NCBI GenBank assembly: GCA_963832745.1
Contig: CAWHVC010000005.1
Span: 128,001 to 192,000, forward strand
DNA: 64,000 nucleotides
Reading direction: 5' to 3'
DNA from: Candidatus Bathyarchaeota archaeon
Lineage (GTDB): Archaea > Thermoproteota > Bathyarchaeia > Bathyarchaeales > Bathycorpusculaceae
Of this stretch, positions 1-64,000 are shown piece after piece. The position numbers were made by a program, and so were the translations under genes. Below the pieces are notes generated by a model that had not been told where the DNA came from, searched no databases, and saw only the letters and a list, made by a program, of their open reading frames with translations. Each line of letters opens with the position of its first letter. The first letter of the stretch is position 1.

Positions 1-133
1 ACTCTACTGATTAGCCTGAAAATACATTCGGCAAAAAACCCCAAGACCTTGATTCACTTACAAAAAGACTCAGTTCAGATAAACTAATGAATATTTTAAT
101 CATCGAAGAAGGAACTGACAATCAATGGTCAAT

Positions 134-890
134 TTAAGAAGTAGACTCACGCTTGATTATATCAGTAGCAAACCTCTGTAGTAAATGAATCCTGTTCGCA
201 TTTCCTCTAGATCAAGAATTTTTTTGTACCTTGAAAGCTGCGATTATACTATTGTCTTGTTTAACTATATCACTTGCTACTGTTTCTCTGAATAAGTGTG
301 GCCATATTGTTTGACTTGTGCTGCTCACTATGCAGAATATAGATCGGTCGCTTAGATGGCTGTCGGGATTTATTCTATAATAGCCAAAGTTACTTTTTCC
401 AGAGGGCAGCCAGAACTTAGGCGGAGGACTTAGCTTATGTAGATACTCAAGGAAGCTCAGAACATTTTGAGTTAGAGGATCAGAAATTGGAAAAGCCTTA
501 AGAGATTTTGATGTCTTAGTGGAAAAAGAAACCGGAACAGCGGAGAGACAGATACCGCATTTTTTGCAGAAAAGAGCGCTCTTGGCGTTTTTGATCTCTC
601 ATCTTGGACATTTTTTATGTCTTCGTTTCTTTTTTTCCCAGTGTAAACGTAACTTTTAGAAAATCGTCTTTTACTTCGAAGTTGTCTAAAGGTATCCATG
701 AAATCTCTGCCCTGCGTTTCCCACATAGCCTTAAAAGAGAAAGAACAGCAGTTGCACGTAAGCAAAAATATTCATCTTTAAAAGAATTGGCCTTAGCGAG
801 GGCTAACTCAAATTCTTGGTCATCGATCACTGTTTCTCTGTTTTCTCTAAACTCATTATTTCTAACACGAGTTATCGTTAAGACCTCCAT
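134..890 (-). pseudogene. Tyrosine recombinase/integrase broken by at least 3 frameshifts (real decay or sequencing indels)
   Basis: ORF 615-890 has the box I motif LLRLCGKRRAEI. Hand translation of a downstream frame gives IWPHLFRETVA (HxxR, ~287-300), and after a T7 run at 219-225 ILDLEEMRTGFIY (catalytic Tyr region). Confidence 0.8.
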
Positions 891-1068
891 GAAAAAAATA
901 ATTTCTTAATTATTGTTAGAAAAAAGTGGGTGTAAAAAGTATGAATTGTTGTCTGGCGAGAGCATACTATAAAGTTAAATAAAACAGGCTAACATAGCCA
1001 ACTTTTCTTTTTTTGATTTTCTTGTATTTGTTAATTCTGGCAAAATAAAGGGAATTTATCAAAAACAA

Positions 1069-1860
1069 TCAGGTTTTTGAGGCGTAAAATGAGAGCAGCG
1101 CCAACGGAATAACTATTAGGTAGGCAAGCAGGGTTCCAGGCCATATTCCCGCTGCGGGATACAGGTAATGTACAGCTACGCTGTAGGGGATAACCGTTAG
1201 AATGCCAGTGATAGCGAGGGGTTTGCTTATTGAACGAGTATATTCTGTACCTTTACTGTGCTGAAGGATAATCAGTGTTGAAGTAAAGACTGCAGGGAAA
1301 GCTGCGGCAACTCCACCCAAGACAGGTCCACCAATCTGGCTGAGGAGAACAGAAACTGCAACAAGAGTGCCAGCACCTAAACCACGCAAAACAACTGCAG
1401 AGGTTCGATAAAGCGTTTTTTCACCTTCAAATCGAACTAATTTAAGCTTTTTTGAAAATAGATAAAAAGTTATTACTGAAATGGCGGCTCCACCAATAAC
1501 GGCAACTATGTAGTCTGTAATCCCTGACAGAACTATCAATGTTGAGGCAATAAACCAAATTAGAAGTGAAACAGTTAAGCCAACTTTGAAGCCTTTCTTT
1601 GCAAAAAAAGCGTAAAAGAACAGGTAAGCGTTTGTAAGGGCAAAGGCTAATGGAAAAACTGTGGTGGCGTTGACTGCTGCGTCTGTGGACTGGTTTATGG
1701 CTATAAAGAGAAATGAAAACGCTGCTGTTGAAGGGAAACCGCCAAGGATTCCGCCAATTACTGCACCTTTCTTTTCGGCTATGATTGTTGTTGCTGTAAC
1801 CCATAGGCTACCTACAACAAATGCCAAAACAAGGCGGATAAGCACAAGCGTTTCAAGCAT
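1069..1860 (-). CDS. Multi-pass membrane protein, DUF3147-like with two-fold internal repeat
   Basis: Hydrophobic 263 aa; repeated GxxxGGxxxxFP motifs (GAVIGGILGGFP / GPVLGGVAAAFP). Confidence 0.7.
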   Translation of the reverse strand: MLETLVLIRLVLAFVVGSLWVTATTIIAEKKGAVIGGILGGFPSTAAFSFLFIAINQSTDAAVNATTVFPLAFALTNAYLFFYAFFAKKGFKVGLTVSLLIWFIASTLIVLSGITDYIVAVIGGAAISVITFYLFSKKLKLVRFEGEKTLYRTSAVVLRGLGAGTLVAVSVLLSQIGGPVLGGVAAAFPAVFTSTLIILQHSKGTEYTRSISKPLAITGILTVIPYSVAVHYLYPAAGIWPGTLLAYLIVIPLALLSFYASKT

Positions 1861-1921
1861 AAAGGGGTTTACAGGCTATTATTACGTTATTAATCTTTAG
1901 AGCATTAACGGTAAACGCGGG

Positions 1922-2623
1922 TTAAAATTTTAGGGAACGCTTTTTTGAAAAGATTATAGTGGAAACTGAAGTGACAAAGAGTGTACCAAGCAAAATAAAA
2001 TTTTCCAAGGTTACCCATTGCATATTTTGATACATGGCCAAGGCTACGGCAAATAGAACATAGAAAGTTACAAGTCCAAGGATGAATCTGAGGATGGAGG
2101 TTGCTTTTTGATATGGCTGAGTTCTTGTTTTAACAAATTTTATTGACGCTTTAACCAGTTTAGAGGTGTCAGGAAGGTCATCAAGAATAAGAGTAAAACC
2201 ACATAAAATAAGAAATCGCGCGGCATTTACAGGCAGACTTGAATTTTCAACCAAAAAAAGTGTCCAAAGCGACACACTGGTAAAAGCGACTGCAAATAAT
2301 ACACCTAAAACCAGAACCAACAAGCCATAAAAATAGTGATGAAAAAACAATCGCCCAGTTTTCAAGTTACGACCCAAACGAGCACTGGGAACAAAATTGA
2401 ATTTAGCCGTCAAAATAACCAACCAAAAAATGTTACCGTTAACAATAAAGGGATAGAATGGCTGCCAACCTCTAAAGAACCAGTAAAATCCGCCTAAAAT
2501 GCCCAAGGCGTAACTTATCGTCAACAATGCATTAAAAATTAACGAAAGGCTGAAGAGCTTTTTGGCAAGAATTTTATGTTTGGGCGCGTTTGCTCGGGTA
2601 TCTTTTTGGCTTACCATTAGCAA
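1922..2623 (-). CDS. Hypothetical integral membrane protein
   Basis: 233-aa ORF with about 7 hydrophobic segments and an FFHHYFYG motif. Confidence 0.7.
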   Translation of the reverse strand: MLMVSQKDTRANAPKHKILAKKLFSLSLIFNALLTISYALGILGGFYWFFRGWQPFYPFIVNGNIFWLVILTAKFNFVPSARLGRNLKTGRLFFHHYFYGLLVLVLGVLFAVAFTSVSLWTLFLVENSSLPVNAARFLILCGFTLILDDLPDTSKLVKASIKFVKTRTQPYQKATSILRFILGLVTFYVLFAVALAMYQNMQWVTLENFILLGTLFVTSVSTIIFSKKRSLKF

Positions 2624-2834
2624 ACCTTTTTTGATTTAAAAGCCGCAATAAAAAGAAACATATGAATATATTAGGAAATGTTGTTGTCAATGATTTGCAG
2701 CAAATTACGATTAACCTCAAAATTTCAAAAATAATAACTAAAAAACACTTCTAAACTAAGGAAATGGTATAAATCTGAGTCCGTTGCTAGCATTAAGGTT
2801 CACATTAATCACTTAGTTAACGGTAAGACCAAAG

Positions 2835-3953
2835 ATGGCTCAGAAAAGAGACTATTATGAAGTTTTAGGCGTTCAGAAAAACGCAACAAAAGACCAAATC
2901 AAAGATTCCTACCGCAAACTCGCGATGCAGTATCATCCAGACCGCAACAAAGATGCAGGCGCAGAAGACAAATTTAAAGAAATCAGCGAAGCCTACGCAG
3001 TACTCAGCGACGACCAGAAACGGGCACAATACGACAACCTTGGCCACGCAGGCTTTGACCAACAATACACAAGCGAAGATATTTTCCGGGGAGCCGATTT
3101 TGACTCTGTCTTCCGTGACATGGGTTTCGGCGACTTGTTCCGTACAATTTTCGGAGGCGGCAGTTTCGGCGGCGGTTATGAGCAAACAAGCCGCGGTCAA
3201 GATTTAGGTTACGATTTACAAATCACCCTTGAAGAAGCTGCAAAAGGTGTAGAAAAAGAAATTCAGATTCCAAGAACTGAAAGATGCGATGTCTGCGGAG
3301 GTTCAGGCGCTAAACCAGGCACCAACGTGACGGTTTGTCCAAGATGCAACGGCGCGGGTAGAGTTCAAAACATGCATAAAAGCGCTTTCGGAATGTTTGT
3401 CCAAGTCGTAGCTTGTCCACAATGCAGAGGCAAAGGAAAACTGATTGAAACCCCCTGTAGCAACTGCAACGGTTCAGGACTTGTACGTAAAAAACGCAAA
3501 ATCACAGTTAAAATCCCCATGGGCATTGACGACGGCTACCAACTGCGGCTTCGCGGTGAAGGTGAAATGGCAGCGAACGACGGCGAACCAGGCGACTTAT
3601 ACGTTATAGTTCACGTGTTGCCCAGTCAACTGTTTGTACGCGATGGCGATGACTTGTACCTTGTAGAAATGATAACGTTCCCTCAGGCGACTCTGGGTGC
3701 AGATATTTCAGTGCCAACTTTGGAGGGACCAACAGTAATTAAGGTTCATGCTGGAACTCAGCCGGGTGAAGTTATTCGTGTTAAAGGTAAGGGCATGCCA
3801 CGTATGCGAGGCTATGGTAAAGGTGACTTGCTAGTAAGGATTGGAGTTGTTGTTCCTGAGAAACTTACAATTCAGCAACGTGCTTTGATTGAGGAGTTAG
3901 CTAAAGAGTTCGGCTCTGACGTTTCTTCAAAGAAAAGCAAATTCCACTTTTAA
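2835..3953 (+). CDS. dnaJ: Molecular chaperone DnaJ
   Basis: J domain with HPD, G/F-rich linker, four CxxCxGxG zinc repeats, C-terminal domain. Confidence 0.98.
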   Translation: MAQKRDYYEVLGVQKNATKDQIKDSYRKLAMQYHPDRNKDAGAEDKFKEISEAYAVLSDDQKRAQYDNLGHAGFDQQYTSEDIFRGADFDSVFRDMGFGDLFRTIFGGGSFGGGYEQTSRGQDLGYDLQITLEEAAKGVEKEIQIPRTERCDVCGGSGAKPGTNVTVCPRCNGAGRVQNMHKSAFGMFVQVVACPQCRGKGKLIETPCSNCNGSGLVRKKRKITVKIPMGIDDGYQLRLRGEGEMAANDGEPGDLYVIVHVLPSQLFVRDGDDLYLVEMITFPQATLGADISVPTLEGPTVIKVHAGTQPGEVIRVKGKGMPRMRGYGKGDLLVRIGVVVPEKLTIQQRALIEELAKEFGSDVSSKKSKFHF

Positions 3954-3975
3954 CTTTTCTTTTTTCATTAGTTTT
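3954..3975 (+). terminator. Oligo-T archaeal-type terminator after dnaJ
   Basis: T-rich tract cttttcttttttc immediately after the stop codon. Confidence 0.5.
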
Positions 3976-4231
3976 TGCGGATTTTTACAATTGCCCAAAC
4001 ATCGCTTTTTCTGTACTGGTTTTGTCTGTTTTAACGTTGAGATGGCAAAGATTTTGGAGAAATTAATAAACGGACAGTTGCTGAAGTTACTTTAGAAGAG
4101 GAATATTGCTACACTGCAAAAAAGAGCCCCAATATAAAAGTTCTAAGGCAGTCAAGCAACAGCATGTTGAGCCGGCGAGTTAATGGCAAAGTTTTTAACT
4201 AAATTTTGGTAATCAATTTTGAGAGAAAAGT

Positions 4232-4600
4232 ATGGTTAACTTAGATTCAGCACTATTAAGTCTCATTGTGAGCATCGTCGTATCTATCATTGTGATTGCA
4301 CCGTCGCTGTGGATTTCAGGCAGAATACTCGTCGGCAAACAAAAAGCAAAATTCACTGATGCAATATGGATTGTCGTACTTGGAACCGTAATCAGCTCAA
4401 TCTTTAGCTACTTCTTCGAAGGAATAATTGCTTCTCTGATCATGCTGGTAATCAGTTTAGGGTTAGTGAAGCACTTCTTTGACTGTGGATGGCTAAAAGC
4501 GTTATTAATTAGCATCATAGCGGCAATAATATTCATCGTAATCGCAGCGGTACTGGCAATAATCGGCATAGGCATCGGCTTTACATTCTTAGGAATATAA
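4232..4600 (+). CDS. Small hypothetical membrane protein (about 4 TM)
   Basis: 122-aa hydrophobic ORF. Confidence 0.75.
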   Translation: MVNLDSALLSLIVSIVVSIIVIAPSLWISGRILVGKQKAKFTDAIWIVVLGTVISSIFSYFFEGIIASLIMLVISLGLVKHFFDCGWLKALLISIIAAIIFIVIAAVLAIIGIGIGFTFLGI

Positions 4601-4641
4601 AACCTAAAAGCCCTAACTTTTTTAGTAAACAGCATTGTAGC

Positions 4642-5463
4642 TTATTTTATTAAATGCTGAATCTCAGTCCAAGTTTGACCACTGGACCAAGTTACTGAAA
4701 AATAATGCGTCATTGTATCCAGCAAACCATTGTAGTTTGAAAAAATCAGGGGCTCCGTTCCTAAAAGTTTCTTTTCAGAAGAAGTGCTAACCAAAATTGT
4801 TTCGTCATCTATTATTACAAAGTTTCCGCAGGTTTTTGGAATAAGTCTAACCTGAAATAAAGGTGTTGAAAACACTTTTTTGCTCAGAAAACGTTGAGCT
4901 TGCAGATTGTCATCAGGATATTCAACAATTTGTTTAATGGTTACACCTTTAGCCATTGCCTTTGAGCATATTTCGGAATAATGTTCCCAAAATTGTAAGA
5001 AACGAGGCCACCTGTGCATCAGATAAATTGTTTTTCGTGCATTTTCAGAACTGAATAGAATTTTTTTATGAATTCGAAAATAGTTCGTCAACAGAAGCAT
5101 TTCTTGTTTTTTTTCCGAGTGCAGTTCAGGTCTTGAAGCGTCTTCAATGGCTTTAGCGGTGGCTTGTATTTTTTCTATTTCCTGATGTTTCTGCTGGATA
5201 ACCATTTCCAATGCATCTTTTAACGGCAGAGGAGTGAAAGATCCATCGACAAGATTTCTTTCTACTAAACCAGTGGTTTCAAGAGAATGTAATATTTGAT
5301 ATAAGTGAGTGCGATGTATTCCAGAGTTCTTGGATATTTGGCTGACCTTAGATGGCCCATTGTAAATTAGAGCCAAATAGACTCTAACTTGTGATGGCGT
5401 CAAATCTAAACTATTAAGCAAACTTTCTTCGTCTAAGGATACCACCAAAGTATTTCGCCTCAA
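4642..5463 (-). CDS. TrmB-family transcriptional regulator
   Basis: N-terminal HTH LTPSQVRVYLALIYNGPSKVSQISKNSGIHRTHLYQILHSLE; C-terminal effector-like domain (FVIIDDE). Confidence 0.85.
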   Translation of the reverse strand: MRRNTLVVSLDEESLLNSLDLTPSQVRVYLALIYNGPSKVSQISKNSGIHRTHLYQILHSLETTGLVERNLVDGSFTPLPLKDALEMVIQQKHQEIEKIQATAKAIEDASRPELHSEKKQEMLLLTNYFRIHKKILFSSENARKTIYLMHRWPRFLQFWEHYSEICSKAMAKGVTIKQIVEYPDDNLQAQRFLSKKVFSTPLFQVRLIPKTCGNFVIIDDETILVSTSSEKKLLGTEPLIFSNYNGLLDTMTHYFSVTWSSGQTWTEIQHLIK

Positions 5464-5643
5464 GTTTTTTTGTTTTATTAACGTTTATATCTTTTCCCTA
5501 ATTCACCCTAAAAGTTGCTTTTTAAGAAAAAACCTGTTAGTACAGATTGCACATTATACCCTTTTAAATCGGACGTTGGGTAAAAATATTAAAATTAAGC
5601 AGATGGAAAAATCCCGTTTTAATAAAAAGAAGGATAATGCAAC

Positions 5644-6588
5644 ATGCAAATACCATTTAAGAAAACATTAAAGCAGGCTAAATCTAAAGGCATCGCAAAG
5701 ACCATTGCTTTCATTATGGCATTATCCATAACAGAAATCACGAAAAAAATAACAAAACTGCCTGAAGAAAAATTAATAGAAGTAAATAAGTCAGAAATGA
5801 TTGTTTATCCAATCAAAGGAGCCATACACACTGACCTTTTTAGATACAAGAAAAGAGAGCCTTTATGCACCGATTACCTGCTAAATTCAGGTGTCATCAA
5901 AAAAGGAGACATCGTGCTAGATATCGGAGCAAACATTGGATATTACGCTTTGGCAGAAGCTAAAATTGTAGGAGAAACGGGAAAAGTCTACGCCATCGAA
6001 CCAGTATCAAGCAATTTCAAGCTTCTCAAAAAAAACATTAATTTAAATAATTTAACAAACGTAGCCACGTTCCAGTATGCTTTTGGAGATAGAAATTCGA
6101 TGGCAGAAATCTTTGTTTCGAACTTTTCTAACTTGTCCGCTGTTAACAAAAATGCCGCCGGCGGCGAAATCGTTGAAGTGCAACCTGTTAATATGATGAC
6201 AATTGACGAGTTCGTTAAAGACAAGGAAACACCCAAACTGATTCGTATGGATGTTGAAGGCTACGAGTACGAAATTTTAAAAGGCATGCAGAGCACATTG
6301 AAAGAAAATGTAAAAATTCTAATGGAGCTTCACACGGCACCAGGATATTTGTCACCTCAAAAACTTGACGAAGTATACCAAATTATGGAAAACAACAATT
6401 ATAGAGCAAAATTTGTCGTTTTTGAAAACAAAATAAATGAAAGCAAACTCGTAGAGGTTCTGTATAAAAAATCAGGCGAAAGATTACCAATTATTGCGTC
6501 AGACATGTCCATGCAGGAACTCAAGAAACTTGTTATTGACAACCAAGAATTAGCTTGCCCAAACATTTTGTTTGAAAAACAAAATTAA
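5644..6588 (+). CDS. FkbM-family SAM-dependent methyltransferase
   Basis: VLDIGANIGYY, VYAIEP and IRMDVEGYEYEIL motifs. Confidence 0.9.
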   Translation: MQIPFKKTLKQAKSKGIAKTIAFIMALSITEITKKITKLPEEKLIEVNKSEMIVYPIKGAIHTDLFRYKKREPLCTDYLLNSGVIKKGDIVLDIGANIGYYALAEAKIVGETGKVYAIEPVSSNFKLLKKNINLNNLTNVATFQYAFGDRNSMAEIFVSNFSNLSAVNKNAAGGEIVEVQPVNMMTIDEFVKDKETPKLIRMDVEGYEYEILKGMQSTLKENVKILMELHTAPGYLSPQKLDEVYQIMENNNYRAKFVVFENKINESKLVEVLYKKSGERLPIIASDMSMQELKKLVIDNQELACPNILFEKQN

Positions 6589-6596
6589 AAAAAGGG

Positions 6597-8552
6597 TTAG
6601 GCGAGTTGCTTTCGCAAATCGTCATATGTTGCTTTTATGTCCTCTATTGAGGCTTCGTCCTCGATTGTTGAGGTATCGCCTAATGGTGCACCTGTTAGGA
6701 CTGCTTTGAGGAGTCTGCGCATGATTTTGCCGCTTCGAGTTTTTGGCAGTTTATTTACCATTACGATTGCTTCTGGCGTTGCTATGGGACCAATTGTTGT
6801 GCGGACATGTTTGATTAGTTCAACGCGTAATTCGTCTGAAGGAGTAAAGCCAGTACGTAAAACGACAAATGCTACGGGAACTTCGCCTTTTACTGCGTCT
6901 TCTTTGCCCATGACTGCTGCTTCGCTGACTGCTGGGTGGGAAACTAGTGCGCTTTCTAACTCGACCGTGCCGATGCGGTGACCTGCAACTTTTAGGACTT
7001 CGTCTGCACGTCCTAATAGCCAGAAGTATCCGTCAGGGTCACGTATTGCGTAGTCGCCGACATAATAGACTCCTGGCCACCTGCCGAAGTATGTTTGCTT
7101 GAAACGGTCCGAATCTTTCCAGACGGTTTGCAGCATTCCTGGCCAAGGTGACTTGAGTACTAGGAAACCTTTGGTGCCTTGTGGAACTGATTGCCCTTTC
7201 TCGTCGAAGATGTCAGCGTTAACTCCTGGTAAGGGTAGCGTAGCTGACCCAGGTTTTAGTGGTGTTAGTTCGATGCCGCTTGCAGGTGTAATCATGAAGC
7301 CGCCTGTTTCCGTCTGCCACCACGTATCAATGATAGGTAGGCGCTCTTTGCCAATGACACGGTAATACCATTTCCATGCTTCTGGGTTGATTGGTTCACC
7401 GACTGAGCCTAAAATTCGCAGTGTGCTCAAATCATGTTTTGTTACCCACTGCTCGCCGAATTTCATGAACATGCGAACGGCTGTTGGAGTACCGTAAAGT
7501 ATAGTGATACCATGACGTTCGATGATGTCCCACCATCGGTCTTGAGCAGGGTAATCTGGGGTGCCTTCAAACAGAAAAGCGGTAACACCTAAACTAAGGG
7601 GCGCGTAAATGTTGTATGTGTGACCTGTAATCCAGCCAATGTCAGCGACACACCAGTAAATGTCTTCATCATTTGGGTTAAACGCCCACTTAAGTGTCCA
7701 GTAAGCCCAAGTTAGATATCCGCCTGTTCCATGCTGCACACCTTTTGGTTTACCTGTCGTGCCGGAAGTGTATAGAATGAACAGTGGGTCACTTGACTTC
7801 ATGGATTCCGGTTCAACGTACGCGTCTGCGCCAGCGTTTGCAAGTGCTTCATGATACCAGACGTCTCGACCGTCCTGCATCGAAACAGCTTGACCTGTGC
7901 GTTTGACAACAATTACTTTTTCAATGTTAGGCATATTTGGCAATGCTCTATCTGCTGTGTCTTTAATTGCAACAGGTTTTCCTCGTCTAAAGGAACCGTC
8001 GGATGTTACAAGAATTTTTGCACCGCAATCGTTTACTCTGTCAGCAAGTGCTTCAGCACTAAAACCAGAGAAAACCACAGCGTGGACGCCACCTATACGC
8101 ACTGTTGCAAGCAAGGTTATCGGCAACTCTGGAATTACTGGCAAAAATACTGCTACGCGGTCGCCTTTTTTGACACCGAGACTTTGCATGGCTTTTGCGA
8201 GTTTGTTTACTTCCCGGTAGAGTTGGTAGTAAGTGTATGTTTTTACTTCACCCATTTCGCCTTCCCAAATGTATGCTATCTTGTTTTTGCGTACACTTTT
8301 TACATGGCGATCCAGCGTGTTGTAGGAAACGTTGAGTTCTCCGTCGGGGAACCATTTGTAAAACGGCGGGTTGGTGTCGTCGAGCACTTTGGTGAAAGGC
8401 TTAAACCAATCGATTGCTTTGGCTTTTTCTGTCCAGTATTCTTGAGGGTTTTTTATTGATTTTTCCCATTCTTGCCGTCTTAATTCTCCAGATGAAACTT
8501 TGGCAATACTTGGGCTATATTTTTCATTAAAAGGTAGACTAGCCTCTGACAT
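6597..8552 (-). CDS. acs: Acetyl-CoA synthetase (AMP-forming)
   Basis: YTSGTTGKPKG AMP-binding signature, DTWWQTETGG, PKTRSGKIMRR. Confidence 0.96.
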   Translation of the reverse strand: MSEASLPFNEKYSPSIAKVSSGELRRQEWEKSIKNPQEYWTEKAKAIDWFKPFTKVLDDTNPPFYKWFPDGELNVSYNTLDRHVKSVRKNKIAYIWEGEMGEVKTYTYYQLYREVNKLAKAMQSLGVKKGDRVAVFLPVIPELPITLLATVRIGGVHAVVFSGFSAEALADRVNDCGAKILVTSDGSFRRGKPVAIKDTADRALPNMPNIEKVIVVKRTGQAVSMQDGRDVWYHEALANAGADAYVEPESMKSSDPLFILYTSGTTGKPKGVQHGTGGYLTWAYWTLKWAFNPNDEDIYWCVADIGWITGHTYNIYAPLSLGVTAFLFEGTPDYPAQDRWWDIIERHGITILYGTPTAVRMFMKFGEQWVTKHDLSTLRILGSVGEPINPEAWKWYYRVIGKERLPIIDTWWQTETGGFMITPASGIELTPLKPGSATLPLPGVNADIFDEKGQSVPQGTKGFLVLKSPWPGMLQTVWKDSDRFKQTYFGRWPGVYYVGDYAIRDPDGYFWLLGRADEVLKVAGHRIGTVELESALVSHPAVSEAAVMGKEDAVKGEVPVAFVVLRTGFTPSDELRVELIKHVRTTIGPIATPEAIVMVNKLPKTRSGKIMRRLLKAVLTGAPLGDTSTIEDEASIEDIKATYDDLRKQLA

Positions 8553-8875
8553 GCGCTTATTCCTCTTTTTACCTGCCCATCGTTTGGTGCGAACGAAATA
8601 TAAGTTTTGTCAATGGAATGTTGAAAAACAAAACAACAACACCTATATTTTTTATCTTTACAATCAAAATTTTGATTTCCATGCGCATGATGATGTAACC
8701 TAAAATTTAATCCACAATGCATTCCAGAATTAAACCTAACTACAAAAGCCAGCAATCAAAAATATTTCCAATAAACAACCAATAAGCAATATAAAAACAC
8801 ATTCAAACTGAATCAATCAAAAAACATGTTTTTACCCAAAAAATTAAAAAAAGGATAAAGTTAGGTTTTTAGTGT

Positions 8876-9499
8876 TTAATTGGCTTCCATAGTTATGGTT
8901 AATGGATTAGTGCTTGCTTTCTGTTTTACTGGACCAATCGGCAGTACAGTTTTACCGTTAGCTTCGTTTAGAACTTCGGCAAGTCCAAGATATACCGCGC
9001 TAAAGCCACAGATTACGCCTTCTATGCCTGTGATTGTATTGAACCACACTGGGTTTCCAAGCAATTCTCTTGTGGTCAGCATAAAGAAAAGTATAGCCAA
9101 GCTCATGAATACAAACTGGAGTCCTCGATTAGTTTTTAGCGTTCCAAAGAACATCACGAATGTAAAGACGCCCCACATCAAGAAGTATGCCGCCATTGCA
9201 ATATTGTCAGCGGGTGCTACTGCGCCAAAAAATGGCATGTTTGGCATTAAAAGCAATACAACAAGAGACCACCAGAACAAACCGTATGACGAGAAAGCTA
9301 CTGTGCCAAAAGTGTTGCCTTTGCGGTACTCCATGACACCCACGATTACCTGTGCTAAGCCACCGTAAGCTAGACCCATTGCAAGTATCATGCTGTTCAG
9401 AGAAAATAAGCCTGCGTTGTGCAGATTCAAAAGTACTGTTGTCAAGCCAAAAGCTAGTAAACCTAGAGGTGCTGCGTTTGCTAATTTATTGTTACTCAT
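8876..9499 (-). CDS. satP: Acetate uptake transporter (GPR1/FUN34/YaaH family)
   Basis: N-terminal [13 protein letters not shown] signature, 6 TM segments, upstream of acs. Confidence 0.92.
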
Positions 9500-9569
9500 T
9501 TTTTCACTTTAATTCATTAGTAAAAAAAGGATTTTAGGCTGTTGAGTTTTTAACTTTTTCTAACAGCTT

Positions 9570-12351
9570 TTACTCTTTTCTTCTTCGACCTGCAACATAT
9601 TTACCGATTTCAATGCTTCCAAAGACTATAGCGCCGAAGGAGAAAGCGACCACCCAATCGATCAGTTCTGGAGTATGCACATCAAAGAGAGGCTGCACAC
9701 CGGGCACGTAAAGTATCAGCAACTGCAACGCAAATGATGACAGTATCGCGTACCATAGGAACTTGTTCTTGAAGACGCCAACCTTGAACACTGGATACTT
9801 TAGTGAACGCATCGAAAGTGCAACAACTAACTCCATTACAATCATGGCCGTAAGGAGTTGAGTTCTTGCTTCCAGAAGATGGAATTCGCTTGTCCACGGG
9901 GTATGGGAGAAGAACGCAATTAGCAGCAGAACAGTCATCAATACTGGTACAGTAGTTAGGTAGACTTTGACGTCTTTGCTAAAGATACTCTCGGTTGGTT
10001 TACGTGGTTTACGTTCCATTAAGTCTGGGTCACCTGGGTCAACGCCTAAAGCGATTGCTGGCAAGCCGTCAGTTACAAGGTTCATCCAAAGTAGTTGCAC
10101 TGCAGTTAAAGCGATGGCAGCCTCGTTTACCGCTTCCACGTCTGAACCCGGCGAGAATATGCTTGCAAGGAATGGCACGCTTACTACAGCAATGAACATC
10201 ACCAAGATTTCCATAATGTTGCATTGCAGCAGATAGGTGAGGTATTTCTTGATGTTTTCAAATATTTCTCTGCCTTCCTTGACAGCCTTTACTATGCTTG
10301 CAAAATTGTCATCTGCTAATACCATGTCAGCAGCTTCTTTGCTTACCTCAGTTCCTGAAATGCCCATGGCAACGCCTATGTCACTCATCTTAAGTGCTGG
10401 AGCATCGTTAACGCCGTCGCCAGTCATTGCTACAATTTGGTCTTTTGCTTTCCAAGCTTTTACAATACGAACTTTATGTTCAGGAGCAACACGAGCGTAA
10501 ATCACAGTTTTCTCTACAATATCTGCAAGTTCTTGATCTGACATACGTTCTAATTCTTGACCAGTTAAAACGCAGGTTTCCTCATCTTTGTCATCAAGCA
10601 ATTTTAATTCTTTGCCTACGGCGGTGGCAGTAAGTTTATGGTCGCCAGTAATCATTACCACGCGTATGCCGGCTTTCTTGCAAACTGCGATTGCATCTTT
10701 AACTTCAGGGCGTGGCGGGTCAATCATGCTCATGATGCCAACAAAGACAAAATGCTCTTCCATTTCTTCACTGAATTCAACATCGCTGGGCAGTTCTTTG
10801 TAAGCAAACGCAAGGTTACGCAAAGCTTGTTTTGCCAACGATTCAGTTACTTGAAAATGTTTAGTTTGACTTTCCTTGGTGAATGGCTGAATTTTGCCGT
10901 TTAGCAAGATTTTGCTACAGCGTTCGATAACCATTTCGGGGGCGCCTTTCATGTACGCAATTTTTTTGTCTGCTTTAGTGTGAATTGTAGTCATACGTTT
11001 TCGTTCTGAAGAGAAAGGCACTTCGTTTACGCGCCGTTCTTCTTCGTCAATGTCGTCTTTGCTGATGCCTGCTTTTTGTGCAGCTACAACCAACGCGCCT
11101 TCAGTTGGATCACCCTTGACTACCCATTTCCCTGTTTGTGTATCCTGTTCAAGACCGGAGTCATTACATAAAGCGGAAATTCTTAGTAATTCTTTGAGGT
11201 TTTCGCTGGGAGTTACCTTCTTGTTATCAACTTGGAATTCGCCTTCTGGCGCATAGCCTATTCCTGTAACTTTGATGTTTTGTTCGTCAACATAGATGCT
11301 TCGAACAGTCATTTCGCCTTTGGTCATAGTGCCTGTTTTATCGCTACAAATGACACTAGTGCTGCCAAGTGTTTCAACTGCTGGTAAACGTTTTACGATA
11401 GCGTTTGATTTTGCCATTCGGTACATGCCGATTGCGAGTGCACCTGTTACGATGGCGGGTAATGCTTCAGGTACAGCCGCAACAGCTAAACTGATAGCCC
11501 AAAGCACCATGTCCAAGATTGGGCGATGTTCAATAACTATGCCTACAAAGCCAACGCTTAATGCTATAACCAACGCTAAAATCCCAATCCATTTACCTAC
11601 GCCAGCTAAACGTTTTTCGAGAGGCGTTTCTTCTTGAGGAGCAGATTGGACCATTTGGGCAATTTTGCCGAATTCAGTGTTCATACCTGAAGAGGTTACA
11701 ACGGCTCTGCCTCTTCCATAAACAACTACGGTTCCAGTGTAGACCATGTTTTCTCGGTCGTTGAGTTGGGTTTGTTCAGGCAAAGCGTCAGCGGATTTGT
11801 TTACAGGTGATGATTCTCCAGTTAATGGTGCCTCATCATCCTTCATTGTGTATGCTTCAAGCAGTCTACCGTCAGCAGGGATTTTATCGCCTGTATAAAG
11901 AATCATAATATCGCCGGGAACAAGTTCGCTTGCGGGGATGCGAACCTCTTTTCCGTCACGCAGGACGCTGGCGGTTGGAGCAGTCATTTTTTTGAGGGCT
12001 TCAACAGCTTTTTCGCTTCGATATTCTTGTGTGAAGCCTAGAATTGCGCTTGCGAAAACAATGACAAGAATGATTAGAGCATCAACTGTTTCGCCGACGG
12101 CAAGCGAAAGCCCTGTAGCAATTAGCAGTATAATCATTAATATGTCTGTAAATTGGCCTGCTAAGAATTTTTAGGGGCGATTTTCCTTTTTCTTTTTTAA
12201 GTTCGTTGGGTCCATACTGTACTAGACGTTCTTGGGCTTCCCGTTTCGTTAAGCCTTTTGAGGTAACGTTGAGCTCGTTTAACGTCTGTTCCACAGTTTT
12301 ACTATGCCATTGTTTTTCCAATTTGGTTTCTCGCTCCAATATAGGGTTCAT
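9570..12351 (-). CDS. Cation-transporting P-type ATPase (SERCA-like, type II), with a frameshift near 12165
   Basis: DKTGT, TGES, GDGVND and PEALP motifs. The N-terminal domain (WHSKTVEQ...GLT...RLVQYGPNEL) is in ORF 12082-12351 in another frame. Start may be TTG near 12321. Confidence 0.92.
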
Positions 12352-12608
12352 TTACACGATTTTTTAGCTTTAATATCTTTCTGTTTTTATTGACAAAATG
12401 TAGCATTAAACAGGGCTAAATGTGCACACCCGTCCAGCTAAACAATTAACTCTTAAACAAACGATAAGAAACACAGACATCTTTAGTTAAACCGTTGTGA
12501 CAAAAAACCCTTTGTTCTATCCAAAAAAAATTTTATCAACATTTTTCCCAAAAAGATTAATCAAAGCAACAACAATACTATTATCAACAATTTTAGAAGC
12601 TGATTCTC

Positions 12609-13310
12609 ATGAAGTATGAAACCACTATACAAGACGTAATCCCCCGAACTCACGACGTCACCAGTTACAGATTTCCAAAACCCAAAGAACTCGAATACAA
12701 GCCCGGTCAATTCTTTTTTGTAACCATAAAACAAGACGACAAGGAATTAACTAAACATTTCAGCTTCAGCACCAGCCCAACAGAAACAAGCTACATAGAA
12801 TTCACCAAAAAACTAACCGACCACGAATACTCATTGGCACTTAAAGCAGCAAAAGTTGGTGACTGGGCAAGAATTGATGCACCATACGGCAAATTCACCT
12901 TCGAGGGAGAATACCCAAAAATCGCTATGCTCTGCGGCGGCATAGGCATAACACCATTCATAAGCATAATCAAAAACGCTACAGACAAAAACTTGAGCAA
13001 CAAAATCACACTTTTTTACGGTTGCCGCACCGAAGAAGACGTAGCATTCAAAACGGAGCTTGAAGAATTAGAAAAGAAGAACAGTAACTTGAAAGTGCAT
13101 TTTGTCTTAAGCCAAGCCTCATCAGAATGGAAGGGTGCCACTGGGTTTATCACTGCTGAAATGGTTCAAAAAGAGTTACCTGATTTTAAGGATACAATGT
13201 TTTATGCGTGTGGCCCTCCGCCGATGGTTAAAGCGATGGAGGGACTTGTGGAAAAACTGGGGTTGCCTAAAGAACAGTTGAAACTCGAACTCTTCACTGG
13301 CTACATTTAA
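12609..13310 (+). CDS. FAD/NAD(P)-binding oxidoreductase (ferredoxin reductase-like)
   Basis: YKPGQF, GGIGITPF and YACGPPPM motifs. Confidence 0.9.
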   Translation: MKYETTIQDVIPRTHDVTSYRFPKPKELEYKPGQFFFVTIKQDDKELTKHFSFSTSPTETSYIEFTKKLTDHEYSLALKAAKVGDWARIDAPYGKFTFEGEYPKIAMLCGGIGITPFISIIKNATDKNLSNKITLFYGCRTEEDVAFKTELEELEKKNSNLKVHFVLSQASSEWKGATGFITAEMVQKELPDFKDTMFYACGPPPMVKAMEGLVEKLGLPKEQLKLELFTGYI

Positions 13311-13364
13311 ACGCCATTTTTTGGCAATTAAACCTAATTTTTTAGTAACCTTAATGCTTAACTT

Positions 13365-14516
13365 TTGACAAGTCAAAGGGTAAGGAAAAAGTTGCCCTTG
13401 CAAGTCAAAACGCTGTACGCCAAGATTCCACACGACGCAAAATTGGCAATTCTCATAGTCATATTAACCAAAATATTAGTCTTCACCATAGGCTTAACTG
13501 CAAACATCGCAACCGGTTCAGCTTCACCTTCAACCGTGTTTACCATGTTTAACCGTTGGGATGCCCCACATTACCTTGACATCGCCCAAAACTGGTACGT
13601 AAACACAGGCGACGCAGCCAACTTTATCGTGTTCTTCCCCCTATATCCAATTCTAATCAGACTAATCACCGTAAACTTTGACTACATCAACATTTCAGCC
13701 TTAATCGTTGCTAACGTCTGCAGCATAATCGCCTTCTATTACCTTTACAAGCTGGCAAAACTGGAATTCAACAGCGGCGTCGCCGTGAAAGCAGTTCTTT
13801 TCATGAGCATTTTTCCCACAGCCTACTTTCTCTCAGCACCATACACGGAAGGGCTCTTCTTTGCTACAGTAATAGCCAGTATCTATTATGCTCGAGTTAG
13901 CCGCTGGGAAGTTTCAGGGTTGCTTAGCATGTTTGCCGCCTTAAGCCGCCTTGCTGGGTTGCTTCTTTTGCCTGTACTGCTGGTTGAGTATTTTCATCAG
14001 AAAGGTTGGAAACCTCGAAGTGTAGATTACAAGATTGTGTGGCCTGTTTTAGCGCTTGTGGGCTTTTTGATTTATTTGGGCATAAACCTGCAAGTAACGG
14101 GTGACGCGTTAAAGTTTATGGAAATCGAAAAAACGCATTGGTTTAATACCCTTGACCCAGTTACAGGCTTAAAACTTGCGTGGAGTTGGGCAACAACCCG
14201 TGCTTACCCCGAAAACATCAGCATCGGAATTGCACCCATAGTTTTCGCAGTCTTCGGGTTGATTATGTTCGGAGCTGCGGTTTGGAAACGTTTCCGCCCC
14301 GTTTATTTAATATACATGTTTTTGACTTGGGGGCTTGCAGTCTCAACTTCATGGTGGATAAGCGTGCCACGCTACATTATGGCAATGTTCCCAATGTTCA
14401 TCCTTTTGGGCGTTTTAACACGCAATAAATGGGTTAATGGCGCAATCGTGGTGGCGTTTGGTGTTGGGCTTTGCTATTTCACGGCGGCTTTCGCTTTGGG
14501 ATGGTGGGCATTCTAA
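13365..14516 (+). CDS. GT-C glycosyltransferase, PIG-V-like mannosyltransferase family
   Basis: RWDAPHY..IA..WY, FFPLYP and PYTEGLF motifs; multi-pass. True start may be slightly downstream. Confidence 0.85.
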   Translation: MTSQRVRKKLPLQVKTLYAKIPHDAKLAILIVILTKILVFTIGLTANIATGSASPSTVFTMFNRWDAPHYLDIAQNWYVNTGDAANFIVFFPLYPILIRLITVNFDYINISALIVANVCSIIAFYYLYKLAKLEFNSGVAVKAVLFMSIFPTAYFLSAPYTEGLFFATVIASIYYARVSRWEVSGLLSMFAALSRLAGLLLLPVLLVEYFHQKGWKPRSVDYKIVWPVLALVGFLIYLGINLQVTGDALKFMEIEKTHWFNTLDPVTGLKLAWSWATTRAYPENISIGIAPIVFAVFGLIMFGAAVWKRFRPVYLIYMFLTWGLAVSTSWWISVPRYIMAMFPMFILLGVLTRNKWVNGAIVVAFGVGLCYFTAAFALGWWAF

Positions 14517-14629
14517 CCATTCAAATAGCAAGAAGCTGTAAAGTTAGGCTTCAACATGTTTTTGGCTTAAAAAACGACCATTAGCACCTACTCTTTTCAG
14601 GAGTCCAGCAAAAGCTAAAAACTGAATAC

Positions 14630-16219
14630 TCATGCACCATGGTACAGAGGCAATTCTACTGTGAATTGGGTTCCTTTGCCCACTTGGCTATCAAAAGAGA
14701 TACTTCCACCTTGAGCCTCGATAGTTCTTTTGCAGACAGCTAAACCGAAACCTTGACCCTTAGATTTAGTGGTAAACAATGGCGTAAAAATTTTAGGCTT
14801 TACGTCATCCGGTATCCCTATTCCTGTGTCTTCAACCCTGATGTTGACATGCCCGTTTCCATCGTTACTTGAGTGAATTGTTAGTTTGCCGCCGTCGGGC
14901 ATTGCTTGGATAGCGTTAGTAATCAAGTTGATTAGAACTCTTCTTAGGAGTTGCGGGTCAGTCACCACTTTTAGATTATCTTCCACAATCAAAACTGACT
15001 GGATACTACTGGGCAAATCAATGTGTTCTACTGTAGATTCAACCAACTCTTTTATGTCCACTATCTGCTTGAGAGCCTCAATCGGTTTAACAAAAGTCTG
15101 CAAATCGCTAACAATCTTATCCATATAGGTGATTTGTTCAGAAATATCCTGAATACTTTCATTTAAAGAAACTTTCAGTTGACCCTCAGGCAACGTTTTA
15201 AGTTCAGTTTGAGCGAGGTAAAGGTCGCTGACAATAGACTGCAAAGGATTACGAAGGTCATGCCCAACCATGCCCGCGGTTTCCCCGATTGCCGCCATTC
15301 GCTCCTTTTCTTGAAGTTGCCTTTCAAGGTTTTTGCGTGAAGTTATATCTCTGAAAAGAGCTGCAACTTGATCTTTAGCGTAAGGAAACGCATACACGTC
15401 AAACCATCTGTCGAGGTCTCTATGGTAGGTTTCTTGATGGATTGATTTTCCGGTTCTTACAATATTGCCGTAAAGGTTAATCCAGTACGGTTCAACGTTT
15501 GGATAAACCGCTTCTACTTGTTTGCCAACAATTTCAGAACTATTACGCCCTGTTAAGCGTTCAAAAGCTTTGTTAACTTTTAAAAACATGTAGCTTAACG
15601 GTTGCCCTACTTCATCATACTGCAGTTTAACAAGTTGGAAAGCATCATCGCTGTTGTCAAAAATTGTTTTGTACAACTGTTCACTTTCCCTGAGGGCTTC
15701 CTCAATTTTTTTACGTTCAGAAATATCCCGTGTAACACCCAAGAAAACCGAAGGCTTATTGTTCTCATCACAAATCAAAGTAGTAGATATTTCAGCGAAA
15801 AACCATGACCCATCTTTTCGCATGACTCTAACCTGATTAACCGTTTTTCCTGTTTCAAGAACCTTAAAAGAACCTTCAATAGCGCGCGCCCGATCTTCAG
15901 GAAACACAATATCATAAACATTCTTACCAATAAGTTCCTCCTTAGCCATCTTCAATTGTTTCAATGAAGCCTTGTTAGTGTCAATAAATTTACCGTCCAA
16001 ACCGACCAAGCTTATGCCGTCATCTACCGAATCAAGAATATTCTGTAAGCGGTCTTTACAATAAAGCCGTTCAGCATTTTGTAAAATACGCTGATTTTTC
16101 TTGGTGTGTTCTGCATTTCGGGTTAAATACAAATCTTTTGAGTTGGAAGTGTTGTTTAATAAATCAAACAAAGTATTTCCCGCCGGAAAAATGCACATTT
16201 TTCTTGTTAGTAATACCAT
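14630..16219 (-). CDS. PAS-domain sensor histidine kinase
   Basis: Two PAS/PAC domains, H-box HDLRNPL, N-box NLITNAIQA, G1 DTGIG, F and G2 GFGLA boxes. Confidence 0.95.
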   Translation of the reverse strand: MVLLTRKMCIFPAGNTLFDLLNNTSNSKDLYLTRNAEHTKKNQRILQNAERLYCKDRLQNILDSVDDGISLVGLDGKFIDTNKASLKQLKMAKEELIGKNVYDIVFPEDRARAIEGSFKVLETGKTVNQVRVMRKDGSWFFAEISTTLICDENNKPSVFLGVTRDISERKKIEEALRESEQLYKTIFDNSDDAFQLVKLQYDEVGQPLSYMFLKVNKAFERLTGRNSSEIVGKQVEAVYPNVEPYWINLYGNIVRTGKSIHQETYHRDLDRWFDVYAFPYAKDQVAALFRDITSRKNLERQLQEKERMAAIGETAGMVGHDLRNPLQSIVSDLYLAQTELKTLPEGQLKVSLNESIQDISEQITYMDKIVSDLQTFVKPIEALKQIVDIKELVESTVEHIDLPSSIQSVLIVEDNLKVVTDPQLLRRVLINLITNAIQAMPDGGKLTIHSSNDGNGHVNIRVEDTGIGIPDDVKPKIFTPLFTTKSKGQGFGLAVCKRTIEAQGGSISFDSQVGKGTQFTVELPLYHGA

Positions 16220-16375
16220 GTTTTAAAGGAATTTAATATTTTGATTAACTTCTATTGTCGTTCTTTAGTCAAGAAATATTGACTACCTTTTTTTGAATAG
16301 GAGGCTGTTTTAGTCAATGTTTCTTGATGAAAACCGCTTTAAGCACATAAATCTGAAGTTGTTATTTGAAAACGA

Positions 16376-17041
16376 ATGAAGAAAATAACTATCATAATGT
16401 TGGCAATTATTATCATCGGTTTTTCAGCCAGAGCCACACCCGCATTAGCAAGTGGCGCTCCTTCAGTTGGCGTAAAAAAAGGCGATTGGATAGAATATTC
16501 CATGAAAATAACAGGACCTCCAGTTGATGCTTTACGCAATATCACGTGGTATAGATGTGACGTTTTGGAGGTTGATGGAACATCGTTTCTGGTAAACAAA
16601 ACTGCGCTGATGATTAACGGAACGTTACAAAGTTCTGTCTGGCAATTTAATTTGACTATGGGCCAAGTTTTTGGGTGGGTAATTATTCCTGCAAACCTGA
16701 GCACTGGAGATGCATTTTTTGACGTTATGAAATCGGCGAATATTACTATCGAAGGTGAAGAGCAAAAGACTCTGTTAGGCACAACTCGAACGGTTACACA
16801 TGCAAACATTATAGGAATGGTCGATAAAGAATGGGATAAAGCTACAGGCGTTTACGTACACGCCGTAGAACACACGACCGACTACACTATAATAACAAAC
16901 GCAGTCGCCACAAACATGTGGAATCCCCAAACACAGGACCAAAACTCTTCAGCGCTTACCCAATTGACCGTAATAACCGCATTACTGGCGTCACTATTTT
17001 TATTATCGCTCTTTATTATAAGGAAAAAACCACAAAAATGA
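16376..17041 (+). CDS. Hypothetical exported protein with C-terminal membrane anchor
   Basis: Signal peptide, VGVKKGDWIEY motif, C-terminal TM helix plus basic tail. Confidence 0.8.
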   Translation: MKKITIIMLAIIIIGFSARATPALASGAPSVGVKKGDWIEYSMKITGPPVDALRNITWYRCDVLEVDGTSFLVNKTALMINGTLQSSVWQFNLTMGQVFGWVIIPANLSTGDAFFDVMKSANITIEGEEQKTLLGTTRTVTHANIIGMVDKEWDKATGVYVHAVEHTTDYTIITNAVATNMWNPQTQDQNSSALTQLTVITALLASLFLLSLFIIRKKPQK

Positions 17042-17195
17042 TTGCATCCTTTGAGCTTTACGGAAGAAAATGGTAGAAGCCAGGAGGCTTGCAAGGTTTT
17101 AGGTCTATTTCAAACTGTTAAGACTTATTTTTCGTTCTAATGGCTGATTTCAACCCAAAAGTATGTTAGAAATTTTAAAGGCAACTGAGGGTAAT

Positions 17196-17816
17196 CTATG
17201 CAGACACCGGTACTTTCTCTTTGGCGTTTTTCTGCGCCTTGAGGATGTCAGTATAAAGTAGTTTATGTTTGCTCACAAATGGGTAGGCTAATATGAGTAC
17301 AATTGACCCCAAGAGAATTGCCCAAATCGAGTTGCTTAAAGCAATCAACGGACCAGTAGGGATAAACGGTGCCAACCCAAGCCAATCAAGCCCCGCACCA
17401 ATAATGACTCCACACAGGAGACAGGGAAGAACCGCAAGCCCAACAAACAAACCTACCTTTTTGAGGCTCCGCAGGTCAGGCTTTTCAGTTGTTATTTTTG
17501 ACCATAGTTTGTATGGCAAGTAGCCGATGAGGAAGTTGCCAATGAATCCGGGGATGCTTGCTGCATCTAAGCCGCCTGTGATTAAGTCACGGAAAATGTT
17601 GCCGATTGCTGCACCCCAAGCCGCCGCGGGACCGAAAAAGAAAGAGAAAGCTACAGGTATGCCTACGCCAACGCGTCCAAAATCTGCGTGACCGCCAAAG
17701 ATGGTGAAGCCTTGGGTGGGAAAAATTAGTGCTTCATAAAGGACAGCGGTTAGTGAGACGAATGCTACCATTTTGGGTTTTTTCCACATCTCGAGCAGGT
17801 CAATCATGAGCGTCAT
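17196..17816 (-). CDS. QueT-family / ECF S-component transporter
   Basis: FSFFFGPAAAWGAAIGNIFRD and GFIGNFLIGYLPY motifs; about 6 TM. Confidence 0.75.
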   Translation of the reverse strand: MTLMIDLLEMWKKPKMVAFVSLTAVLYEALIFPTQGFTIFGGHADFGRVGVGIPVAFSFFFGPAAAWGAAIGNIFRDLITGGLDAASIPGFIGNFLIGYLPYKLWSKITTEKPDLRSLKKVGLFVGLAVLPCLLCGVIIGAGLDWLGLAPFIPTGPLIALSNSIWAILLGSIVLILAYPFVSKHKLLYTDILKAQKNAKEKVPVSA

Positions 17817-17939
17817 AGTGAATCGTGGTTTGATTGCTTAAAAATTTACTGACTTAAAGCTTGTGATTTTATCGCTTAAACGCCTGCCTCAACACTTTTA
17901 TTTTTCCAGTATAATAATTTACTTAAGGAGATAGTTTTT

Positions 17940-18512
17940 ATGGATTTTAAAGGAAGCCAAACAGAAAAGAACCTGCTAGCAGCGTTCGCTGGCGAATCCC
18001 AAGCAAGAAACCGATACACTTTTTTTGCTAGTGTAGCAAAAAAGGAAGGCTACGAACAAATCGGCGCGATTTTTGAAGAAACCGCTGGTAACGAGAAAGA
18101 ACACGCAGAACTCTTCTTTAAGCATCTTAAAGGCGGAATGGTTGAAATCACGGCAGCCTACCCAGCAGGAGTCATAGGCTCAACAGCTGAGAACCTGAAA
18201 GCTGCTGCGGAAGGAGAAAAACTTGAATGGGGCACACTTTACCCTAACTTCGGTGACGTTGCAGAGAAAGAGGGCTTTAAGGATGTTGCAGCCACTTTTA
18301 GGATGGTTGCTAAAGTCGAAGTTTACCATGAAAAACGTTACAATAAGCTGTTGGAAAGCGTTCAAAACGCCAAAGTCTTCAAGAAGGATGCGCCAGTTAA
18401 GTGGAAATGCAGAAACTGCGGTTTCGTATTTGAGGGAACAGAAGTACCGGATAAATGTCCAGTTTGTGCTCATCCGAAATCGTACTTTGAAGTTTGGACA
18501 GAAAACTACTAA
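17940..18512 (+). CDS. rbr: Rubrerythrin
   Basis: AFAGESQARNRY, ExxH diiron motifs, C-terminal CRNCG...CPVC rubredoxin-like site. Confidence 0.96.
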   Translation: MDFKGSQTEKNLLAAFAGESQARNRYTFFASVAKKEGYEQIGAIFEETAGNEKEHAELFFKHLKGGMVEITAAYPAGVIGSTAENLKAAAEGEKLEWGTLYPNFGDVAEKEGFKDVAATFRMVAKVEVYHEKRYNKLLESVQNAKVFKKDAPVKWKCRNCGFVFEGTEVPDKCPVCAHPKSYFEVWTENY

Positions 18513-18538
18513 ATCCAAACCCATTTTCTTTTTTAGAT

Positions 18539-19684
18539 TCAAGTAATTGTTTGGTTCCAGAAAAACACTTGATTGTAGGTCTGATTAATTTTTGTGTAGT
18601 CTAAACCGTCACCATAGATTATGTTAAATCTGGAGCCATAACGGCTTTCAAGCAGATTAACGTCACCCCAAACTTTGGCAGACAACTCGTCAGCCTTAAA
18701 CAGCCCCCAAATTGAATCATCCGCACTGCGAAAACCAAACCCGTAATCTTTCGGAAGCACATAAACTGCCTCAGCATTGTTATCGCTGAAGCTTTGAGGC
18801 TCATTTTGGATTGAATCCCAAAACCGTTTAAGCGCATCAAAATGTTCCTGCGTTAACGTGCCATAATCGCCAAGCTGCGGGTAACTGAAGACTACGGCAT
18901 ATTTGGCTCCAGCCTCATAAGCTAAACGTAAATCACTGTACAATTCGTCCCCTGACTCCAAGTAGGGTGCTTGATCGTATTTCCAAGTTACGATGACGCC
19001 CCAGTCTTTTCCTTGTGTTTCTGCGGCGCCACGGCATAATGCTATAGGGGTTAAACGGCTTTGGTTCCAAACAAACTCTGCCAGAATCGTGTCGTAGCTG
19101 GCTTTGTAATCGTACCAGTACAATCCGTAATCTGCTGTGAGGACGGAAACGTTGTCAAAGTACAGGTGATAGTAATCGACGTGATAGTACATGTAATTGG
19201 TGTACTTGTTAGCCGCGTCAGTGTAGTTGTCGGCTTGTGAAACCATTATAGAATAGTTTTTGCTGGCTGGCTGGTCAAGCTGGATTCCGCCGGGTTCATC
19301 ATAACGGTAAATTCCTAAAAGCAGACTGCCATATTTAGCTTGGGCGTTGCTTGTCCAAATGGAAGTGTTGTATGTGTACTTGGTGATATCGGTAAACATG
19401 ATGATAAAGTTCATACGGGCGTCGGCTATGTAATCACAGCTCTCCGTTAAAGCAGACTCGTTAAAAGTCAAATCTGCTGAGCCTAAAACTAGCAGGTTAG
19501 TGTAGCCTTTAACCTTATCAACAAGGGCTTTAACCTCTGAAGGCTTGCTACCATAAGCGTATTCTGCACCAACATAAAATTCCCTGCCAAGTTGAGGCGT
19601 AGTAAACCAGTCAGCAGAAATAAAAATAGTTAAACACACAAGAAGCACCGCAATTGCAGCCAAAACAACAGTTAAACGTTTCAA
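18539..19684 (-). CDS. Membrane-anchored hypothetical protein, possible glycoside hydrolase-like fold
   Basis: N-terminal TM helix, Tyr/Trp-rich, YRYDEPGG motif, several NxS/T sequons. Function is inference. Confidence 0.7.
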   Translation of the reverse strand: MKRLTVVLAAIAVLLVCLTIFISADWFTTPQLGREFYVGAEYAYGSKPSEVKALVDKVKGYTNLLVLGSADLTFNESALTESCDYIADARMNFIIMFTDITKYTYNTSIWTSNAQAKYGSLLLGIYRYDEPGGIQLDQPASKNYSIMVSQADNYTDAANKYTNYMYYHVDYYHLYFDNVSVLTADYGLYWYDYKASYDTILAEFVWNQSRLTPIALCRGAAETQGKDWGVIVTWKYDQAPYLESGDELYSDLRLAYEAGAKYAVVFSYPQLGDYGTLTQEHFDALKRFWDSIQNEPQSFSDNNAEAVYVLPKDYGFGFRSADDSIWGLFKADELSAKVWGDVNLLESRYGSRFNIIYGDGLDYTKINQTYNQVFFWNQTIT

Positions 19685-19762
19685 CAGCAGTTTTCCCTTT
19701 AATGTATGAAAACCAAAGTTAAAGCATATAACTATTATTAAAAAATTGGAAAACCCCGCTTT

Positions 19763-20200
19763 TTAGCGGTACATACCAATAAGTTCGCCTTCTGCAAGAA
19801 TATGGCCCTGCAGGGCTTTCTGTAAAGCGGCTTTTTTGGTGCTGACGGGCAGATTCAGGGTTTGGTCTAAAGCATAAATCTTGAAAAAGTAACGATGGCT
19901 ACCTGATGGAGGACAAGGAGGATAATAACCTGATCTGCGTCCACTGTTTAAGCCTTCAACGCCTGGAGCTGAGTTTTCTTCAATACAGTTAGTTGAAGCT
20001 GGAATGTTCCACATTATCCAATGGTCAAAAGTGCCTGACACAGCGTCTGGGTCCTCACAAATTAACGCTAAACTTTCGGTTTTCTCTGGAATATCCTCAA
20101 CGGTTAGGGGCGGGTTTACGCCGTCACCCTCGCAAGTGTATTTTTTGGGGATTTTCTGATGGGCTTCAAACGCGGAACTTTTAATTGTTAACTTGTCCAT
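19763..20200 (-). CDS. YbhB/YbcL (PEBP) family protein
   Basis: DPDA, HWIMWNIP and PPCPPSGSHRYFF motifs. Confidence 0.93.
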   Translation of the reverse strand: MDKLTIKSSAFEAHQKIPKKYTCEGDGVNPPLTVEDIPEKTESLALICEDPDAVSGTFDHWIMWNIPASTNCIEENSAPGVEGLNSGRRSGYYPPCPPSGSHRYFFKIYALDQTLNLPVSTKKAALQKALQGHILAEGELIGMYR

Positions 20201-20278
20201 GAATTTTCATCTCTAAAAATCATTTAAGGTAAATTAATTGTTGGATAAATATTTAATTAAAATAACAAAAAAATTGAG

Positions 20279-20392
20279 TTAAAAGGGAACCGTGTGTATG
20301 GGTCCTTTGTGTTTGCACATTCGGTGGATACGCAAATTTTCTGGCGTAGAAAAGTCTGCTTTGCAGATGGGACACTTATAGGTTTCAAACAT
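20279..20392 (-). CDS. 37-aa C2H2 zinc-finger microprotein (not in the ORF track)
   Basis: Hand translation MFETYKCPICKADFSTPENLRIHRMCKHKGPIHTVPF*, pattern C-x2-C-x12-H-x4-H; GAGG upstream of the ATG. Confidence 0.65.
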   Translation of the reverse strand: MFETYKCPICKADFSTPENLRIHRMCKHKGPIHTVPF

Positions 20393-20481
20393 TGGTTTTT
20401 TGTTCCTCTTTAGCCAACTTTAACGTCTAATACTGAATAAAAAAATTTGTGATTGAACTTAGACAGCAACATTAATTTTGT

Positions 20482-20688
20482 TTATGATTGGGTTTTCTCG
20501 TCTTCGCCAGTCCATTTTTCGATGACGATTTTTTTGTCGTTTGGCTTAAAGCTTACTTTTACAGGCATAGAATCAGAATCTTCGCATTTCAACGGGAACA
20601 TACTGTCATCAACTACTCTAACTGGCAAATACAGAAGGTATCGTGCGTCTTTTCGTCGAAAGATTGTTCCTTTTCCCTGATTACCCAT
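20482..20688 (-). CDS. Small hypothetical protein, possibly AbrB-like swapped hairpin
   Basis: 68-aa ORF with RYLLYLP..V...FP pattern. Confidence 0.6.
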   Translation of the reverse strand: MGNQGKGTIFRRKDARYLLYLPVRVVDDSMFPLKCEDSDSMPVKVSFKPNDKKIVIEKWTGEDEKTQS

Positions 20689-20866
20689 TCCAAGATCACT
20701 ATTCTTATAGAGATAGTTAGCGTTAACTTGACATTTTTAAACCTGTCTGTTCAATACAACATTTTTAATGATGAAATAAGAAAAAAAGAATTAATAAAGG
20801 TAAAATGGAATAAAATGTTGCAATTTTTTGGTTAATTATCCATTTTTTATATTAGCACCGATTTCA

Positions 20867-22555
20867 TCATACCTCTGCTTTCCGAAGGAAATCCTTTGCA
20901 CTATCAAGAGTAAACTTGTAAAAGAGAACCGTAATGACAACAGCGATTACTCCACTTATAGCAGTAGCGACAAACGGGTCTAAGCTTGGTAAACTAATGC
21001 CAGGCATAATTCCGCCTACTACTGATGTAAGTACAGTTGGCACAAGAGGTGCTATAATCGCGAGACCGACAAGGAAGCATACAACAAGGTTGATTAACGC
21101 CCAGTATTGGCGTACCATGCGGGGTCTTGGTATTTCTGTGAAGTCTGCGCCTCTAAAGCCTATGTTTACGGAGATGGAGGCTAAAGCTATGATTAGGAAG
21201 AATGCTTCTAAGAACGCTACGATAATCATTGTGATAGTTGGTTGATAGATTATGGTGCCAAGTGTTCCAGTGGCGGCCAATATGATTAAGCCAAAGAGCA
21301 CGGTAAAGAAGTATTTGCTTTTTACAAGGTTTTTAGGGCTGATTGGTGAAGCGTAAATTCTCCAGATGGCTTGTCCTTCCTCGCCGATGATGAGGTTGCC
21401 AAGAGTCATAACCATCAAGGAAGCAGGAAACAGGTAAATCATGCCCATATAAAAAACTGAAACCTCGGAGGGCATACTGCCGCCTGTTCCACCGAAAGAT
21501 TGCATTAGCGGTATCAGCACAATAACGATTGGTGCAATGAATATAGTGATAAGTTCTCTGCGTCTTGTGAATGCTTTTAGGTCTTTACCTATTAAGGCTG
21601 CTTCAACGGTTGAAAAGCCAAGTTTGCCCAAGAAACCGGTTTTTGGTGCATAAATGCCGCTTTTTTGAACTTTAATTGCTGGAGGCTCATAAAGGCCAAA
21701 CCGTTTATTTAGCAACACCGCTAAAGCGTAAAGGGCGCCTATGAGAATAATGGACATAGCTAAATATGCTGCACCCACAAGGATGCTGCCGCCTAAGATA
21801 AAGAAGTTTGATAGCATTATGCCGAGCCAAACAAATGGAATATAAAATACTGAGCTTTGAACTTCTGTTAAGGTTGAAATAAATTGGTAACCACCTGAAG
21901 TTACATAGAAGTACATTGCGTAGAAAATGATAAAGAATCCAAGAGAACCGATAAAACGTACCCAAACTGCTGCTCTACCGCTTGACTTGTAAACAGCACC
22001 TATGAAACGGACTTGAATTACACGTAAGATTTCTGTTATTACGCTTGCCAGAAATGCTGCAGCAAACATTGCAAGTGAAGTTACTATAGCCACTACAATT
22101 AAACCGGTGAAAACGCTAAATGCCACAATTGCTGAAGCAATTAGAAGTGTTGTACCTAAGGGGAACCCAAGCAAACTTGCAAGGACAGAAGCCAATGTAT
22201 GTTCTTGCCAGGTTACAGGCAACCAATAAGGTGTTTCTGTTTGTGTCCTAACACCGCTACGTTGAATCTGCTGAAGTAATGTTAAAACTAAGTTGTAGAC
22301 AAGCACTATAGTTGGAAGCGAAACAAAAAGTCCAATTGCGGCGCTTTGAACGTTTGTTACCCCGATGTCGCCAGAGTACATGCTAACAAAGTAGCCCACC
22401 AGAACACCTATCACAAGCCCAACGCCGATAGCTAACCAGTATGGCCAGTTAGCCAAGACACTGTTTTCCTTATATTTTGTAGGCTTTATGCCCCTTAACA
22501 GTCTGCCTGATTTGCGTTCAACACGCATCAGGTAGTAAACGTTTTTCCAGTTCAT
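20867..22555 (-). CDS. Putative ABC exporter permease (large multi-pass)
   Basis: 562 aa, many TM segments, overlaps the stop of the upstream ABC ATPase. Confidence 0.85.
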   Translation of the reverse strand: MNWKNVYYLMRVERKSGRLLRGIKPTKYKENSVLANWPYWLAIGVGLVIGVLVGYFVSMYSGDIGVTNVQSAAIGLFVSLPTIVLVYNLVLTLLQQIQRSGVRTQTETPYWLPVTWQEHTLASVLASLLGFPLGTTLLIASAIVAFSVFTGLIVVAIVTSLAMFAAAFLASVITEILRVIQVRFIGAVYKSSGRAAVWVRFIGSLGFFIIFYAMYFYVTSGGYQFISTLTEVQSSVFYIPFVWLGIMLSNFFILGGSILVGAAYLAMSIILIGALYALAVLLNKRFGLYEPPAIKVQKSGIYAPKTGFLGKLGFSTVEAALIGKDLKAFTRRRELITIFIAPIVIVLIPLMQSFGGTGGSMPSEVSVFYMGMIYLFPASLMVMTLGNLIIGEEGQAIWRIYASPISPKNLVKSKYFFTVLFGLIILAATGTLGTIIYQPTITMIIVAFLEAFFLIIALASISVNIGFRGADFTEIPRPRMVRQYWALINLVVCFLVGLAIIAPLVPTVLTSVVGGIMPGISLPSLDPFVATAISGVIAVVITVLFYKFTLDSAKDFLRKAEV

Positions 22556-23322
22556 TTAACGAGTGCCTCAACAACAGCTTTCAAGTCTTCAGTGCCGGTA
22601 AGCTTGAGGAACACATCTTCAAGACCTGAACCTGGCAGGCTTGCTTTTTGCTGCAATTCTTCCATGTTGCCAAGAGCTAATAGGTTGCCTTTGTACATGA
22701 TTGCTATTTGATCGCTTAATGCTTGGGCGATTTCAAGCACGTGAGTGGACATGATTGTGGTTACGCCTTGTGCTTTTAGGCCTGCAAGGATGTCTTTGAT
22801 GATTCTTGCTGCACGGGGGTCAAGAGCGTTAAGTGGTTCATCAAGAATCAGCAGTTTTGGTTTATGAATGAAAGCTGATATGAGAGCAATTTTCTTTTTC
22901 ATGCCGTCCGAGTAACTGTTAATCATGTCGCCTTCTCTGCCTTCAAGCTGCAAAGCTTTCAGGTACTCGGTTATTCGCTGTTGTTTCTCATCAGCGGGCA
23001 TGCCATATATGTCACCGATAAAATCTAAGTACTCTATGCCGGTTAGGAACTCGTAAATGTTTGGTGACTCCGGAACGTACCCGACAAGGCGTTTTACTTC
23101 TACAGGATTTTGTTGAACGTCAATGCCCATAACGTTTACTGTACCCTCTGTTTGTTGAACTAAACCCATCAACATTTTCAATGTTGTGGATTTTCCTGAA
23201 CCGTTAGGACCAAGCAAACCAAAGATTTCGCCTTGCTTGATGTTCAGGTTTAAATTGTTTACTGCAACTATTTCGTTGTAGCGTTTAGTGACGTTTTTAA
23301 GTTCAACTGCTAACTGACTCAT
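22552..23322 (-). CDS. ABC transporter ATP-binding protein
   Basis: Walker A GPNGSGKST, signature YSDGM, Walker B LILDEP. Confidence 0.95.
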   Translation of the reverse strand: MSQLAVELKNVTKRYNEIVAVNNLNLNIKQGEIFGLLGPNGSGKSTTLKMLMGLVQQTEGTVNVMGIDVQQNPVEVKRLVGYVPESPNIYEFLTGIEYLDFIGDIYGMPADEKQQRITEYLKALQLEGREGDMINSYSDGMKKKIALISAFIHKPKLLILDEPLNALDPRAARIIKDILAGLKAQGVTTIMSTHVLEIAQALSDQIAIMYKGNLLALGNMEELQQKASLPGSGLEDVFLKLTGTEDLKAVVEALVK

Positions 23323-23448
23323 TTTTAACGCTCTCTCTTAATTTCCAAAATAGAAAAGGCTACATATTTAAATATAGTGCAATTTACCTGCCTTTTACAG
23401 GCAATATTTGAAATTTAAAAATGAAAAAAGAAAATATTTTCAAAAAAA

Positions 23449-23886
23449 TTACACAAAGATTAGTTCAAAATTTATCGGGACACCTTCACCCCAAGATTGC
23501 CGTATCGGACAAATCTTCTGTGCCATTTCGTAAACTGTATTTGCTTTTTTTCGGTCCCACTCATTATCATTTTGAAGACCAACCGTCATAACGAAGTGTA
23601 CGTTGGTGAAAATCAGTTTATCCAAGCCTTCAACGCTCATCGTCAAGTTTGCTTTAGTATCTAATTTTTTGAGTTCAAGTTTACTGTTTTTAGCAATTAA
23701 TAGAAAAAGAGTATTCATACATGAAGCCAAAGCTGCAGCGAAAATATCTTCAGGTGAACAATAACCTTCTGTACCGCCGAAAGACGGGGGTGGACTAACT
23801 GAAGCGATTAGTTTGTCTTTAACTGTTAATTCACATTCCATTCCGCCTTTCCATGAAGCGGTACCTTCAAAATTCAGCTCTTGCAT
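23449..23886 (-). CDS. OsmC-family protein
   Basis: PPSFGG...SPEDIFAAALASC and a second Cys in ICPI. Confidence 0.85.
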   Translation of the reverse strand: MQELNFEGTASWKGGMECELTVKDKLIASVSPPPSFGGTEGYCSPEDIFAAALASCMNTLFLLIAKNSKLELKKLDTKANLTMSVEGLDKLIFTNVHFVMTVGLQNDNEWDRKKANTVYEMAQKICPIRQSWGEGVPINFELIFV

Positions 23887-24044
23887 AAAATTACACCAAA
23901 CTATTAAAGATAAAAGTCAGATTTAACGTTTATGAATATTAAAAATGGCTCTAAAGTTTTGACAAGCGTCTGCTTTTGATGATTCTCTGCAAATACCCTT
24001 AAATCAGCCAACTATTTTCTTGCATAAAAGTGATATGAACTCAA

Positions 24045-25034
24045 ATGACTCACGTTATCGAAACACATCAACTAACAAAAACGTACAATTCTTTTAAAGC
24101 AGTAGACAACCTAAACATCAGCGTTGACAGCGGCGAAATTTTTGGGCTCCTAGGGCCAAACGGTGCTGGAAAAACCACCACAGTTTCGATGCTATGCACC
24201 ATTCTTAAGCCCTCTTCAGGAACCTCAACAGTAGATGGACATGACATCGTAAAAGAGCCAGGAAAAGTCCGCAAATCAATCGGGATAGTTTTTCAGGATC
24301 CAAGTGTTGATGACCGTTTAACGGGCAGGGAAAACTTGTTCATGCATGCAAACTTGTATGGGGTTCCTGTGTCAGTTCAACGTGAACGGATTGATCGTAT
24401 TCTTAAGCTGGTTGAGTTGGAAGACCGTGCTGACGATTTACTGCGCACTTATAGTGGTGGCATGCGTCGCAGACTTGAAATTGGCAGAGGCTTAATTCAT
24501 CAGCCTAAGGTGCTGTTTCTTGATGAACCCACTGTTGGTTTAGACCCGCAGACAAGAGACCATATTTGGCGTTACATTAAAGAACTAAAAGAAGCAAACG
24601 ACATAACCGTGGTTTTAACAACACATTACATGGATGAAGCGGATCGTCTTTCGGACCGTATTGCAATTATGGATCATGGCAAAATCGTTGTACTTGATAC
24701 GCCGCAGAAGCTTAAAGAGACTCTTGAAGGGGACGTTATAGCTATTAAATCAAACCTTAATGAAGCTCTGGGGGAACTTTTGGGTAAATGGTTGGGCTTT
24801 ACCAACAATCACATCGAGAAAGACACGCTTGAAGTTACGGTTCCAAACGGCAAAACTGTTATGCCGCGAATTGTTGAGCTTGCAAGTCAAAACAGTATTT
24901 ACATTGAATCAGTAGTTCTGCGTGAACCTAATCTTGAAGACGTTTTTCTGCATTACACTGGTAGCAGTATACGGGAGGATACTACAAAGGAGTTGCATGG
25001 TATGGCGGCTATTCACAGGAGGGCAATTCGTTGA
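24045..25034 (+). CDS. ABC transporter ATP-binding protein (DrrA-like)
   Basis: GPNGAGKTT, YSGGMRRRLE, LFLDEPTVGLDP. Confidence 0.95.
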   Translation: MTHVIETHQLTKTYNSFKAVDNLNISVDSGEIFGLLGPNGAGKTTTVSMLCTILKPSSGTSTVDGHDIVKEPGKVRKSIGIVFQDPSVDDRLTGRENLFMHANLYGVPVSVQRERIDRILKLVELEDRADDLLRTYSGGMRRRLEIGRGLIHQPKVLFLDEPTVGLDPQTRDHIWRYIKELKEANDITVVLTTHYMDEADRLSDRIAIMDHGKIVVLDTPQKLKETLEGDVIAIKSNLNEALGELLGKWLGFTNNHIEKDTLEVTVPNGKTVMPRIVELASQNSIYIESVVLREPNLEDVFLHYTGSSIREDTTKELHGMAAIHRRAIR

Positions 25035-25795
25035 CTGAGTTAAGAGGTATCTATACACTTTGGCTACGGGAGATTAAACGTTTCATACGTGACAGGGCAA
25101 GAGTTGTCATCAGTTTTGTACAGCCGTTATTGTGGCTGGTTGTTTTTGCAGCTGGTTTTGGCGCAAAAATTGCTATTCCTGGAATAAACTATCAACAGTT
25201 TCTTTTTCCAGGTATTATAGGTCAGACACTGCTGTTTACTTCCATGTTTATGGGTATTAGCGTGATTTGGGATAAAGAATTTGGTTTTATGAAAGAAATT
25301 CTTGTAGCGCCAATTTCGCGATTCAGTATTTTTATCGGTAAAATGCTTGGTGACAGTACAGCAACGATACTTCAAGGTGTAATCGTGTTTGCGTTTGGTT
25401 TCATACTGGGTATACCTTTTGATCCTGTGACGCTGCTTGCTGCGTTGCCGATTATGTTGTTGATAACGTTTGGGTTAGTTAGCGTTGGTTTAATCATTGC
25501 CAGTTTTATAGGTAGTTTGGAGAATTTTGGGGCAATTCAAACTTTCATCAATTTGCCGTTGTTCTTTTTAAGTGGTGCTCTTTTTCCTACAACTGGTCCG
25601 GGTGTTCCTGAATGGATGCAGGTCGCTTCTGCTTTTGATCCGTTAACTTATGGGATTGATGCGTTGCGAACGGTTATTTTAGGGTCAGCTTGGGTTCCGA
25701 TTCATCCGCTTGCTGTTAACTTGTTAATTGTCGGCGTTTTTGACGTGGTTATGATTGGGGTTGGAACTTGGGCGTTTAGTCGAATGAAGAAATAA
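25031..25795 (+). CDS. ABC-2 type permease
   Basis: FLFPGIIG, DKEFGFMKEILVAP, FFLSGALFP, DPLTYGIDALR. Confidence 0.93.
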   Translation: MTELRGIYTLWLREIKRFIRDRARVVISFVQPLLWLVVFAAGFGAKIAIPGINYQQFLFPGIIGQTLLFTSMFMGISVIWDKEFGFMKEILVAPISRFSIFIGKMLGDSTATILQGVIVFAFGFILGIPFDPVTLLAALPIMLLITFGLVSVGLIIASFIGSLENFGAIQTFINLPLFFLSGALFPTTGPGVPEWMQVASAFDPLTYGIDALRTVILGSAWVPIHPLAVNLLIVGVFDVVMIGVGTWAFSRMKK

Positions 25796-25894
25796 CCGTT
25801 TTTTGGGTTTTAACTTTTTTTTCTTTTGTTTTTAAAGGTTTATTGCGGTTTTAAGGTGGTAATAAAGCCTTTAAGCAGCTTGTGACTAATTATT

Positions 25895-26212
25895 TTGTTG
25901 GTGGAAAACATGCGAAGATTCACAAGAAATGTGTTGTTGTCTTTGTGTGGGTTGATTGGTGTAATTGTTGCTGTATTTAATCCGGCAATATTGTTTTTGG
26001 CAATGGTGAGTATAGTGTCTCTGGTTTTGGTGTTTAGGCAGTTGAACATTTTTAGAATTGTAATGCAAATAAAACGTTTCGTTCAAACTGTTTCTAAACT
26101 GCGTGCGAAATTTAGGGGTAGCTTGCGTATGGGTTTTCGTGACTATAGCGGTTTAACAGTTGAAGATGAAGAGAGCAACTTGAAAAATAGTCATTGTGGA
26201 TTTATGCGTTGA
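25895..26212 (+). CDS. Small hypothetical membrane protein
   Basis: 105 aa with two hydrophobic segments; no recognised family. Confidence 0.5.
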   Translation: MLVENMRRFTRNVLLSLCGLIGVIVAVFNPAILFLAMVSIVSLVLVFRQLNIFRIVMQIKRFVQTVSKLRAKFRGSLRMGFRDYSGLTVEDEESNLKNSHCGFMR

Positions 26213-26257
26213 CTAAACTGGGTTGCGTGAGTAGAAGAATTGGTGAAAGAGTAGGGG

Positions 26258-26545
26258 TTACTGTTTGTTGGTCATTTCGTTGATTTGTTGTTCCATTGCG
26301 TGACCGCGGCAGAATACTAATGCAGTGTTTATGCCTTCGACAGATTTTGCGGCTGCTTTTATGTCGGCTGCAAGTTTGAATGCGATGGGGCAGAAGGGGC
26401 TTGTAGGTACGAATTCGACGGTTACGTTGCCGGGTTCGGTTTCTTTTACGCTTTCGATCATGTGCATTTCTTCAAATGTTTGTCCTGTTTCTGGGTCAAT
26501 TACTTTTCCTACTTCTGCGCGGACTTTATCTTCAAGTTGAGTCAT
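26258..26545 (-). CDS. Fe-S cluster assembly protein (DUF59/SufT-like)
   Basis: VIDPE and PTSPFCP motifs; start moved to MTQLEDK. Confidence 0.88.
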   Translation of the reverse strand: MTQLEDKVRAEVGKVIDPETGQTFEEMHMIESVKETEPGNVTVEFVPTSPFCPIAFKLAADIKAAAKSVEGINTALVFCRGHAMEQQINEMTNKQ

Positions 26546-26638
26546 AACTGTGAAAACCTCAATAGCGTATTTGGCGGGCATAAAATATAAACTAGTGGGA
26601 TTGTTTAGTAACGCATGTATGTGTTGCGGTGAGACGCT

Positions 26639-27073
26639 TTGAAGTTTGATGAAAACTGTATTTTTTGTAAGATTGTTCAAAAAAGGGCTTCTTCAAGCAT
26701 TCTCTATGAAGATGAGGTAGTGTTGGCTTTTCTTGATATAAGACCGGTTAATGAAGGTCACACTTTAGTTATACCTAAAGAACATTACGCTGACATCTAT
26801 GACGTTCCAAGTGAACTGTTAGGTAAGGTGCATCAAGTAAGCAAAATTCTTGCTTTGGCTGTGAAAAAAGCGGTTAACGCTGACGGAATCAGCATCATTC
26901 AACAGAACGGAAAAGCTGCCGGTCAAGACATTTTTCATTTGCATGTGCATATTATTCCAAGGTACACGGAGCAAAAGATGAAAGCGTTCCATGAACTGCA
27001 GATTGTTGATGCTAAACAGCTTGAAGTGACAGCGGCAAAAATAAAGCCGTACCTCCAAGTTTCAACATACTAA
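26639..27073 (+). CDS. HIT family nucleotide hydrolase
   Basis: CIFCKI, GHTLVIPKEH, histidine triad HLHVH. Confidence 0.95.
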   Translation: MKFDENCIFCKIVQKRASSSILYEDEVVLAFLDIRPVNEGHTLVIPKEHYADIYDVPSELLGKVHQVSKILALAVKKAVNADGISIIQQNGKAAGQDIFHLHVHIIPRYTEQKMKAFHELQIVDAKQLEVTAAKIKPYLQVSTY

Positions 27074-27118
27074 TGGCGCATTTTTCAGTCAATAGCACCT
27101 CCCCCCTTAGTGTTTCTG

Positions 27119-27357
27119 GAAAAGGGCTGGTTTCTACCTACCCCCTATAGGTTTTTGCATAGATCCGTTATTTGGATCCTAATAGGTTGATATGAAAAAT
27201 AAAGCAAGCAAAGACCGCAAAAGAAAGCATTGAACAGCACAATGCAGACTGGGCAACTAGCATGGCCCATAACAGGATATTCTTCCCGCCCTAAGCAAGC
27301 AACAACCAAAACAACCCAAATAAACAATTTTATCGCTAAAAAGACCGAATAAAACAA
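27119..27357 (+). repeat. Dispersed non-coding repeat, copy A (long)
   Basis: 27136-27186 matches the reverse complement of 62511-62561 at 46/51 nt; further collinear blocks (AGCAAAGACYGCA, TAGCATRGC, ATAAAMAATTTT..CTAAAAA). Confidence 0.85.
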
Positions 27358-27381
27358 CTATTTGTTAAAAACCATTATTTT

Positions 27382-27657
27382 TTAAGGCTTTTCTGGGATT
27401 TTGGCTTGCAGAATTTTTTCAATGCCCGAAATTTTTTCGGCTACTTTTTGTCCCTGTTCTGTCAGTTTTATGAATCGCGTTGTCGGTGGCACTCGTTCTT
27501 CGCTTACCAATTCGAGCCGCAAAAGGTTGTTTAGCGCATGATAAAGAGTCCCTTTGCTTACCTTGATGGTTATGTCTGTCATTTTTACCCTCTTGTCTGG
27601 GTAAAGAAACAGCAGTAATTGCAAATTTCCCACTGCTTCCAATTCTGCTACGTTCAT
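27382..27657 (-). CDS. Small winged-HTH transcriptional regulator
   Basis: SKGTLYHALNNLLRLELV...IKLTEQGQKVA winged-helix pattern. Confidence 0.8.
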   Translation of the reverse strand: MNVAELEAVGNLQLLLFLYPDKRVKMTDITIKVSKGTLYHALNNLLRLELVSEERVPPTTRFIKLTEQGQKVAEKISGIEKILQAKIPEKP

Positions 27658-27775
27658 GGTTTGACCTTACACTTTCTAGTATCTGAAATATAGATATCTG
27701 AATTGTGGATAAAGCTTAAATCATTTTATAATTCAATATTCATAATACGAAATACGCATTACGAAATACAGGTGA

Positions 27776-28241
27776 ATGTGTTTGAAAAAAGAACAAACAA
27801 ACCCCAACCTAACCCAAAAACTACCCCCACAACTCCAAAAAGAATACCAAAAAAGCCGCAAAAACTCGCCCATTATCGAGAGCCTGAAAATTGCAGCGGC
27901 GCTAAAGCTTTGGAATGACCGAGGCTTCACCGACATAAAGTTTGACGTACCCATAGCGTATGACGGAAAAACCATGTTCATAAAAGTCCTTGCCAAACAT
28001 CAAGAGGGCACAGTGTATGGGGTTGAATGCGCCTTCAAACGTCAAACTGGGTTGGCTTAAAGAACGTCTTCCAGCACTGCAAATGTGTCTACCCAAAGAC
28101 AGCTACATCATTGCCTTATTCCCAGAGACAGCCAGCGAAAAAGCCGACAAAGCAGTTAAGTTTGCAGATGAAGTATGGGTTACTGGCAAAAACGGAAAAA
28201 TCAACCAAATGGTATTCCATTCATGCTTTGGAAAACAATAA
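27776..28241 (+). CDS. Hypothetical protein with possible degenerate PD-(D/E)XK nuclease-like fold; frameshift near 28034
   Basis: ORFs 27776-28060 and 27990-28241 join as ...GTVYGVECA/SNVKLGWL...ADEVWV. Fold assignment is inference. Confidence 0.55.
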
Positions 28242-28436
28242 AGTACCCTCTTTCACGTTTTGACACTTAACTCTAATTGATTCTAAAAATTAGAGGGTTA
28301 ACTGTTTTATCTACTTCCCCCATGGGGGATACGATTTTTAGCTTGGCGCGTGAACCTTCGAGTTAATCTGCCATAAAACGACAGAAATAGAGACCGTCTC
28401 AACAGGGTAAATCCCAGCATATGATGTTAAAAAAAA

Positions 28437-29351
28437 TTAATCTGCGATTTTCTTAGTTGCTTCTTTAGTCATTTCGACGATTGTTGGCAATTGAGTTTTG
28501 CTTTCAATTTTTTTTAGCCAAATATCATAATGCCGCAAAAATGTCATATACCGTCTGTTATTGACCCAGAAGGCTAAACACATGACAACACCAACCAAAA
28601 CACCTTCCATTATCGCTGTGAACCAATCGAGGGAATGACTAAAATAAAGTGTTAAAATCAATACAACTAAAGCAGTTAAGCCGCCTGTTAATATGGTGCT
28701 GCCTATTTTAAAATAATTTTGAAATGATTCTTTTACAGTTTCAATTTTCTTGAATTCGAATTCTGTGTTAAATGTTGGCTGTATGTTGGTTGGTGTTTGT
28801 GGAGTTGTTTGAACCATTGGAGGCTGAGGTGGCGACGGGGTTACAGAATCACTACTTTTTTCAGGTTTGGGGTTCTCTGTTACATAAGCATAGAATAAGA
28901 AAATAAACAGTAACTGGAAAATAGCTATGATAAAGGCATCTAACGCATATCCCCACGAAATAGCGAGAAAAATTCTGCCGCCTACGGCTAAGTTATAATA
29001 AGCAAAGAATAGAAGAATCATTGGAAATAAAAAAGGAAGAAAGAAGAAGCCCATCATTATTTCTTTTGCTTTTCTTCCTTGAATAAAATCTTTTAACATG
29101 ATTCCCAGAATAGCGCCACTAAAACCGACAACTATGCCAGTCAATGTTGCTATCCCATTAATTACCGTTGGCACCGTCTGAGCCTGAATTGCTATTTGGG
29201 CAGTTGCATTTGCCGCCGCATTATTTGAATCTCCACCGTTAGTGTAATCAATTCTAAATGGGGTAAAGAAAAAAGTCCATGTTAAAAGTAACAAGAGAGC
29301 GATTATCCCAAAAATCAGCACTATTGATAGGATAATATTTGCTGTTTTCAA
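28437..29351 (-). CDS. Hypothetical membrane protein with Pro/Thr-rich linker
   Basis: 304 aa; N-terminal TM block, PSPPQPP linker, C-terminal 2-TM block. Confidence 0.7.
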   Translation of the reverse strand: MKTANIILSIVLIFGIIALLLLLTWTFFFTPFRIDYTNGGDSNNAAANATAQIAIQAQTVPTVINGIATLTGIVVGFSGAILGIMLKDFIQGRKAKEIMMGFFFLPFLFPMILLFFAYYNLAVGGRIFLAISWGYALDAFIIAIFQLLFIFLFYAYVTENPKPEKSSDSVTPSPPQPPMVQTTPQTPTNIQPTFNTEFEFKKIETVKESFQNYFKIGSTILTGGLTALVVLILTLYFSHSLDWFTAIMEGVLVGVVMCLAFWVNNRRYMTFLRHYDIWLKKIESKTQLPTIVEMTKEATKKIAD

Positions 29352-29439
29352 GATTACCCCTTGCTCTTATTCCACGTTATACAAATTTAAGGCTTGTGTG
29401 CAAATAGTCCTTGCGCTAACTCCCATTACAGGGAATAGT

Positions 29440-30252
29440 TCAAGTTTTTTCACCGCTTTCTTTTGCTTCAAGATAGTACACTACTGGTTTAGCATCTAAC
29501 TCCAGCCTATTTTCAGCATCAACAATCATGCTGTTTACATTTTCAAGATATGACTTAATTTCCTCTGGCATTATTGGGACGTCAGCAAAATATCTGGCAC
29601 GCGCTCTAAAACTTGAGAGTTTGTTCAGTGTTTCACGGAAAATTGGGTCAACATTTCCGAGATTAGCAAAACTGTTGTACCGATAAGAAATGTCGCCGTG
29701 TGAAGTTCTTTTTCGAAATTTAGGGTCATGCTCAAGTAACAGGACAGCTCTTGATGAAAGTTCTGCCGCGCTAAAGAGACAATCGAGACAAGATGCAAAA
29801 TATTCTTTATTGAAAGCGAATTGTGCTAATTCATGGAATTGTTTTGCACTATTAACATGTTTTTTTGCAAGAGCCTTATTGTAGCGCAAATCAAAGGAAA
29901 TAAGCCACTTGCTAGAAATTTGGATTAGAGTTATGTGACCACAGTCGGGATCATCTTCATTGGTCAGCCTTAACTCTTTTATGCCTTCGACTTCATTTTC
30001 GTAAATTGGTTCACCTTTCTTTTTTGATATTCCGCTTTTTAATTTCATATCGACAATTGCTTTTACTTCTGAATTAAGCCTTACCTCGTTTTTTCTTTTA
30101 CCGTCAGAATAAAAAATTATTTGTGCCCGCTTTAAAACAAATGGTTCAGAAAGAGTGTTTGCTTCTTTTCGCCTTTTTATTTCTGGCTGAACAAATAATT
30201 CTAAAGTGTGATTTAGAAGATTTTCACCAAACTGTTCAGGTAATTGTTGCAT
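29440..30252 (-). CDS. HEPN-domain protein with uncharacterised N-terminal domain
   Basis: C-terminal half fits HEPN: A.FAFNKEYF..CL..LFSAAEL..RAVL, TSHG, FRARARY. Confidence 0.75.
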   Translation of the reverse strand: MQQLPEQFGENLLNHTLELFVQPEIKRRKEANTLSEPFVLKRAQIIFYSDGKRKNEVRLNSEVKAIVDMKLKSGISKKKGEPIYENEVEGIKELRLTNEDDPDCGHITLIQISSKWLISFDLRYNKALAKKHVNSAKQFHELAQFAFNKEYFASCLDCLFSAAELSSRAVLLLEHDPKFRKRTSHGDISYRYNSFANLGNVDPIFRETLNKLSSFRARARYFADVPIMPEEIKSYLENVNSMIVDAENRLELDAKPVVYYLEAKESGEKT

Positions 30253-30511
30253 AGAGGTACTTAGCCTTTGTGAATTTATAAAATTTTATTGATGCTACAA
30301 GGAGGAAAAAGTTAACTTACTCAACCCTCTTTTGCCGTTGTGAACTCTTTAATTGATTAGGGAAAAGTGTGTTTGTCTCTGTACTTGACTATCTAGCGCT
30401 AAACTAACAAACATTGGTATTTGGTTGTGATAAGTGATATCCTAAGTTTTTGTTGCCTTAGTCCTTTCAACAGGTTTTCTCTAACATACCTTGTTGGTAT
30501 TTACTCAGAGC

Positions 30512-30568
30512 AGGTTTCTGCTTAGAATTTCTAAGAATACCCTTATAGGCGCTAAATATGTTGGCTAA
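30512..30568 (+). repeat. Dispersed non-coding repeat, copy B (core, degenerate)
   Basis: AGGTTTCTGC..TA...ATAGG with the same 38-nt spacing as other copies; 30541-30568 matches the tail of copy D at 23/28. Confidence 0.65.
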
Positions 30569-30606
30569 AAGTTAGTGGAATAAAAGATAAAGTTGGGAAA
30601 AGTGGT

Positions 30607-30660
30607 TTATGGGTAGAATCGTCTTGTGGTTCTTGGGAAGGGTATTGCGTCGATGATGTT
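30607..30660 (-). pseudogene. asnS: Orphan duplicate of the asnS 3' end (NIIDAIPFPRTTRRFYP*)
   Basis: Same translation as 31581-31634; 13 of 54 nt differ and all differences are synonymous. Confidence 0.95.
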
Positions 30661-30749
30661 GTATGGGAAGCCTGCTTTTTCTTGCCATTCGAGTTAAAAT
30701 TTGGGTTTCAAGTAATTTATATATAGTCAAGTTGGGGCTAAGTTTTGTT

Positions 30750-31544
30750 ATGGATAGATTGGGTAAAAGTCTCGCGTTATGTTTAGTTTTACTTTTGGCT
30801 GTTTCTGTTTTGTTTTCTGTTGTTGTGCCTGCTTCGGCGCAAACGGTGCCTCAGCCTTCTGTTCCGGAATTCACGTTGAAGTATGTTAGTTCTTCATATA
30901 CAGTTACAACTACTAACCCCTATACGGGAGTAACAGAAAAGGAACTAGTTAGCAATGACTCAATTGTAATTACAATAACTAACCAACCATTTCCTTATTC
31001 AGAATATCAACTATACTATAATGTTCGTACGAAACCTCATTTTGAAGGCGATTGGTATGAAATTTATCCCCTTGCAAATTTGACCAGTTCATATAAAGGC
31101 GGTTACGATTTTACCTATGCCCAGTACATATGGCGTGGTGTGCCACAATCTGACTCAAGTTATACCACTATAGCTTTTTTGGTTGAACCAACAAACCTAT
31201 ACCAAGGTTCTGGTTATGACGTTGATGGTATTTTTGGGTACCTTGGAATTCCTTATGGCAGTCAACTTGATTTTCAAGTAGAGGCTCAAGTTGGGCATCC
31301 TTTGGGCATTTGGGTTGGTGACCATCCTTTGTATCCTATGGCTGGTGGACACCTGGAGCCCGGTATCGCTTATGATTTGTCAAGCGGATGGAGTAACACA
31401 AAAACAACCTCGATAGGTGAATCCTCAGGTTCAGCGTTGCCTTCACCCTCAGTTCCAGAATTTCCAGCAATGATAATCTTGCCCTTGTTTATTGCAGTAC
31501 CCGTAATAACAGCGATAATTTACCGAAAAAAAACAGTTCACTAA
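30750..31544 (+). CDS. Exported surface protein with PEF-CTERM-type sorting signal
   Basis: Signal peptide from MDRLG (30750); C-terminal VPEFP, TM helix and RKK. Confidence 0.85.
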   Translation: MDRLGKSLALCLVLLLAVSVLFSVVVPASAQTVPQPSVPEFTLKYVSSSYTVTTTNPYTGVTEKELVSNDSIVITITNQPFPYSEYQLYYNVRTKPHFEGDWYEIYPLANLTSSYKGGYDFTYAQYIWRGVPQSDSSYTTIAFLVEPTNLYQGSGYDVDGIFGYLGIPYGSQLDFQVEAQVGHPLGIWVGDHPLYPMAGGHLEPGIAYDLSSGWSNTKTTSIGESSGSALPSPSVPEFPAMIILPLFIAVPVITAIIYRKKTVH

Positions 31545-31580
31545 CATAAAATAAAAAATAGTTTGAGGCAGAAAAAGTGC

Positions 31581-32864
31581 CTATGGATAGAACCGACGGG
31601 TGGTTCTTGGAAACGGAATCGCATCAATAATGTTATCCAAATCCAGCATCCAAACAATAAGCCGTTCTACTCCCATGCCAAAGCCGACGTGTGGAACTGT
31701 GCCGTATCTGCGTAGGTCGAGGTACCATTCGTAGTCTTCTGGGTTTAAGCCTTGAGCCTTCATGCGGCTAATTAGGATGTCTTTGTTGTCTTCTCTTGCG
31801 CCGCCTGTGCTGATTTCGCCGATGCGCGGGACCATCATGTCTACGCTCATGGCGATTTCTGGGTGGTCTTTGTAGGTTTTGCAGTAGAAGGCTTTGATTT
31901 CTGTTGGGTAATCGTATACGAAGAATGGTTTGCCGAATTCGTCTGCGAGGACTTTTTCGTCTTCATAGCCAAGGTCGCTGCCCCAGTCAAGTGCGGGGTT
32001 TTTGGGTTTTAAGCGTTCGATGGCTTCTTTGTAGGTAATTCTTGGAAAAGGCACCTTGACCTCTTTCAGCTTGTTAATGTCTGCGCCAAGTTCAGCAAAT
32101 TCTTTCTCGCAACTGTTTCCGATGCTTTGGCAAATGTGCTCCATTAAGCCCTCCTCAAACTTCATAAGGTCAGTCATGTCCGCAAAAGGCCATTCACCCT
32201 CCATGTGCCAGTACTCCGTTAAGTGGCGGATTGTACGGCTTTTCTCAGCACGAAAACTCGGGGCGATACAGAACACTTTTTCAAGCCCAAACATCAAAAT
32301 TTCAAGATACAATTGGCTACTCTGAGTCAAGTAAAGTTGCTGATCAAAATATTTCAAGCCAAACAATGTAGAGCCACCTTCAACCGCTGCACTGATGAAC
32401 ATTGGCGGAGAAACTTCAGTGTAATCTTGCATTTTGAAGTATTCACGGGCAGCTTCGAAAACTTTGCTACGCACTCTCATAACAAGATTCATTTTTCGGC
32501 TACGTAGCCAAAGGTGACGCATGTCACGAATGAATTCTTCACTTTTATCTTTACCAATTGGAAAGATTTCAGCTAAACCGATTATCTGGATGTTTTCTAC
32601 GCTGATTTCGTATCCGCCGGGTGCACGGTCATCTTTTCGTGCAGTGCCTTCAAGGGACAAGCTGGATTCGATAGTTAATTGTTGTGCGGCGCTCCATGCG
32701 GGGCTGTCCTTTTTTACGGTACATTGGACAACACCGGTGGAGTCACGTAAAACTATGAATATGAGTGATTTTCCTTCTCGTTTACGGTAGACCCAGCCGC
32801 GGATTTCTGTTTTTTGGTCTGGGCAGCAGCCGTCTAAGACTTCGCGTATCTTCTTAAGAGCCAT
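31581..32864 (-). CDS. asnS: Asparagine--tRNA ligase
   Basis: OB-fold, YLTQSSQLYLE, FRAEKSRT.RHLTEYW, RRYGTVPH.GFGMGVER. Confidence 0.95.
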   Translation of the reverse strand: MALKKIREVLDGCCPDQKTEIRGWVYRKREGKSLIFIVLRDSTGVVQCTVKKDSPAWSAAQQLTIESSLSLEGTARKDDRAPGGYEISVENIQIIGLAEIFPIGKDKSEEFIRDMRHLWLRSRKMNLVMRVRSKVFEAAREYFKMQDYTEVSPPMFISAAVEGGSTLFGLKYFDQQLYLTQSSQLYLEILMFGLEKVFCIAPSFRAEKSRTIRHLTEYWHMEGEWPFADMTDLMKFEEGLMEHICQSIGNSCEKEFAELGADINKLKEVKVPFPRITYKEAIERLKPKNPALDWGSDLGYEDEKVLADEFGKPFFVYDYPTEIKAFYCKTYKDHPEIAMSVDMMVPRIGEISTGGAREDNKDILISRMKAQGLNPEDYEWYLDLRRYGTVPHVGFGMGVERLIVWMLDLDNIIDAIPFPRTTRRFYP

Positions 32865-32987
32865 GGTAATCAACCGTTTCCTCTAATTTATTGACATGTA
32901 TCCTAAATGCCTATCGCACAACGGATAATTTAAAACTGACTGAAAAACACAAAAAAAAGAAAAAGGAAGAGTTTAAAGTTTAATTTT

Positions 32988-35582
32988 TTATGGGCGTTTT
33001 CTAAGCAGCAACGCGGTTGCTATTACAACAACGATTATTACGGCTAAACCAGTTCCAAGCGTGTACAATTCGTATGGTGGATTAGCTACTTGTGAAGGCG
33101 TCACGGTTCCTGTCGACTGCGGAGCTGCACCTACTGCAATATCTGTGGCTGCCGATGAACTGCCATAAGAGTCGTCAGCGGCAAAACTGGCAATGATTGT
33201 CCATGTTCCCTCCTTGTCAGGAGTCCAAGCGTAACTAAAAGTACCATAATACCCGTTGGTCGTAACGGTGCCTATTGTTTGCGCGTTGCCATTAGGATCA
33301 ATAGCTGTCAAAGTAACAGGTACACCCGCAATTGTTTCAGTGCCTGTAATACCGTTTTGAGGCTGCTGTCTATGCAAATAATTCATCTGTGTACCCATCG
33401 AGTCTTTGCTAACACACGGAGTTCCCTGCTGAGCCGGTGATTGGTCAAGAACCGTACCCTCGATCAAAATTTGGCTGCCACTGGATGGCGTCTTTGACGA
33501 TGCAGTAACAGTTGTCGCTGATAAACCCCGTCCAATGATGTATTGATAGCCGTCTGCGCCGCCAACTGAAAGATACCCGTCCGAAACTGCCAAATCTGCC
33601 CCAGTGAACCATGAGGAGCCTGGAATCATGACATCCCAGACTTTTGAACCGTCAGTGATGTTGATGGCATAAAGCTTCCAGCCTCTAGTGTATGGCGTGT
33701 TTGGCGTGTGCTCAGAGTTGTAAACAAACATTTTGCCGTCTGCAATGATTGCGGGCGCGTCAAATGGGTAGACTGTGGTACCGTTTTCAGTGGTGTAGCT
33801 GCCTTCATAGGGGAATGCTGCGGGAGACTCAAACTTCCAAACGATTTTTCCTGTACCCCAATCGAAAGCGTAGACGCCACTGTAGGCTTCTCTAAATAGC
33901 ATACCATAGGCTGATTGTACACCGTAAGTGCCGAATCCTGAGGAGTCCCAGGGATAATCCATTTTTTGTCCAGTCCAAGCCAAGTTTCCTGTAGCCAAAT
34001 CCAAAGCAACATAGTAACCGTTAGCTGAAAGAACCGCTATTTTACCGTGGTCGGCAATGTTTGAGCTTCCGCTGTACTGTGGTTCATCAATTGTCTTGTT
34101 GAATGTGACTGACCCAGTTAACAGGTTATAGCCGATTACTCGCATTTTCGTGTATGAACCTGTGCCGTCCGATACGTCAGAAATTGCTGCGCCATAACCA
34201 GTGGAGTAATCAATTACGCTTGGCAGAGAACTCATTGCATAAGATGTGTTAGATACGATTCTTGAAGCTAAGTTGCCTGTTCCAAGTGTTGTCCAGTTAA
34301 TTAGTCGGTACCTGTTAGCACCAGCGCTGACGCCTAAGTCTTGCACTGTTAAGCAGTAACCGTTCATGTAATAGGTGCCAGTTGTTAATGGCGAAATTGA
34401 AATGTTGCTTGACATTACACCGTTTAGGGGATTGTACTTTCTTAGATAACCACCGCTTATAGAAAGCAAAGTTGGTTGACCTGGGGTGATATCTGCACCG
34501 ACGACACCTGAACCAGAATAGGAAACTGTGCCGTATTCAATCAGGTTCGGAGCTGACTCACCTGCATATAAAGGTCGTTCCCAGAAAACTTCGCCAGTTC
34601 TGATGTCATAACATTGCCAGTATGTTTGGGCTGCTGCTGATGTTTCGCTGACACGTGAAATTGTTTGGTAGCCTCTGCCGAACAGGATGATGCTGGGTTT
34701 TCCGCCATAACCGCTTAGTTCGTAACCTAATGAGCCTATGCCTGCGTCGCCGCCTACTATGCCTTCAAAGGATAGCATACGTTTCCAGACTACGTGTGCA
34801 CTGTTTGGTCCTTGTACCCAGGGGGTGAATTGTGACCTTGGATTGTAAACTGATGTTGTGTCGGGGTAATACATTTGCCATGCTTCTTCGGGTATACCGC
34901 TTGGTCCAAACCATGGGTAATTGCCAAGGATAGACCACCATTCACGGTTTTCAAAGGCCACTGGTCTTGTCCAGTAATCGGTGGGCAACGGGATTGCAGG
35001 CCATGAAGCAACCATGTCGTTTTGCACTGTTAATGTTTGATTATGTGTTGTGTCTGGTTTGTAGTATACTGCTTGGTAGTTTGAGGGTGCAGACATGCCT
35101 GTTGCAGATTGGTCAGTAAAGTTGGGGTCTACAATGTTACCTCGGAAGTATCTCCCTGCAGGGAAGTATGTTCCAGGGAATTCAAATTGAAGTGTCCATG
35201 TACCGTTTACGTCTGGGGTGAATTCGAACCATTGTGTACCGTCAGCTACAAAGGAGGGCTTTTCTATGGTGATTACTGAACCGTTGGGCGGCGTTATTCT
35301 TATAATGTATTCTGGATGGTTTCTGTTTGCGCCGGGAGCTGGGCTGGTCCAATAGTTTACCAGCACACTTTGTCCGACACCCACAGGGTTTGGTCTAAAA
35401 CTTAGGTGAGCTGAAACAGTGGTTTCGTTTACTGAGACGCCTTCGGCTAAGGGACCTGCAGTGGGTACTGTCGGGGCAGCAGCGTTGGCGGGAGCATTTG
35501 TTAGTAGCGCAACTGATGCAATTAACAGAACAATCACAAAAATTGTTGACATTTTCGAATTATTTTGTTTTGAAATTTTCAA
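32988..35582 (-). CDS. Surface protein with PQQ-like beta-propeller repeats, paralog 1
   Basis: Signal peptide, repeated xxDxxTGxxxW units, Ig-like flanks, C-terminal TM helix and RKRP. Confidence 0.88.
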   Translation of the reverse strand: MKISKQNNSKMSTIFVIVLLIASVALLTNAPANAAAPTVPTAGPLAEGVSVNETTVSAHLSFRPNPVGVGQSVLVNYWTSPAPGANRNHPEYIIRITPPNGSVITIEKPSFVADGTQWFEFTPDVNGTWTLQFEFPGTYFPAGRYFRGNIVDPNFTDQSATGMSAPSNYQAVYYKPDTTHNQTLTVQNDMVASWPAIPLPTDYWTRPVAFENREWWSILGNYPWFGPSGIPEEAWQMYYPDTTSVYNPRSQFTPWVQGPNSAHVVWKRMLSFEGIVGGDAGIGSLGYELSGYGGKPSIILFGRGYQTISRVSETSAAAQTYWQCYDIRTGEVFWERPLYAGESAPNLIEYGTVSYSGSGVVGADITPGQPTLLSISGGYLRKYNPLNGVMSSNISISPLTTGTYYMNGYCLTVQDLGVSAGANRYRLINWTTLGTGNLASRIVSNTSYAMSSLPSVIDYSTGYGAAISDVSDGTGSYTKMRVIGYNLLTGSVTFNKTIDEPQYSGSSNIADHGKIAVLSANGYYVALDLATGNLAWTGQKMDYPWDSSGFGTYGVQSAYGMLFREAYSGVYAFDWGTGKIVWKFESPAAFPYEGSYTTENGTTVYPFDAPAIIADGKMFVYNSEHTPNTPYTRGWKLYAINITDGSKVWDVMIPGSSWFTGADLAVSDGYLSVGGADGYQYIIGRGLSATTVTASSKTPSSGSQILIEGTVLDQSPAQQGTPCVSKDSMGTQMNYLHRQQPQNGITGTETIAGVPVTLTAIDPNGNAQTIGTVTTNGYYGTFSYAWTPDKEGTWTIIASFAADDSYGSSSAATDIAVGAAPQSTGTVTPSQVANPPYELYTLGTGLAVIIVVVIATALLLRKRP

Positions 35583-35795
35583 TTTTTTACCTCTTAAAGT
35601 TTATAAAATAGTCGTTACCAAGCATCAACTATATAAAATCTTGTTGTAATAGCCCACTACAACCCATATTTGGTAAGAAAAGCGTTTAAAATAAATAAAA
35701 AATTTTGATTTATCCAGTAAATAAATCAAAAATTAAACTGTTAACTTAAACGACTAAAAAAATAAAAAAAGAAAAGGATTTTAGATGTTTATTTT

Positions 35796-38354
35796 TTATG
35801 GGCGTTTTCTTAGGGTAAGCAATCCGACTGCAATTATGGCGATTATGATGGCAATTGTTGAGATAGCTGTGTATGTTTCAATTGGAGGCATAACGACACT
35901 AGATGTTTGTGTTGTTGGTTCTGTTGTTGCATCAACAACGCTCACGTATGTTTGTGACCAACTACTGCCATAGGATGCATCGCCTGCAAAAGTTGCCATG
36001 ATTGTATATTGACCTGCCATTGGTGGTTCCCAAGAGTAGCCATATGTACCGCTCATGTCGCTTGTTACATCTGCAACGTGCACATAGTTACCGTTCGGGT
36101 CAACAGCGTCAATTGATACAGGAACACCGATTACGTCAGCGGGGATTGGCTGCTGCATGTGCAAATAATCCATCCATGCGCTCATGCTTTGCGGAGAAAT
36201 GCATGGGGTTCCTTCTTGGGCTGGTGACATGTCGAGAACGGTTCCTTGGATTATGACTTTGTCGCCTGTTGAAACTTGGCTCATCGGTGCCTCGATGGTT
36301 GTTTGGCTTTGTCCTTTGCCGATGCCGTAGGTGTAACCGTCAAATGGGTTACCCGCGATTAAGTAACCGTCTGCTATTGCTGCTGGAGGCATAGACCCAG
36401 TTAGGTTCCAGATACCTTCACCAGTGGTTACGTTGATGCAATGTAAGCCCCACCCTCTTGTTACTGGCCAGCTTTCAGTGTGCTCGTAAGTGTAGGTGTA
36501 GAATTTGCCGTCTGCAATCCATCCGCCTACACCGAAGGAGTAGAACGGATAAACTGTGGTGCCGTTTTCGCCTGTGTATGGTGTTTCGAACGGGTTGGCA
36601 GGTGCTTCGTACTTCCAGACTTGTTTGCCTGTATCCCAGTCGAAAGCGTAGATGCCGTCTTGTGCTTCCCTAATTATCATGCCGTAAGCTGATAATGCAG
36701 TGTAAGCTCCGAAGCCTGAGGATGACCAGGGGTAATCCATTTTATCGCTTGTCCAGAGTTGTTCGCCGGTTCTTAAATCGAAGCAGACGTAGTAGCCGTT
36801 GGCTGAGAGCGTGGCTAGTTTGCCGTGGTCAACAAGGTCACATAGCATGCTGTACATTGGTTCGCTGATGTTTTTGGTCCATAACTGTTGTCCAGTTATT
36901 AGGTCATAACCGCGTAGTGTTTCGCCCACGTATGCATCAGCAACTGAAATGCCGCTAACGCTTCCGCCTAAACCTGTGGTATAATCAATTAGGCTTGGCA
37001 AAGCACTCATTGCGTAGGTTGTGTTGCTCTTTATTCTGCTTGCAAAGCTGGTTGATGTTCCTCGTGTTGTCCAGTTGATAAGACGGTATTCAGTTACGCC
37101 GTCGTGTCTTAGTGTTTGTACGCTATAGACTAATGGGTCTGTGTCTCGGGTGTAAGAATTCTGGTAGTATGTTCCTGATGAAACATTGTCGCTTGCTGGT
37201 GCTAAGCTAACGTTGCAGTTCATTACACCTGTCCATGGGTCCCACTTGTAAAGCCGGTTTGCGTCAAAGTAAATCAAGCTAACTGTCCATGCGCCTGCTG
37301 CTTCTGCACCTGCAACTTCTGATTGTGTAGGGCTGGCATATTCAATTATGTTGGGCACTAATGATGTTGTCGTTAGGAAGAAACCGTACCTTAATGTAGT
37401 TGTTGTTTGTACGGGTTTTTCCCAGAAGACTTCTCCGGTTCGAAGATCATAGCAGCGCCAGTATGTTTGGTCAGTTCCCGGTTTAGCGTAGGAGTCATAT
37501 GCTCTTCCTGCATAAACGATTGATGGCGTTGGTGGCGAGTTAGAGTAGCCATATTGTCCTGTTTGTCCACCGATTATTCCTGCTATTGAGCCTTGTCGTT
37601 TCCATACTATGTGTGCTGTTTCTGGTGCTTCAACCCACGGGATGAATTTGCCGCGTGCGTTGTATTGTGTGCTTGTGTCTGGATACATTTGGTCCCATAT
37701 TGGACCGCCGCCGACATAGCCTGTTGGTGGGAAGTTTCCAAGAATGGTCCACCATTCTCTGTTTTCTACGTGTGCTGGTCTTGTCCAATAATCCGTTGGA
37801 AGTGCTGACGACCAAGAAGCAATCATGTCTTCCTGGACGGTAACGTTCACTACTGGAGAACTTGATGGCTTATAGTATGCTGAAGCTACCGGCACTGGGC
37901 CAGATGTCATGAATCCACCGGTTAAGTTTGCTGCTGGGAAGAAGGTGCCTAGGAATTCAAATTGGAATTGGTATACACCGACTTGGTCTGGAATGTACTC
38001 AAAATATGCTGTTGCATCTGCAGGATAAGACGATTTTGTTACTGTTTCGGTTGTTCCATCTGGTTTTGTGATTGTTACAACGTAAGCTTGTTCATGGTGT
38101 CTGGCTGCGTGCATGGCTGGAGAAGTCCACAAGTTAACCAGAAGTGTTTGTCCTTTTCCTATCAGGTTTGGTCTGACGCTTAAGTGTGCGGATGTGTCAA
38201 GTTGAATGCTAGGGTTTGCTCCGTCAGGCAATGGCCCTGTTACTTGGGTTGTAACGTCTGCTTGTGCTGGCTGTCCAAGTATTACAACCATTGAAGCAAT
38301 CAATATTACGATAATTGCTGTTGCCGATTGTTTTGTTTTTGTTAATTTTTTCAT
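35796..38354 (-). CDS. Surface protein with PQQ-like beta-propeller repeats, paralog 2
   Basis: Same architecture; shared LPTDYWTRP and DHGK motifs. Confidence 0.88.
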   Translation of the reverse strand: MKKLTKTKQSATAIIVILIASMVVILGQPAQADVTTQVTGPLPDGANPSIQLDTSAHLSVRPNLIGKGQTLLVNLWTSPAMHAARHHEQAYVVTITKPDGTTETVTKSSYPADATAYFEYIPDQVGVYQFQFEFLGTFFPAANLTGGFMTSGPVPVASAYYKPSSSPVVNVTVQEDMIASWSSALPTDYWTRPAHVENREWWTILGNFPPTGYVGGGPIWDQMYPDTSTQYNARGKFIPWVEAPETAHIVWKRQGSIAGIIGGQTGQYGYSNSPPTPSIVYAGRAYDSYAKPGTDQTYWRCYDLRTGEVFWEKPVQTTTTLRYGFFLTTTSLVPNIIEYASPTQSEVAGAEAAGAWTVSLIYFDANRLYKWDPWTGVMNCNVSLAPASDNVSSGTYYQNSYTRDTDPLVYSVQTLRHDGVTEYRLINWTTRGTSTSFASRIKSNTTYAMSALPSLIDYTTGLGGSVSGISVADAYVGETLRGYDLITGQQLWTKNISEPMYSMLCDLVDHGKLATLSANGYYVCFDLRTGEQLWTSDKMDYPWSSSGFGAYTALSAYGMIIREAQDGIYAFDWDTGKQVWKYEAPANPFETPYTGENGTTVYPFYSFGVGGWIADGKFYTYTYEHTESWPVTRGWGLHCINVTTGEGIWNLTGSMPPAAIADGYLIAGNPFDGYTYGIGKGQSQTTIEAPMSQVSTGDKVIIQGTVLDMSPAQEGTPCISPQSMSAWMDYLHMQQPIPADVIGVPVSIDAVDPNGNYVHVADVTSDMSGTYGYSWEPPMAGQYTIMATFAGDASYGSSWSQTYVSVVDATTEPTTQTSSVVMPPIETYTAISTIAIIIAIIAVGLLTLRKRP

Positions 38355-38760
38355 ATTTTCTCTCCTTAATGATTTACTTCATTCGTTTTTTCAAACACTT
38401 AAGATTTGGTAAGTTAAAGCATAACTTACAACAATTCTAAATCAATATAAGGTAAAATTTTAAAAAAATAAAGTAAAATTAGTATAAAAAAAACAGTCCT
38501 AAAAAAAAGAAACACAAAAAATAATTTGAAAAAATTAAACTTTAAAACACAAAAAATTCAAAACATATTTTTTAAAAAATGTTGCCGGATGTAAAATCAC
38601 ATGTGCGCTAACAAAAAGACATCAACCAAAAATACATTGGCAATAAGAAGCATATCCAAATATCAGATAACTTAAAATCATCATAACAACGCTCAGGCAT
38701 ATTCATTGAGAAAAAATTAAAACTGAATGTCAAAAACAAAAAAAGAAAAAAAGGATTTAT

Positions 38761-41379
38761 TTAGGCTTTTTTCCGCATTAAAAGCAAGCCAACAGCTGCT
38801 ACTGCAATAATTACAGCGATGCCTGTTCCAACAGTGTAAAGTTCGTATGGCGGATTTGTACTTTCTGTGTTTGTTGACGGTTCAGGTGTTGTTGGTGTAT
38901 CTACTATTGTGGCGTAGGTTTGAGCGTATGAACTGCCGTAGGAGTCACTGCCCATGAAGGTTGCTGTGATAATGTATTGACCTGCATTTGACGGAGTCCA
39001 TTCAAAACCGTATGTTCCGCTCATGTCGCTGGTTGCATCGCCAAGATGCACATAGTTTCCGTTGGGGTCAGTAGCGTCAATAGAAACTGGAACTCCGGTT
39101 ACGTTGGCGGGTATAGATAATCCTTTGTGAATGTGCGCCATCCATTCGCCCATTGATTCGTCAGAGACACAGGCAGTTCCTGGTTGACCGGGTGATTGGT
39201 CAAGAACAGTGCCTGTAATCATTGCTTTTTGGCCCACAATTATTTGGGTCATTGGTGCCACTACGGTTGTTTCGCTTAAGCCTTTACCGAAAGCGTATGT
39301 GTAGCCGTCACTGCTCATTTCAAAGAGGTACCCGTCAGCAATTGGACCGATACTGGTTGTATGTTTAGACATTGCACCTGTAATCATAGTACTCCAGATT
39401 TCTTCGCCTGAAGTTGCGTTAATGCAGAAAGTCTTCCAACCTCTAGTAATGGGCACTGTAGCTGAGTGTTCAACTGTGTAGGTGTATAGTTTTCCGTCTG
39501 CGATTCTTGCGCCGATGTTCCATGAGTAAACGGTTGTTCCGTTTTCGTCAATGTAGGGCGTTTCATAGGGGTTTTCTGCGGGTGCTTCAAATTTCCACGC
39601 GATTGTTCCGTCTTCCCAGTTAAAAGCGTAAATGCCACTGTATGCTTGTCTGTAGAGTAAGCCATATGCTGTTTGTACATCATAAGCTCCGAAACCGGCG
39701 TCGTCCCATGGATAATCAAATCTTTCGCTCTTCCATACTTCAGCGCCAGTTCTACTGTTTAATGCCAAGAAGTAGCCTTGTTCGGTCAGAATTGCAAATT
39801 TACCGTGGTCAGCAACAATGCAGCTTGCACTGTATGCTGTTTCGCCTTCTCGTGTTACGTTCCAGAGGATTGCCCCCGTAGTTATGTCTATGCCATATGC
39901 GTTCATTGCTACGTAGATGCCGCCTCTAGAAATTGTTGCTGCTGTCGCGGCTACACCTGCTTCAAAGTCAATGCATGTTGGAATGTTGCTTATTGGCCAA
40001 CTTATGTTACTGGCGATTCTTGTGCCAGTGCTTGTTGTCAAGGTTGCTAATGTGCCAAGTGTTGTCCAGTTAATTAACCGGTATCTGCCTGCACCTGCGG
40101 CTGCACCTAAGTCTTGTACACTTAGGCAGTAACCATTCTTGTAGTAAGTACCTGTAGTTAAAGGCGCAATTGAATAGTTACCGTAAATTCCACCAGTTAT
40201 TGGATCAAATTTGATGAGTCGCGAGTTACCTATGTAATCTAAGTATACACCTGTGATGTGTGTTGGGTCACCGCCGCCGCCTGGGCTTTGTCCGATAGCG
40301 TATTCGATCACGTTTGGTTCCATTGGACCGATAGATGTGCCAAACATTGTAGTCACTGATGTTGTAGGTAGCTGAGTTTCCCAATAGACTTCTCCGGTAC
40401 GTACATCATAGCATGACCAAACATATTGGGTTACACCGTTAAGCGGTTTGGTTAAAACTTCATATGCTCTCCCTGCGACCACTACACTTGGGAAACCGTA
40501 TGAACTGATTGAGTCGGAGCCTAAACCGTTTCCTTGGAATATTTGAGTGTTTGCTTCATATCCATAGTCTCCGCCGATTAATCCGCCGAGGGCTGTTAGT
40601 CTTTTCCATGCTACGTGTGCACTGTTAGGTCCTTCAACCCATGGAATAAAGGTGTCTAAGCGACCTTTAAGCATCCATTGTGAGTTAGTGTTTGGATATA
40701 ATGCATCCCATGTCGGTCCGCCTGTTTGTCCACGCCATGGATAATTGCCAAGGATGGGCCACCATTCACGGTGTTCATATGCAACTGGACGTGTCCAATA
40801 ATCAGTTGGTAATGGGTCTTCAATCCACGAATAAACTGGGTCTTCTTGCACGGTTAATGTTTGTTCTGGTGTAGAGCTTGGCTGCATATATACTGAGTCA
40901 GCGTATACTGTACCTCCGGTGGTTGCAGTTATGACTTCGCCATTAAGGTATCGTCCTGCAGGCATGTATGTTCCGGGGAATTCCATTTTGAGCTTCCATT
41001 CTCCAACTTGATCAACTGTGTATTCTACGTAAGCGGTTCCATCAGCAGGGTACGAATTTTTCTTGATTGTTTCTGTGGTTCCGTCGGGTTTCGTTATGGT
41101 CAATGTTAGATCAAGGAACATTCTGTTTGCGCCGGGGGCTGGTGCTACCCAGAAGTTAATCAGAATTTGTTGATTAACCCCTACTGGATTAGGTCTAAAG
41201 CTTAAGGCAGCATACGATTTTGCGGTATAATTAGCTGTTACGCCACTAGGCATTGAGCCACTAAAAGGTTGTGAAGTATCAACTGCGTTTGCATTGTTTG
41301 GTGTTGAAATTAAAAGAATTGAGGCAAATAGAAGAATTGCAACAAAGGTTGTGGTTATTTTCTGGTTTAATATTTTCAT
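38761..41379 (-). CDS. Surface protein with PQQ-like beta-propeller repeats, paralog 3
   Basis: Same architecture; NPPYELYT anchor shared with paralog 1. Confidence 0.88.
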   Translation of the reverse strand: MKILNQKITTTFVAILLFASILLISTPNNANAVDTSQPFSGSMPSGVTANYTAKSYAALSFRPNPVGVNQQILINFWVAPAPGANRMFLDLTLTITKPDGTTETIKKNSYPADGTAYVEYTVDQVGEWKLKMEFPGTYMPAGRYLNGEVITATTGGTVYADSVYMQPSSTPEQTLTVQEDPVYSWIEDPLPTDYWTRPVAYEHREWWPILGNYPWRGQTGGPTWDALYPNTNSQWMLKGRLDTFIPWVEGPNSAHVAWKRLTALGGLIGGDYGYEANTQIFQGNGLGSDSISSYGFPSVVVAGRAYEVLTKPLNGVTQYVWSCYDVRTGEVYWETQLPTTSVTTMFGTSIGPMEPNVIEYAIGQSPGGGGDPTHITGVYLDYIGNSRLIKFDPITGGIYGNYSIAPLTTGTYYKNGYCLSVQDLGAAAGAGRYRLINWTTLGTLATLTTSTGTRIASNISWPISNIPTCIDFEAGVAATAATISRGGIYVAMNAYGIDITTGAILWNVTREGETAYSASCIVADHGKFAILTEQGYFLALNSRTGAEVWKSERFDYPWDDAGFGAYDVQTAYGLLYRQAYSGIYAFNWEDGTIAWKFEAPAENPYETPYIDENGTTVYSWNIGARIADGKLYTYTVEHSATVPITRGWKTFCINATSGEEIWSTMITGAMSKHTTSIGPIADGYLFEMSSDGYTYAFGKGLSETTVVAPMTQIIVGQKAMITGTVLDQSPGQPGTACVSDESMGEWMAHIHKGLSIPANVTGVPVSIDATDPNGNYVHLGDATSDMSGTYGFEWTPSNAGQYIITATFMGSDSYGSSYAQTYATIVDTPTTPEPSTNTESTNPPYELYTVGTGIAVIIAVAAVGLLLMRKKA

Positions 41380-41746
41380 TTATTTTCTTTTCTCCTTGGA
41401 AAAGCTTGAAAATGCTTTTCGCAACAAACTATTACAAAAGAAACTGTTTATAACAGGGGTTGGAAAGATGCTTCTGACGACAAAAAGAAAAAAATTATAA
41501 AATGAGCGATTGATTTTTGTTTCTTATTGAAGTCTCTTTTAGAAGTTAAAAAAAATAGTGTAAACTCGTCCTTCATATTTGATTAATATTTTACTCACGA
41601 TAGGTGAGTGAGAAATATAACTATTTTTCATTAACTTAGCCTCATCTGAAAATACATAAGCGCAAAAATTTGGAGAAATCTCCTTTTTGCCTGAATTGAC
41701 TAAAAATATTATAAACACTTAACAAAATATTTGTAACCTTGAGGGG

Positions 41747-42596
41747 ATGAGAGTTACAAGAAGATCTGGTTAAAAAACTAATTCAATTCGGTTTTACTAC
41801 TAACCAAGCCAAAGTTTATTTAAGCATAATCCAAGCAGGCGCCATTTCAGCAGGTAAGATTGCAAAAATCACAATGCTTCACCGGCAAGACATCTACAAA
41901 ATTTTGCCCAATCTAGAAAAAAAGGGTTTGATTACAAAAACAATCGGAAAACCCTTCAAAATTCAAGCAATCCCTATAGAAACAGCATTACATCAGCTTG
42001 TTTTAAAAGAAAAAGAAAAATCAAACCGTAAAATTGGAGCATTGGAATGCGATTTTAAACATCTTATTGCAGCTATTAAGGAACCTCAAAAGATTGAAGA
42101 AGACATTCGGTTTACTCTTTTAAAAACTGATGAATCAATTTTGAATACAGCTACTCAAACGATTAGGCAACTTAAAAAAGAAATAAAGGTTGCCCTAAAC
42201 GCGGAAATATTGCTTTCACCATTGGCTAGAATGATACAGGAAAATCTTGGCAGTTCTCCTGCGAAAATAAAATTGTTTGTTTTAATTCAAAATCCAGAAG
42301 ATATAGAAAAAACCCTGCAGGCTTTTGAGAAACTAAATCTTAACCAAAACCCGGTTGTAACCAAAAGCATAAGAATGAATACCTTCAAGCATCACCTCAT
42401 TTTGGACCAAAAAGAAGTCTGGATTGCAACAGAACAAAAAACTGAATCAGGCTTTCCATGCTTGCTTTGGACAAACGATAGAAACATTGTACATGTTTAT
42501 GAAGAATATTTTGAGAAGGGCTGGAACCATTCAAAAACGGTTACGCTTTACCCTAAAACTAAAAAAGGAAAAAACCAAAAACTCGTTATCGCTTAA
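41747..42596 (+). CDS. TrmB-family transcriptional regulator; ATG at 41747 is one base out of frame
   Basis: Frame is open from 41751: ELQEDLVKKLIQFGFTTNQAKVYLSIIQAGAISAGKIAKITMLHRQDIYKILPNLEKKGL (TrmB HTH). Confidence 0.85.
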
Positions 42597-42622
42597 CTCA
42601 GCTCTTTTTTCTACTTGCCATA

Positions 42623-43867
42623 TTATAACTCTTTAACTTTTGGTTCATGTACAGTGAAAAACACGAAAAGTGACAACGGAATTGCTGCTATCGCCAACAG
42701 TAAAAACGGCATTTGAGGCGCCACATAAGCGTACAGAAAACCAGCTGTAACTAATAGAAGCGCCTGTACAATGTACATAAAGAATTGCATGCATCCCGTT
42801 ACGGTGCCTCGGAGGTTTCGTGGAGTCAAGTCGCCTATTAAGACTTGGTAACTGTTAAGTTGCAGTATGTTGCCTAACCCGAACAAGAAGAAAGCCAAAA
42901 GCATAACGTAAAAATCGGCGTTAATGAAAAGCAGCATCCCCGGCGCATACAGCAGGTAACCCAGAATCAAGAAACGTTTTCTGCCAACCTTGTCCATGCT
43001 TAACCCGGCAAGTATTGAAGGTAACGCGATGCTTAGATATTGGAAGGCTAAAACAAACGCCCACTGCTCATTTGTTAACCCTAAAACGGTGGTTGCGTAA
43101 ACTACAAAATACATTTGGCAACTGACAACCAACCCGTTTACGGTGATAATTGCTAAAAACAGGTTGAAAGCGGATTTGGGCATTTTTCGCCAAACCAGAA
43201 CACTTTGTTTTACTGATTGAGGGTACGAACGAAGCAGACGCATCAAACTGGGATGGGCATCATCACCGTTTGGCGGTAGAGTCTCTTTTAGCCGCAAACG
43301 AAGGACCGCCACTGAGAAATATGCAACAAGCACGATTGTGTAGGCTACGCGCATGCCTAAATCGAAATCGAACGTTGCCACAAGGTACTGGGCGATAAGG
43401 GGACCCGGCAAAAGGACAAGACTGGTTATGGCAGATTGCAGACTAAATCCGGTGCCGCGTTTTTCAGGCGGAAGAGAATCAAAAACCATCGCCATCAAGG
43501 CCGGTCCGTAAATGGCGCAAATGTTTTGGATTATTAAGCCTATTACGATAAATTGCCAGGAAGGCGCAAAAATGAATAGCAGCGTGCTTGCGGCTAATCC
43601 GAAAGTCATCGTTGTAACTATCCAGCGTCTACCATGTTTATCAGCAAGGTACCCTCCAGGAAACTGGACAAGCGCCATAGCAATTGAGCCCGCGAAACCC
43701 ATAACTGCCAACAGAAAATCGTTAGCACCTAAATGCAGGTAGAAAAGGCTGGCGTAGGTTGCTGGTATTGGTTGGGCAGTAAACAGTATTACCCAGCTAA
43801 CCGTGATAAGCAGAAAGTTGCCTTTGAGGATGGCTGATTCCCCATGGAAAAGTCCAGACAGCTTCAT
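42623..43867 (-). CDS. MFS transporter
   Basis: Motif A GYLADKHGRR and MDKVGRKR; about 12 TM. Confidence 0.93.
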   Translation of the reverse strand: MKLSGLFHGESAILKGNFLLITVSWVILFTAQPIPATYASLFYLHLGANDFLLAVMGFAGSIAMALVQFPGGYLADKHGRRWIVTTMTFGLAASTLLFIFAPSWQFIVIGLIIQNICAIYGPALMAMVFDSLPPEKRGTGFSLQSAITSLVLLPGPLIAQYLVATFDFDLGMRVAYTIVLVAYFSVAVLRLRLKETLPPNGDDAHPSLMRLLRSYPQSVKQSVLVWRKMPKSAFNLFLAIITVNGLVVSCQMYFVVYATTVLGLTNEQWAFVLAFQYLSIALPSILAGLSMDKVGRKRFLILGYLLYAPGMLLFINADFYVMLLAFFLFGLGNILQLNSYQVLIGDLTPRNLRGTVTGCMQFFMYIVQALLLVTAGFLYAYVAPQMPFLLLAIAAIPLSLFVFFTVHEPKVKEL

Positions 43868-44274
43868 TGTGCCCCAAATTTACGTTAGGAATTATTTAAA
43901 GGAGAAGCATTAAAACGGTTGTTATAATGAAAAGGGCGGAATTGCAGAGAAACCGGTTATTGTTTCGGTTCTTCCTAATAACAGCGTCTGCAATCAAACA
44001 TTACAGGTATATAGTCTACAGCAACAGTTGCCAGAACAGTTTTAGATTTCGTTTCAGGGGCAAATAACTAGTCAGTTTTTGTCATGTAAAACTCAGGTGA
44101 TGTTCCTTTAAGCAACTGCTTTAGCTTTATCTAATAATATTTGAAGGCTATTGAATATAAAGAGGCAACTTACAAAGTTAGACTTAATTAACTCTTGTTT
44201 TTCAAAAAACGCCTCAATTTGACGTGCATTTCCTTGCACGACACCGTTAATCTTAAATCGCCCCTGCTGAGGCT

Positions 44275-45666
44275 ATGTCTTTGATTAGAAGGATGCAAAA
44301 TTCAAAGGACAGCAACTACAAACTAAAAGCGCTGAAATGGTCAGCTATAGCAATCTCGAGCGTAGTAATAGTCGAAGTCATAATCGGATTGCTCGTTAAC
44401 AGCTTAGCAGTTTTAAGCGACGGCCTGCACGCAACCTTAGATGTTATCTCGAGCGTCATGTTGTTTTTCGCTGCAAAAGCCGCACTCAAACCTCCTGATG
44501 AGGAACACACGTATGGACATGAAAAGTTTGAAGCCATAGGCGGCTTAATTGCAGGTCTAATTCTCATTGGAGTTGCCTTGCTAATCTTCTATGAAGCTGC
44601 GGTTAGGCTAATGGCAGGCGTGCAATTCAATCAAGGGTTAGAGTTTGTCGGTTTCATGGCAATCGGCTACACGCTTTGCATTGATGTTGTACGTTTAGTT
44701 ATCTTCCGTAAAGCCCAAGGCATAGAAGGCGCATCCATCAAAGCAGGCTTCTATGATGCAGTTTCCGATTTTGGTTCAACCATAATTGCCCTAATCGGCT
44801 TTGGCTTAGCAACTATCGGCTTTTATGGCAGTGACTCGTTTGCATCAATCTTCCTTGGCGCAATGCTGTGCTTCCTAAGCTTCAAACTCGTACGGTCAAG
44901 CATCAACGAACTCAGCGACACAGCATCCAGAGACATGGTACAAAAAGCCCGCCAAATCATACTGTCCTGCGCCGGCGTAGTCAGCAGCAGCAACCTCAAA
45001 GTCAGAAAAGCAGGAAGTAAAGTTTTCGTTGACGCAACCGTTCAAGTACCAAAACTAATGAGTCTTGAAGAAGCACACGCGTTAGCTTCAAAAGTTGAGC
45101 AGTGCCTGCAAGACGGGTTTGGCAACGTTGACGCTACAATTCACATTGAACCATGTGAAAAAGAAACTGAAATGAATCAACTCGTAGAGAAGTTTGCTTC
45201 AGTTGAAGGCGTTCAAGAGATTCATGAAATCTCAACTGTATACGTCGGCGGCAAACTCTTCATTACCCTGCACGCGTTTGTTGACCCAAAGCTATCTGTT
45301 GAGGAAGCTCATGCGATAACGGAAAAAATTGAGGTCAGAATGCATAAGGGCATCAGGCAGCTTGAAAACGTGACGGTGCATGTTGAACCTTTAGGTGCCA
45401 CTTTGCCTGAGAACATGATTAATGAGGAGCAGCTTCGTAAAGTTGTCACTGACGCCGCCAAAAGTATTGCGCCTAACCTGAAAATTCATCGAATCGTCAC
45501 TTATGTTTCGGGGGGCACACGGTACATTAACATTGACTGCTGTTTCATAAAATTTGTAAAAATTATTGAAGCGCACAAGATTGCTTCACAGGTTGAGAAG
45601 GAAATTAAGGAGCATTTTGCAAATGCAGTCGTGACAATTCATATTGAACCGGACTGCTCAATCTAA
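44275..45666 (+). CDS. Cation diffusion facilitator (FieF-like) with three C-terminal ZT-dimer domains
   Basis: SLAVLSDGLH and PPDEEHTYGHEKFE; three EAHxI...IH(I/V)EP repeats. Confidence 0.93.
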   Translation: MSLIRRMQNSKDSNYKLKALKWSAIAISSVVIVEVIIGLLVNSLAVLSDGLHATLDVISSVMLFFAAKAALKPPDEEHTYGHEKFEAIGGLIAGLILIGVALLIFYEAAVRLMAGVQFNQGLEFVGFMAIGYTLCIDVVRLVIFRKAQGIEGASIKAGFYDAVSDFGSTIIALIGFGLATIGFYGSDSFASIFLGAMLCFLSFKLVRSSINELSDTASRDMVQKARQIILSCAGVVSSSNLKVRKAGSKVFVDATVQVPKLMSLEEAHALASKVEQCLQDGFGNVDATIHIEPCEKETEMNQLVEKFASVEGVQEIHEISTVYVGGKLFITLHAFVDPKLSVEEAHAITEKIEVRMHKGIRQLENVTVHVEPLGATLPENMINEEQLRKVVTDAAKSIAPNLKIHRIVTYVSGGTRYINIDCCFIKFVKIIEAHKIASQVEKEIKEHFANAVVTIHIEPDCSI

Positions 45667-45693
45667 ACTTTTTTTGTTTTGCCTGATTAGTTT

Positions 45694-45927
45694 TTAGTCT
45701 TCTGCGAGAATTAATGTTAAAGTTGAGCGTACTTTGCTTAGGTTTCTAATTTTAAGGGTTATTAGGTCTTTTAGTTCATCCATTGTGTTTGCTTGAACTT
45801 TTGCGATAATGTCATAAACGCCGTAGGAAGTGTACGATTCAGATACTCCGCTTATGGCGCGCAGTTCTTTTAATGCTTCTTCTTCAGTCCCTGATTCAAC
45901 ATTGATTAAAACAAAAGCTTTAGGCAT
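45694..45927 (-). CDS. Stand-alone Lrp/AsnC ligand-binding (RAM) domain protein
   Basis: MPKAFVLINVE...YGVYDIIAKV...VRSTLTLI; start moved to 45927. Confidence 0.88.
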   Translation of the reverse strand: MPKAFVLINVESGTEEEALKELRAISGVSESYTSYGVYDIIAKVQANTMDELKDLITLKIRNLSKVRSTLTLILAED

Positions 45928-46061
45928 AAAATAAATCCTCAAATTATCTATATGATATTTGGAAATTAATATGTTATTGTTTCCAATAAACAGCGTAACG
46001 TTGGATAGGTTAACCAAAAATCTTATCTGGCAACTTGCAAATAAAGACCTTAGTGAAAAAG

Positions 46062-46403
46062 ATGGTCTATTGTTCAAAATGCGGCACTCAGAACCCCGAT
46101 ACAGCATACAACTGCTCTAACTGCGGCGCACCCTTACAAACTAGTTACGGCGCAAATCCGCAAGATTGGCAGCGTCCAAGGCACCGTCACGGACACTATC
46201 ACGACCATGACTACTCACGAAGAAACAGCGGCGTAGGACTATTAATCGCAGGCTTAATCGTTGTAACTTTAGGTTTAACACTACTTTACGGCGAATTTGG
46301 CCTATTCTTAACGTATTTCTGGCCTATAGTTCTGGTAGTTTTAGGCCTCTTGCTGCTTATACGCGGGTTAATATGGAGCCAACGACGGTACAGTAACCGC
46401 TAA
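46062..46403 (+). CDS. Zinc-ribbon membrane protein
   Basis: YCSKCG...CSNCGAPL, His-rich linker, two TM helices. Confidence 0.85.
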   Translation: MVYCSKCGTQNPDTAYNCSNCGAPLQTSYGANPQDWQRPRHRHGHYHDHDYSRRNSGVGLLIAGLIVVTLGLTLLYGEFGLFLTYFWPIVLVVLGLLLLIRGLIWSQRRYSNR

Positions 46404-46533
46404 CCATGAGCAATTCATCAGACTTGTCTGCCTCGTAAAGTTTCTTGCTTCTTATGATATTCTCCGCTGAGCACAAAAAAGGTTATATTACGTAGGCACG
46501 AAAAGGGTAGGTTATATCGGGGAATTTACAGGC

Positions 46534-48162
46534 ATGGTTAAGTACATTTTCGTTACGGGTGGTGTGTTAAGCTCCGTTGGCAAGGGCATTTTAACTTCTT
46601 CAATCGGAAAAATGTTGCAATCAAGAGGGTTAAAACCTACAGTGGTAAAGATTGACCCTTATGTTAACGTTGACGCTGGAACAATGAATCCTTACATGCA
46701 CGGAGAAGTCTTCGTCACAGATGATGGAGGCGAAACCGACTTAGACTTAGGTTGGTATGAACGTTTCCTAGATTTAAGCCTTAAACAAGATAACAATTTA
46801 ACCACAGGAACAGTCTACAAGTCAGTAATAGAGAAAGAACGTCACGGCGACTTCCTTGGGCGCTGCGTCCAAATTGTTCCTCATGTAACTAACGAGATTA
46901 AGAACCGCATTAAAAACGCCGGCAAAGCCGTAGGCGCAGACATGGTTTTAACAGAAGTCGGCGGAACAGTCGGCGACATCGAAGGCTTGCCGTTTCTTGA
47001 AGCAATCCGCCAAATGCGCATGGAAGAAGGCTACGAAAACACTCTTTACGTCCACGTTGCCCTAGTCCCAATTCTTGATGTAACTCAAGAAATGAAAACC
47101 AAACCCTTGCAACACAGTGTAAACGAGTTGCGCCGCATCGGTATTCAACCCGACATTATTGTTGCAAGAAGCCCACAAATGATTGACGCTGAAGCATTAC
47201 GCAAAATCGCCCTTTTCGGCACTATTCCTGAAAGCGCGGTTTTCTGCTCCTTTAACGCAGACTCAGTTTATCAGGTTCCATTAATTTTGGACAAACAAGG
47301 CATGGGCGACTTTATCTGTCAACGCTTAAGCTTTAACTGCATAACCAAAGATTATGGTGAATGGCAAAAGTTTGTTGACGCAATCGTAAAGCCAGAGCAT
47401 GAAGTAAAAATTGCGTTGGTAGGCAAATATGCGGGTTTAACTGACAGTTACGTAAGCATGAGTGAAGCATTAAGACATGGCGGCGGAGCATGCAAAACCA
47501 GAGTATGCATTTCATATCTGGAAGCTGAAAAATTCGAGAAGGACCCGCAATGCGTTAAAGACCTCGCCAATTTTGACGGCATCTTTGTCCCGTACGGTTT
47601 TGGTCCAAGAGGAACCGAAGGAAAAATCGCCGCTGTACAATACGCCAGAGAAAACGACATACCATTCCTCGGCATCTGCTACGGTTTCCAACTTGCAACC
47701 ATCGAGTTTGCACGAAACGTCTGCGGCTTAAAAGATGCTAACAGTACAGAAATCAATCCAGACTCACCCTACCCAGTAATTGACTTAATGCCAGAGCAAC
47801 GTGGTGTAGAATACAAAGGCGCCACAATGCGGTTGGGAACACACAAAATCTATCTGCAACAGAATACTATGGCGTTTAACCTTTACAAGCAGGAAGAAAT
47901 AATGGAACGCCACCGGCACCGTTTCGAAGTCAATTTGGATTACATGGAAATCCTTAAGAAAAACGGTTTAGTCTTCTCAGGCAAAAGCACTGACGGCAGA
48001 AGGATGGAAACCCTCGAACTACCAGACAAATACTTCTACTTTGCAACACAGTTCCACGGCGAATTCAAGAGTCGCCCCGGCAGACCATCACCGCCATACA
48101 GAGGATTCATCCAAGCCTGTATCGACCGCAAACTAGGCAAACCAAAACCAACATTCGCCTAA
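46534..48162 (+). CDS. pyrG: CTP synthase
   Basis: KYIFVTGGVLSSVGKG, GICYGFQL glutaminase Cys, ERHRHR, QFHGE. Confidence 0.98.
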   Translation: MVKYIFVTGGVLSSVGKGILTSSIGKMLQSRGLKPTVVKIDPYVNVDAGTMNPYMHGEVFVTDDGGETDLDLGWYERFLDLSLKQDNNLTTGTVYKSVIEKERHGDFLGRCVQIVPHVTNEIKNRIKNAGKAVGADMVLTEVGGTVGDIEGLPFLEAIRQMRMEEGYENTLYVHVALVPILDVTQEMKTKPLQHSVNELRRIGIQPDIIVARSPQMIDAEALRKIALFGTIPESAVFCSFNADSVYQVPLILDKQGMGDFICQRLSFNCITKDYGEWQKFVDAIVKPEHEVKIALVGKYAGLTDSYVSMSEALRHGGGACKTRVCISYLEAEKFEKDPQCVKDLANFDGIFVPYGFGPRGTEGKIAAVQYARENDIPFLGICYGFQLATIEFARNVCGLKDANSTEINPDSPYPVIDLMPEQRGVEYKGATMRLGTHKIYLQQNTMAFNLYKQEEIMERHRHRFEVNLDYMEILKKNGLVFSGKSTDGRRMETLELPDKYFYFATQFHGEFKSRPGRPSPPYRGFIQACIDRKLGKPKPTFA

Positions 48163-48992
48163 ATTTCTTTTTTACTTTTTAAGTACTTTTTTTTAACTAA
48201 CACGATAGCAACTATCAGCGTGCTTACGACAGCAACTCCTATGACCGCCAAGAGAGTTGTAAGCGGCGTTATCGGAATAGGACCCCCTTGTATGCCTGTT
48301 TGATTTAAATCAGTGCCAGTCCGTTGGTCATAAAGGGAGTAGAATAGGCCGTTTTGGAAAGTGATTGAGAACAGGGGAATCGCTGAAGGGTCTTCTGTTT
48401 GTTTCCAGCGGAGCGATGTTACATCTATTGTGGTTGTTGAATTAACGTGAATTTCTCCGTTTACCATTTCAAGTCCTGCAGGTATTCTTTCGTGAGTTAA
48501 GCTAAGTGCAATTCCTTCTGAGGTCCAGATTGTTTGATTAGTTTGAAGACTAGCCATATCTAGCAAGCTTAGCAGATTGGTTGAATTGATTTTTGTCTGG
48601 CGCGTGTGTGCTGTGAGGATTGCTTTTGAAACAGTAAAAATGTCGGTTTTTAAATTATTGACTATAGCAGAGTTGGGGTTGACTCGCATGTCTAAACTAC
48701 ATGGAACGCCTTCGCGTAGCAGGCAATTTACTGCAAGCTCATTTTCACTGGAATTTAAGGAATACAACATTTGCTCAAATGTGCCTGTTGTCCCGTTTAT
48801 TTCTTGATCTTTTATTAGAACGACCGTGTAATCAACAGAATTTATTGGAAGGACATCTTTAATGTAGTTCAAGCTCTTTTCTTGATTCTGGACGGAAGAA
48901 CAGTTAGCTTCAAAGATCACTAAAAACGAGCTAACGAATAAAATACTTATCAACAAAAAAACAGTATTTCGCAATTTTATCATCATTTGCAT
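48159..48992 (-). CDS. Hypothetical exported protein with C-terminal TM anchor
   Basis: Signal peptide, NxS/T sequons, C-terminal TM helix and KKK. Confidence 0.75.
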   Translation of the reverse strand: MQMMIKLRNTVFLLISILFVSSFLVIFEANCSSVQNQEKSLNYIKDVLPINSVDYTVVLIKDQEINGTTGTFEQMLYSLNSSENELAVNCLLREGVPCSLDMRVNPNSAIVNNLKTDIFTVSKAILTAHTRQTKINSTNLLSLLDMASLQTNQTIWTSEGIALSLTHERIPAGLEMVNGEIHVNSTTTIDVTSLRWKQTEDPSAIPLFSITFQNGLFYSLYDQRTGTDLNQTGIQGGPIPITPLTTLLAVIGVAVVSTLIVAIVLVKKKYLKSKKEI

Positions 48993-49032
48993 GAATCACT
49001 CTTAATAAAAGCCGTATTTAAATCTCCCAAAA

Positions 49033-49060
49033 GAACAGGCTGTTCCTCTTTGAGAACAGC
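49033..49060. promoter_or_regulatory. Candidate operator between divergent genes
   Basis: GAACAG-g-CTGTTC overlapping GCTGTTC-N8-GAACAGC. Confidence 0.35.
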
Positions 49061-49156
49061 ATCTTTTACAAACAGGTAAGTGCTAAGTAATACTGTACTA
49101 AAGTATAGAATTAAATGCTTCCTCTTTAAACGCTATATTGAGGAGGTTAAGCATTT

Positions 49157-49982
49157 TTGAACAGAAAAATTTCTATTGTAATAAGCCTAAATTTAATCGT
49201 TTTTTTTAACAGGGAGTCTACTGCTTTATACGGCAAATGCTTCATCTGAAGATCAACAATTTAAGAAATTGCCTAAATACCTTCAACTATACTCGGAATA
49301 TATAGCCCATGGCAATCTCACAGAATTAAACAGAATAAGACATCAAATGATTAACCAATTAGCTGATAAAGAAGCTACAATCAAATCCACTAACGGTGGC
49401 GTTTTGAATCATGCAAAAAATTCTGCAGGGGCAAACTTGAATCATATTGGAACTCTGTCTTACTATGGTACAATTTGGATGCAATCAGTCATTGATTATT
49501 CGCCAGAAATGCACAGCATTTATGGAGGAATTATAGGTCAAGTATTAAACCCTTACAATATAGAGGGGTCACCCGACAACCAAAATGCCGAAATGGATAG
49601 TTTCAATTGGAATCTAAACCCCAATGACCCCTTAGGAGGCGAAGCAATCATTTATGGAGATATGGGTCAATACTTAGAATCAGCTGCAATATACATAACT
49701 GGAAAAGCAGGTCCATATACTGGTCAAAATCCACCAGGTGCTCAATACTGGCACAATTATGTAAATGTCTGGGTCTCAGAATACTCGAATGGACCATGGA
49801 ATTGGATAGGCTATGCTGGAATTACGCAACAGACTGCTTCGGATTATTATATAGGAAATGTTTGGGATAGCTATTACCAATACATCGCCATATGCACTTG
49901 GTACCCACCACCATACCCTACCTATTGCGACCCTGACCCTGCTAGTGTCCTAGTTGATGGCGTATCCGCATGGCATTGGTAA
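49157..49982 (+). CDS. Hypothetical secreted aromatic/Gly/Asn-rich protein; signal peptide offset by a frameshift at a T8 run
   Basis: AGGAGG before TTG at 49157; removing one T at 49200-49207 gives MNRKISIVISLNLIVFLTGSLLLYTANASS in frame with ORF 49269-49982. Confidence 0.7.
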
Positions 49983-50064
49983 GCAAAGCAGTTACTGCTC
50001 CCTTTTTTATTTTAGATACTGATACATAATCATAGCACTGCTTAACGTGAACTCAACTTATTTT

Positions 50065-50652
50065 TTAAATTTTTTCAACTTTTGGCATTATTATTGTACA
50101 TCTTTTTTTTCCGTAAATGACGCATTTGTCTTCCAAGTAGAGTTTGCATACGTAGGCGGCTGTTGCAGCATCCAACTCATGGTCACTCAACCCTGAATTC
50201 AACCCAACTATTCCAATCTTTTCGAGCCCAGCCAACAACTTATCAAGCCCCTTCTGTTTACGGGGAATCCCAAACACGTCCTGAGCGCCACCTGGGTAAA
50301 CTTCCAAAACCGTAAACCCTTTCTCCTCAAAAACCTGCCGCAGCATAATGCCCCGTTTCGTGAGTTTGCGCATGGGTCCAAGGGTTAAGGGAAAAAATTT
50401 TATGCCATTCTTCATAAGTTCTCGGTCGCACGGTCTTAGATGCGGACCGTTTCGATCTTCCAGTGAGACTCGTCCAGGTGGCAGACTGAGCGGAGCATCA
50501 ATACCTATTACTTGGGGGTTGGCTTCGAGGGTTTTTTGTATTATTTCCTTGTCAGTATACAAGTCCACTGTTTGAGCGCTCATTCCATCAAGTATGCAGA
50601 AACCGGTTGGTCTTGTTTCGACGCCTGCAAGGTCTAAACCAACGACAACCAT
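50065..50652 (-). CDS. DUF429 family predicted nuclease (RNase H-like fold)
   Basis: VVGLDLAG, IGIDAPLSLP, LEVYPG, HELDA. Confidence 0.88.
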   Translation of the reverse strand: MVVVGLDLAGVETRPTGFCILDGMSAQTVDLYTDKEIIQKTLEANPQVIGIDAPLSLPPGRVSLEDRNGPHLRPCDRELMKNGIKFFPLTLGPMRKLTKRGIMLRQVFEEKGFTVLEVYPGGAQDVFGIPRKQKGLDKLLAGLEKIGIVGLNSGLSDHELDAATAAYVCKLYLEDKCVIYGKKRCTIIMPKVEKI

Positions 50653-50665
50653 AAAAGGGCAACCT

Positions 50666-50983
50666 TTAACATTTTTTGGCGAATTCATCCAACTTTTGCT
50701 GGTTTAACCCTTCGCCCGGTTTTCCGTCAAGACGCTTGGTTACTTTGCCTTTCTCAAAAAACAGAACCGTTGGAAAAACTTCAACGCTAAACATATCACA
50801 TAGTCCCAGCTTGTAATCTGCCACGACTTTTACGCATTCACGGTCTTGCATTTGCGCAAACTTGTTGAAAACTGGCAAGAACCGTTGTGAAAAGGGGCAC
50901 CAAGACTCGTAAAACAGTACAAAGGCTTGGTCTTTTGTTTCAAGCTGCTTCTTGATTTCTTCTTCGTTTTCATCATACAACAC
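50666..50983 (-). CDS. Thioredoxin-family protein (WCPFS)
   Basis: FYESWCPFS and VFPTVLFFEKGK; GGAGG upstream of GTG at 50983. Confidence 0.85.
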   Translation of the reverse strand: MLYDENEEEIKKQLETKDQAFVLFYESWCPFSQRFLPVFNKFAQMQDRECVKVVADYKLGLCDMFSVEVFPTVLFFEKGKVTKRLDGKPGEGLNQQKLDEFAKKC

Positions 50984-50996
50984 TTTTTTTAGCCTC

Positions 50997-51686
50997 CTAC
51001 TCTGGATAGTGACTACTGTCGCAAAACGGTTTATGTTGAGACTTACCACACCTGCAAAGGGTAACCCGGTTACGCACTTCGTAGGTTTTGCCTTCAACTG
51101 ACTCCACTGGCACACCACCCTGAACACGGTATGGTCCCCCGCCGCCGATTTGCGGGTCCTCAACAACAGCAACGTTTTTTTCACATTTAGGCTCAACAAT
51201 TTCGCCTTTCGCTTTATCATACAGAATTAAGCGCCCAGAAGGGCAATCACAGGCTTCCTCAACCGCGACACTTTTAGAACTGGGCTTATCTGATTCTGGC
51301 ACAAGCTTCCAAATGCCGCCAGCACGGTGACAAAAACGTGCTGAAGCACAAAGGTCTTCAACATCATGCATTTTTAATGTTGGACCATCGAACTCTTTAG
51401 CACGTTTTAATACGGGTTCGTTGGTGGCTGTTTCAGTGCCGTCAAATCCAACTTTAACGTGGGTTCCGTCGCAGAAAGGTTTATTTTTAGATTGCCCGCA
51501 ACGGCAGAGTGTATAGGTTTCTTTTTGTGGAAGATTGCGGCCTTCTTTCCATTCAAGCGCTGTTCCCTCGTCATCGGCGAATATGATTTTTTCTGAAAGT
51601 GGCAAACCGCCTTGAACAACGTATGGACCGTTTTTTGTAACTTTTATTTTGCATTTAGAAGTATCGGCATTTTTTGTGTCTGCCAT
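50997..51686 (-). CDS. CDGSH iron-sulfur domain protein (two CDGSH-type domains)
   Basis: LCRCGQSKNKPFCDGTH and LCRCGKSQHKPFCDSSH, with a central Cys-containing domain. Confidence 0.92.
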   Translation of the reverse strand: MADTKNADTSKCKIKVTKNGPYVVQGGLPLSEKIIFADDEGTALEWKEGRNLPQKETYTLCRCGQSKNKPFCDGTHVKVGFDGTETATNEPVLKRAKEFDGPTLKMHDVEDLCASARFCHRAGGIWKLVPESDKPSSKSVAVEEACDCPSGRLILYDKAKGEIVEPKCEKNVAVVEDPQIGGGGPYRVQGGVPVESVEGKTYEVRNRVTLCRCGKSQHKPFCDSSHYPE

Positions 51687-51745
51687 ATCTAAAGGGTCAT
51701 TCTCGTTTTTATTGAACATATCGGTTCAGAAAACTCGGTAACTTA

Positions 51746-51795
51746 CCAACCTATCTGTAGCCTAATAGAAACTATATGCAGAAACCTATATGGGG
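51746..51795 (-). repeat. Dispersed non-coding repeat, copy C (core)
   Basis: Reverse complement CCCCATATAGGTTTCTGCATA...GATAGGTTGG is collinear and equally spaced with copy A. Confidence 0.7.
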
Positions 51796-51894
51796 ATGGC
51801 CAGTTTAATCGGAAATAACGCCAAAAACATGTTTAACCCAGTTATTACTTGAAAAAGATTAAAACCACAAAATATAACTGAATCACTTAGCTTA

Positions 51895-52353
51895 TTGTTT
51901 TTTAGGGTTTTTATTTTGGCTTCTTATGACAAAGCTGTTTTAAAGAATCTTATGCTCTACCTCAAGACGAAGTCGTTGACTTCAGAAAATATTTACAAGC
52001 AATCCACTAAAGAGGTAGATGACATGTTTATGGATTTAATGGGCGTATTCCAAAGGTACTATGATAGTGCTCCTGAAGCTGACAAACAAACGCTCCGCAG
52101 CATGCTGGACTTGATTATTCTGATTTCTCAACAAGTCCACACTTCTCATAGGCAGGCGGAAAGCGCGATGGGTGACTTCAAAATCTACATAACTGCACTT
52201 GAAGGCTCCTACAAAAATGTGGATGCTGATTTTGAAAAAAACATTGCTCAACCAGCCGAACGCGAAGCTGAAGAGAAAGAAAAAGAAGAAGAAGAACGCG
52301 CCAAAGAAATAGAAGAATACGCCAAACGAGCACGACCAAAATTCTACGAGTAG
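51895..52353 (+). CDS. Hypothetical helical protein with charged C-terminus
   Basis: 152-aa ORF; start uncertain; no recognised family. Confidence 0.65.
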   Translation: MFFRVFILASYDKAVLKNLMLYLKTKSLTSENIYKQSTKEVDDMFMDLMGVFQRYYDSAPEADKQTLRSMLDLIILISQQVHTSHRQAESAMGDFKIYITALEGSYKNVDADFEKNIAQPAEREAEEKEKEEEERAKEIEEYAKRARPKFYE

Positions 52354-52354
52354 G

Positions 52355-52741
52355 TTAAGCTTGGACAAGCTCAATTAAGGTGCCGTCTGGGTCTTCCACA
52401 AAAGCTATTATGGGTCCATTTTCGCTAAACTTGTATGGTTCATCGGTTACAGTTACGCCTTCCTTACGCATTGCCAATATGGTTGCGTTTATGTCAGGCA
52501 CTTCGAAGCCTAAATGGTCAAACAGGCTTTCCTCAAACGGTGGCTGAGTAAAACGGGTTTGTTTGGGATTAAAGGTCAATTCCAGTTTGCAACCTTTGCC
52601 TGTTTGGTCTTGGAGAAAAACGATTTCTGAATCGGTTTCTTTTACAGGCATGCGTGTTAAGACTTTAAGGCCGAAAAATTTGTTATAGAAAGTAATGGAT
52701 TTTTCTAGGTTGCTTGTTTTGATGCTTGTGTGAGTAAACAT
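52355..52741 (-). CDS. VOC/glyoxalase family protein
   Basis: HTSIKTSNLEKSITFY, HLGFEV, FVEDPDGTLIEL. Confidence 0.92.
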   Translation of the reverse strand: MFTHTSIKTSNLEKSITFYNKFFGLKVLTRMPVKETDSEIVFLQDQTGKGCKLELTFNPKQTRFTQPPFEESLFDHLGFEVPDINATILAMRKEGVTVTDEPYKFSENGPIIAFVEDPDGTLIELVQA

Positions 52742-52791
52742 CAGTTTTCCCTCATTTTCAGGTTTTGCTTAGGGGATTTAAAGATGATGAT

Positions 52792-53202
52792 TTAGGTTTG
52801 CTCATCTAATGTTTTATTGACAAGCGCATCAGCTTTCTGGATAAAACTATTAGTTCTAGCAACGTTGAAAAATTCTGCTTTTTTGAACTTGACACGTAAC
52901 GCGTGGGCTTTAAGGTATAACCTGCGCAGTTCAAGGTTTTTTACGCTGTATTCACCCTTCATTTGCCGCCCGACAAGTTCACTGTCTAAATAGCAGATTA
53001 CTTCTTCGACTCCAACGTTTAAAGCGTACTCTAAACCCATAGTTAGGGCTTCGTATTCTGCTTGATTGTTAGTGCGGACGCCCAAGAAGCGTGAATCTGT
53101 CTTTATGATTTCGGCGTTTTCCATTGCCAAAAAAGCAGCGGCTGCTGGTCCCGGGTTGCCTCTTGCTCCACCGTCTGAATACAGCACTAATCGTTTAGCC
53201 AT
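52792..53202 (-). CDS. rnhA: Ribonuclease HI
   Basis: YSDGGARGNPGPA, TNNQAEYEAL, DSELV, ADALVN. Confidence 0.93.
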   Translation of the reverse strand: MAKRLVLYSDGGARGNPGPAAAAFLAMENAEIIKTDSRFLGVRTNNQAEYEALTMGLEYALNVGVEEVICYLDSELVGRQMKGEYSVKNLELRRLYLKAHALRVKFKKAEFFNVARTNSFIQKADALVNKTLDEQT

Positions 53203-53340
53203 GGTAGCTCTACTGGTCATTGAATGGGTAGATATCATTTAAAGGTTACAATCAACTGGTTTCTTGTTTTGTTATTGCCTTTGTACAGTCACATTGGTTT
53301 ATGTGCTTGCAAGCCTAACTGAAAACTCGGGAAGACCCCG

Positions 53341-53676
53341 TTGACCAACAGTTTAAGTTCTCGATATAATCCTCAACGTTTTCCAGCAGCCATTTTACGG
53401 CATGACAAGGATTGGCAAAGCACCAAAGGCACGCGAAGAGGACGCTTAGACATCACAGCGGAGATACTGCTTTTTTGTGAACAACCAAAAACAAAAACAA
53501 GTATCATGTACAACACGAATCTTAACTATGCACAACTTAAACGACACATGGGCGTATTAACAACCCAGAAACTGTTGGCTAAAAAAACTAACAGGTATTC
53601 AACAACAGAAAAAGGACACGAATTCCTTGACCTTTTCCTACGCCTAAACAGTCTTGTAGATAACGTAAACCCATAG
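53341..53676 (+). CDS. Archaeal winged-HTH protein
   Basis: RRGRLDITAEIL...KTSIMYNTNLNY...YSTTEKG. Confidence 0.85.
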   Translation: MTNSLSSRYNPQRFPAAILRHDKDWQSTKGTRRGRLDITAEILLFCEQPKTKTSIMYNTNLNYAQLKRHMGVLTTQKLLAKKTNRYSTTEKGHEFLDLFLRLNSLVDNVNP

Positions 53677-53684
53677 TGAAGTTG

Positions 53685-53903
53685 TTAACTGCAGTGTTGC
53701 CAAGCCTTTTTGAGTTCTAACACAAAACCTTCATGATCGTCGGCTAAACGCTGTTTTATTTGCTGCCAAGTTTTTGGGCAATCCTTGTATTCAACCCCGA
53801 CTAATCCGTGGATAACACGGTCGAGTTCTTTGCGGTTTTCTGGGGTAACAGTTATTCCAGCCTCAACAAAAATGGTTTTTAGGTGACGAAAATAGCAAGT
53901 CAC
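53685..53903 (-). CDS. Small hypothetical protein
   Basis: 72-aa ORF, MTCYFRHL...CPKTW. Confidence 0.7.
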   Translation of the reverse strand: MTCYFRHLKTIFVEAGITVTPENRKELDRVIHGLVGVEYKDCPKTWQQIKQRLADDHEGFVLELKKAWQHCS

Positions 53904-54062
53904 AGGCTTTTCCTCACTCTACAAATTGACGGTTTGAGGCTTGTAAATTTTGCCATCAGCAAAGAATAAGTTGGACAGTTTAGATAAAATTAAATAGTAA
54001 GACCAAACGTATTATCGGTCGCCTATTATTAATCGTGAATATTGGAGTGTGAAACAGAAAAA

Positions 54063-54980
54063 ATGCTTGTAACAAATAAAGAATTGATGGTTGCCGCAAG
54101 AAAAGGCGGTTACGCCATCGCCGCATTTAACGTTCAAAACATGGAAAGCGTTAAAGCTATCGTTGAAGCAGCAATGGAAGAAAAATCTCCCGCTATACTT
54201 CAAATCACCCCCAGCGTCATAAAATACGCAGGCATGGGCTACATCACCAGCCTTGTTAAAAACGCTGGCAAAGAAGCAACTGTACCTTTAACAATGCATC
54301 TTGACCACGGGGAAGACTACGACATCGCAGCCAAATGCGTCGATGCAGGCTTCACCTCAGTCATGATCGACGGATCCTTCCTGAAATTCGAAGAAAACAT
54401 TGCAGAAACCAAACGCGTCGTCGACTATGCCCACGCTAAAGGCGTCTCTGTAGAGGCTGAACTGGGCAAACTTGCAGGTGTTGAAGAAAAGAGCGTTGAA
54501 GAAAAAGACGCTATCCTAACCGACCCAAACAACGCTGTTGAATTTGTAGAAAAAACAGGCGTAGACACCCTTGCAGTAGCCATCGGCACAAGCCACGGAG
54601 CCTACAAATTCAAAAGCGCAGCAAAACTTGACCTTGAACGCCTAAAAATCATCAACGAAAAAATCGGCATCCCACTTGTTCTACATGGTGCCTCGAGTGT
54701 TCCACAATGGATCGTTGAAAAAGCCACAAAATACGGTGCAACGCTTGAAGGTGCAAAAGGCGTTTCAGAAGACCAACTTCAGGCAGCAATAAAATTTGGC
54801 ATCGCCAAAATCAATATCGACACCGACTTGCGATTGGCATTCCTTGCAACAGTCCGCCAAGTCCTAACAGACTCACCTAAAGAGTTTGACCCACGCAAGA
54901 TTTTGGGTCCCGCTAAAGATGCAATGAAAGAAGTTGCCAAAGGCAAAATGCGCCTATTCGGCAGCTCAGGAAAAGCATAA
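54063..54980 (+). CDS. fba: Class II fructose-1,6-bisphosphate aldolase
   Basis: HLDHG, SVMIDGS, VEAELG, GTSHGAYK, LVLHGAS, KINIDTD. Confidence 0.96.
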   Translation: MLVTNKELMVAARKGGYAIAAFNVQNMESVKAIVEAAMEEKSPAILQITPSVIKYAGMGYITSLVKNAGKEATVPLTMHLDHGEDYDIAAKCVDAGFTSVMIDGSFLKFEENIAETKRVVDYAHAKGVSVEAELGKLAGVEEKSVEEKDAILTDPNNAVEFVEKTGVDTLAVAIGTSHGAYKFKSAAKLDLERLKIINEKIGIPLVLHGASSVPQWIVEKATKYGATLEGAKGVSEDQLQAAIKFGIAKINIDTDLRLAFLATVRQVLTDSPKEFDPRKILGPAKDAMKEVAKGKMRLFGSSGKA

Positions 54981-55016
54981 ACCGCTTTTTTCTTTTTTAT
55001 TTTTATGGTTATTATC

Positions 55017-55976
55017 TTAGAATAAAAATGCAATTATTAGAGCAGTTTCTTCTACTGCATACTGTAGGGCGATAAAGCCTAAGTAGCAGGCTGTGAGGAG
55101 CAGGCCGTGTTTTCGGGTTAATTCATGTTTGCGTGACAGCAAAGCAACCAGTGTACCTGAAAAAACCATAAATATCCCTGTAGCCAAGGCAAGAGTGGGT
55201 TGGACAGGACGGATAGGCCGGATAAGCGCAATTACGCCGATGGTCAGCATGGAATCTGCAAGAACGTTGCCAAAAATGTTGCCTAACCCAAGCTGGGCAT
55301 GTTTAATTCTTGAGGCGCGAACGGCAAAAGCCATTTCAGGCAAGCAGGTGCCAATAGCAACGACAAGCCCAATCACGAACAAGGGCAACCCCAACTGCAT
55401 ACTCAACTCTTGAGAACTATTGGTAATTATGGTTCCACCGATAAAAAGTAAAATCAAACTAACAGCAAGAACGACGGTGTCAACTGCAAATTTGAGTTTA
55501 CCACGACGCATTTTGGCTGTATCCTCAAGCGACTTAGTTTTGAGCATGTACACAACATAAGCCAAGAATACCCCAACCAAGACAACGCCATCAAACCGAG
55601 AGATTTCTCCATCAACAAAAAGCACCACTGGCAAAATCAACGCCAAAATTGAAACTCGAATATGCTTAACGGTAGAAGCATCAAGACATAAACGTTTAGA
55701 AAGCACCAAAACCAGTCCAAGCACTAATGTGAGGTCTGCAACGTTTGCACCTAAAATCACACCAAAACCCAGCGAGGATGACCCTTCAAGGGCAGCGATG
55801 ATGCCAATTGACAGTTCAGGCAAAACAGCGACAACGCCGGCGATAATGAAACTCGTGGTAAACTCGGAAAGACGGAAATGCCTTGACAAGTTTAGCAACC
55901 GCTTAATTGCGACATCTGCAGTGAAAATTACGATAATCAACCCAGCAAAAAGTAGCAGTAAAGAAAAAAGTGGCAT
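55017..55976 (-). CDS. Sodium:calcium antiporter family (YrbG-like)
   Basis: Two alpha repeats: LPELS..GANVAD and GTCLPE..GNIFGNVL. Confidence 0.88.
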   Translation of the reverse strand: MPLFSLLLLFAGLIIVIFTADVAIKRLLNLSRHFRLSEFTTSFIIAGVVAVLPELSIGIIAALEGSSSLGFGVILGANVADLTLVLGLVLVLSKRLCLDASTVKHIRVSILALILPVVLFVDGEISRFDGVVLVGVFLAYVVYMLKTKSLEDTAKMRRGKLKFAVDTVVLAVSLILLFIGGTIITNSSQELSMQLGLPLFVIGLVVAIGTCLPEMAFAVRASRIKHAQLGLGNIFGNVLADSMLTIGVIALIRPIRPVQPTLALATGIFMVFSGTLVALLSRKHELTRKHGLLLTACYLGFIALQYAVEETALIIAFLF

Positions 55977-56044
55977 AACCTACCAAGAAAAATAGAACAC
56001 GTTAAAATTTAAATATTCAAAAAAGAAAAAAATCCTAAAAAAGA

Positions 56045-57322
56045 TTATTTTTTGCGCATTTCCATCAATTTAGGCATTAAATAGTAGGCGTGTTCAAGCA
56101 AGCCTAAGCTGCCTTTTGCGCATTCCCGCTCACAGAACTTGACTGCGTTTTCTCTGCCTAAACTTGAGCCTGAAATCAGAAGCGGCACTGGAGTGTCACT
56201 GTGCACTTTCAGGTCACATGGCGTTGCATGGTCAGATGTAATGCAGATGATATTGTCCTTAAGTGAAATCTGCTTGAGCAGTGGACCAAAAAAGTATTTG
56301 TCAACCGCACTGATTATGTCAGTTTTCAGTTGGCAGTTGCCGTCATGTCCAGGTTCATCAGGACCTTTTAAGTGAATGTAGAAGCAGTCATGTTTTGGCA
56401 GCACATCCAGCAAGGCTTTAACGCGTACGTCGTAGTCATGTTGGAGGTCGCCTGAAGGTGGCGGCAAAAGCGTCGCATCCATACCTGCGAGTTTAGCGAT
56501 GCCCCGCTCGGTAATCATGTCGGCTAAAGCTGCAAAATTCACACCGTAATGCTGGTTGATGTTAAAAAATTTGGGCAACAAACTCGAGCAGTCTCTTGTT
56601 AATAGTACGTTGGCTTTCAGTTTGCCTTCGGCGGCGCGTTTCTTGTTCACAGGGTGGTTTTCCCAGAGTTCATGAGTTTTTGTTATGAATTCGTTAGTGA
56701 GGTTTGCAGCGTTTTTAGCAGCTTCTGACGCTTCAAGGGGTTCAACGGTTTTTAGAGTCATATCCACTTTTTCTTGAGCTACACCAAGCCCGTTTACTAT
56801 TGCGTATGCTGGGTCGCTATTGGAGATTTTGCCCGACAAAGGCTTACTTTTGCTTTTGATAACAACGACTGCGCGATGTCCCAATGTCGCTTTGAAATCG
56901 AAAGTTGCCGGGTACGATTCAAGCTTGATTTGCTGGTTTGCAGTCTCTGCTAATTCTAAGGCTTCGGGAGTGGTGAGGCTTCTTCCTGCTCGACGGTCAA
57001 TGATGTTTTTGCCTTCGCCTAACGTGGCAAAATTGCATCTTATGGCTACATCGCCGTCTTTCATGTCCATTCCAGCGCCGACGGCTTCAATCACGCCTCG
57101 TCCAGTGCTGTACTTGAGTGGGTCATAACCTAAAAGTGAAATTACTGCAACGTCGCTTTCAGGGGCAACTCCCTTTCCAACGGTGTACATTAAACCGGTT
57201 TTGCCGTTTTGGGCTAACGCGTTCATGTTTGGGGTTTCTGCTGCTTCCAAGGGGGTCTTGTTGTTTAACCGTTTGCTTGGAATGTCACCCATGCCGTCTA
57301 TTGCAACATAAATTAGCTTCAA
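56045..57322 (-). CDS. apgM: Cofactor-independent phosphoglycerate mutase, archaeal type
   Basis: IDGMGD, KTPLEAA.TPNM, PESDVA, HLKGPDEPGHDG, SDHATP. Confidence 0.92.
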   Translation of the reverse strand: MKLIYVAIDGMGDIPSKRLNNKTPLEAAETPNMNALAQNGKTGLMYTVGKGVAPESDVAVISLLGYDPLKYSTGRGVIEAVGAGMDMKDGDVAIRCNFATLGEGKNIIDRRAGRSLTTPEALELAETANQQIKLESYPATFDFKATLGHRAVVVIKSKSKPLSGKISNSDPAYAIVNGLGVAQEKVDMTLKTVEPLEASEAAKNAANLTNEFITKTHELWENHPVNKKRAAEGKLKANVLLTRDCSSLLPKFFNINQHYGVNFAALADMITERGIAKLAGMDATLLPPPSGDLQHDYDVRVKALLDVLPKHDCFYIHLKGPDEPGHDGNCQLKTDIISAVDKYFFGPLLKQISLKDNIICITSDHATPCDLKVHSDTPVPLLISGSSLGRENAVKFCERECAKGSLGLLEHAYYLMPKLMEMRKK

Positions 57323-57508
57323 ATATACCTGTCTCCTTCAAAGTGCCATTGGCTTACTTGAATGCTTGCCTAATTACCTTTATTACTTTTATTCTTAACG
57401 CCTACTATAAACTGGATGATTGCCCTAAAAACGGGTAACAGAAAGTAGATGCTAAAACAGGTAACTAAATTAAAAAAGAGTTATCGAAAGATAAAGTTCT
57501 TTCTCCAC

Positions 57509-58340
57509 TTAAGGCGTCGACGTAACAATGGTTTGGTTGGGTTTAATGTAAGTTACTGTAAAGCTTGAACCATCATCGGTTAGGGGTGATGTCGAAACAA
57601 GGTCGGTGTCGTTTGCGTCAACCATGACTGCAGGAGTGTAAGTGAAGTTTTTGATTGAACCGGTAACGCCGTTAATTGTTGTAGTACAGCCTGTTAGGGT
57701 AACTTGGTTAAAATTGGCTAAAGTGCTGATTTCACCGTTAACCAAGGGGCGTTCAACAATCCATTCTGCAGATTTCTGTGATGAATCATAAGTGACTGTT
57801 TTTTGGAAGCTTCTGCCTTCTGTTTCGTCAACAACTTGAATTAGCCAAGAATCAGTGTTTTCATTAACTAACGTAATTGTAGTAGTGACCTTGTCGCCCG
57901 GTTGAATGTCAAGCGTTGAAATCCGGATAATCGTTCGAGGCAAAAGCTCATACCAAGCAAAATATTCTACGCGCCCGTTTTCACTATGCTGTTCTGTGCC
58001 TGCTTGGATAAGGGTTGATTCGCCGTATCCGCCTACGCCAACCCAAATTGACGAGTAAGTATCATTAACTGAATAGGTGATTGACGGCACAATCCATGAC
58101 GCGTTGATGCTGGATACACCCTGAGATTTGTTCTGCAAGTCAAGGCTGACAATGTAGCCTGACCAATGTGAAACTCGTGCAGGCGCTAACTCGTTGAGGC
58201 TAGAAGCGTTAAATTGTATTAGAAGCTGATTTAGGAATACGAACCCAACAAGGGAACCTACAATCAACACAATACACACGCTGGCATAGACTTTAGCATT
58301 ATAGTTAGATTTTTTCTGTTCTGGAAGAAAAGCGTTCCAC
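57509..58340 (-). CDS. Membrane-anchored glutamic peptidase, family G1; probable 1-nt indel near the start
   Basis: WSGY, IWVGVGG, LIQAGT (catalytic Q), AWYE, SAEWIVE (catalytic E). GTG at 58340 after GAGGT is one base out of frame with ORF 57509-58279. Confidence 0.88.
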
Positions 58341-58419
58341 CTTTAACCTCAAAATACGTGCCTTGAACATAAAAAACTTTATCCCAAATCTGTCCCTGCA
58401 CAGCGACTACTCGGATGGT

Positions 58420-59865
58420 TTACATGCTGGCGATAAAGCCTGAAATAACATCTCGTATAGACTGAAGCAGCGGATGCTTAACTGTTTCAGGCGCAAGCTG
58501 CGATAGCCGTTCAACGCGGAAGTAAATCGGCGGATGAGGGTCTAAACCGACCCATTCTTGCACCCTAAACGATGGTGTACGTTCATACAGCAGTCGTTGA
58601 AACCCAATCTTTTCCAGTGAGTCCGCAAGCACAGTAGGTTGACCAACCATTATTGCAGAGACTAAGTCGGCGCGTGCCTCAAAAAATTTGGCGATAAAAA
58701 AGATTACCACCATTACAGCCCAGAAATACACAAAAAACAAGAACGTCGAAAACAAAATGGGCAGCAACGGGAACAGGACATAGAACCGGAACAGGAACTC
58801 CGCTGAGGTTAACCCGTACAGGATTAAGGGGTCACGTCCACGTAGGTGACCGAACTCGTGGCCCAGTACGCTTATAACTTCAGATTCTTCAAGTTGCACA
58901 AGCAACCCCGTAGTAATCAGTACAAGGCCACGTTTAGGACTTGGACCTGAAGCAGCAGCGTTTGGAACCATAGTGTTTGAAACAACAATTTTAGGCACGG
59001 GAAAATGGAAGCGGTCAGCAATGTCTTTGACGATTTGGTAAACGTTGATTTTTTTGGTGGACAAATTTTCAAGTTTTACGGGTATACCGTGTTTCTCAAA
59101 AATGCTTTGGGCAAATAACGCATCTATTTGGCCATGCTTGGTTGTGATGTCTTGATAAATTTCTTTTTTTATCGCGATTAATTTTTCCCTGTTAACTTTT
59201 TCCGCAAAAAGTTTTTCGTCTATCGGCAAAAAGAATTGGAGTAAATGAATTGTAGGGTTAGCCGCTGTTATGTGCCAGTCGGCTGAGCGGCTTATGAAAT
59301 TGTTAGAGAAAATCACGAACACAAACTGTACCACAATCAAAATTAAAGGTGCAACCCAGAATGAGTCTGGATAAATCGCGGCTAAAGTTATGAAAATAGT
59401 TGTTCCAAACACGATGAATACAACAAAAAAGATGACTTGAGTTTCCAAAAACAGGCGGTTGAACGATTTTTCTGGTTTAGTGTACGCTTCTGGAACGATT
59501 TCTTCTCCTTCACGCCAAGCAAAAAACATGGTTGCTTTACGCGCGTTTTCTTCAAACATTTGAAGGGCAATAACAATGTCTTGTTTGGCTTCTCCAATCT
59601 CTTTGACTGAAACCATGGAGTCAATGGGGATTATTTTTACTTCTAGGGGGTTGCCGTTTTTTGCTTCAACCTGCAGTATCCGTTTGCCCTGAATGTTTGA
59701 AACATCATAGGACAGGGTGTCGACTTCGCTGGTTGTTTGGCGCATGAAATTGCTGAAGCGGTCTTTTTGAGGCAGCAGGTACTGGCTGTGGGCGAAATCA
59801 AAAAATTGAGCCATGTAACTGCTGGGCACTTCAGTTTTGATAGTGAAAATTACGGGTTCAACCAT
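58420..59865 (-). CDS. M48 (HtpX-like) zinc metalloprotease with N-terminal extension
   Basis: PNAAA.G, LITTGLL, GHEFGH, FEARAD, HPP..R. Confidence 0.9.
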   Translation of the reverse strand: MVEPVIFTIKTEVPSSYMAQFFDFAHSQYLLPQKDRFSNFMRQTTSEVDTLSYDVSNIQGKRILQVEAKNGNPLEVKIIPIDSMVSVKEIGEAKQDIVIALQMFEENARKATMFFAWREGEEIVPEAYTKPEKSFNRLFLETQVIFFVVFIVFGTTIFITLAAIYPDSFWVAPLILIVVQFVFVIFSNNFISRSADWHITAANPTIHLLQFFLPIDEKLFAEKVNREKLIAIKKEIYQDITTKHGQIDALFAQSIFEKHGIPVKLENLSTKKINVYQIVKDIADRFHFPVPKIVVSNTMVPNAAASGPSPKRGLVLITTGLLVQLEESEVISVLGHEFGHLRGRDPLILYGLTSAEFLFRFYVLFPLLPILFSTFLFFVYFWAVMVVIFFIAKFFEARADLVSAIMVGQPTVLADSLEKIGFQRLLYERTPSFRVQEWVGLDPHPPIYFRVERLSQLAPETVKHPLLQSIRDVISGFIASM

Positions 59866-60026
59866 TAAACGTTCAAACCAAAAAAATGTTCATTAAAACT
59901 AGATTCACACTTTTTATTAACCATATAGGCAACATAGCACTTGAGAAAAAACCTTTAACCGAAAACGGCATAGCCATAAATACCCCCGACACCTAAAAGG
60001 TTTAAGCAAGTTTTAAGGTGTAGTTT

Positions 60027-61271
60027 ATGCGAATAGGCTTCTTTGTTTACGAATACCCTCCCCAAATGGTTGGCGGATTGGGAACTTACGCTCAATACAT
60101 TACACATCAATACGTCGATTTGGGACATGACGTCTCCGTTTTTACCCTAAACAGCGGCGACGGCAACTTAAAAACTCGAGAAATAATGAAAGGCGTTGAA
60201 GTTCATCGACCCCAAATTGCGGACGCCAGCAATGTTTGGCCATTTTTTGTTGCAGATGACCTTAAACGGTGGGGAACTAACATCAAATTTTTCAATGATA
60301 TCTTTATCTACAACGTGTTAAGCGCCGCCAAATTCGTTAACGGCTTAATTAAAAAAGAAAAATACAATTTTGACGTTGTCTGCTGCCATGACTGGTTAAG
60401 CAGCATTGCAGGTTTAATCATCAAGAACGAAACAGACATCCCAGTAGTTTTTCATGTTCACAGTACAGAGTGGGGTAGAAGCGGCGGTCCTGGCTCAGAA
60501 ACGGTTTCATACTTGGAACGTGCGATGGCAGATAAAAGTGACCGCATAATCACTGTCAGCAACGTCATGAAAGAAGACCTCACCAAACACGGTTGGCCCA
60601 GCAGCAAAATCAACGCTGTATGGAACGGCATAGACCCAGACGTTTACAACCCCCAAAACTTCCAAAAAACCGAGATTGAAGCTCTCCGCGCTCGCTACGG
60701 CGTCCCCAAAGACTGGAACATGTTACTTTTTGTCGGCAGGCTCACATGGGTAAAAGGCGTCAAAAACCTTGTCCAAGCAATGCCAATGGTACTCAGCGAG
60801 TTTCCTAACACTAAACTGGTAATCTTAGGTAAAGGCGAAGAAGAAAATGACATCATCCAACTCTCCGAACGCCTAAACATTAAAGACCACATTGTTGGAC
60901 GCTATGAATTTGTACCTGAACACGAAAGAATTCTGCATTATGCCGCTTCAGACGTCTGTGTTTTCCCATCAGTCTACGAACCATTCGGCATCGTCAGCCT
61001 TGAAGCTATGAGCATGGAAAAACCCTGCGTAGTAGGTGCACGTGGAGTCGTCGGGTTCAAAGAACAAATAGTGAGCAGTGGAGCAGAACAAAACGGAGTC
61101 CACATTAACGGTGAAGACCCTGCAGACATTGCATGGGGCATCAGGGCAACCTTGCGAGATCCAAACAAAGCCAAAAATTGGGGAGAAAACGCCAGAAAAC
61201 ACGTACTCGATTATTTCACTTGGCAGAAAGTAGCAGAGCAAACAGCCAAAATCTACCAATCCCTACTCTAA
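60027..61271 (+). CDS. GT4 family glycosyltransferase
   Basis: EYPP..VGGLG, HDWL, FVGRL...KG, PSVYEPFGIVSLEAM. Confidence 0.93.
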   Translation: MRIGFFVYEYPPQMVGGLGTYAQYITHQYVDLGHDVSVFTLNSGDGNLKTREIMKGVEVHRPQIADASNVWPFFVADDLKRWGTNIKFFNDIFIYNVLSAAKFVNGLIKKEKYNFDVVCCHDWLSSIAGLIIKNETDIPVVFHVHSTEWGRSGGPGSETVSYLERAMADKSDRIITVSNVMKEDLTKHGWPSSKINAVWNGIDPDVYNPQNFQKTEIEALRARYGVPKDWNMLLFVGRLTWVKGVKNLVQAMPMVLSEFPNTKLVILGKGEEENDIIQLSERLNIKDHIVGRYEFVPEHERILHYAASDVCVFPSVYEPFGIVSLEAMSMEKPCVVGARGVVGFKEQIVSSGAEQNGVHINGEDPADIAWGIRATLRDPNKAKNWGENARKHVLDYFTWQKVAEQTAKIYQSLL

Positions 61272-61409
61272 ACTTACCTTTTTATTTTTTTGAATTTTTA
61301 TGCGTTAGTCTTCTAATTATTTTTGGCTTACTTCCCAGTTTCTACCTACTGTAACACACCAATAAGACCTCTCCGTGCAAGTAGACTTAAGTATTCTTAA
61401 CTGTAGGGC

Positions 61410-61520
61410 GTTAATTTTGCGGTTTCAGACAAAGGTAGCAGCTTTTTTTGGCGTGCTGGGTTCAACAGCGCTCAGGTATATGTCCAGCGATTACTCAACG
61501 CATCATGCCACAAAATTAAC
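61410..61520 (-). ncRNA. Candidate box C/D-like sRNA
   Basis: 13-bp terminal stem that is fully paired (one G-U) only on the minus strand; AUGAUGC just inside the 5' stem, an internal CUGA, and CUGA two nt before the 3' stem. Confidence 0.45.
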
Positions 61521-61655
61521 AATCAGTTTTAGGTGCCATTGTCAGCTTTAACAAGAGCTGATGTAATACTTTTTTCGGTCCATATTCTTGATAACGATCA
61601 ATGTATAGCACTCTGATAAACAAAAGAGTAAAAAGTATCGATAAATGATTGGGTT

Positions 61656-61895
61656 TTAAAGTCTAACTTGAGGTTTATTATGCGCAAGATTCAGTGCTTT
61701 TTTCATTAGGTCGTCTTTGATTCTGTTTACTTCTAGTTCGGCTTCGCCTTGGTTTGCTGCATCTGTTTTTGAACAGTCTTTAGCGATGTGTCTGTGGGTT
61801 TCTGCGTGTGCTTCTATGGCTTTGCGCATGGCGGACAGGTCAGGATTGAATGGGATTTCTGTGCCGCATTCACATTTAACTACCGTTTTTGACAT
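61656..61895 (-). CDS. Small putative Zn-binding protein
   Basis: CECG...HAETH motif, 79 aa. Confidence 0.7.
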   Translation of the reverse strand: MSKTVVKCECGTEIPFNPDLSAMRKAIEAHAETHRHIAKDCSKTDAANQGEAELEVNRIKDDLMKKALNLAHNKPQVRL

Positions 61896-61912
61896 AGACA
61901 GCCTTTACTCCA

Positions 61913-62245
61913 TCAGAGTTTTACCATTATATCGTTGCCATCAACTTTAACTTCAAAAGTTTCCAAGTCAGCTGCTTTTGGATGCATCAGGGGCATTTTT
62001 GGGTGAGAAACCACTTTCCCGTTAGTAACATCATACTTGGCGTGATGTCGGGGACATGTTACTATGGTTCCTTCAAGGGCGCCTTTTGATAAGTCTCCGC
62101 CCATGTGCGTGCATTTCTGGCTTACTGCATATAAGACGCCGTTTATGCTGACAAGCAAAACATCTTTGTCTTTAACTTTGACGGCTTTGGTTGTTCCCGG
62201 AGGTATCTCGGTTTTTTGGGCGACTTTAACAAAATCAGGTTGCAT
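61913..62245 (-). CDS. Rieske [2Fe-2S] ferredoxin
   Basis: CTHMG...CPRH; start moved to MQPDF. Confidence 0.92.
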   Translation of the reverse strand: MQPDFVKVAQKTEIPPGTTKAVKVKDKDVLLVSINGVLYAVSQKCTHMGGDLSKGALEGTIVTCPRHHAKYDVTNGKVVSHPKMPLMHPKAADLETFEVKVDGNDIMVKL

Positions 62246-62351
62246 AAAAATGGTTTCTCCTAAAATCAAGTTAACGATAAGCTAAAATATAAAATTTTTT
62301 TAATCATCGACCCTAAAAAGTTTTTTGTGAAATGTGCGATTGCGTATGCTT

Positions 62352-62578
62352 TTTGTTTACTGATTTTTTAGTTCGAAAATTTTTTATAGACAGAGTGGTT
62401 GACGGAAGTCTTCACGCAGAGCTATGCTACGGTCTGAAACGTATTTTGCTTTTCAGTGCAGTCTTTGCTGTTCTATGTTGTTAACCAACCTATTTGGCGT
62501 CTATTAGGAGCCTATTAGGATTCAAATAACAGTTCTATGAAAAAACCTATAGAGGGTAGGTCAGTAATGACCCTTTTC
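62352..62578 (-). repeat. Dispersed non-coding repeat, copy D (long, with two extra 11-bp units)
   Basis: Reverse complement aligns with copy A; tandem CTATTAGGA at 62501-62520. Confidence 0.85.
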
Positions 62579-62604
62579 ACCCATCAAATTGCTTAAAGCA
62601 CCAG

Positions 62605-63708
62605 TTAGACCCTTTCAGCAAAAACATTCAAAACAGTTGGACTAAAAGTGACATATACTTTGTCACCGACAGTAACGCCCAAGCTTTTAATCACAATAAA
62701 GGCGATTCTTGCTTTTATTAAAAAGCCCACGTCGATTGTGACTTGTGCGGTGGAACGCATCTGCACCATTTCCGCGATTACTCCCTGAAGGCAATTTACT
62801 TTTTCATCAGCATCAGAGGGAGCAACTGGTTGGGTTGTAAGCGTAATGTCTTCAGTTTTCAACGTGACGACCACGTTTTTGTCTTCCAAGTCTGAAGATG
62901 CAGTTGAAAGCATTTGCACACCGTTAACTTCAACTATTAAAAACCCCGCCACCATTTTGCATGCTTTTCCAGAATAAGCGTTTATGCCCAAAAATCGTGC
63001 AACATAAATTGAGGCAGGTTTATCAAAAATTTCTGTTCTGCCGCCGACTTGTTCAATGTGTCCATTGCCCATTACGGCGATTTTGTCTGACATAACAAAT
63101 GCTTCACTCAAATTATGCGTGACGTAAATCGCTGTCATTTTTAGAGTTTGTAAATAATTTTTAAGCTCCAAACGGAAAGATTCTCGAAGCTGCGGGTCAA
63201 CAGCTGAAACTGGCTCATCAAGTAGCAACACCTGAGGTTCAGTAGCCAACGACCTTGCCAAAGCAGCACGTTGCTTCTGTCCACCGCTTAGTTGATGGGG
63301 ATAAAACCGTGCATATTCACCAAGCCCAATAAAGTCAAGCAGTCCTCGGGTTCTTTTTTTGATTTCCTGCTTTGATAGATGCAGGCCTTTTAAACCGAAA
63401 GCTATGTTGTCTTCAATTCGCATATGTGGAAACAGGGAAATAGTTTGGAAAACGTAGCCGATTTTGCGTTCAGATGGATTAAGGTAAACTCTTTTTTCAC
63501 CTTTTTGTCCATCAACTAAAACGCTGTCGATGTAAATGTCGCCCCTGTCAGCAGATGTCAAGCCGGCAATCATGTTTAGAAGTGTGCTTTTTCCTGCACC
63601 GTTTGGGCCAAGCAAAGTTAGGATTTCATGTTTCTCAACAGTTAAATCTAGATTTTGAATAACCTTTTTCTCACCGAACGATTTTGAAAGACCCTGTATG
63701 GTTATCAT
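62605..63708 (-). CDS. ABC ATPase with C-terminal TOBE domain (molybdate/tungstate-type)
   Basis: GPNGAGKST, LSGGQKQR, LLLDEP; follows a ModB-like permease. Confidence 0.9.
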   Translation of the reverse strand: MITIQGLSKSFGEKKVIQNLDLTVEKHEILTLLGPNGAGKSTLLNMIAGLTSADRGDIYIDSVLVDGQKGEKRVYLNPSERKIGYVFQTISLFPHMRIEDNIAFGLKGLHLSKQEIKKRTRGLLDFIGLGEYARFYPHQLSGGQKQRAALARSLATEPQVLLLDEPVSAVDPQLRESFRLELKNYLQTLKMTAIYVTHNLSEAFVMSDKIAVMGNGHIEQVGGRTEIFDKPASIYVARFLGINAYSGKACKMVAGFLIVEVNGVQMLSTASSDLEDKNVVVTLKTEDITLTTQPVAPSDADEKVNCLQGVIAEMVQMRSTAQVTIDVGFLIKARIAFIVIKSLGVTVGDKVYVTFSPTVLNVFAERV

Positions 63709-64000
63709 TGTTTTTTGGCTCCAAACTTTTTCTGTTCCAGCACTTTTATGGCGATTATTACAGAGAAGGATATGGCAATCAGTATTGTTGAGAGCATTAC
63801 GCCAGCGAGTGGGTCTGAATTCATCAACGTGTAGATTGCAAGAGGCATTGTTTGTGTTATTCCTGGTAGGTTACCGGCGAACATTATGGTGGCTCCAAAT
63901 TCGCCCATAGCTCTTGCCCAAGTTAACATTATTCCTGAAATAAGAACTCTCATTGACAAAGGCAACGTAATTGCAAAGAATACTCGAAAACGTGAGCCTG
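63705..64000 (-). CDS. Molybdate/tungstate ABC permease (ModB/WtpB-like), 5' end outside the window
   Basis: WARAMGEFGATIMFAGNLPG.TQTMPLAIY. Confidence 0.9.
   Translation of the reverse strand, partial: GSRFRVFFAITLPLSMRVLISGIMLTWARAMGEFGATIMFAGNLPGITQTMPLAIYTLMNSDPLAGVMLSTILIAISFSVIIAIKVLEQKKFGAKKQ

Follow-up and report, generated by a model that had tools for sequence, protein, structure and literature searches.

The 3' end of asnS, the gene for asparagine--tRNA ligase, is present twice in the bathyarchaeal genome studied here (G000), once as the working gene end and once as an orphan, and these direct repeats bracket a 920-bp insert that holds one gene only. The insertion event is old or recurrent and common to G000 and another species, a point that is new relative to the original prediction made from this DNA. 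We estimate a probability of about one half that the orphan is the old asnS end, displaced by host recombination that placed a foreign segment of about 0.97 kb without an element-encoded integrase. Coordinates are positions in the window, that is, the whole 64,000-nt stretch of DNA analyzed, and other G numbers denote relatives.

RESULTS

Synonymous copies of the asnS end bracket a single gene

The asnS frame scores 460 bits against NF003037 (cut-off, 414) and 416.5 bits against TIGR00457 (cut-off, 342.6), carries the Pfam tRNA-synt_2 and OB anticodon domains, and has orthologues with 81 to 92% amino acid identity in genomes of the same genus. Its end and the orphan have the same translation, NIIDAIPFPRTTRRFYP-stop, on the minus strand (Table 1). 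As had been proposed, all 13 differences among the 54 nt are silent: 12 fall in sense codons, at 11 third positions and at position 1 of AGA/CGT, and the remaining one is in the stop codon (TAA versus TAG). With 12 random substitutions in the 51 sense nucleotides, the peptide was kept in 0 of 2,000,000 simulations, and the synonymous fraction of single substitutions, 37/153, raised to the 12th power is 4e-8. That every difference is silent shows that the copies diverged as functioning gene ends in separate lineages. The sole uninterrupted run identical in both copies is the 11-nt CCAAGAACCAC, and the arms around this core are 76% alike. The similar downstream flanks reported earlier are also present, with GGGAAAAGTGG preceding 30607 and CAGAAAAAGTGC preceding 31581 on the plus strand; in a three-way alignment both flanks resemble the flank below asnS of G008, over about 85 to 125 nt on the orphan side and about 35 nt on the working-copy side.

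Table 1. Positions of the features discussed, in window coordinates
Feature	Position	Strand	Remarks
Multi-copy repeat	27131-27384		Far edge of the island
Variable island below asnS	27208-30523	.	Absent from G008
PadR-like wHTH protein	27382-27657	-	Island gene
Frameshifted 152-aa-type ORF	27776-28241	+	Island gene
Membrane protein	28437-29351	-	Island gene
HEPN-domain protein	29440-30252	-	In island; Pfam
Native flank below old asnS stop	30524-30606	-	Aligns with G008 flank below asnS and G068 flank below orphan
Candidate 52-codon ORF	30572-30730	-	Orphan read in another frame; candidate only
Orphan last 17 codons plus TAA stop (repeat copy 2)	30607-30660	-	No upstream frame continuation
11-nt run in orphan	30626-30636	-	Identical to working-copy run
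Cassette DNA 5' of cargo gene	30661-30749	+	TATA-like TTTATATATAG at 30716-30726, 24 nt before ATG
Cargo gene	30750-31544	+	Predicted 264-aa secreted protein; signal peptide, C-terminal PEF + TM + basic tail (PEF-CTERM-like)
Spacer between convergent stops of cargo and asnS	31545-31580	.	T-rich on asnS strand, small hairpin
asnS, asparagine--tRNA ligase	31581-32873	-	Intact 430-codon frame; NCBIfam and Pfam
Working last 17 codons plus TAG stop (repeat copy 1)	31581-31634	-	3' half of a type foreign to subclade
11-nt run in working copy	31600-31610	-	Inferred crossover zone of G008 empty site

Codon usage had been taken to set the two ends apart. Every one of the 18 orphan codons has A or C in its third position, and the working end is rich in T/G-ending codons (21/28, versus 134/393 elsewhere in asnS; Fisher p = 2.6e-5, for a window chosen post hoc), following about 100 codons with 5 to 20% T/G endings. 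The contrast is nevertheless local rather than unique, because a mid-gene window of 28 codons is equally T/G-rich (21/28). The tract spans about 28 codons, beyond the 17-codon repeat, which fits a homologous crossover farther upstream, but the mid-gene tract makes this a weak argument.

The cargo gene is the sole gene-like ORF of at least 60 aa in the insert. A PEF-CTERM motif was recognized by eye (...SVPEFPAMIILPLFIAVPVITAIIYRKK...); TIGR03024 gave 12.9 bits, below its cut-off of 23 (E = 0.096; last 54 aa scanned alone), and no Pfam family was found for the protein. Thus, the earlier description of a PEF-CTERM surface protein as the only cargo stands as to the cargo being alone, whereas its label is weak. 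The protein belongs to a large paralogous family that has members in 108 of the 120 genomes of the genus; G000 itself has 12 matches. We infer that the TTTATATATAG region is the cargo promoter; the DNA upstream of the gene is 84% identical to that of G068, and 27 nt around the TATA box are invariant. The spacer is 89% identical to G068, about 35 nt of it are weakly similar to asnS downstream flanks of relatives, the DNA fold of 31545-31645(-) has z = -2.8, and it is probably a terminator that came with the insert. A search of 29 cargo-homologue loci and 120 genomes for the noncoding ends of the insert matched G068 alone. In 62 asnS-locus records (55 distinct asnS genes), tblastn with the cargo protein matched two G068 records only, and the donor arrangement, asnS followed by cargo without an orphan, was absent.

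Occupied and empty sites in related species

G068 has the same layout, with 81.2% identity over 2,495 nt and the same boundary at codon N414. Between G000 and G068, dS is 0.61 for the cargo gene (64% amino acid identity; dN/dS, 0.40) and 0.72 for asnS, values close to each other, as expected for co-inheritance. The working ends differ at 5 of 54 nt, all synonymous, and the native flank is 74% identical.

When asnS ends were aligned across relatives, as the original prediction had suggested, the orphan's 3' half and the adjoining 83 nt of flank proved orthologous to the native end of asnS, with its flank, in G008 and G068, and 53 of 54 nt of the orphan are the same as in the working end of G080. 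The 3' half of the working copy, ACC CGT CGG TTC TAT CCA TAG, is of a type foreign to the subclade: with at most 2 differences allowed in 19 nt, the only matches among 54 other distinct asnS genes are the 2 in G068 and G070. The proposal that the orphan is the displaced native end and that the working end arrived with the insert is thus supported for the two 3' halves and, for the orphan, its flank; in either copy, native and insert-derived origins both fit the 5' half.

G068 and G008 are close sisters (nucleotide identity, 97.2% for pyrG and 94.2% for acs; bootstrap, 100), and the insert is missing in G008. The G008 asnS end shows 0 differences from the working copy of G068 in its first 24 nt and 0 from the orphan of G000 in its last 19, and so reads as an exact recombinant (attL x attR) of a working 5' half and an orphan 3' half. 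RecA-type or short-homology loop-out would leave such an end as well. All four combinations of the two halves occur among natural asnS ends; those of G056, G014, and G008 match the reconstructed attB, and that of G070 matches, by half-wise counts, the reconstructed attP. A three-marker tree placed G000, G080, G069, and the G068-G008 pair as a star (bootstraps, 40 to 72), and a single origin of the module is therefore not demonstrated.

Conservation of the orphan goes far beyond the neutral level and should not be seen in a simple relic. The orphans of G000 and G068 differ at 2 of 54 nt (52/54 identical), although dS is about 0.6 to 0.7 (P = 6e-11 at the dS-expected divergence and P = 0.005 at 16% divergence). 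Since this is too conserved for an old relic, ancestral insertion needs an added assumption, either selection on the orphan or repeated homogenization. The orphan has no structure as DNA (-0.3 kcal/mol; z = +0.54). The candidate ORF that overlaps it is open in both G000 (52 aa) and G068 (65 aa), with pS of 0.244 versus pN of 0.078, and both G068 orphan changes are Lys-synonymous in its frame; against it are a TTG start within the cargo TATA box and the lack of a conserved ATG.

Genes below asnS are different in each of G000, G080, G069, and G068, with none in G008; where G000 has 28242-30523, other genes are in place in G080, G069, and G068. A hypervariable island with frequent exchange of foreign DNA has its near edge at the asnS end. 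No tRNA genes were found in the window, and Rfam gave no credible family across 26500-33500 (two chance-level matches, E of 0.4 to 0.5).

Further orphaned ends in the genus

Relatives hold four additional orphaned asnS ends at synteny breaks, two of which bracket a GNAT gene: in G069, this single gene lies between fragments A and B, about 1 kb apart. A toxin-antitoxin pair was considered there and is unsupported, the 45-codon ORF upstream of GNAT having no Pfam family. The scattered copies match the orphan at 53/54 (G069 2929691), 53/56 (G069 803924), and 47/49 nt (G068 C93) and are neighbored by ordinary chromosomal genes, away from asnS. Fragments fall into length classes of 15 to 19 codons (G000 and G068) and about 27 to 41 aligned residues (G069), and their 5' boundaries are nearly fixed within each class. 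As to whether the crossover is fixed or variable, the N414 boundary is equal in G000 and G068, which would fit either one event or a fixed site, and the boundary is nearly fixed among the three G069 fragments.

Genome-wide, G000 was scanned for stop-terminated peptides common to a frame of at least 150 aa and a frame of less than 100 aa. Exact matching, which misses decayed copies, gave the asnS pair as the sole orphan C-terminal duplicate at K = 10 and 12; K = 8 added the pair CPNQVSMF. A degenerate pattern for the intact peptide matched in 94 of 120 genus genomes, with two matches on one contig only in G000. Three matches on three contigs of G096 are three whole syntenic asnS loci, and this mixed bin was rejected as a further duplicate case.

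Assembly and recombinase searches

The G000 assembly comprises five large contigs, and the locus lies deep within a 647-kb contig. Assembly chimerism, which had been named as a possible refutation, is ruled out by the same layout in the independent G068 assembly together with short contigs from other public runs that bridge both junctions (30607-30770 and 31439-31706). Nor was there any trace of an old whole-gene duplication, relaxed tblastn at the orphan matching residues 414 to 430 only. Metagenome contig X1 matches the orphan and the cargo-upstream region at 154 of 164 nt and continues into other DNA from the orphan stop onward. No sequencing run contained the stretch (word shares, 0.05 to 0.07). 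An empty-site or circular joint was not seen in the matched metagenome contigs, short pieces from which absence does not follow.

No integrase was found in the insert or within 46 kb of asnS or a fragment, as far as contigs reach. PF00589 has 9 matches in G000, some degenerate; the nearest, also degenerate, is about 74 kb from asnS. In five relatives, no PF00589 match lies within about 46 kb of asnS or a fragment where contigs extend. Six G000 integrase-family proteins had no tblastn match at the asnS and fragment loci tested, and no recombinase was present among the Pfam-scanned fragment neighbors in G069 and G068, all of them ordinary chromosomal genes. The description of the element as integrase-free therefore holds for the insert, the surroundings of asnS, and the loci tested, and no integrase accompanies asnS in other genomes among those loci or the five relatives scanned. 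In viral contigs, a 29-mer from the orphan had 0 matches, and the C-terminal 140 aa of asnS and the cargo protein had no relatives. The same 29-mer had 3 matches in metagenome contigs, all ordinary asnS ends, and 5 in genome contigs, all titled Bathyarchaeia, Bathyarchaeota, or Ca. Bathycorpusculum. A targeted literature search for asnS as an integration site returned nothing relevant (an unrelated Mollicutes paper), which is no claim for all print, and in a paper on the viruses of Bathyarchaeia, PMC10848311, the terms asparagin*, asnS, and attachment/integration site occur 0 times.

DISCUSSION

Origin of the orphaned asnS end

Displacement by host recombination would account for the locus as follows. 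The incoming segment would have carried the asnS 3' end of another lineage, with its own stop and terminator, and one convergent gene for a PEF-CTERM-like surface protein with its promoter; because the incoming copy keeps the essential asnS whole, the insertion would cost nothing. Entry may have been through a homologous crossover inside asnS and an illegitimate joint at codon N414, that is, homology-facilitated illegitimate recombination. Alternatively, circular DNA may have entered by a single crossover in the common CCAAGAACCAC run. The module was probably present in the common ancestor of G000 and G068, and the G008 site would reflect later loop-out by recombination between the copies in the identical core, leaving a chimeric synonymous gene end. 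Several observations count against this explanation. The near-invariant orphan speaks against ancestral insertion unless the assumption named above is added; the G008 site looks equally like site-specific excision or a never-occupied attB; natural ends match the reconstructed attB and attP; fragment 5' boundaries are nearly fixed, where independent illegitimate joints should scatter; and no donor arrangement was present among the 62 records. Of the original prediction, the native and foreign parts, the absence of an integrase, and the absence of a chimera or a whole-gene remnant are supported; as to the recombination route, anchored illegitimate joining and reciprocal exchange in the core both fit the data.

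We regard a non-autonomous site-specific cassette as possible, if improbable. Here the last 54 nt of asnS would be the attachment site of a 974-bp circle, the recombinase would be encoded elsewhere, and reciprocal exchange in the CCAAGAACCAC core would yield a working copy with a native 5' and a cassette 3' part and an orphan with a cassette 5' and a native 3' part. Presence and absence between close sisters, with a core recombinant at the empty site, would follow directly, as would an orphan nearly invariant both between species and in scattered copies, fixed fragment boundaries per length class, and the second case of one gene (GNAT) between asnS-end copies in G069. Across distant species the 5' and 3' half-types of asnS assort independently, as repeated core exchange would give. 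Precedent is at hand as well, since archaea offer established cases of integration into the 3'-distal portions of protein genes (available text of PMC6563490), and e14 in icd offers the same anatomy with synonymous changes after excision (available text of PMC13626634). Against such a cassette, no integrase was found in or near any copy within the distances searched, and its identical core is just 11 nt between arms that are 76% alike. Its noncoding ends are unmatched outside G068 in the loci and genomes searched, viral contigs yielded no match to the 29-mer, the asnS C-terminal part, or the cargo protein, and the orphan, without a fold, is not attC-like. Furthermore, cargo dS equals host dS, which vertical descent fits better than recent mobility, and the scattered fragments lie away from asnS, at synteny breaks with ordinary chromosomal genes around them. 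A bolder, more doubtful version makes the asnS 3' end, in this group of Bathyarchaeia, the recombination site of a cassette system without its own recombinase, in which single genes (a surface protein here, GNAT in a relative) enter and leave between copies of the gene end and selection keeps the orphan, which may provide the site for a further exchange, control the passenger gene, or contribute to a new small ORF in another frame. This view would explain the near-invariance of the orphan between species, the independent assortment of halves across the genus, and the scattered fragments of fixed length.

Repeat-flanked, target-restoring anatomy is also typical of larger integrase-bearing elements, and the locus could be the remnant of a virus or plasmid in the asnS 3' end, internally deleted to one gene. 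Tyrosine-recombinase matches elsewhere in G000 (9, some degenerate) and the adjoining variable island, a sign of foreign DNA uptake at the locus, agree with this origin, yet we consider it unlikely: two species at dS of about 0.6 to 0.7 share the same 0.92-kb content and boundaries, so shrinkage must predate their split without other trace, and no integrase-bearing element was found at the asnS loci examined or in the five relatives scanned whole. Very improbable, finally, is a leftover of whole-asnS duplication or a chimera of two strains. Mixed bins such as G096 do occur in the genus, and nothing specific favors either; the match at the orphan ends at residues 414 to 430 with the cargo promoter as upstream DNA, and the same joints recur in G068 and in the bridging contigs, at a locus far inside its contig.

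Comparison with known systems

One close parallel is e14 or phage 21 in icd of Escherichia coli, where, in the available text of PMC13626634, an insert likewise goes into a housekeeping protein gene at its 3' end and supplies a substitute for that end, and the old C-terminal piece is orphaned at the far side (the icdC pseudogene). In the same text, e14 loss through recombination between gene and orphan is seen as a synonymous block, which matches the G008 end. Unlike the present case, e14 is about 15 kb, with its own site-specific recombination system and SOS-induced excision; here, a 0.92-kb insert in an archaeon has one surface-protein gene, no recombinase, and an 11-nt core. At Rhs, CDI, and T6SS effector-immunity loci, C-terminal displacement has been ascribed to homology-facilitated illegitimate recombination (PMC5361080, in the text available). 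As here, that text describes a conserved 5' anchor, insertion of a foreign 3' part with a neighbor gene, and an old end orphaned downstream, as well as strings of accumulated orphans, which the tandem G069 fragments resemble. The asnS locus fits this displacement pattern, with a foreign-type 3' segment attached to native 5' sequence as the anchor and the former gene end kept downstream. Those loci differ in that a variable toxin tip is diversified and orphans keep immunity genes. At asnS, the displaced and the incoming end specify one and the same peptide, in an essential enzyme; the protein therefore gains nothing, and the passenger gene is the only gain.

Integron cassettes are likewise single-gene units of about 1 kb with a repeated recombination site and small arrays, to which A-GNAT-B of G069 may be compared; in the asnS case, however, there is no IntI-type integrase nearby and no attC-like hairpin, and the repeat is a coding gene end. 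The earlier view of tRNA genes as the targets of most archaeal elements should be moderated, because in the available text of PMC6563490, 14 of 68 mapped elements lie in protein genes, with the reading frame restored by the element. Those elements, as described there, are multigene, encode an integrase or casposase, and have short att or TSD sites, unlike the insert in asnS. An aminoacyl-tRNA ligase gene is unnamed as a target in the main text of that paper, where "tRNA synthetase" and "tRNA ligase" occur 0 times.

In sum, the locus is a clean archaeal example of a gene acquired at the terminus of an essential protein gene that is itself kept, with no integrase visible. It comes from the barely cultured class Bathyarchaeia, with occupied and (secondarily or primarily) empty states in sister species. 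A purely synonymous block at a gene end can be the footprint of DNA insertion and loss, which matters for recombination and selection signals in aminoacyl-tRNA ligase genes, which serve as markers. With its conservation, the orphan is a candidate either for an exapted, displaced end of a gene or for a recombination site preserved where a variable island has its edge, and if the cassette reading is true, the locus would point to a new route of single-gene mobility in archaea.

Structure of the duplicated asnS end

The last 17 codons of the asparagine–tRNA ligase gene asnS occur twice in the genome studied here (G000), once at the end of the intact gene (the working end) and once as an orphan on the far side of an inserted gene. 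Between the two copies, 13 of 54 nt are changed, every one silent (12 in sense codons and one in the stop), bearing out the original prediction of a same-peptide duplication with only synonymous changes. When 12 substitutions were placed at random, the peptide was kept in 0 of 2,000,000 simulations (analytic estimate, 4e-8), and differences that are all silent imply that each copy diverged as a working asnS end, in different lineages. Translated, the orphan region reads a stop, LEWQEKAGFPY, and then NIIDAIPFPRTTRRFYP followed by a stop. The sole uninterrupted identity of the two copies, an 11-nt core, is CCAAGAACCAC (30626-30636 and 31600-31610).

The intervening insert is 920 bp long and comprises a spacer, one gene, and 89 nt, consistent with the predicted single cargo. 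Description of this cargo as a PEF-CTERM protein agrees with its C terminus, but TIGR03024 scores only 12.9 bits (cut-off, 23), and the label is weak. Directly upstream of asnS, three tandem genes (32988-41379, minus strand) encode secreted proteins of 852-872 aa with PQQ/beta-propeller-like repeats and C-terminal TM anchors; their order and identity differ among relatives.

Features of the asnS locus in G000 and counterparts in other genomes of the genus
Feature	Position	Strand	Remarks
asnS, asparagine–tRNA ligase, intact	31581-32873	-	NF003037, 460 bits (cut-off 414); Pfam tRNA-synt_2 and OB domain
Working end, last 17 codons and stop	31581-31634	-	
T-rich spacer	between cargo gene and working end		36 nt
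Cargo gene	30750-31544	+	264 aa; signal peptide; C-terminal PEF, TM, basic tail
DNA 5' of cargo gene			89 nt; TATA-like box 30716-30726
Orphan, last 17 asnS codons and stop	30607-30660	-	asnS residues 414-430; no continuing reading frame upstream
G000 below old asnS stop	28437-30252	-	HEPN-domain protein (270 aa, E = 2.8e-5) and multi-pass membrane protein (304 aa), specific to G000
G080 below asnS			RmuC-family and HNH-like proteins
G069 below asnS			three proteins without family
G068 below old asnS stop			one membrane protein
G008 below asnS			no genes; multi-copy repeat after ~135 nt
G068 orphan			residues 412-430
G068 second fragment			residues 416-430
G069 copy	803.9 kb		residues 395-428
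G069 copy	804.9 kb		residues 402-428 (tblastn); decayed likeness a few codons further upstream
G069 copy	2929.7 kb		residues 390-430; frameshifted

Authenticity, distribution, and age

The locus lies deep within a 647-kb contig of a five-contig assembly. A second species, G068, is collinear with 30524-32975 (81.2% over 2495 nt) and carries the orphan, the cargo gene, and a TAG-ended working end, with the order and the boundary at N414 (the asnS codon at which the G000 orphan starts) as in G000. In other public metagenomes, short contigs span the orphan/cargo-upstream joint (30607-30770; 10 differences) as well as the cargo-end/asnS joint (31439-31706; 34 differences and 4 gaps). Because the layout recurs in G068 and both joints are bridged independently, the chimeric assembly of two strains that had been raised as a counter-explanation is ruled out. 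Descent of the orphan from an old whole-gene duplication, raised alongside it, is unsupported, since a relaxed tblastn search for remains of a whole asnS at the orphan matched residues 414-430 only. Jointly, artefact and duplication relic are very improbable.

Among 120 genomes of the genus, only G000 has the intact-peptide pattern twice on one contig. Three copies in G096 belong to whole, syntenic asnS loci (contigs C1, C3, and C19; L136-L138) that are 80-89% mutually identical, and this bin is a mix of at least three related genomes. By marker genes, G068 and G008 are close sisters (nucleotide identity, 97.2% for pyrG and 94.2% for acs; bootstrap, 100), and G000, G080, and G069 are each ~84-88% identical to these and to each other in a star (bootstraps, 40-72). 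Between these two sisters, identity in the asnS body falls to 89.6% (dS 0.47), and asnS itself appears to have recombined in one of them.

G008 lacks the insert, and its flank is that of the orphan. Its asnS end shows 0 differences from the G068 working copy in the first 24 nt and 0 from the G000 orphan in the last 19 nt, the product that would be expected from recombination of the two copies within the identical core. This chimeric end without the insert resembles icd after loss of e14, in which, according to PMC13626634, the icdC fragment recombines with icd on excision, an event visible as parallel synonymous changes. Between G000 and G068, the similar dS of the cargo (0.61; dN/dS, 0.40) and asnS (0.72) indicates that module and host gene have diverged to a similar extent. 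Together, these comparisons favor, without proving, one old insertion followed by loss in G008.

Origin of the two ends

In G008, the asnS end and the flank below it align with the 3' half of the orphan and with 83-125 nt past the orphan stop; this flank also aligns with that of the G068 orphan. In G080, which has the closest gene body (86.8%), the working asnS end is identical to the orphan at 53 of 54 nt. Orphan-type 3' halves (<=1 difference) occur in 7 of 54 other distinct asnS genes, and the working type (ACC CGT CGG TTC TAT CCA TAG; <=2 differences in 19 nt) in 2 of 54, those of G068 and the distant G070. Since the orphan type matches the ends and flanks of relatives and the working type is rare, the stop-proximal part of the orphan and its flank represent the old chromosome, as predicted for a displaced native end, and the stop-proximal working part and spacer are of outside origin. 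The contrast in codon endings put forward in the same prediction holds locally (T/G in 21 of the last 28 asnS codons versus 134 of 393 elsewhere; A/C in 18 of 18 orphan codons), but it is a weak argument because a mid-gene tract is equally T/G rich. Across species with asnS bodies of only 74-87% identity, the 5' and 3' half-types combine independently of each other; thus, the asnS end is a recombination mosaic in this genus, by whichever of the two routes discussed below the insert arrived.

Conservation of the orphan and turnover around it

The orphans of G000 and G068 differ at 2 of 54 nt; identity is 74% in the flank beyond, 84% in the cassette DNA upstream, and 70% at asnS third positions. 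The expected difference is ~43% at dS 0.6-0.7 (P = 6e-11), and P is 0.005 at 16% divergence. The orphan is not decaying, and the conserved block spans about 30595-30695. The two substitutions in G068 (AGA to AAA) are nonsynonymous in the asnS frame and Lys-synonymous in an ORF in another frame (30572-30730, minus strand; 52-65 codons; pS 0.244, pN 0.078). This ORF is a weak candidate for a gene explaining the conservation, because it would start from a TTG inside the cargo TATA box and lacks a conserved ATG. Alternatively, the orphan may be kept as a control element of the cargo gene or as a maintained recombination site, may be homogenized repeatedly by exchange with asnS ends of relatives, or may be near identical owing to two recent independent insertions.

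Below the old asnS stop lies a variable island (see table). In one metagenome contig, the orphan and cargo-upstream DNA are retained (154/164 nt) and other DNA follows from the orphan stop codon on, which would fit an exchange of the island with the orphan as a homology arm. The repeat below G008 asnS is that of the far island edge in G000 (27131-27384; core, 27136-27189). This family has 58 BLAST matches in G000, ~50 of which cover a ~50-nt core; ~10 longer copies (230-300 nt) have several conserved blocks in common, and no matching Rfam family was found. Two overlapping ORFs at 27776-28241 (plus strand; 94 and 83 aa), for which no known family was found, correspond to one 152-169-aa ORF in G080 and G069, which implies that the G000 copy is frameshifted near 28040, as a pseudogene or through a sequencing error.

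Searching with the DNA of 30560-30860 revealed extra asnS-end copies away from asnS: three in G069, where the real asnS lies at 759.5 kb, and a single one in G068, on a different contig from asnS. All are orphan type (83-98% over 49-63 nt), nearer the orphan than the asnS end of G069 itself is, and located at synteny breaks relative to G000 amid ordinary chromosomal genes. Two G069 copies ~1 kb apart flank one GNAT acetyltransferase gene in the geometry of working end, cargo, and orphan in G000. This array (locus record L108, 7495-8991) runs from an anchored surface-protein ORF of 118 aa through fragment A and the GNAT gene (minus strand), with a 45-codon ORF of no family upstream of the latter, to fragment B, and sits between blocks 70 kb apart in G000. 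The repeat family described above recurs ~170 nt beyond fragment B and 2.9 kb beyond the second G068 fragment (contig C93). A scan of G000 for stop-terminated 8-mers common to a long and a short frame yielded only one other, CPNQVSMF (C4:117729 and C5:103422; frames of 226 and 55 aa), which could represent another displaced gene end or what is left of a paralogue.

Mechanism of insertion

The insert encodes one gene only and so has no integrase of its own. The nine PF00589 matches in G000 all fall outside the window, and the one closest to asnS, a degenerate match, is ~74 kb away. No match lay within ~46 kb of asnS or any asnS fragment in G069, G080, G068, G008, and G085, as far as contigs reach; six G000 integrase-family proteins had 0 tblastn matches at the tested asnS and fragment loci, and scans of viral contigs with the orphan 29-mer, the asnS C-terminal part, and the cargo protein were empty. 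The expectation of an integrase-free insert was thus upheld. In this, it differs from self-contained integrative elements, which bring their own integrase, and from integron cassettes, as it has neither IntI nor a hairpin site (the orphan forms no attC-like fold).

We favor integrase-free recombinational displacement, with a probability of about 0.5. In homology-facilitated illegitimate recombination, linear DNA from a diverged relative would find its anchor in homology within asnS and acquire an illegitimate joint at N414, leaving the orphan wholly native and the working end wholly foreign; the G080 match to the orphan and a T/G tract of ~28 codons, extending past the repeat, support this. 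The same logic has been proposed, in PMC5361080, for T6SS and Rhs loci, where displaced 3' ends persist as orphans. Alternatively, a circle would enter by a single crossover in the 11-nt core, through host recombination or a recombinase in trans, and both ends would be hybrids. The empty site in G008, fragment boundaries that hardly vary, and conservation of the orphan fit such entry, as do natural counterparts of the reconstructed target (the G056 end, with 0 differences in the half matching the working 5' half and 1 in that matching the orphan 3' half) and of the reconstructed incoming site (the G070 end, 2 and 2 differences). A site-specific cassette mobilized in trans could share these features; set beside the negative recombinase searches around asnS, it is the less likely reading. 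That a larger element shrank to this remnant is unlikely.

Insertions of related kinds are known: target-restoring insertion into a protein gene, by e14 and phage 21 in icd; 3'-distal integration in archaea (14 of 68 thaumarchaeal elements in 3'-distal parts of protein genes, PMC6563490); and C-terminal displacement with orphans. Unusual in the present case are the target, an essential aminoacyl-tRNA ligase gene in Bathyarchaeia, the minimal cargo of one gene, the occupied and empty states in sister species, the additional asnS orphans in relatives, and the conservation of the orphan.
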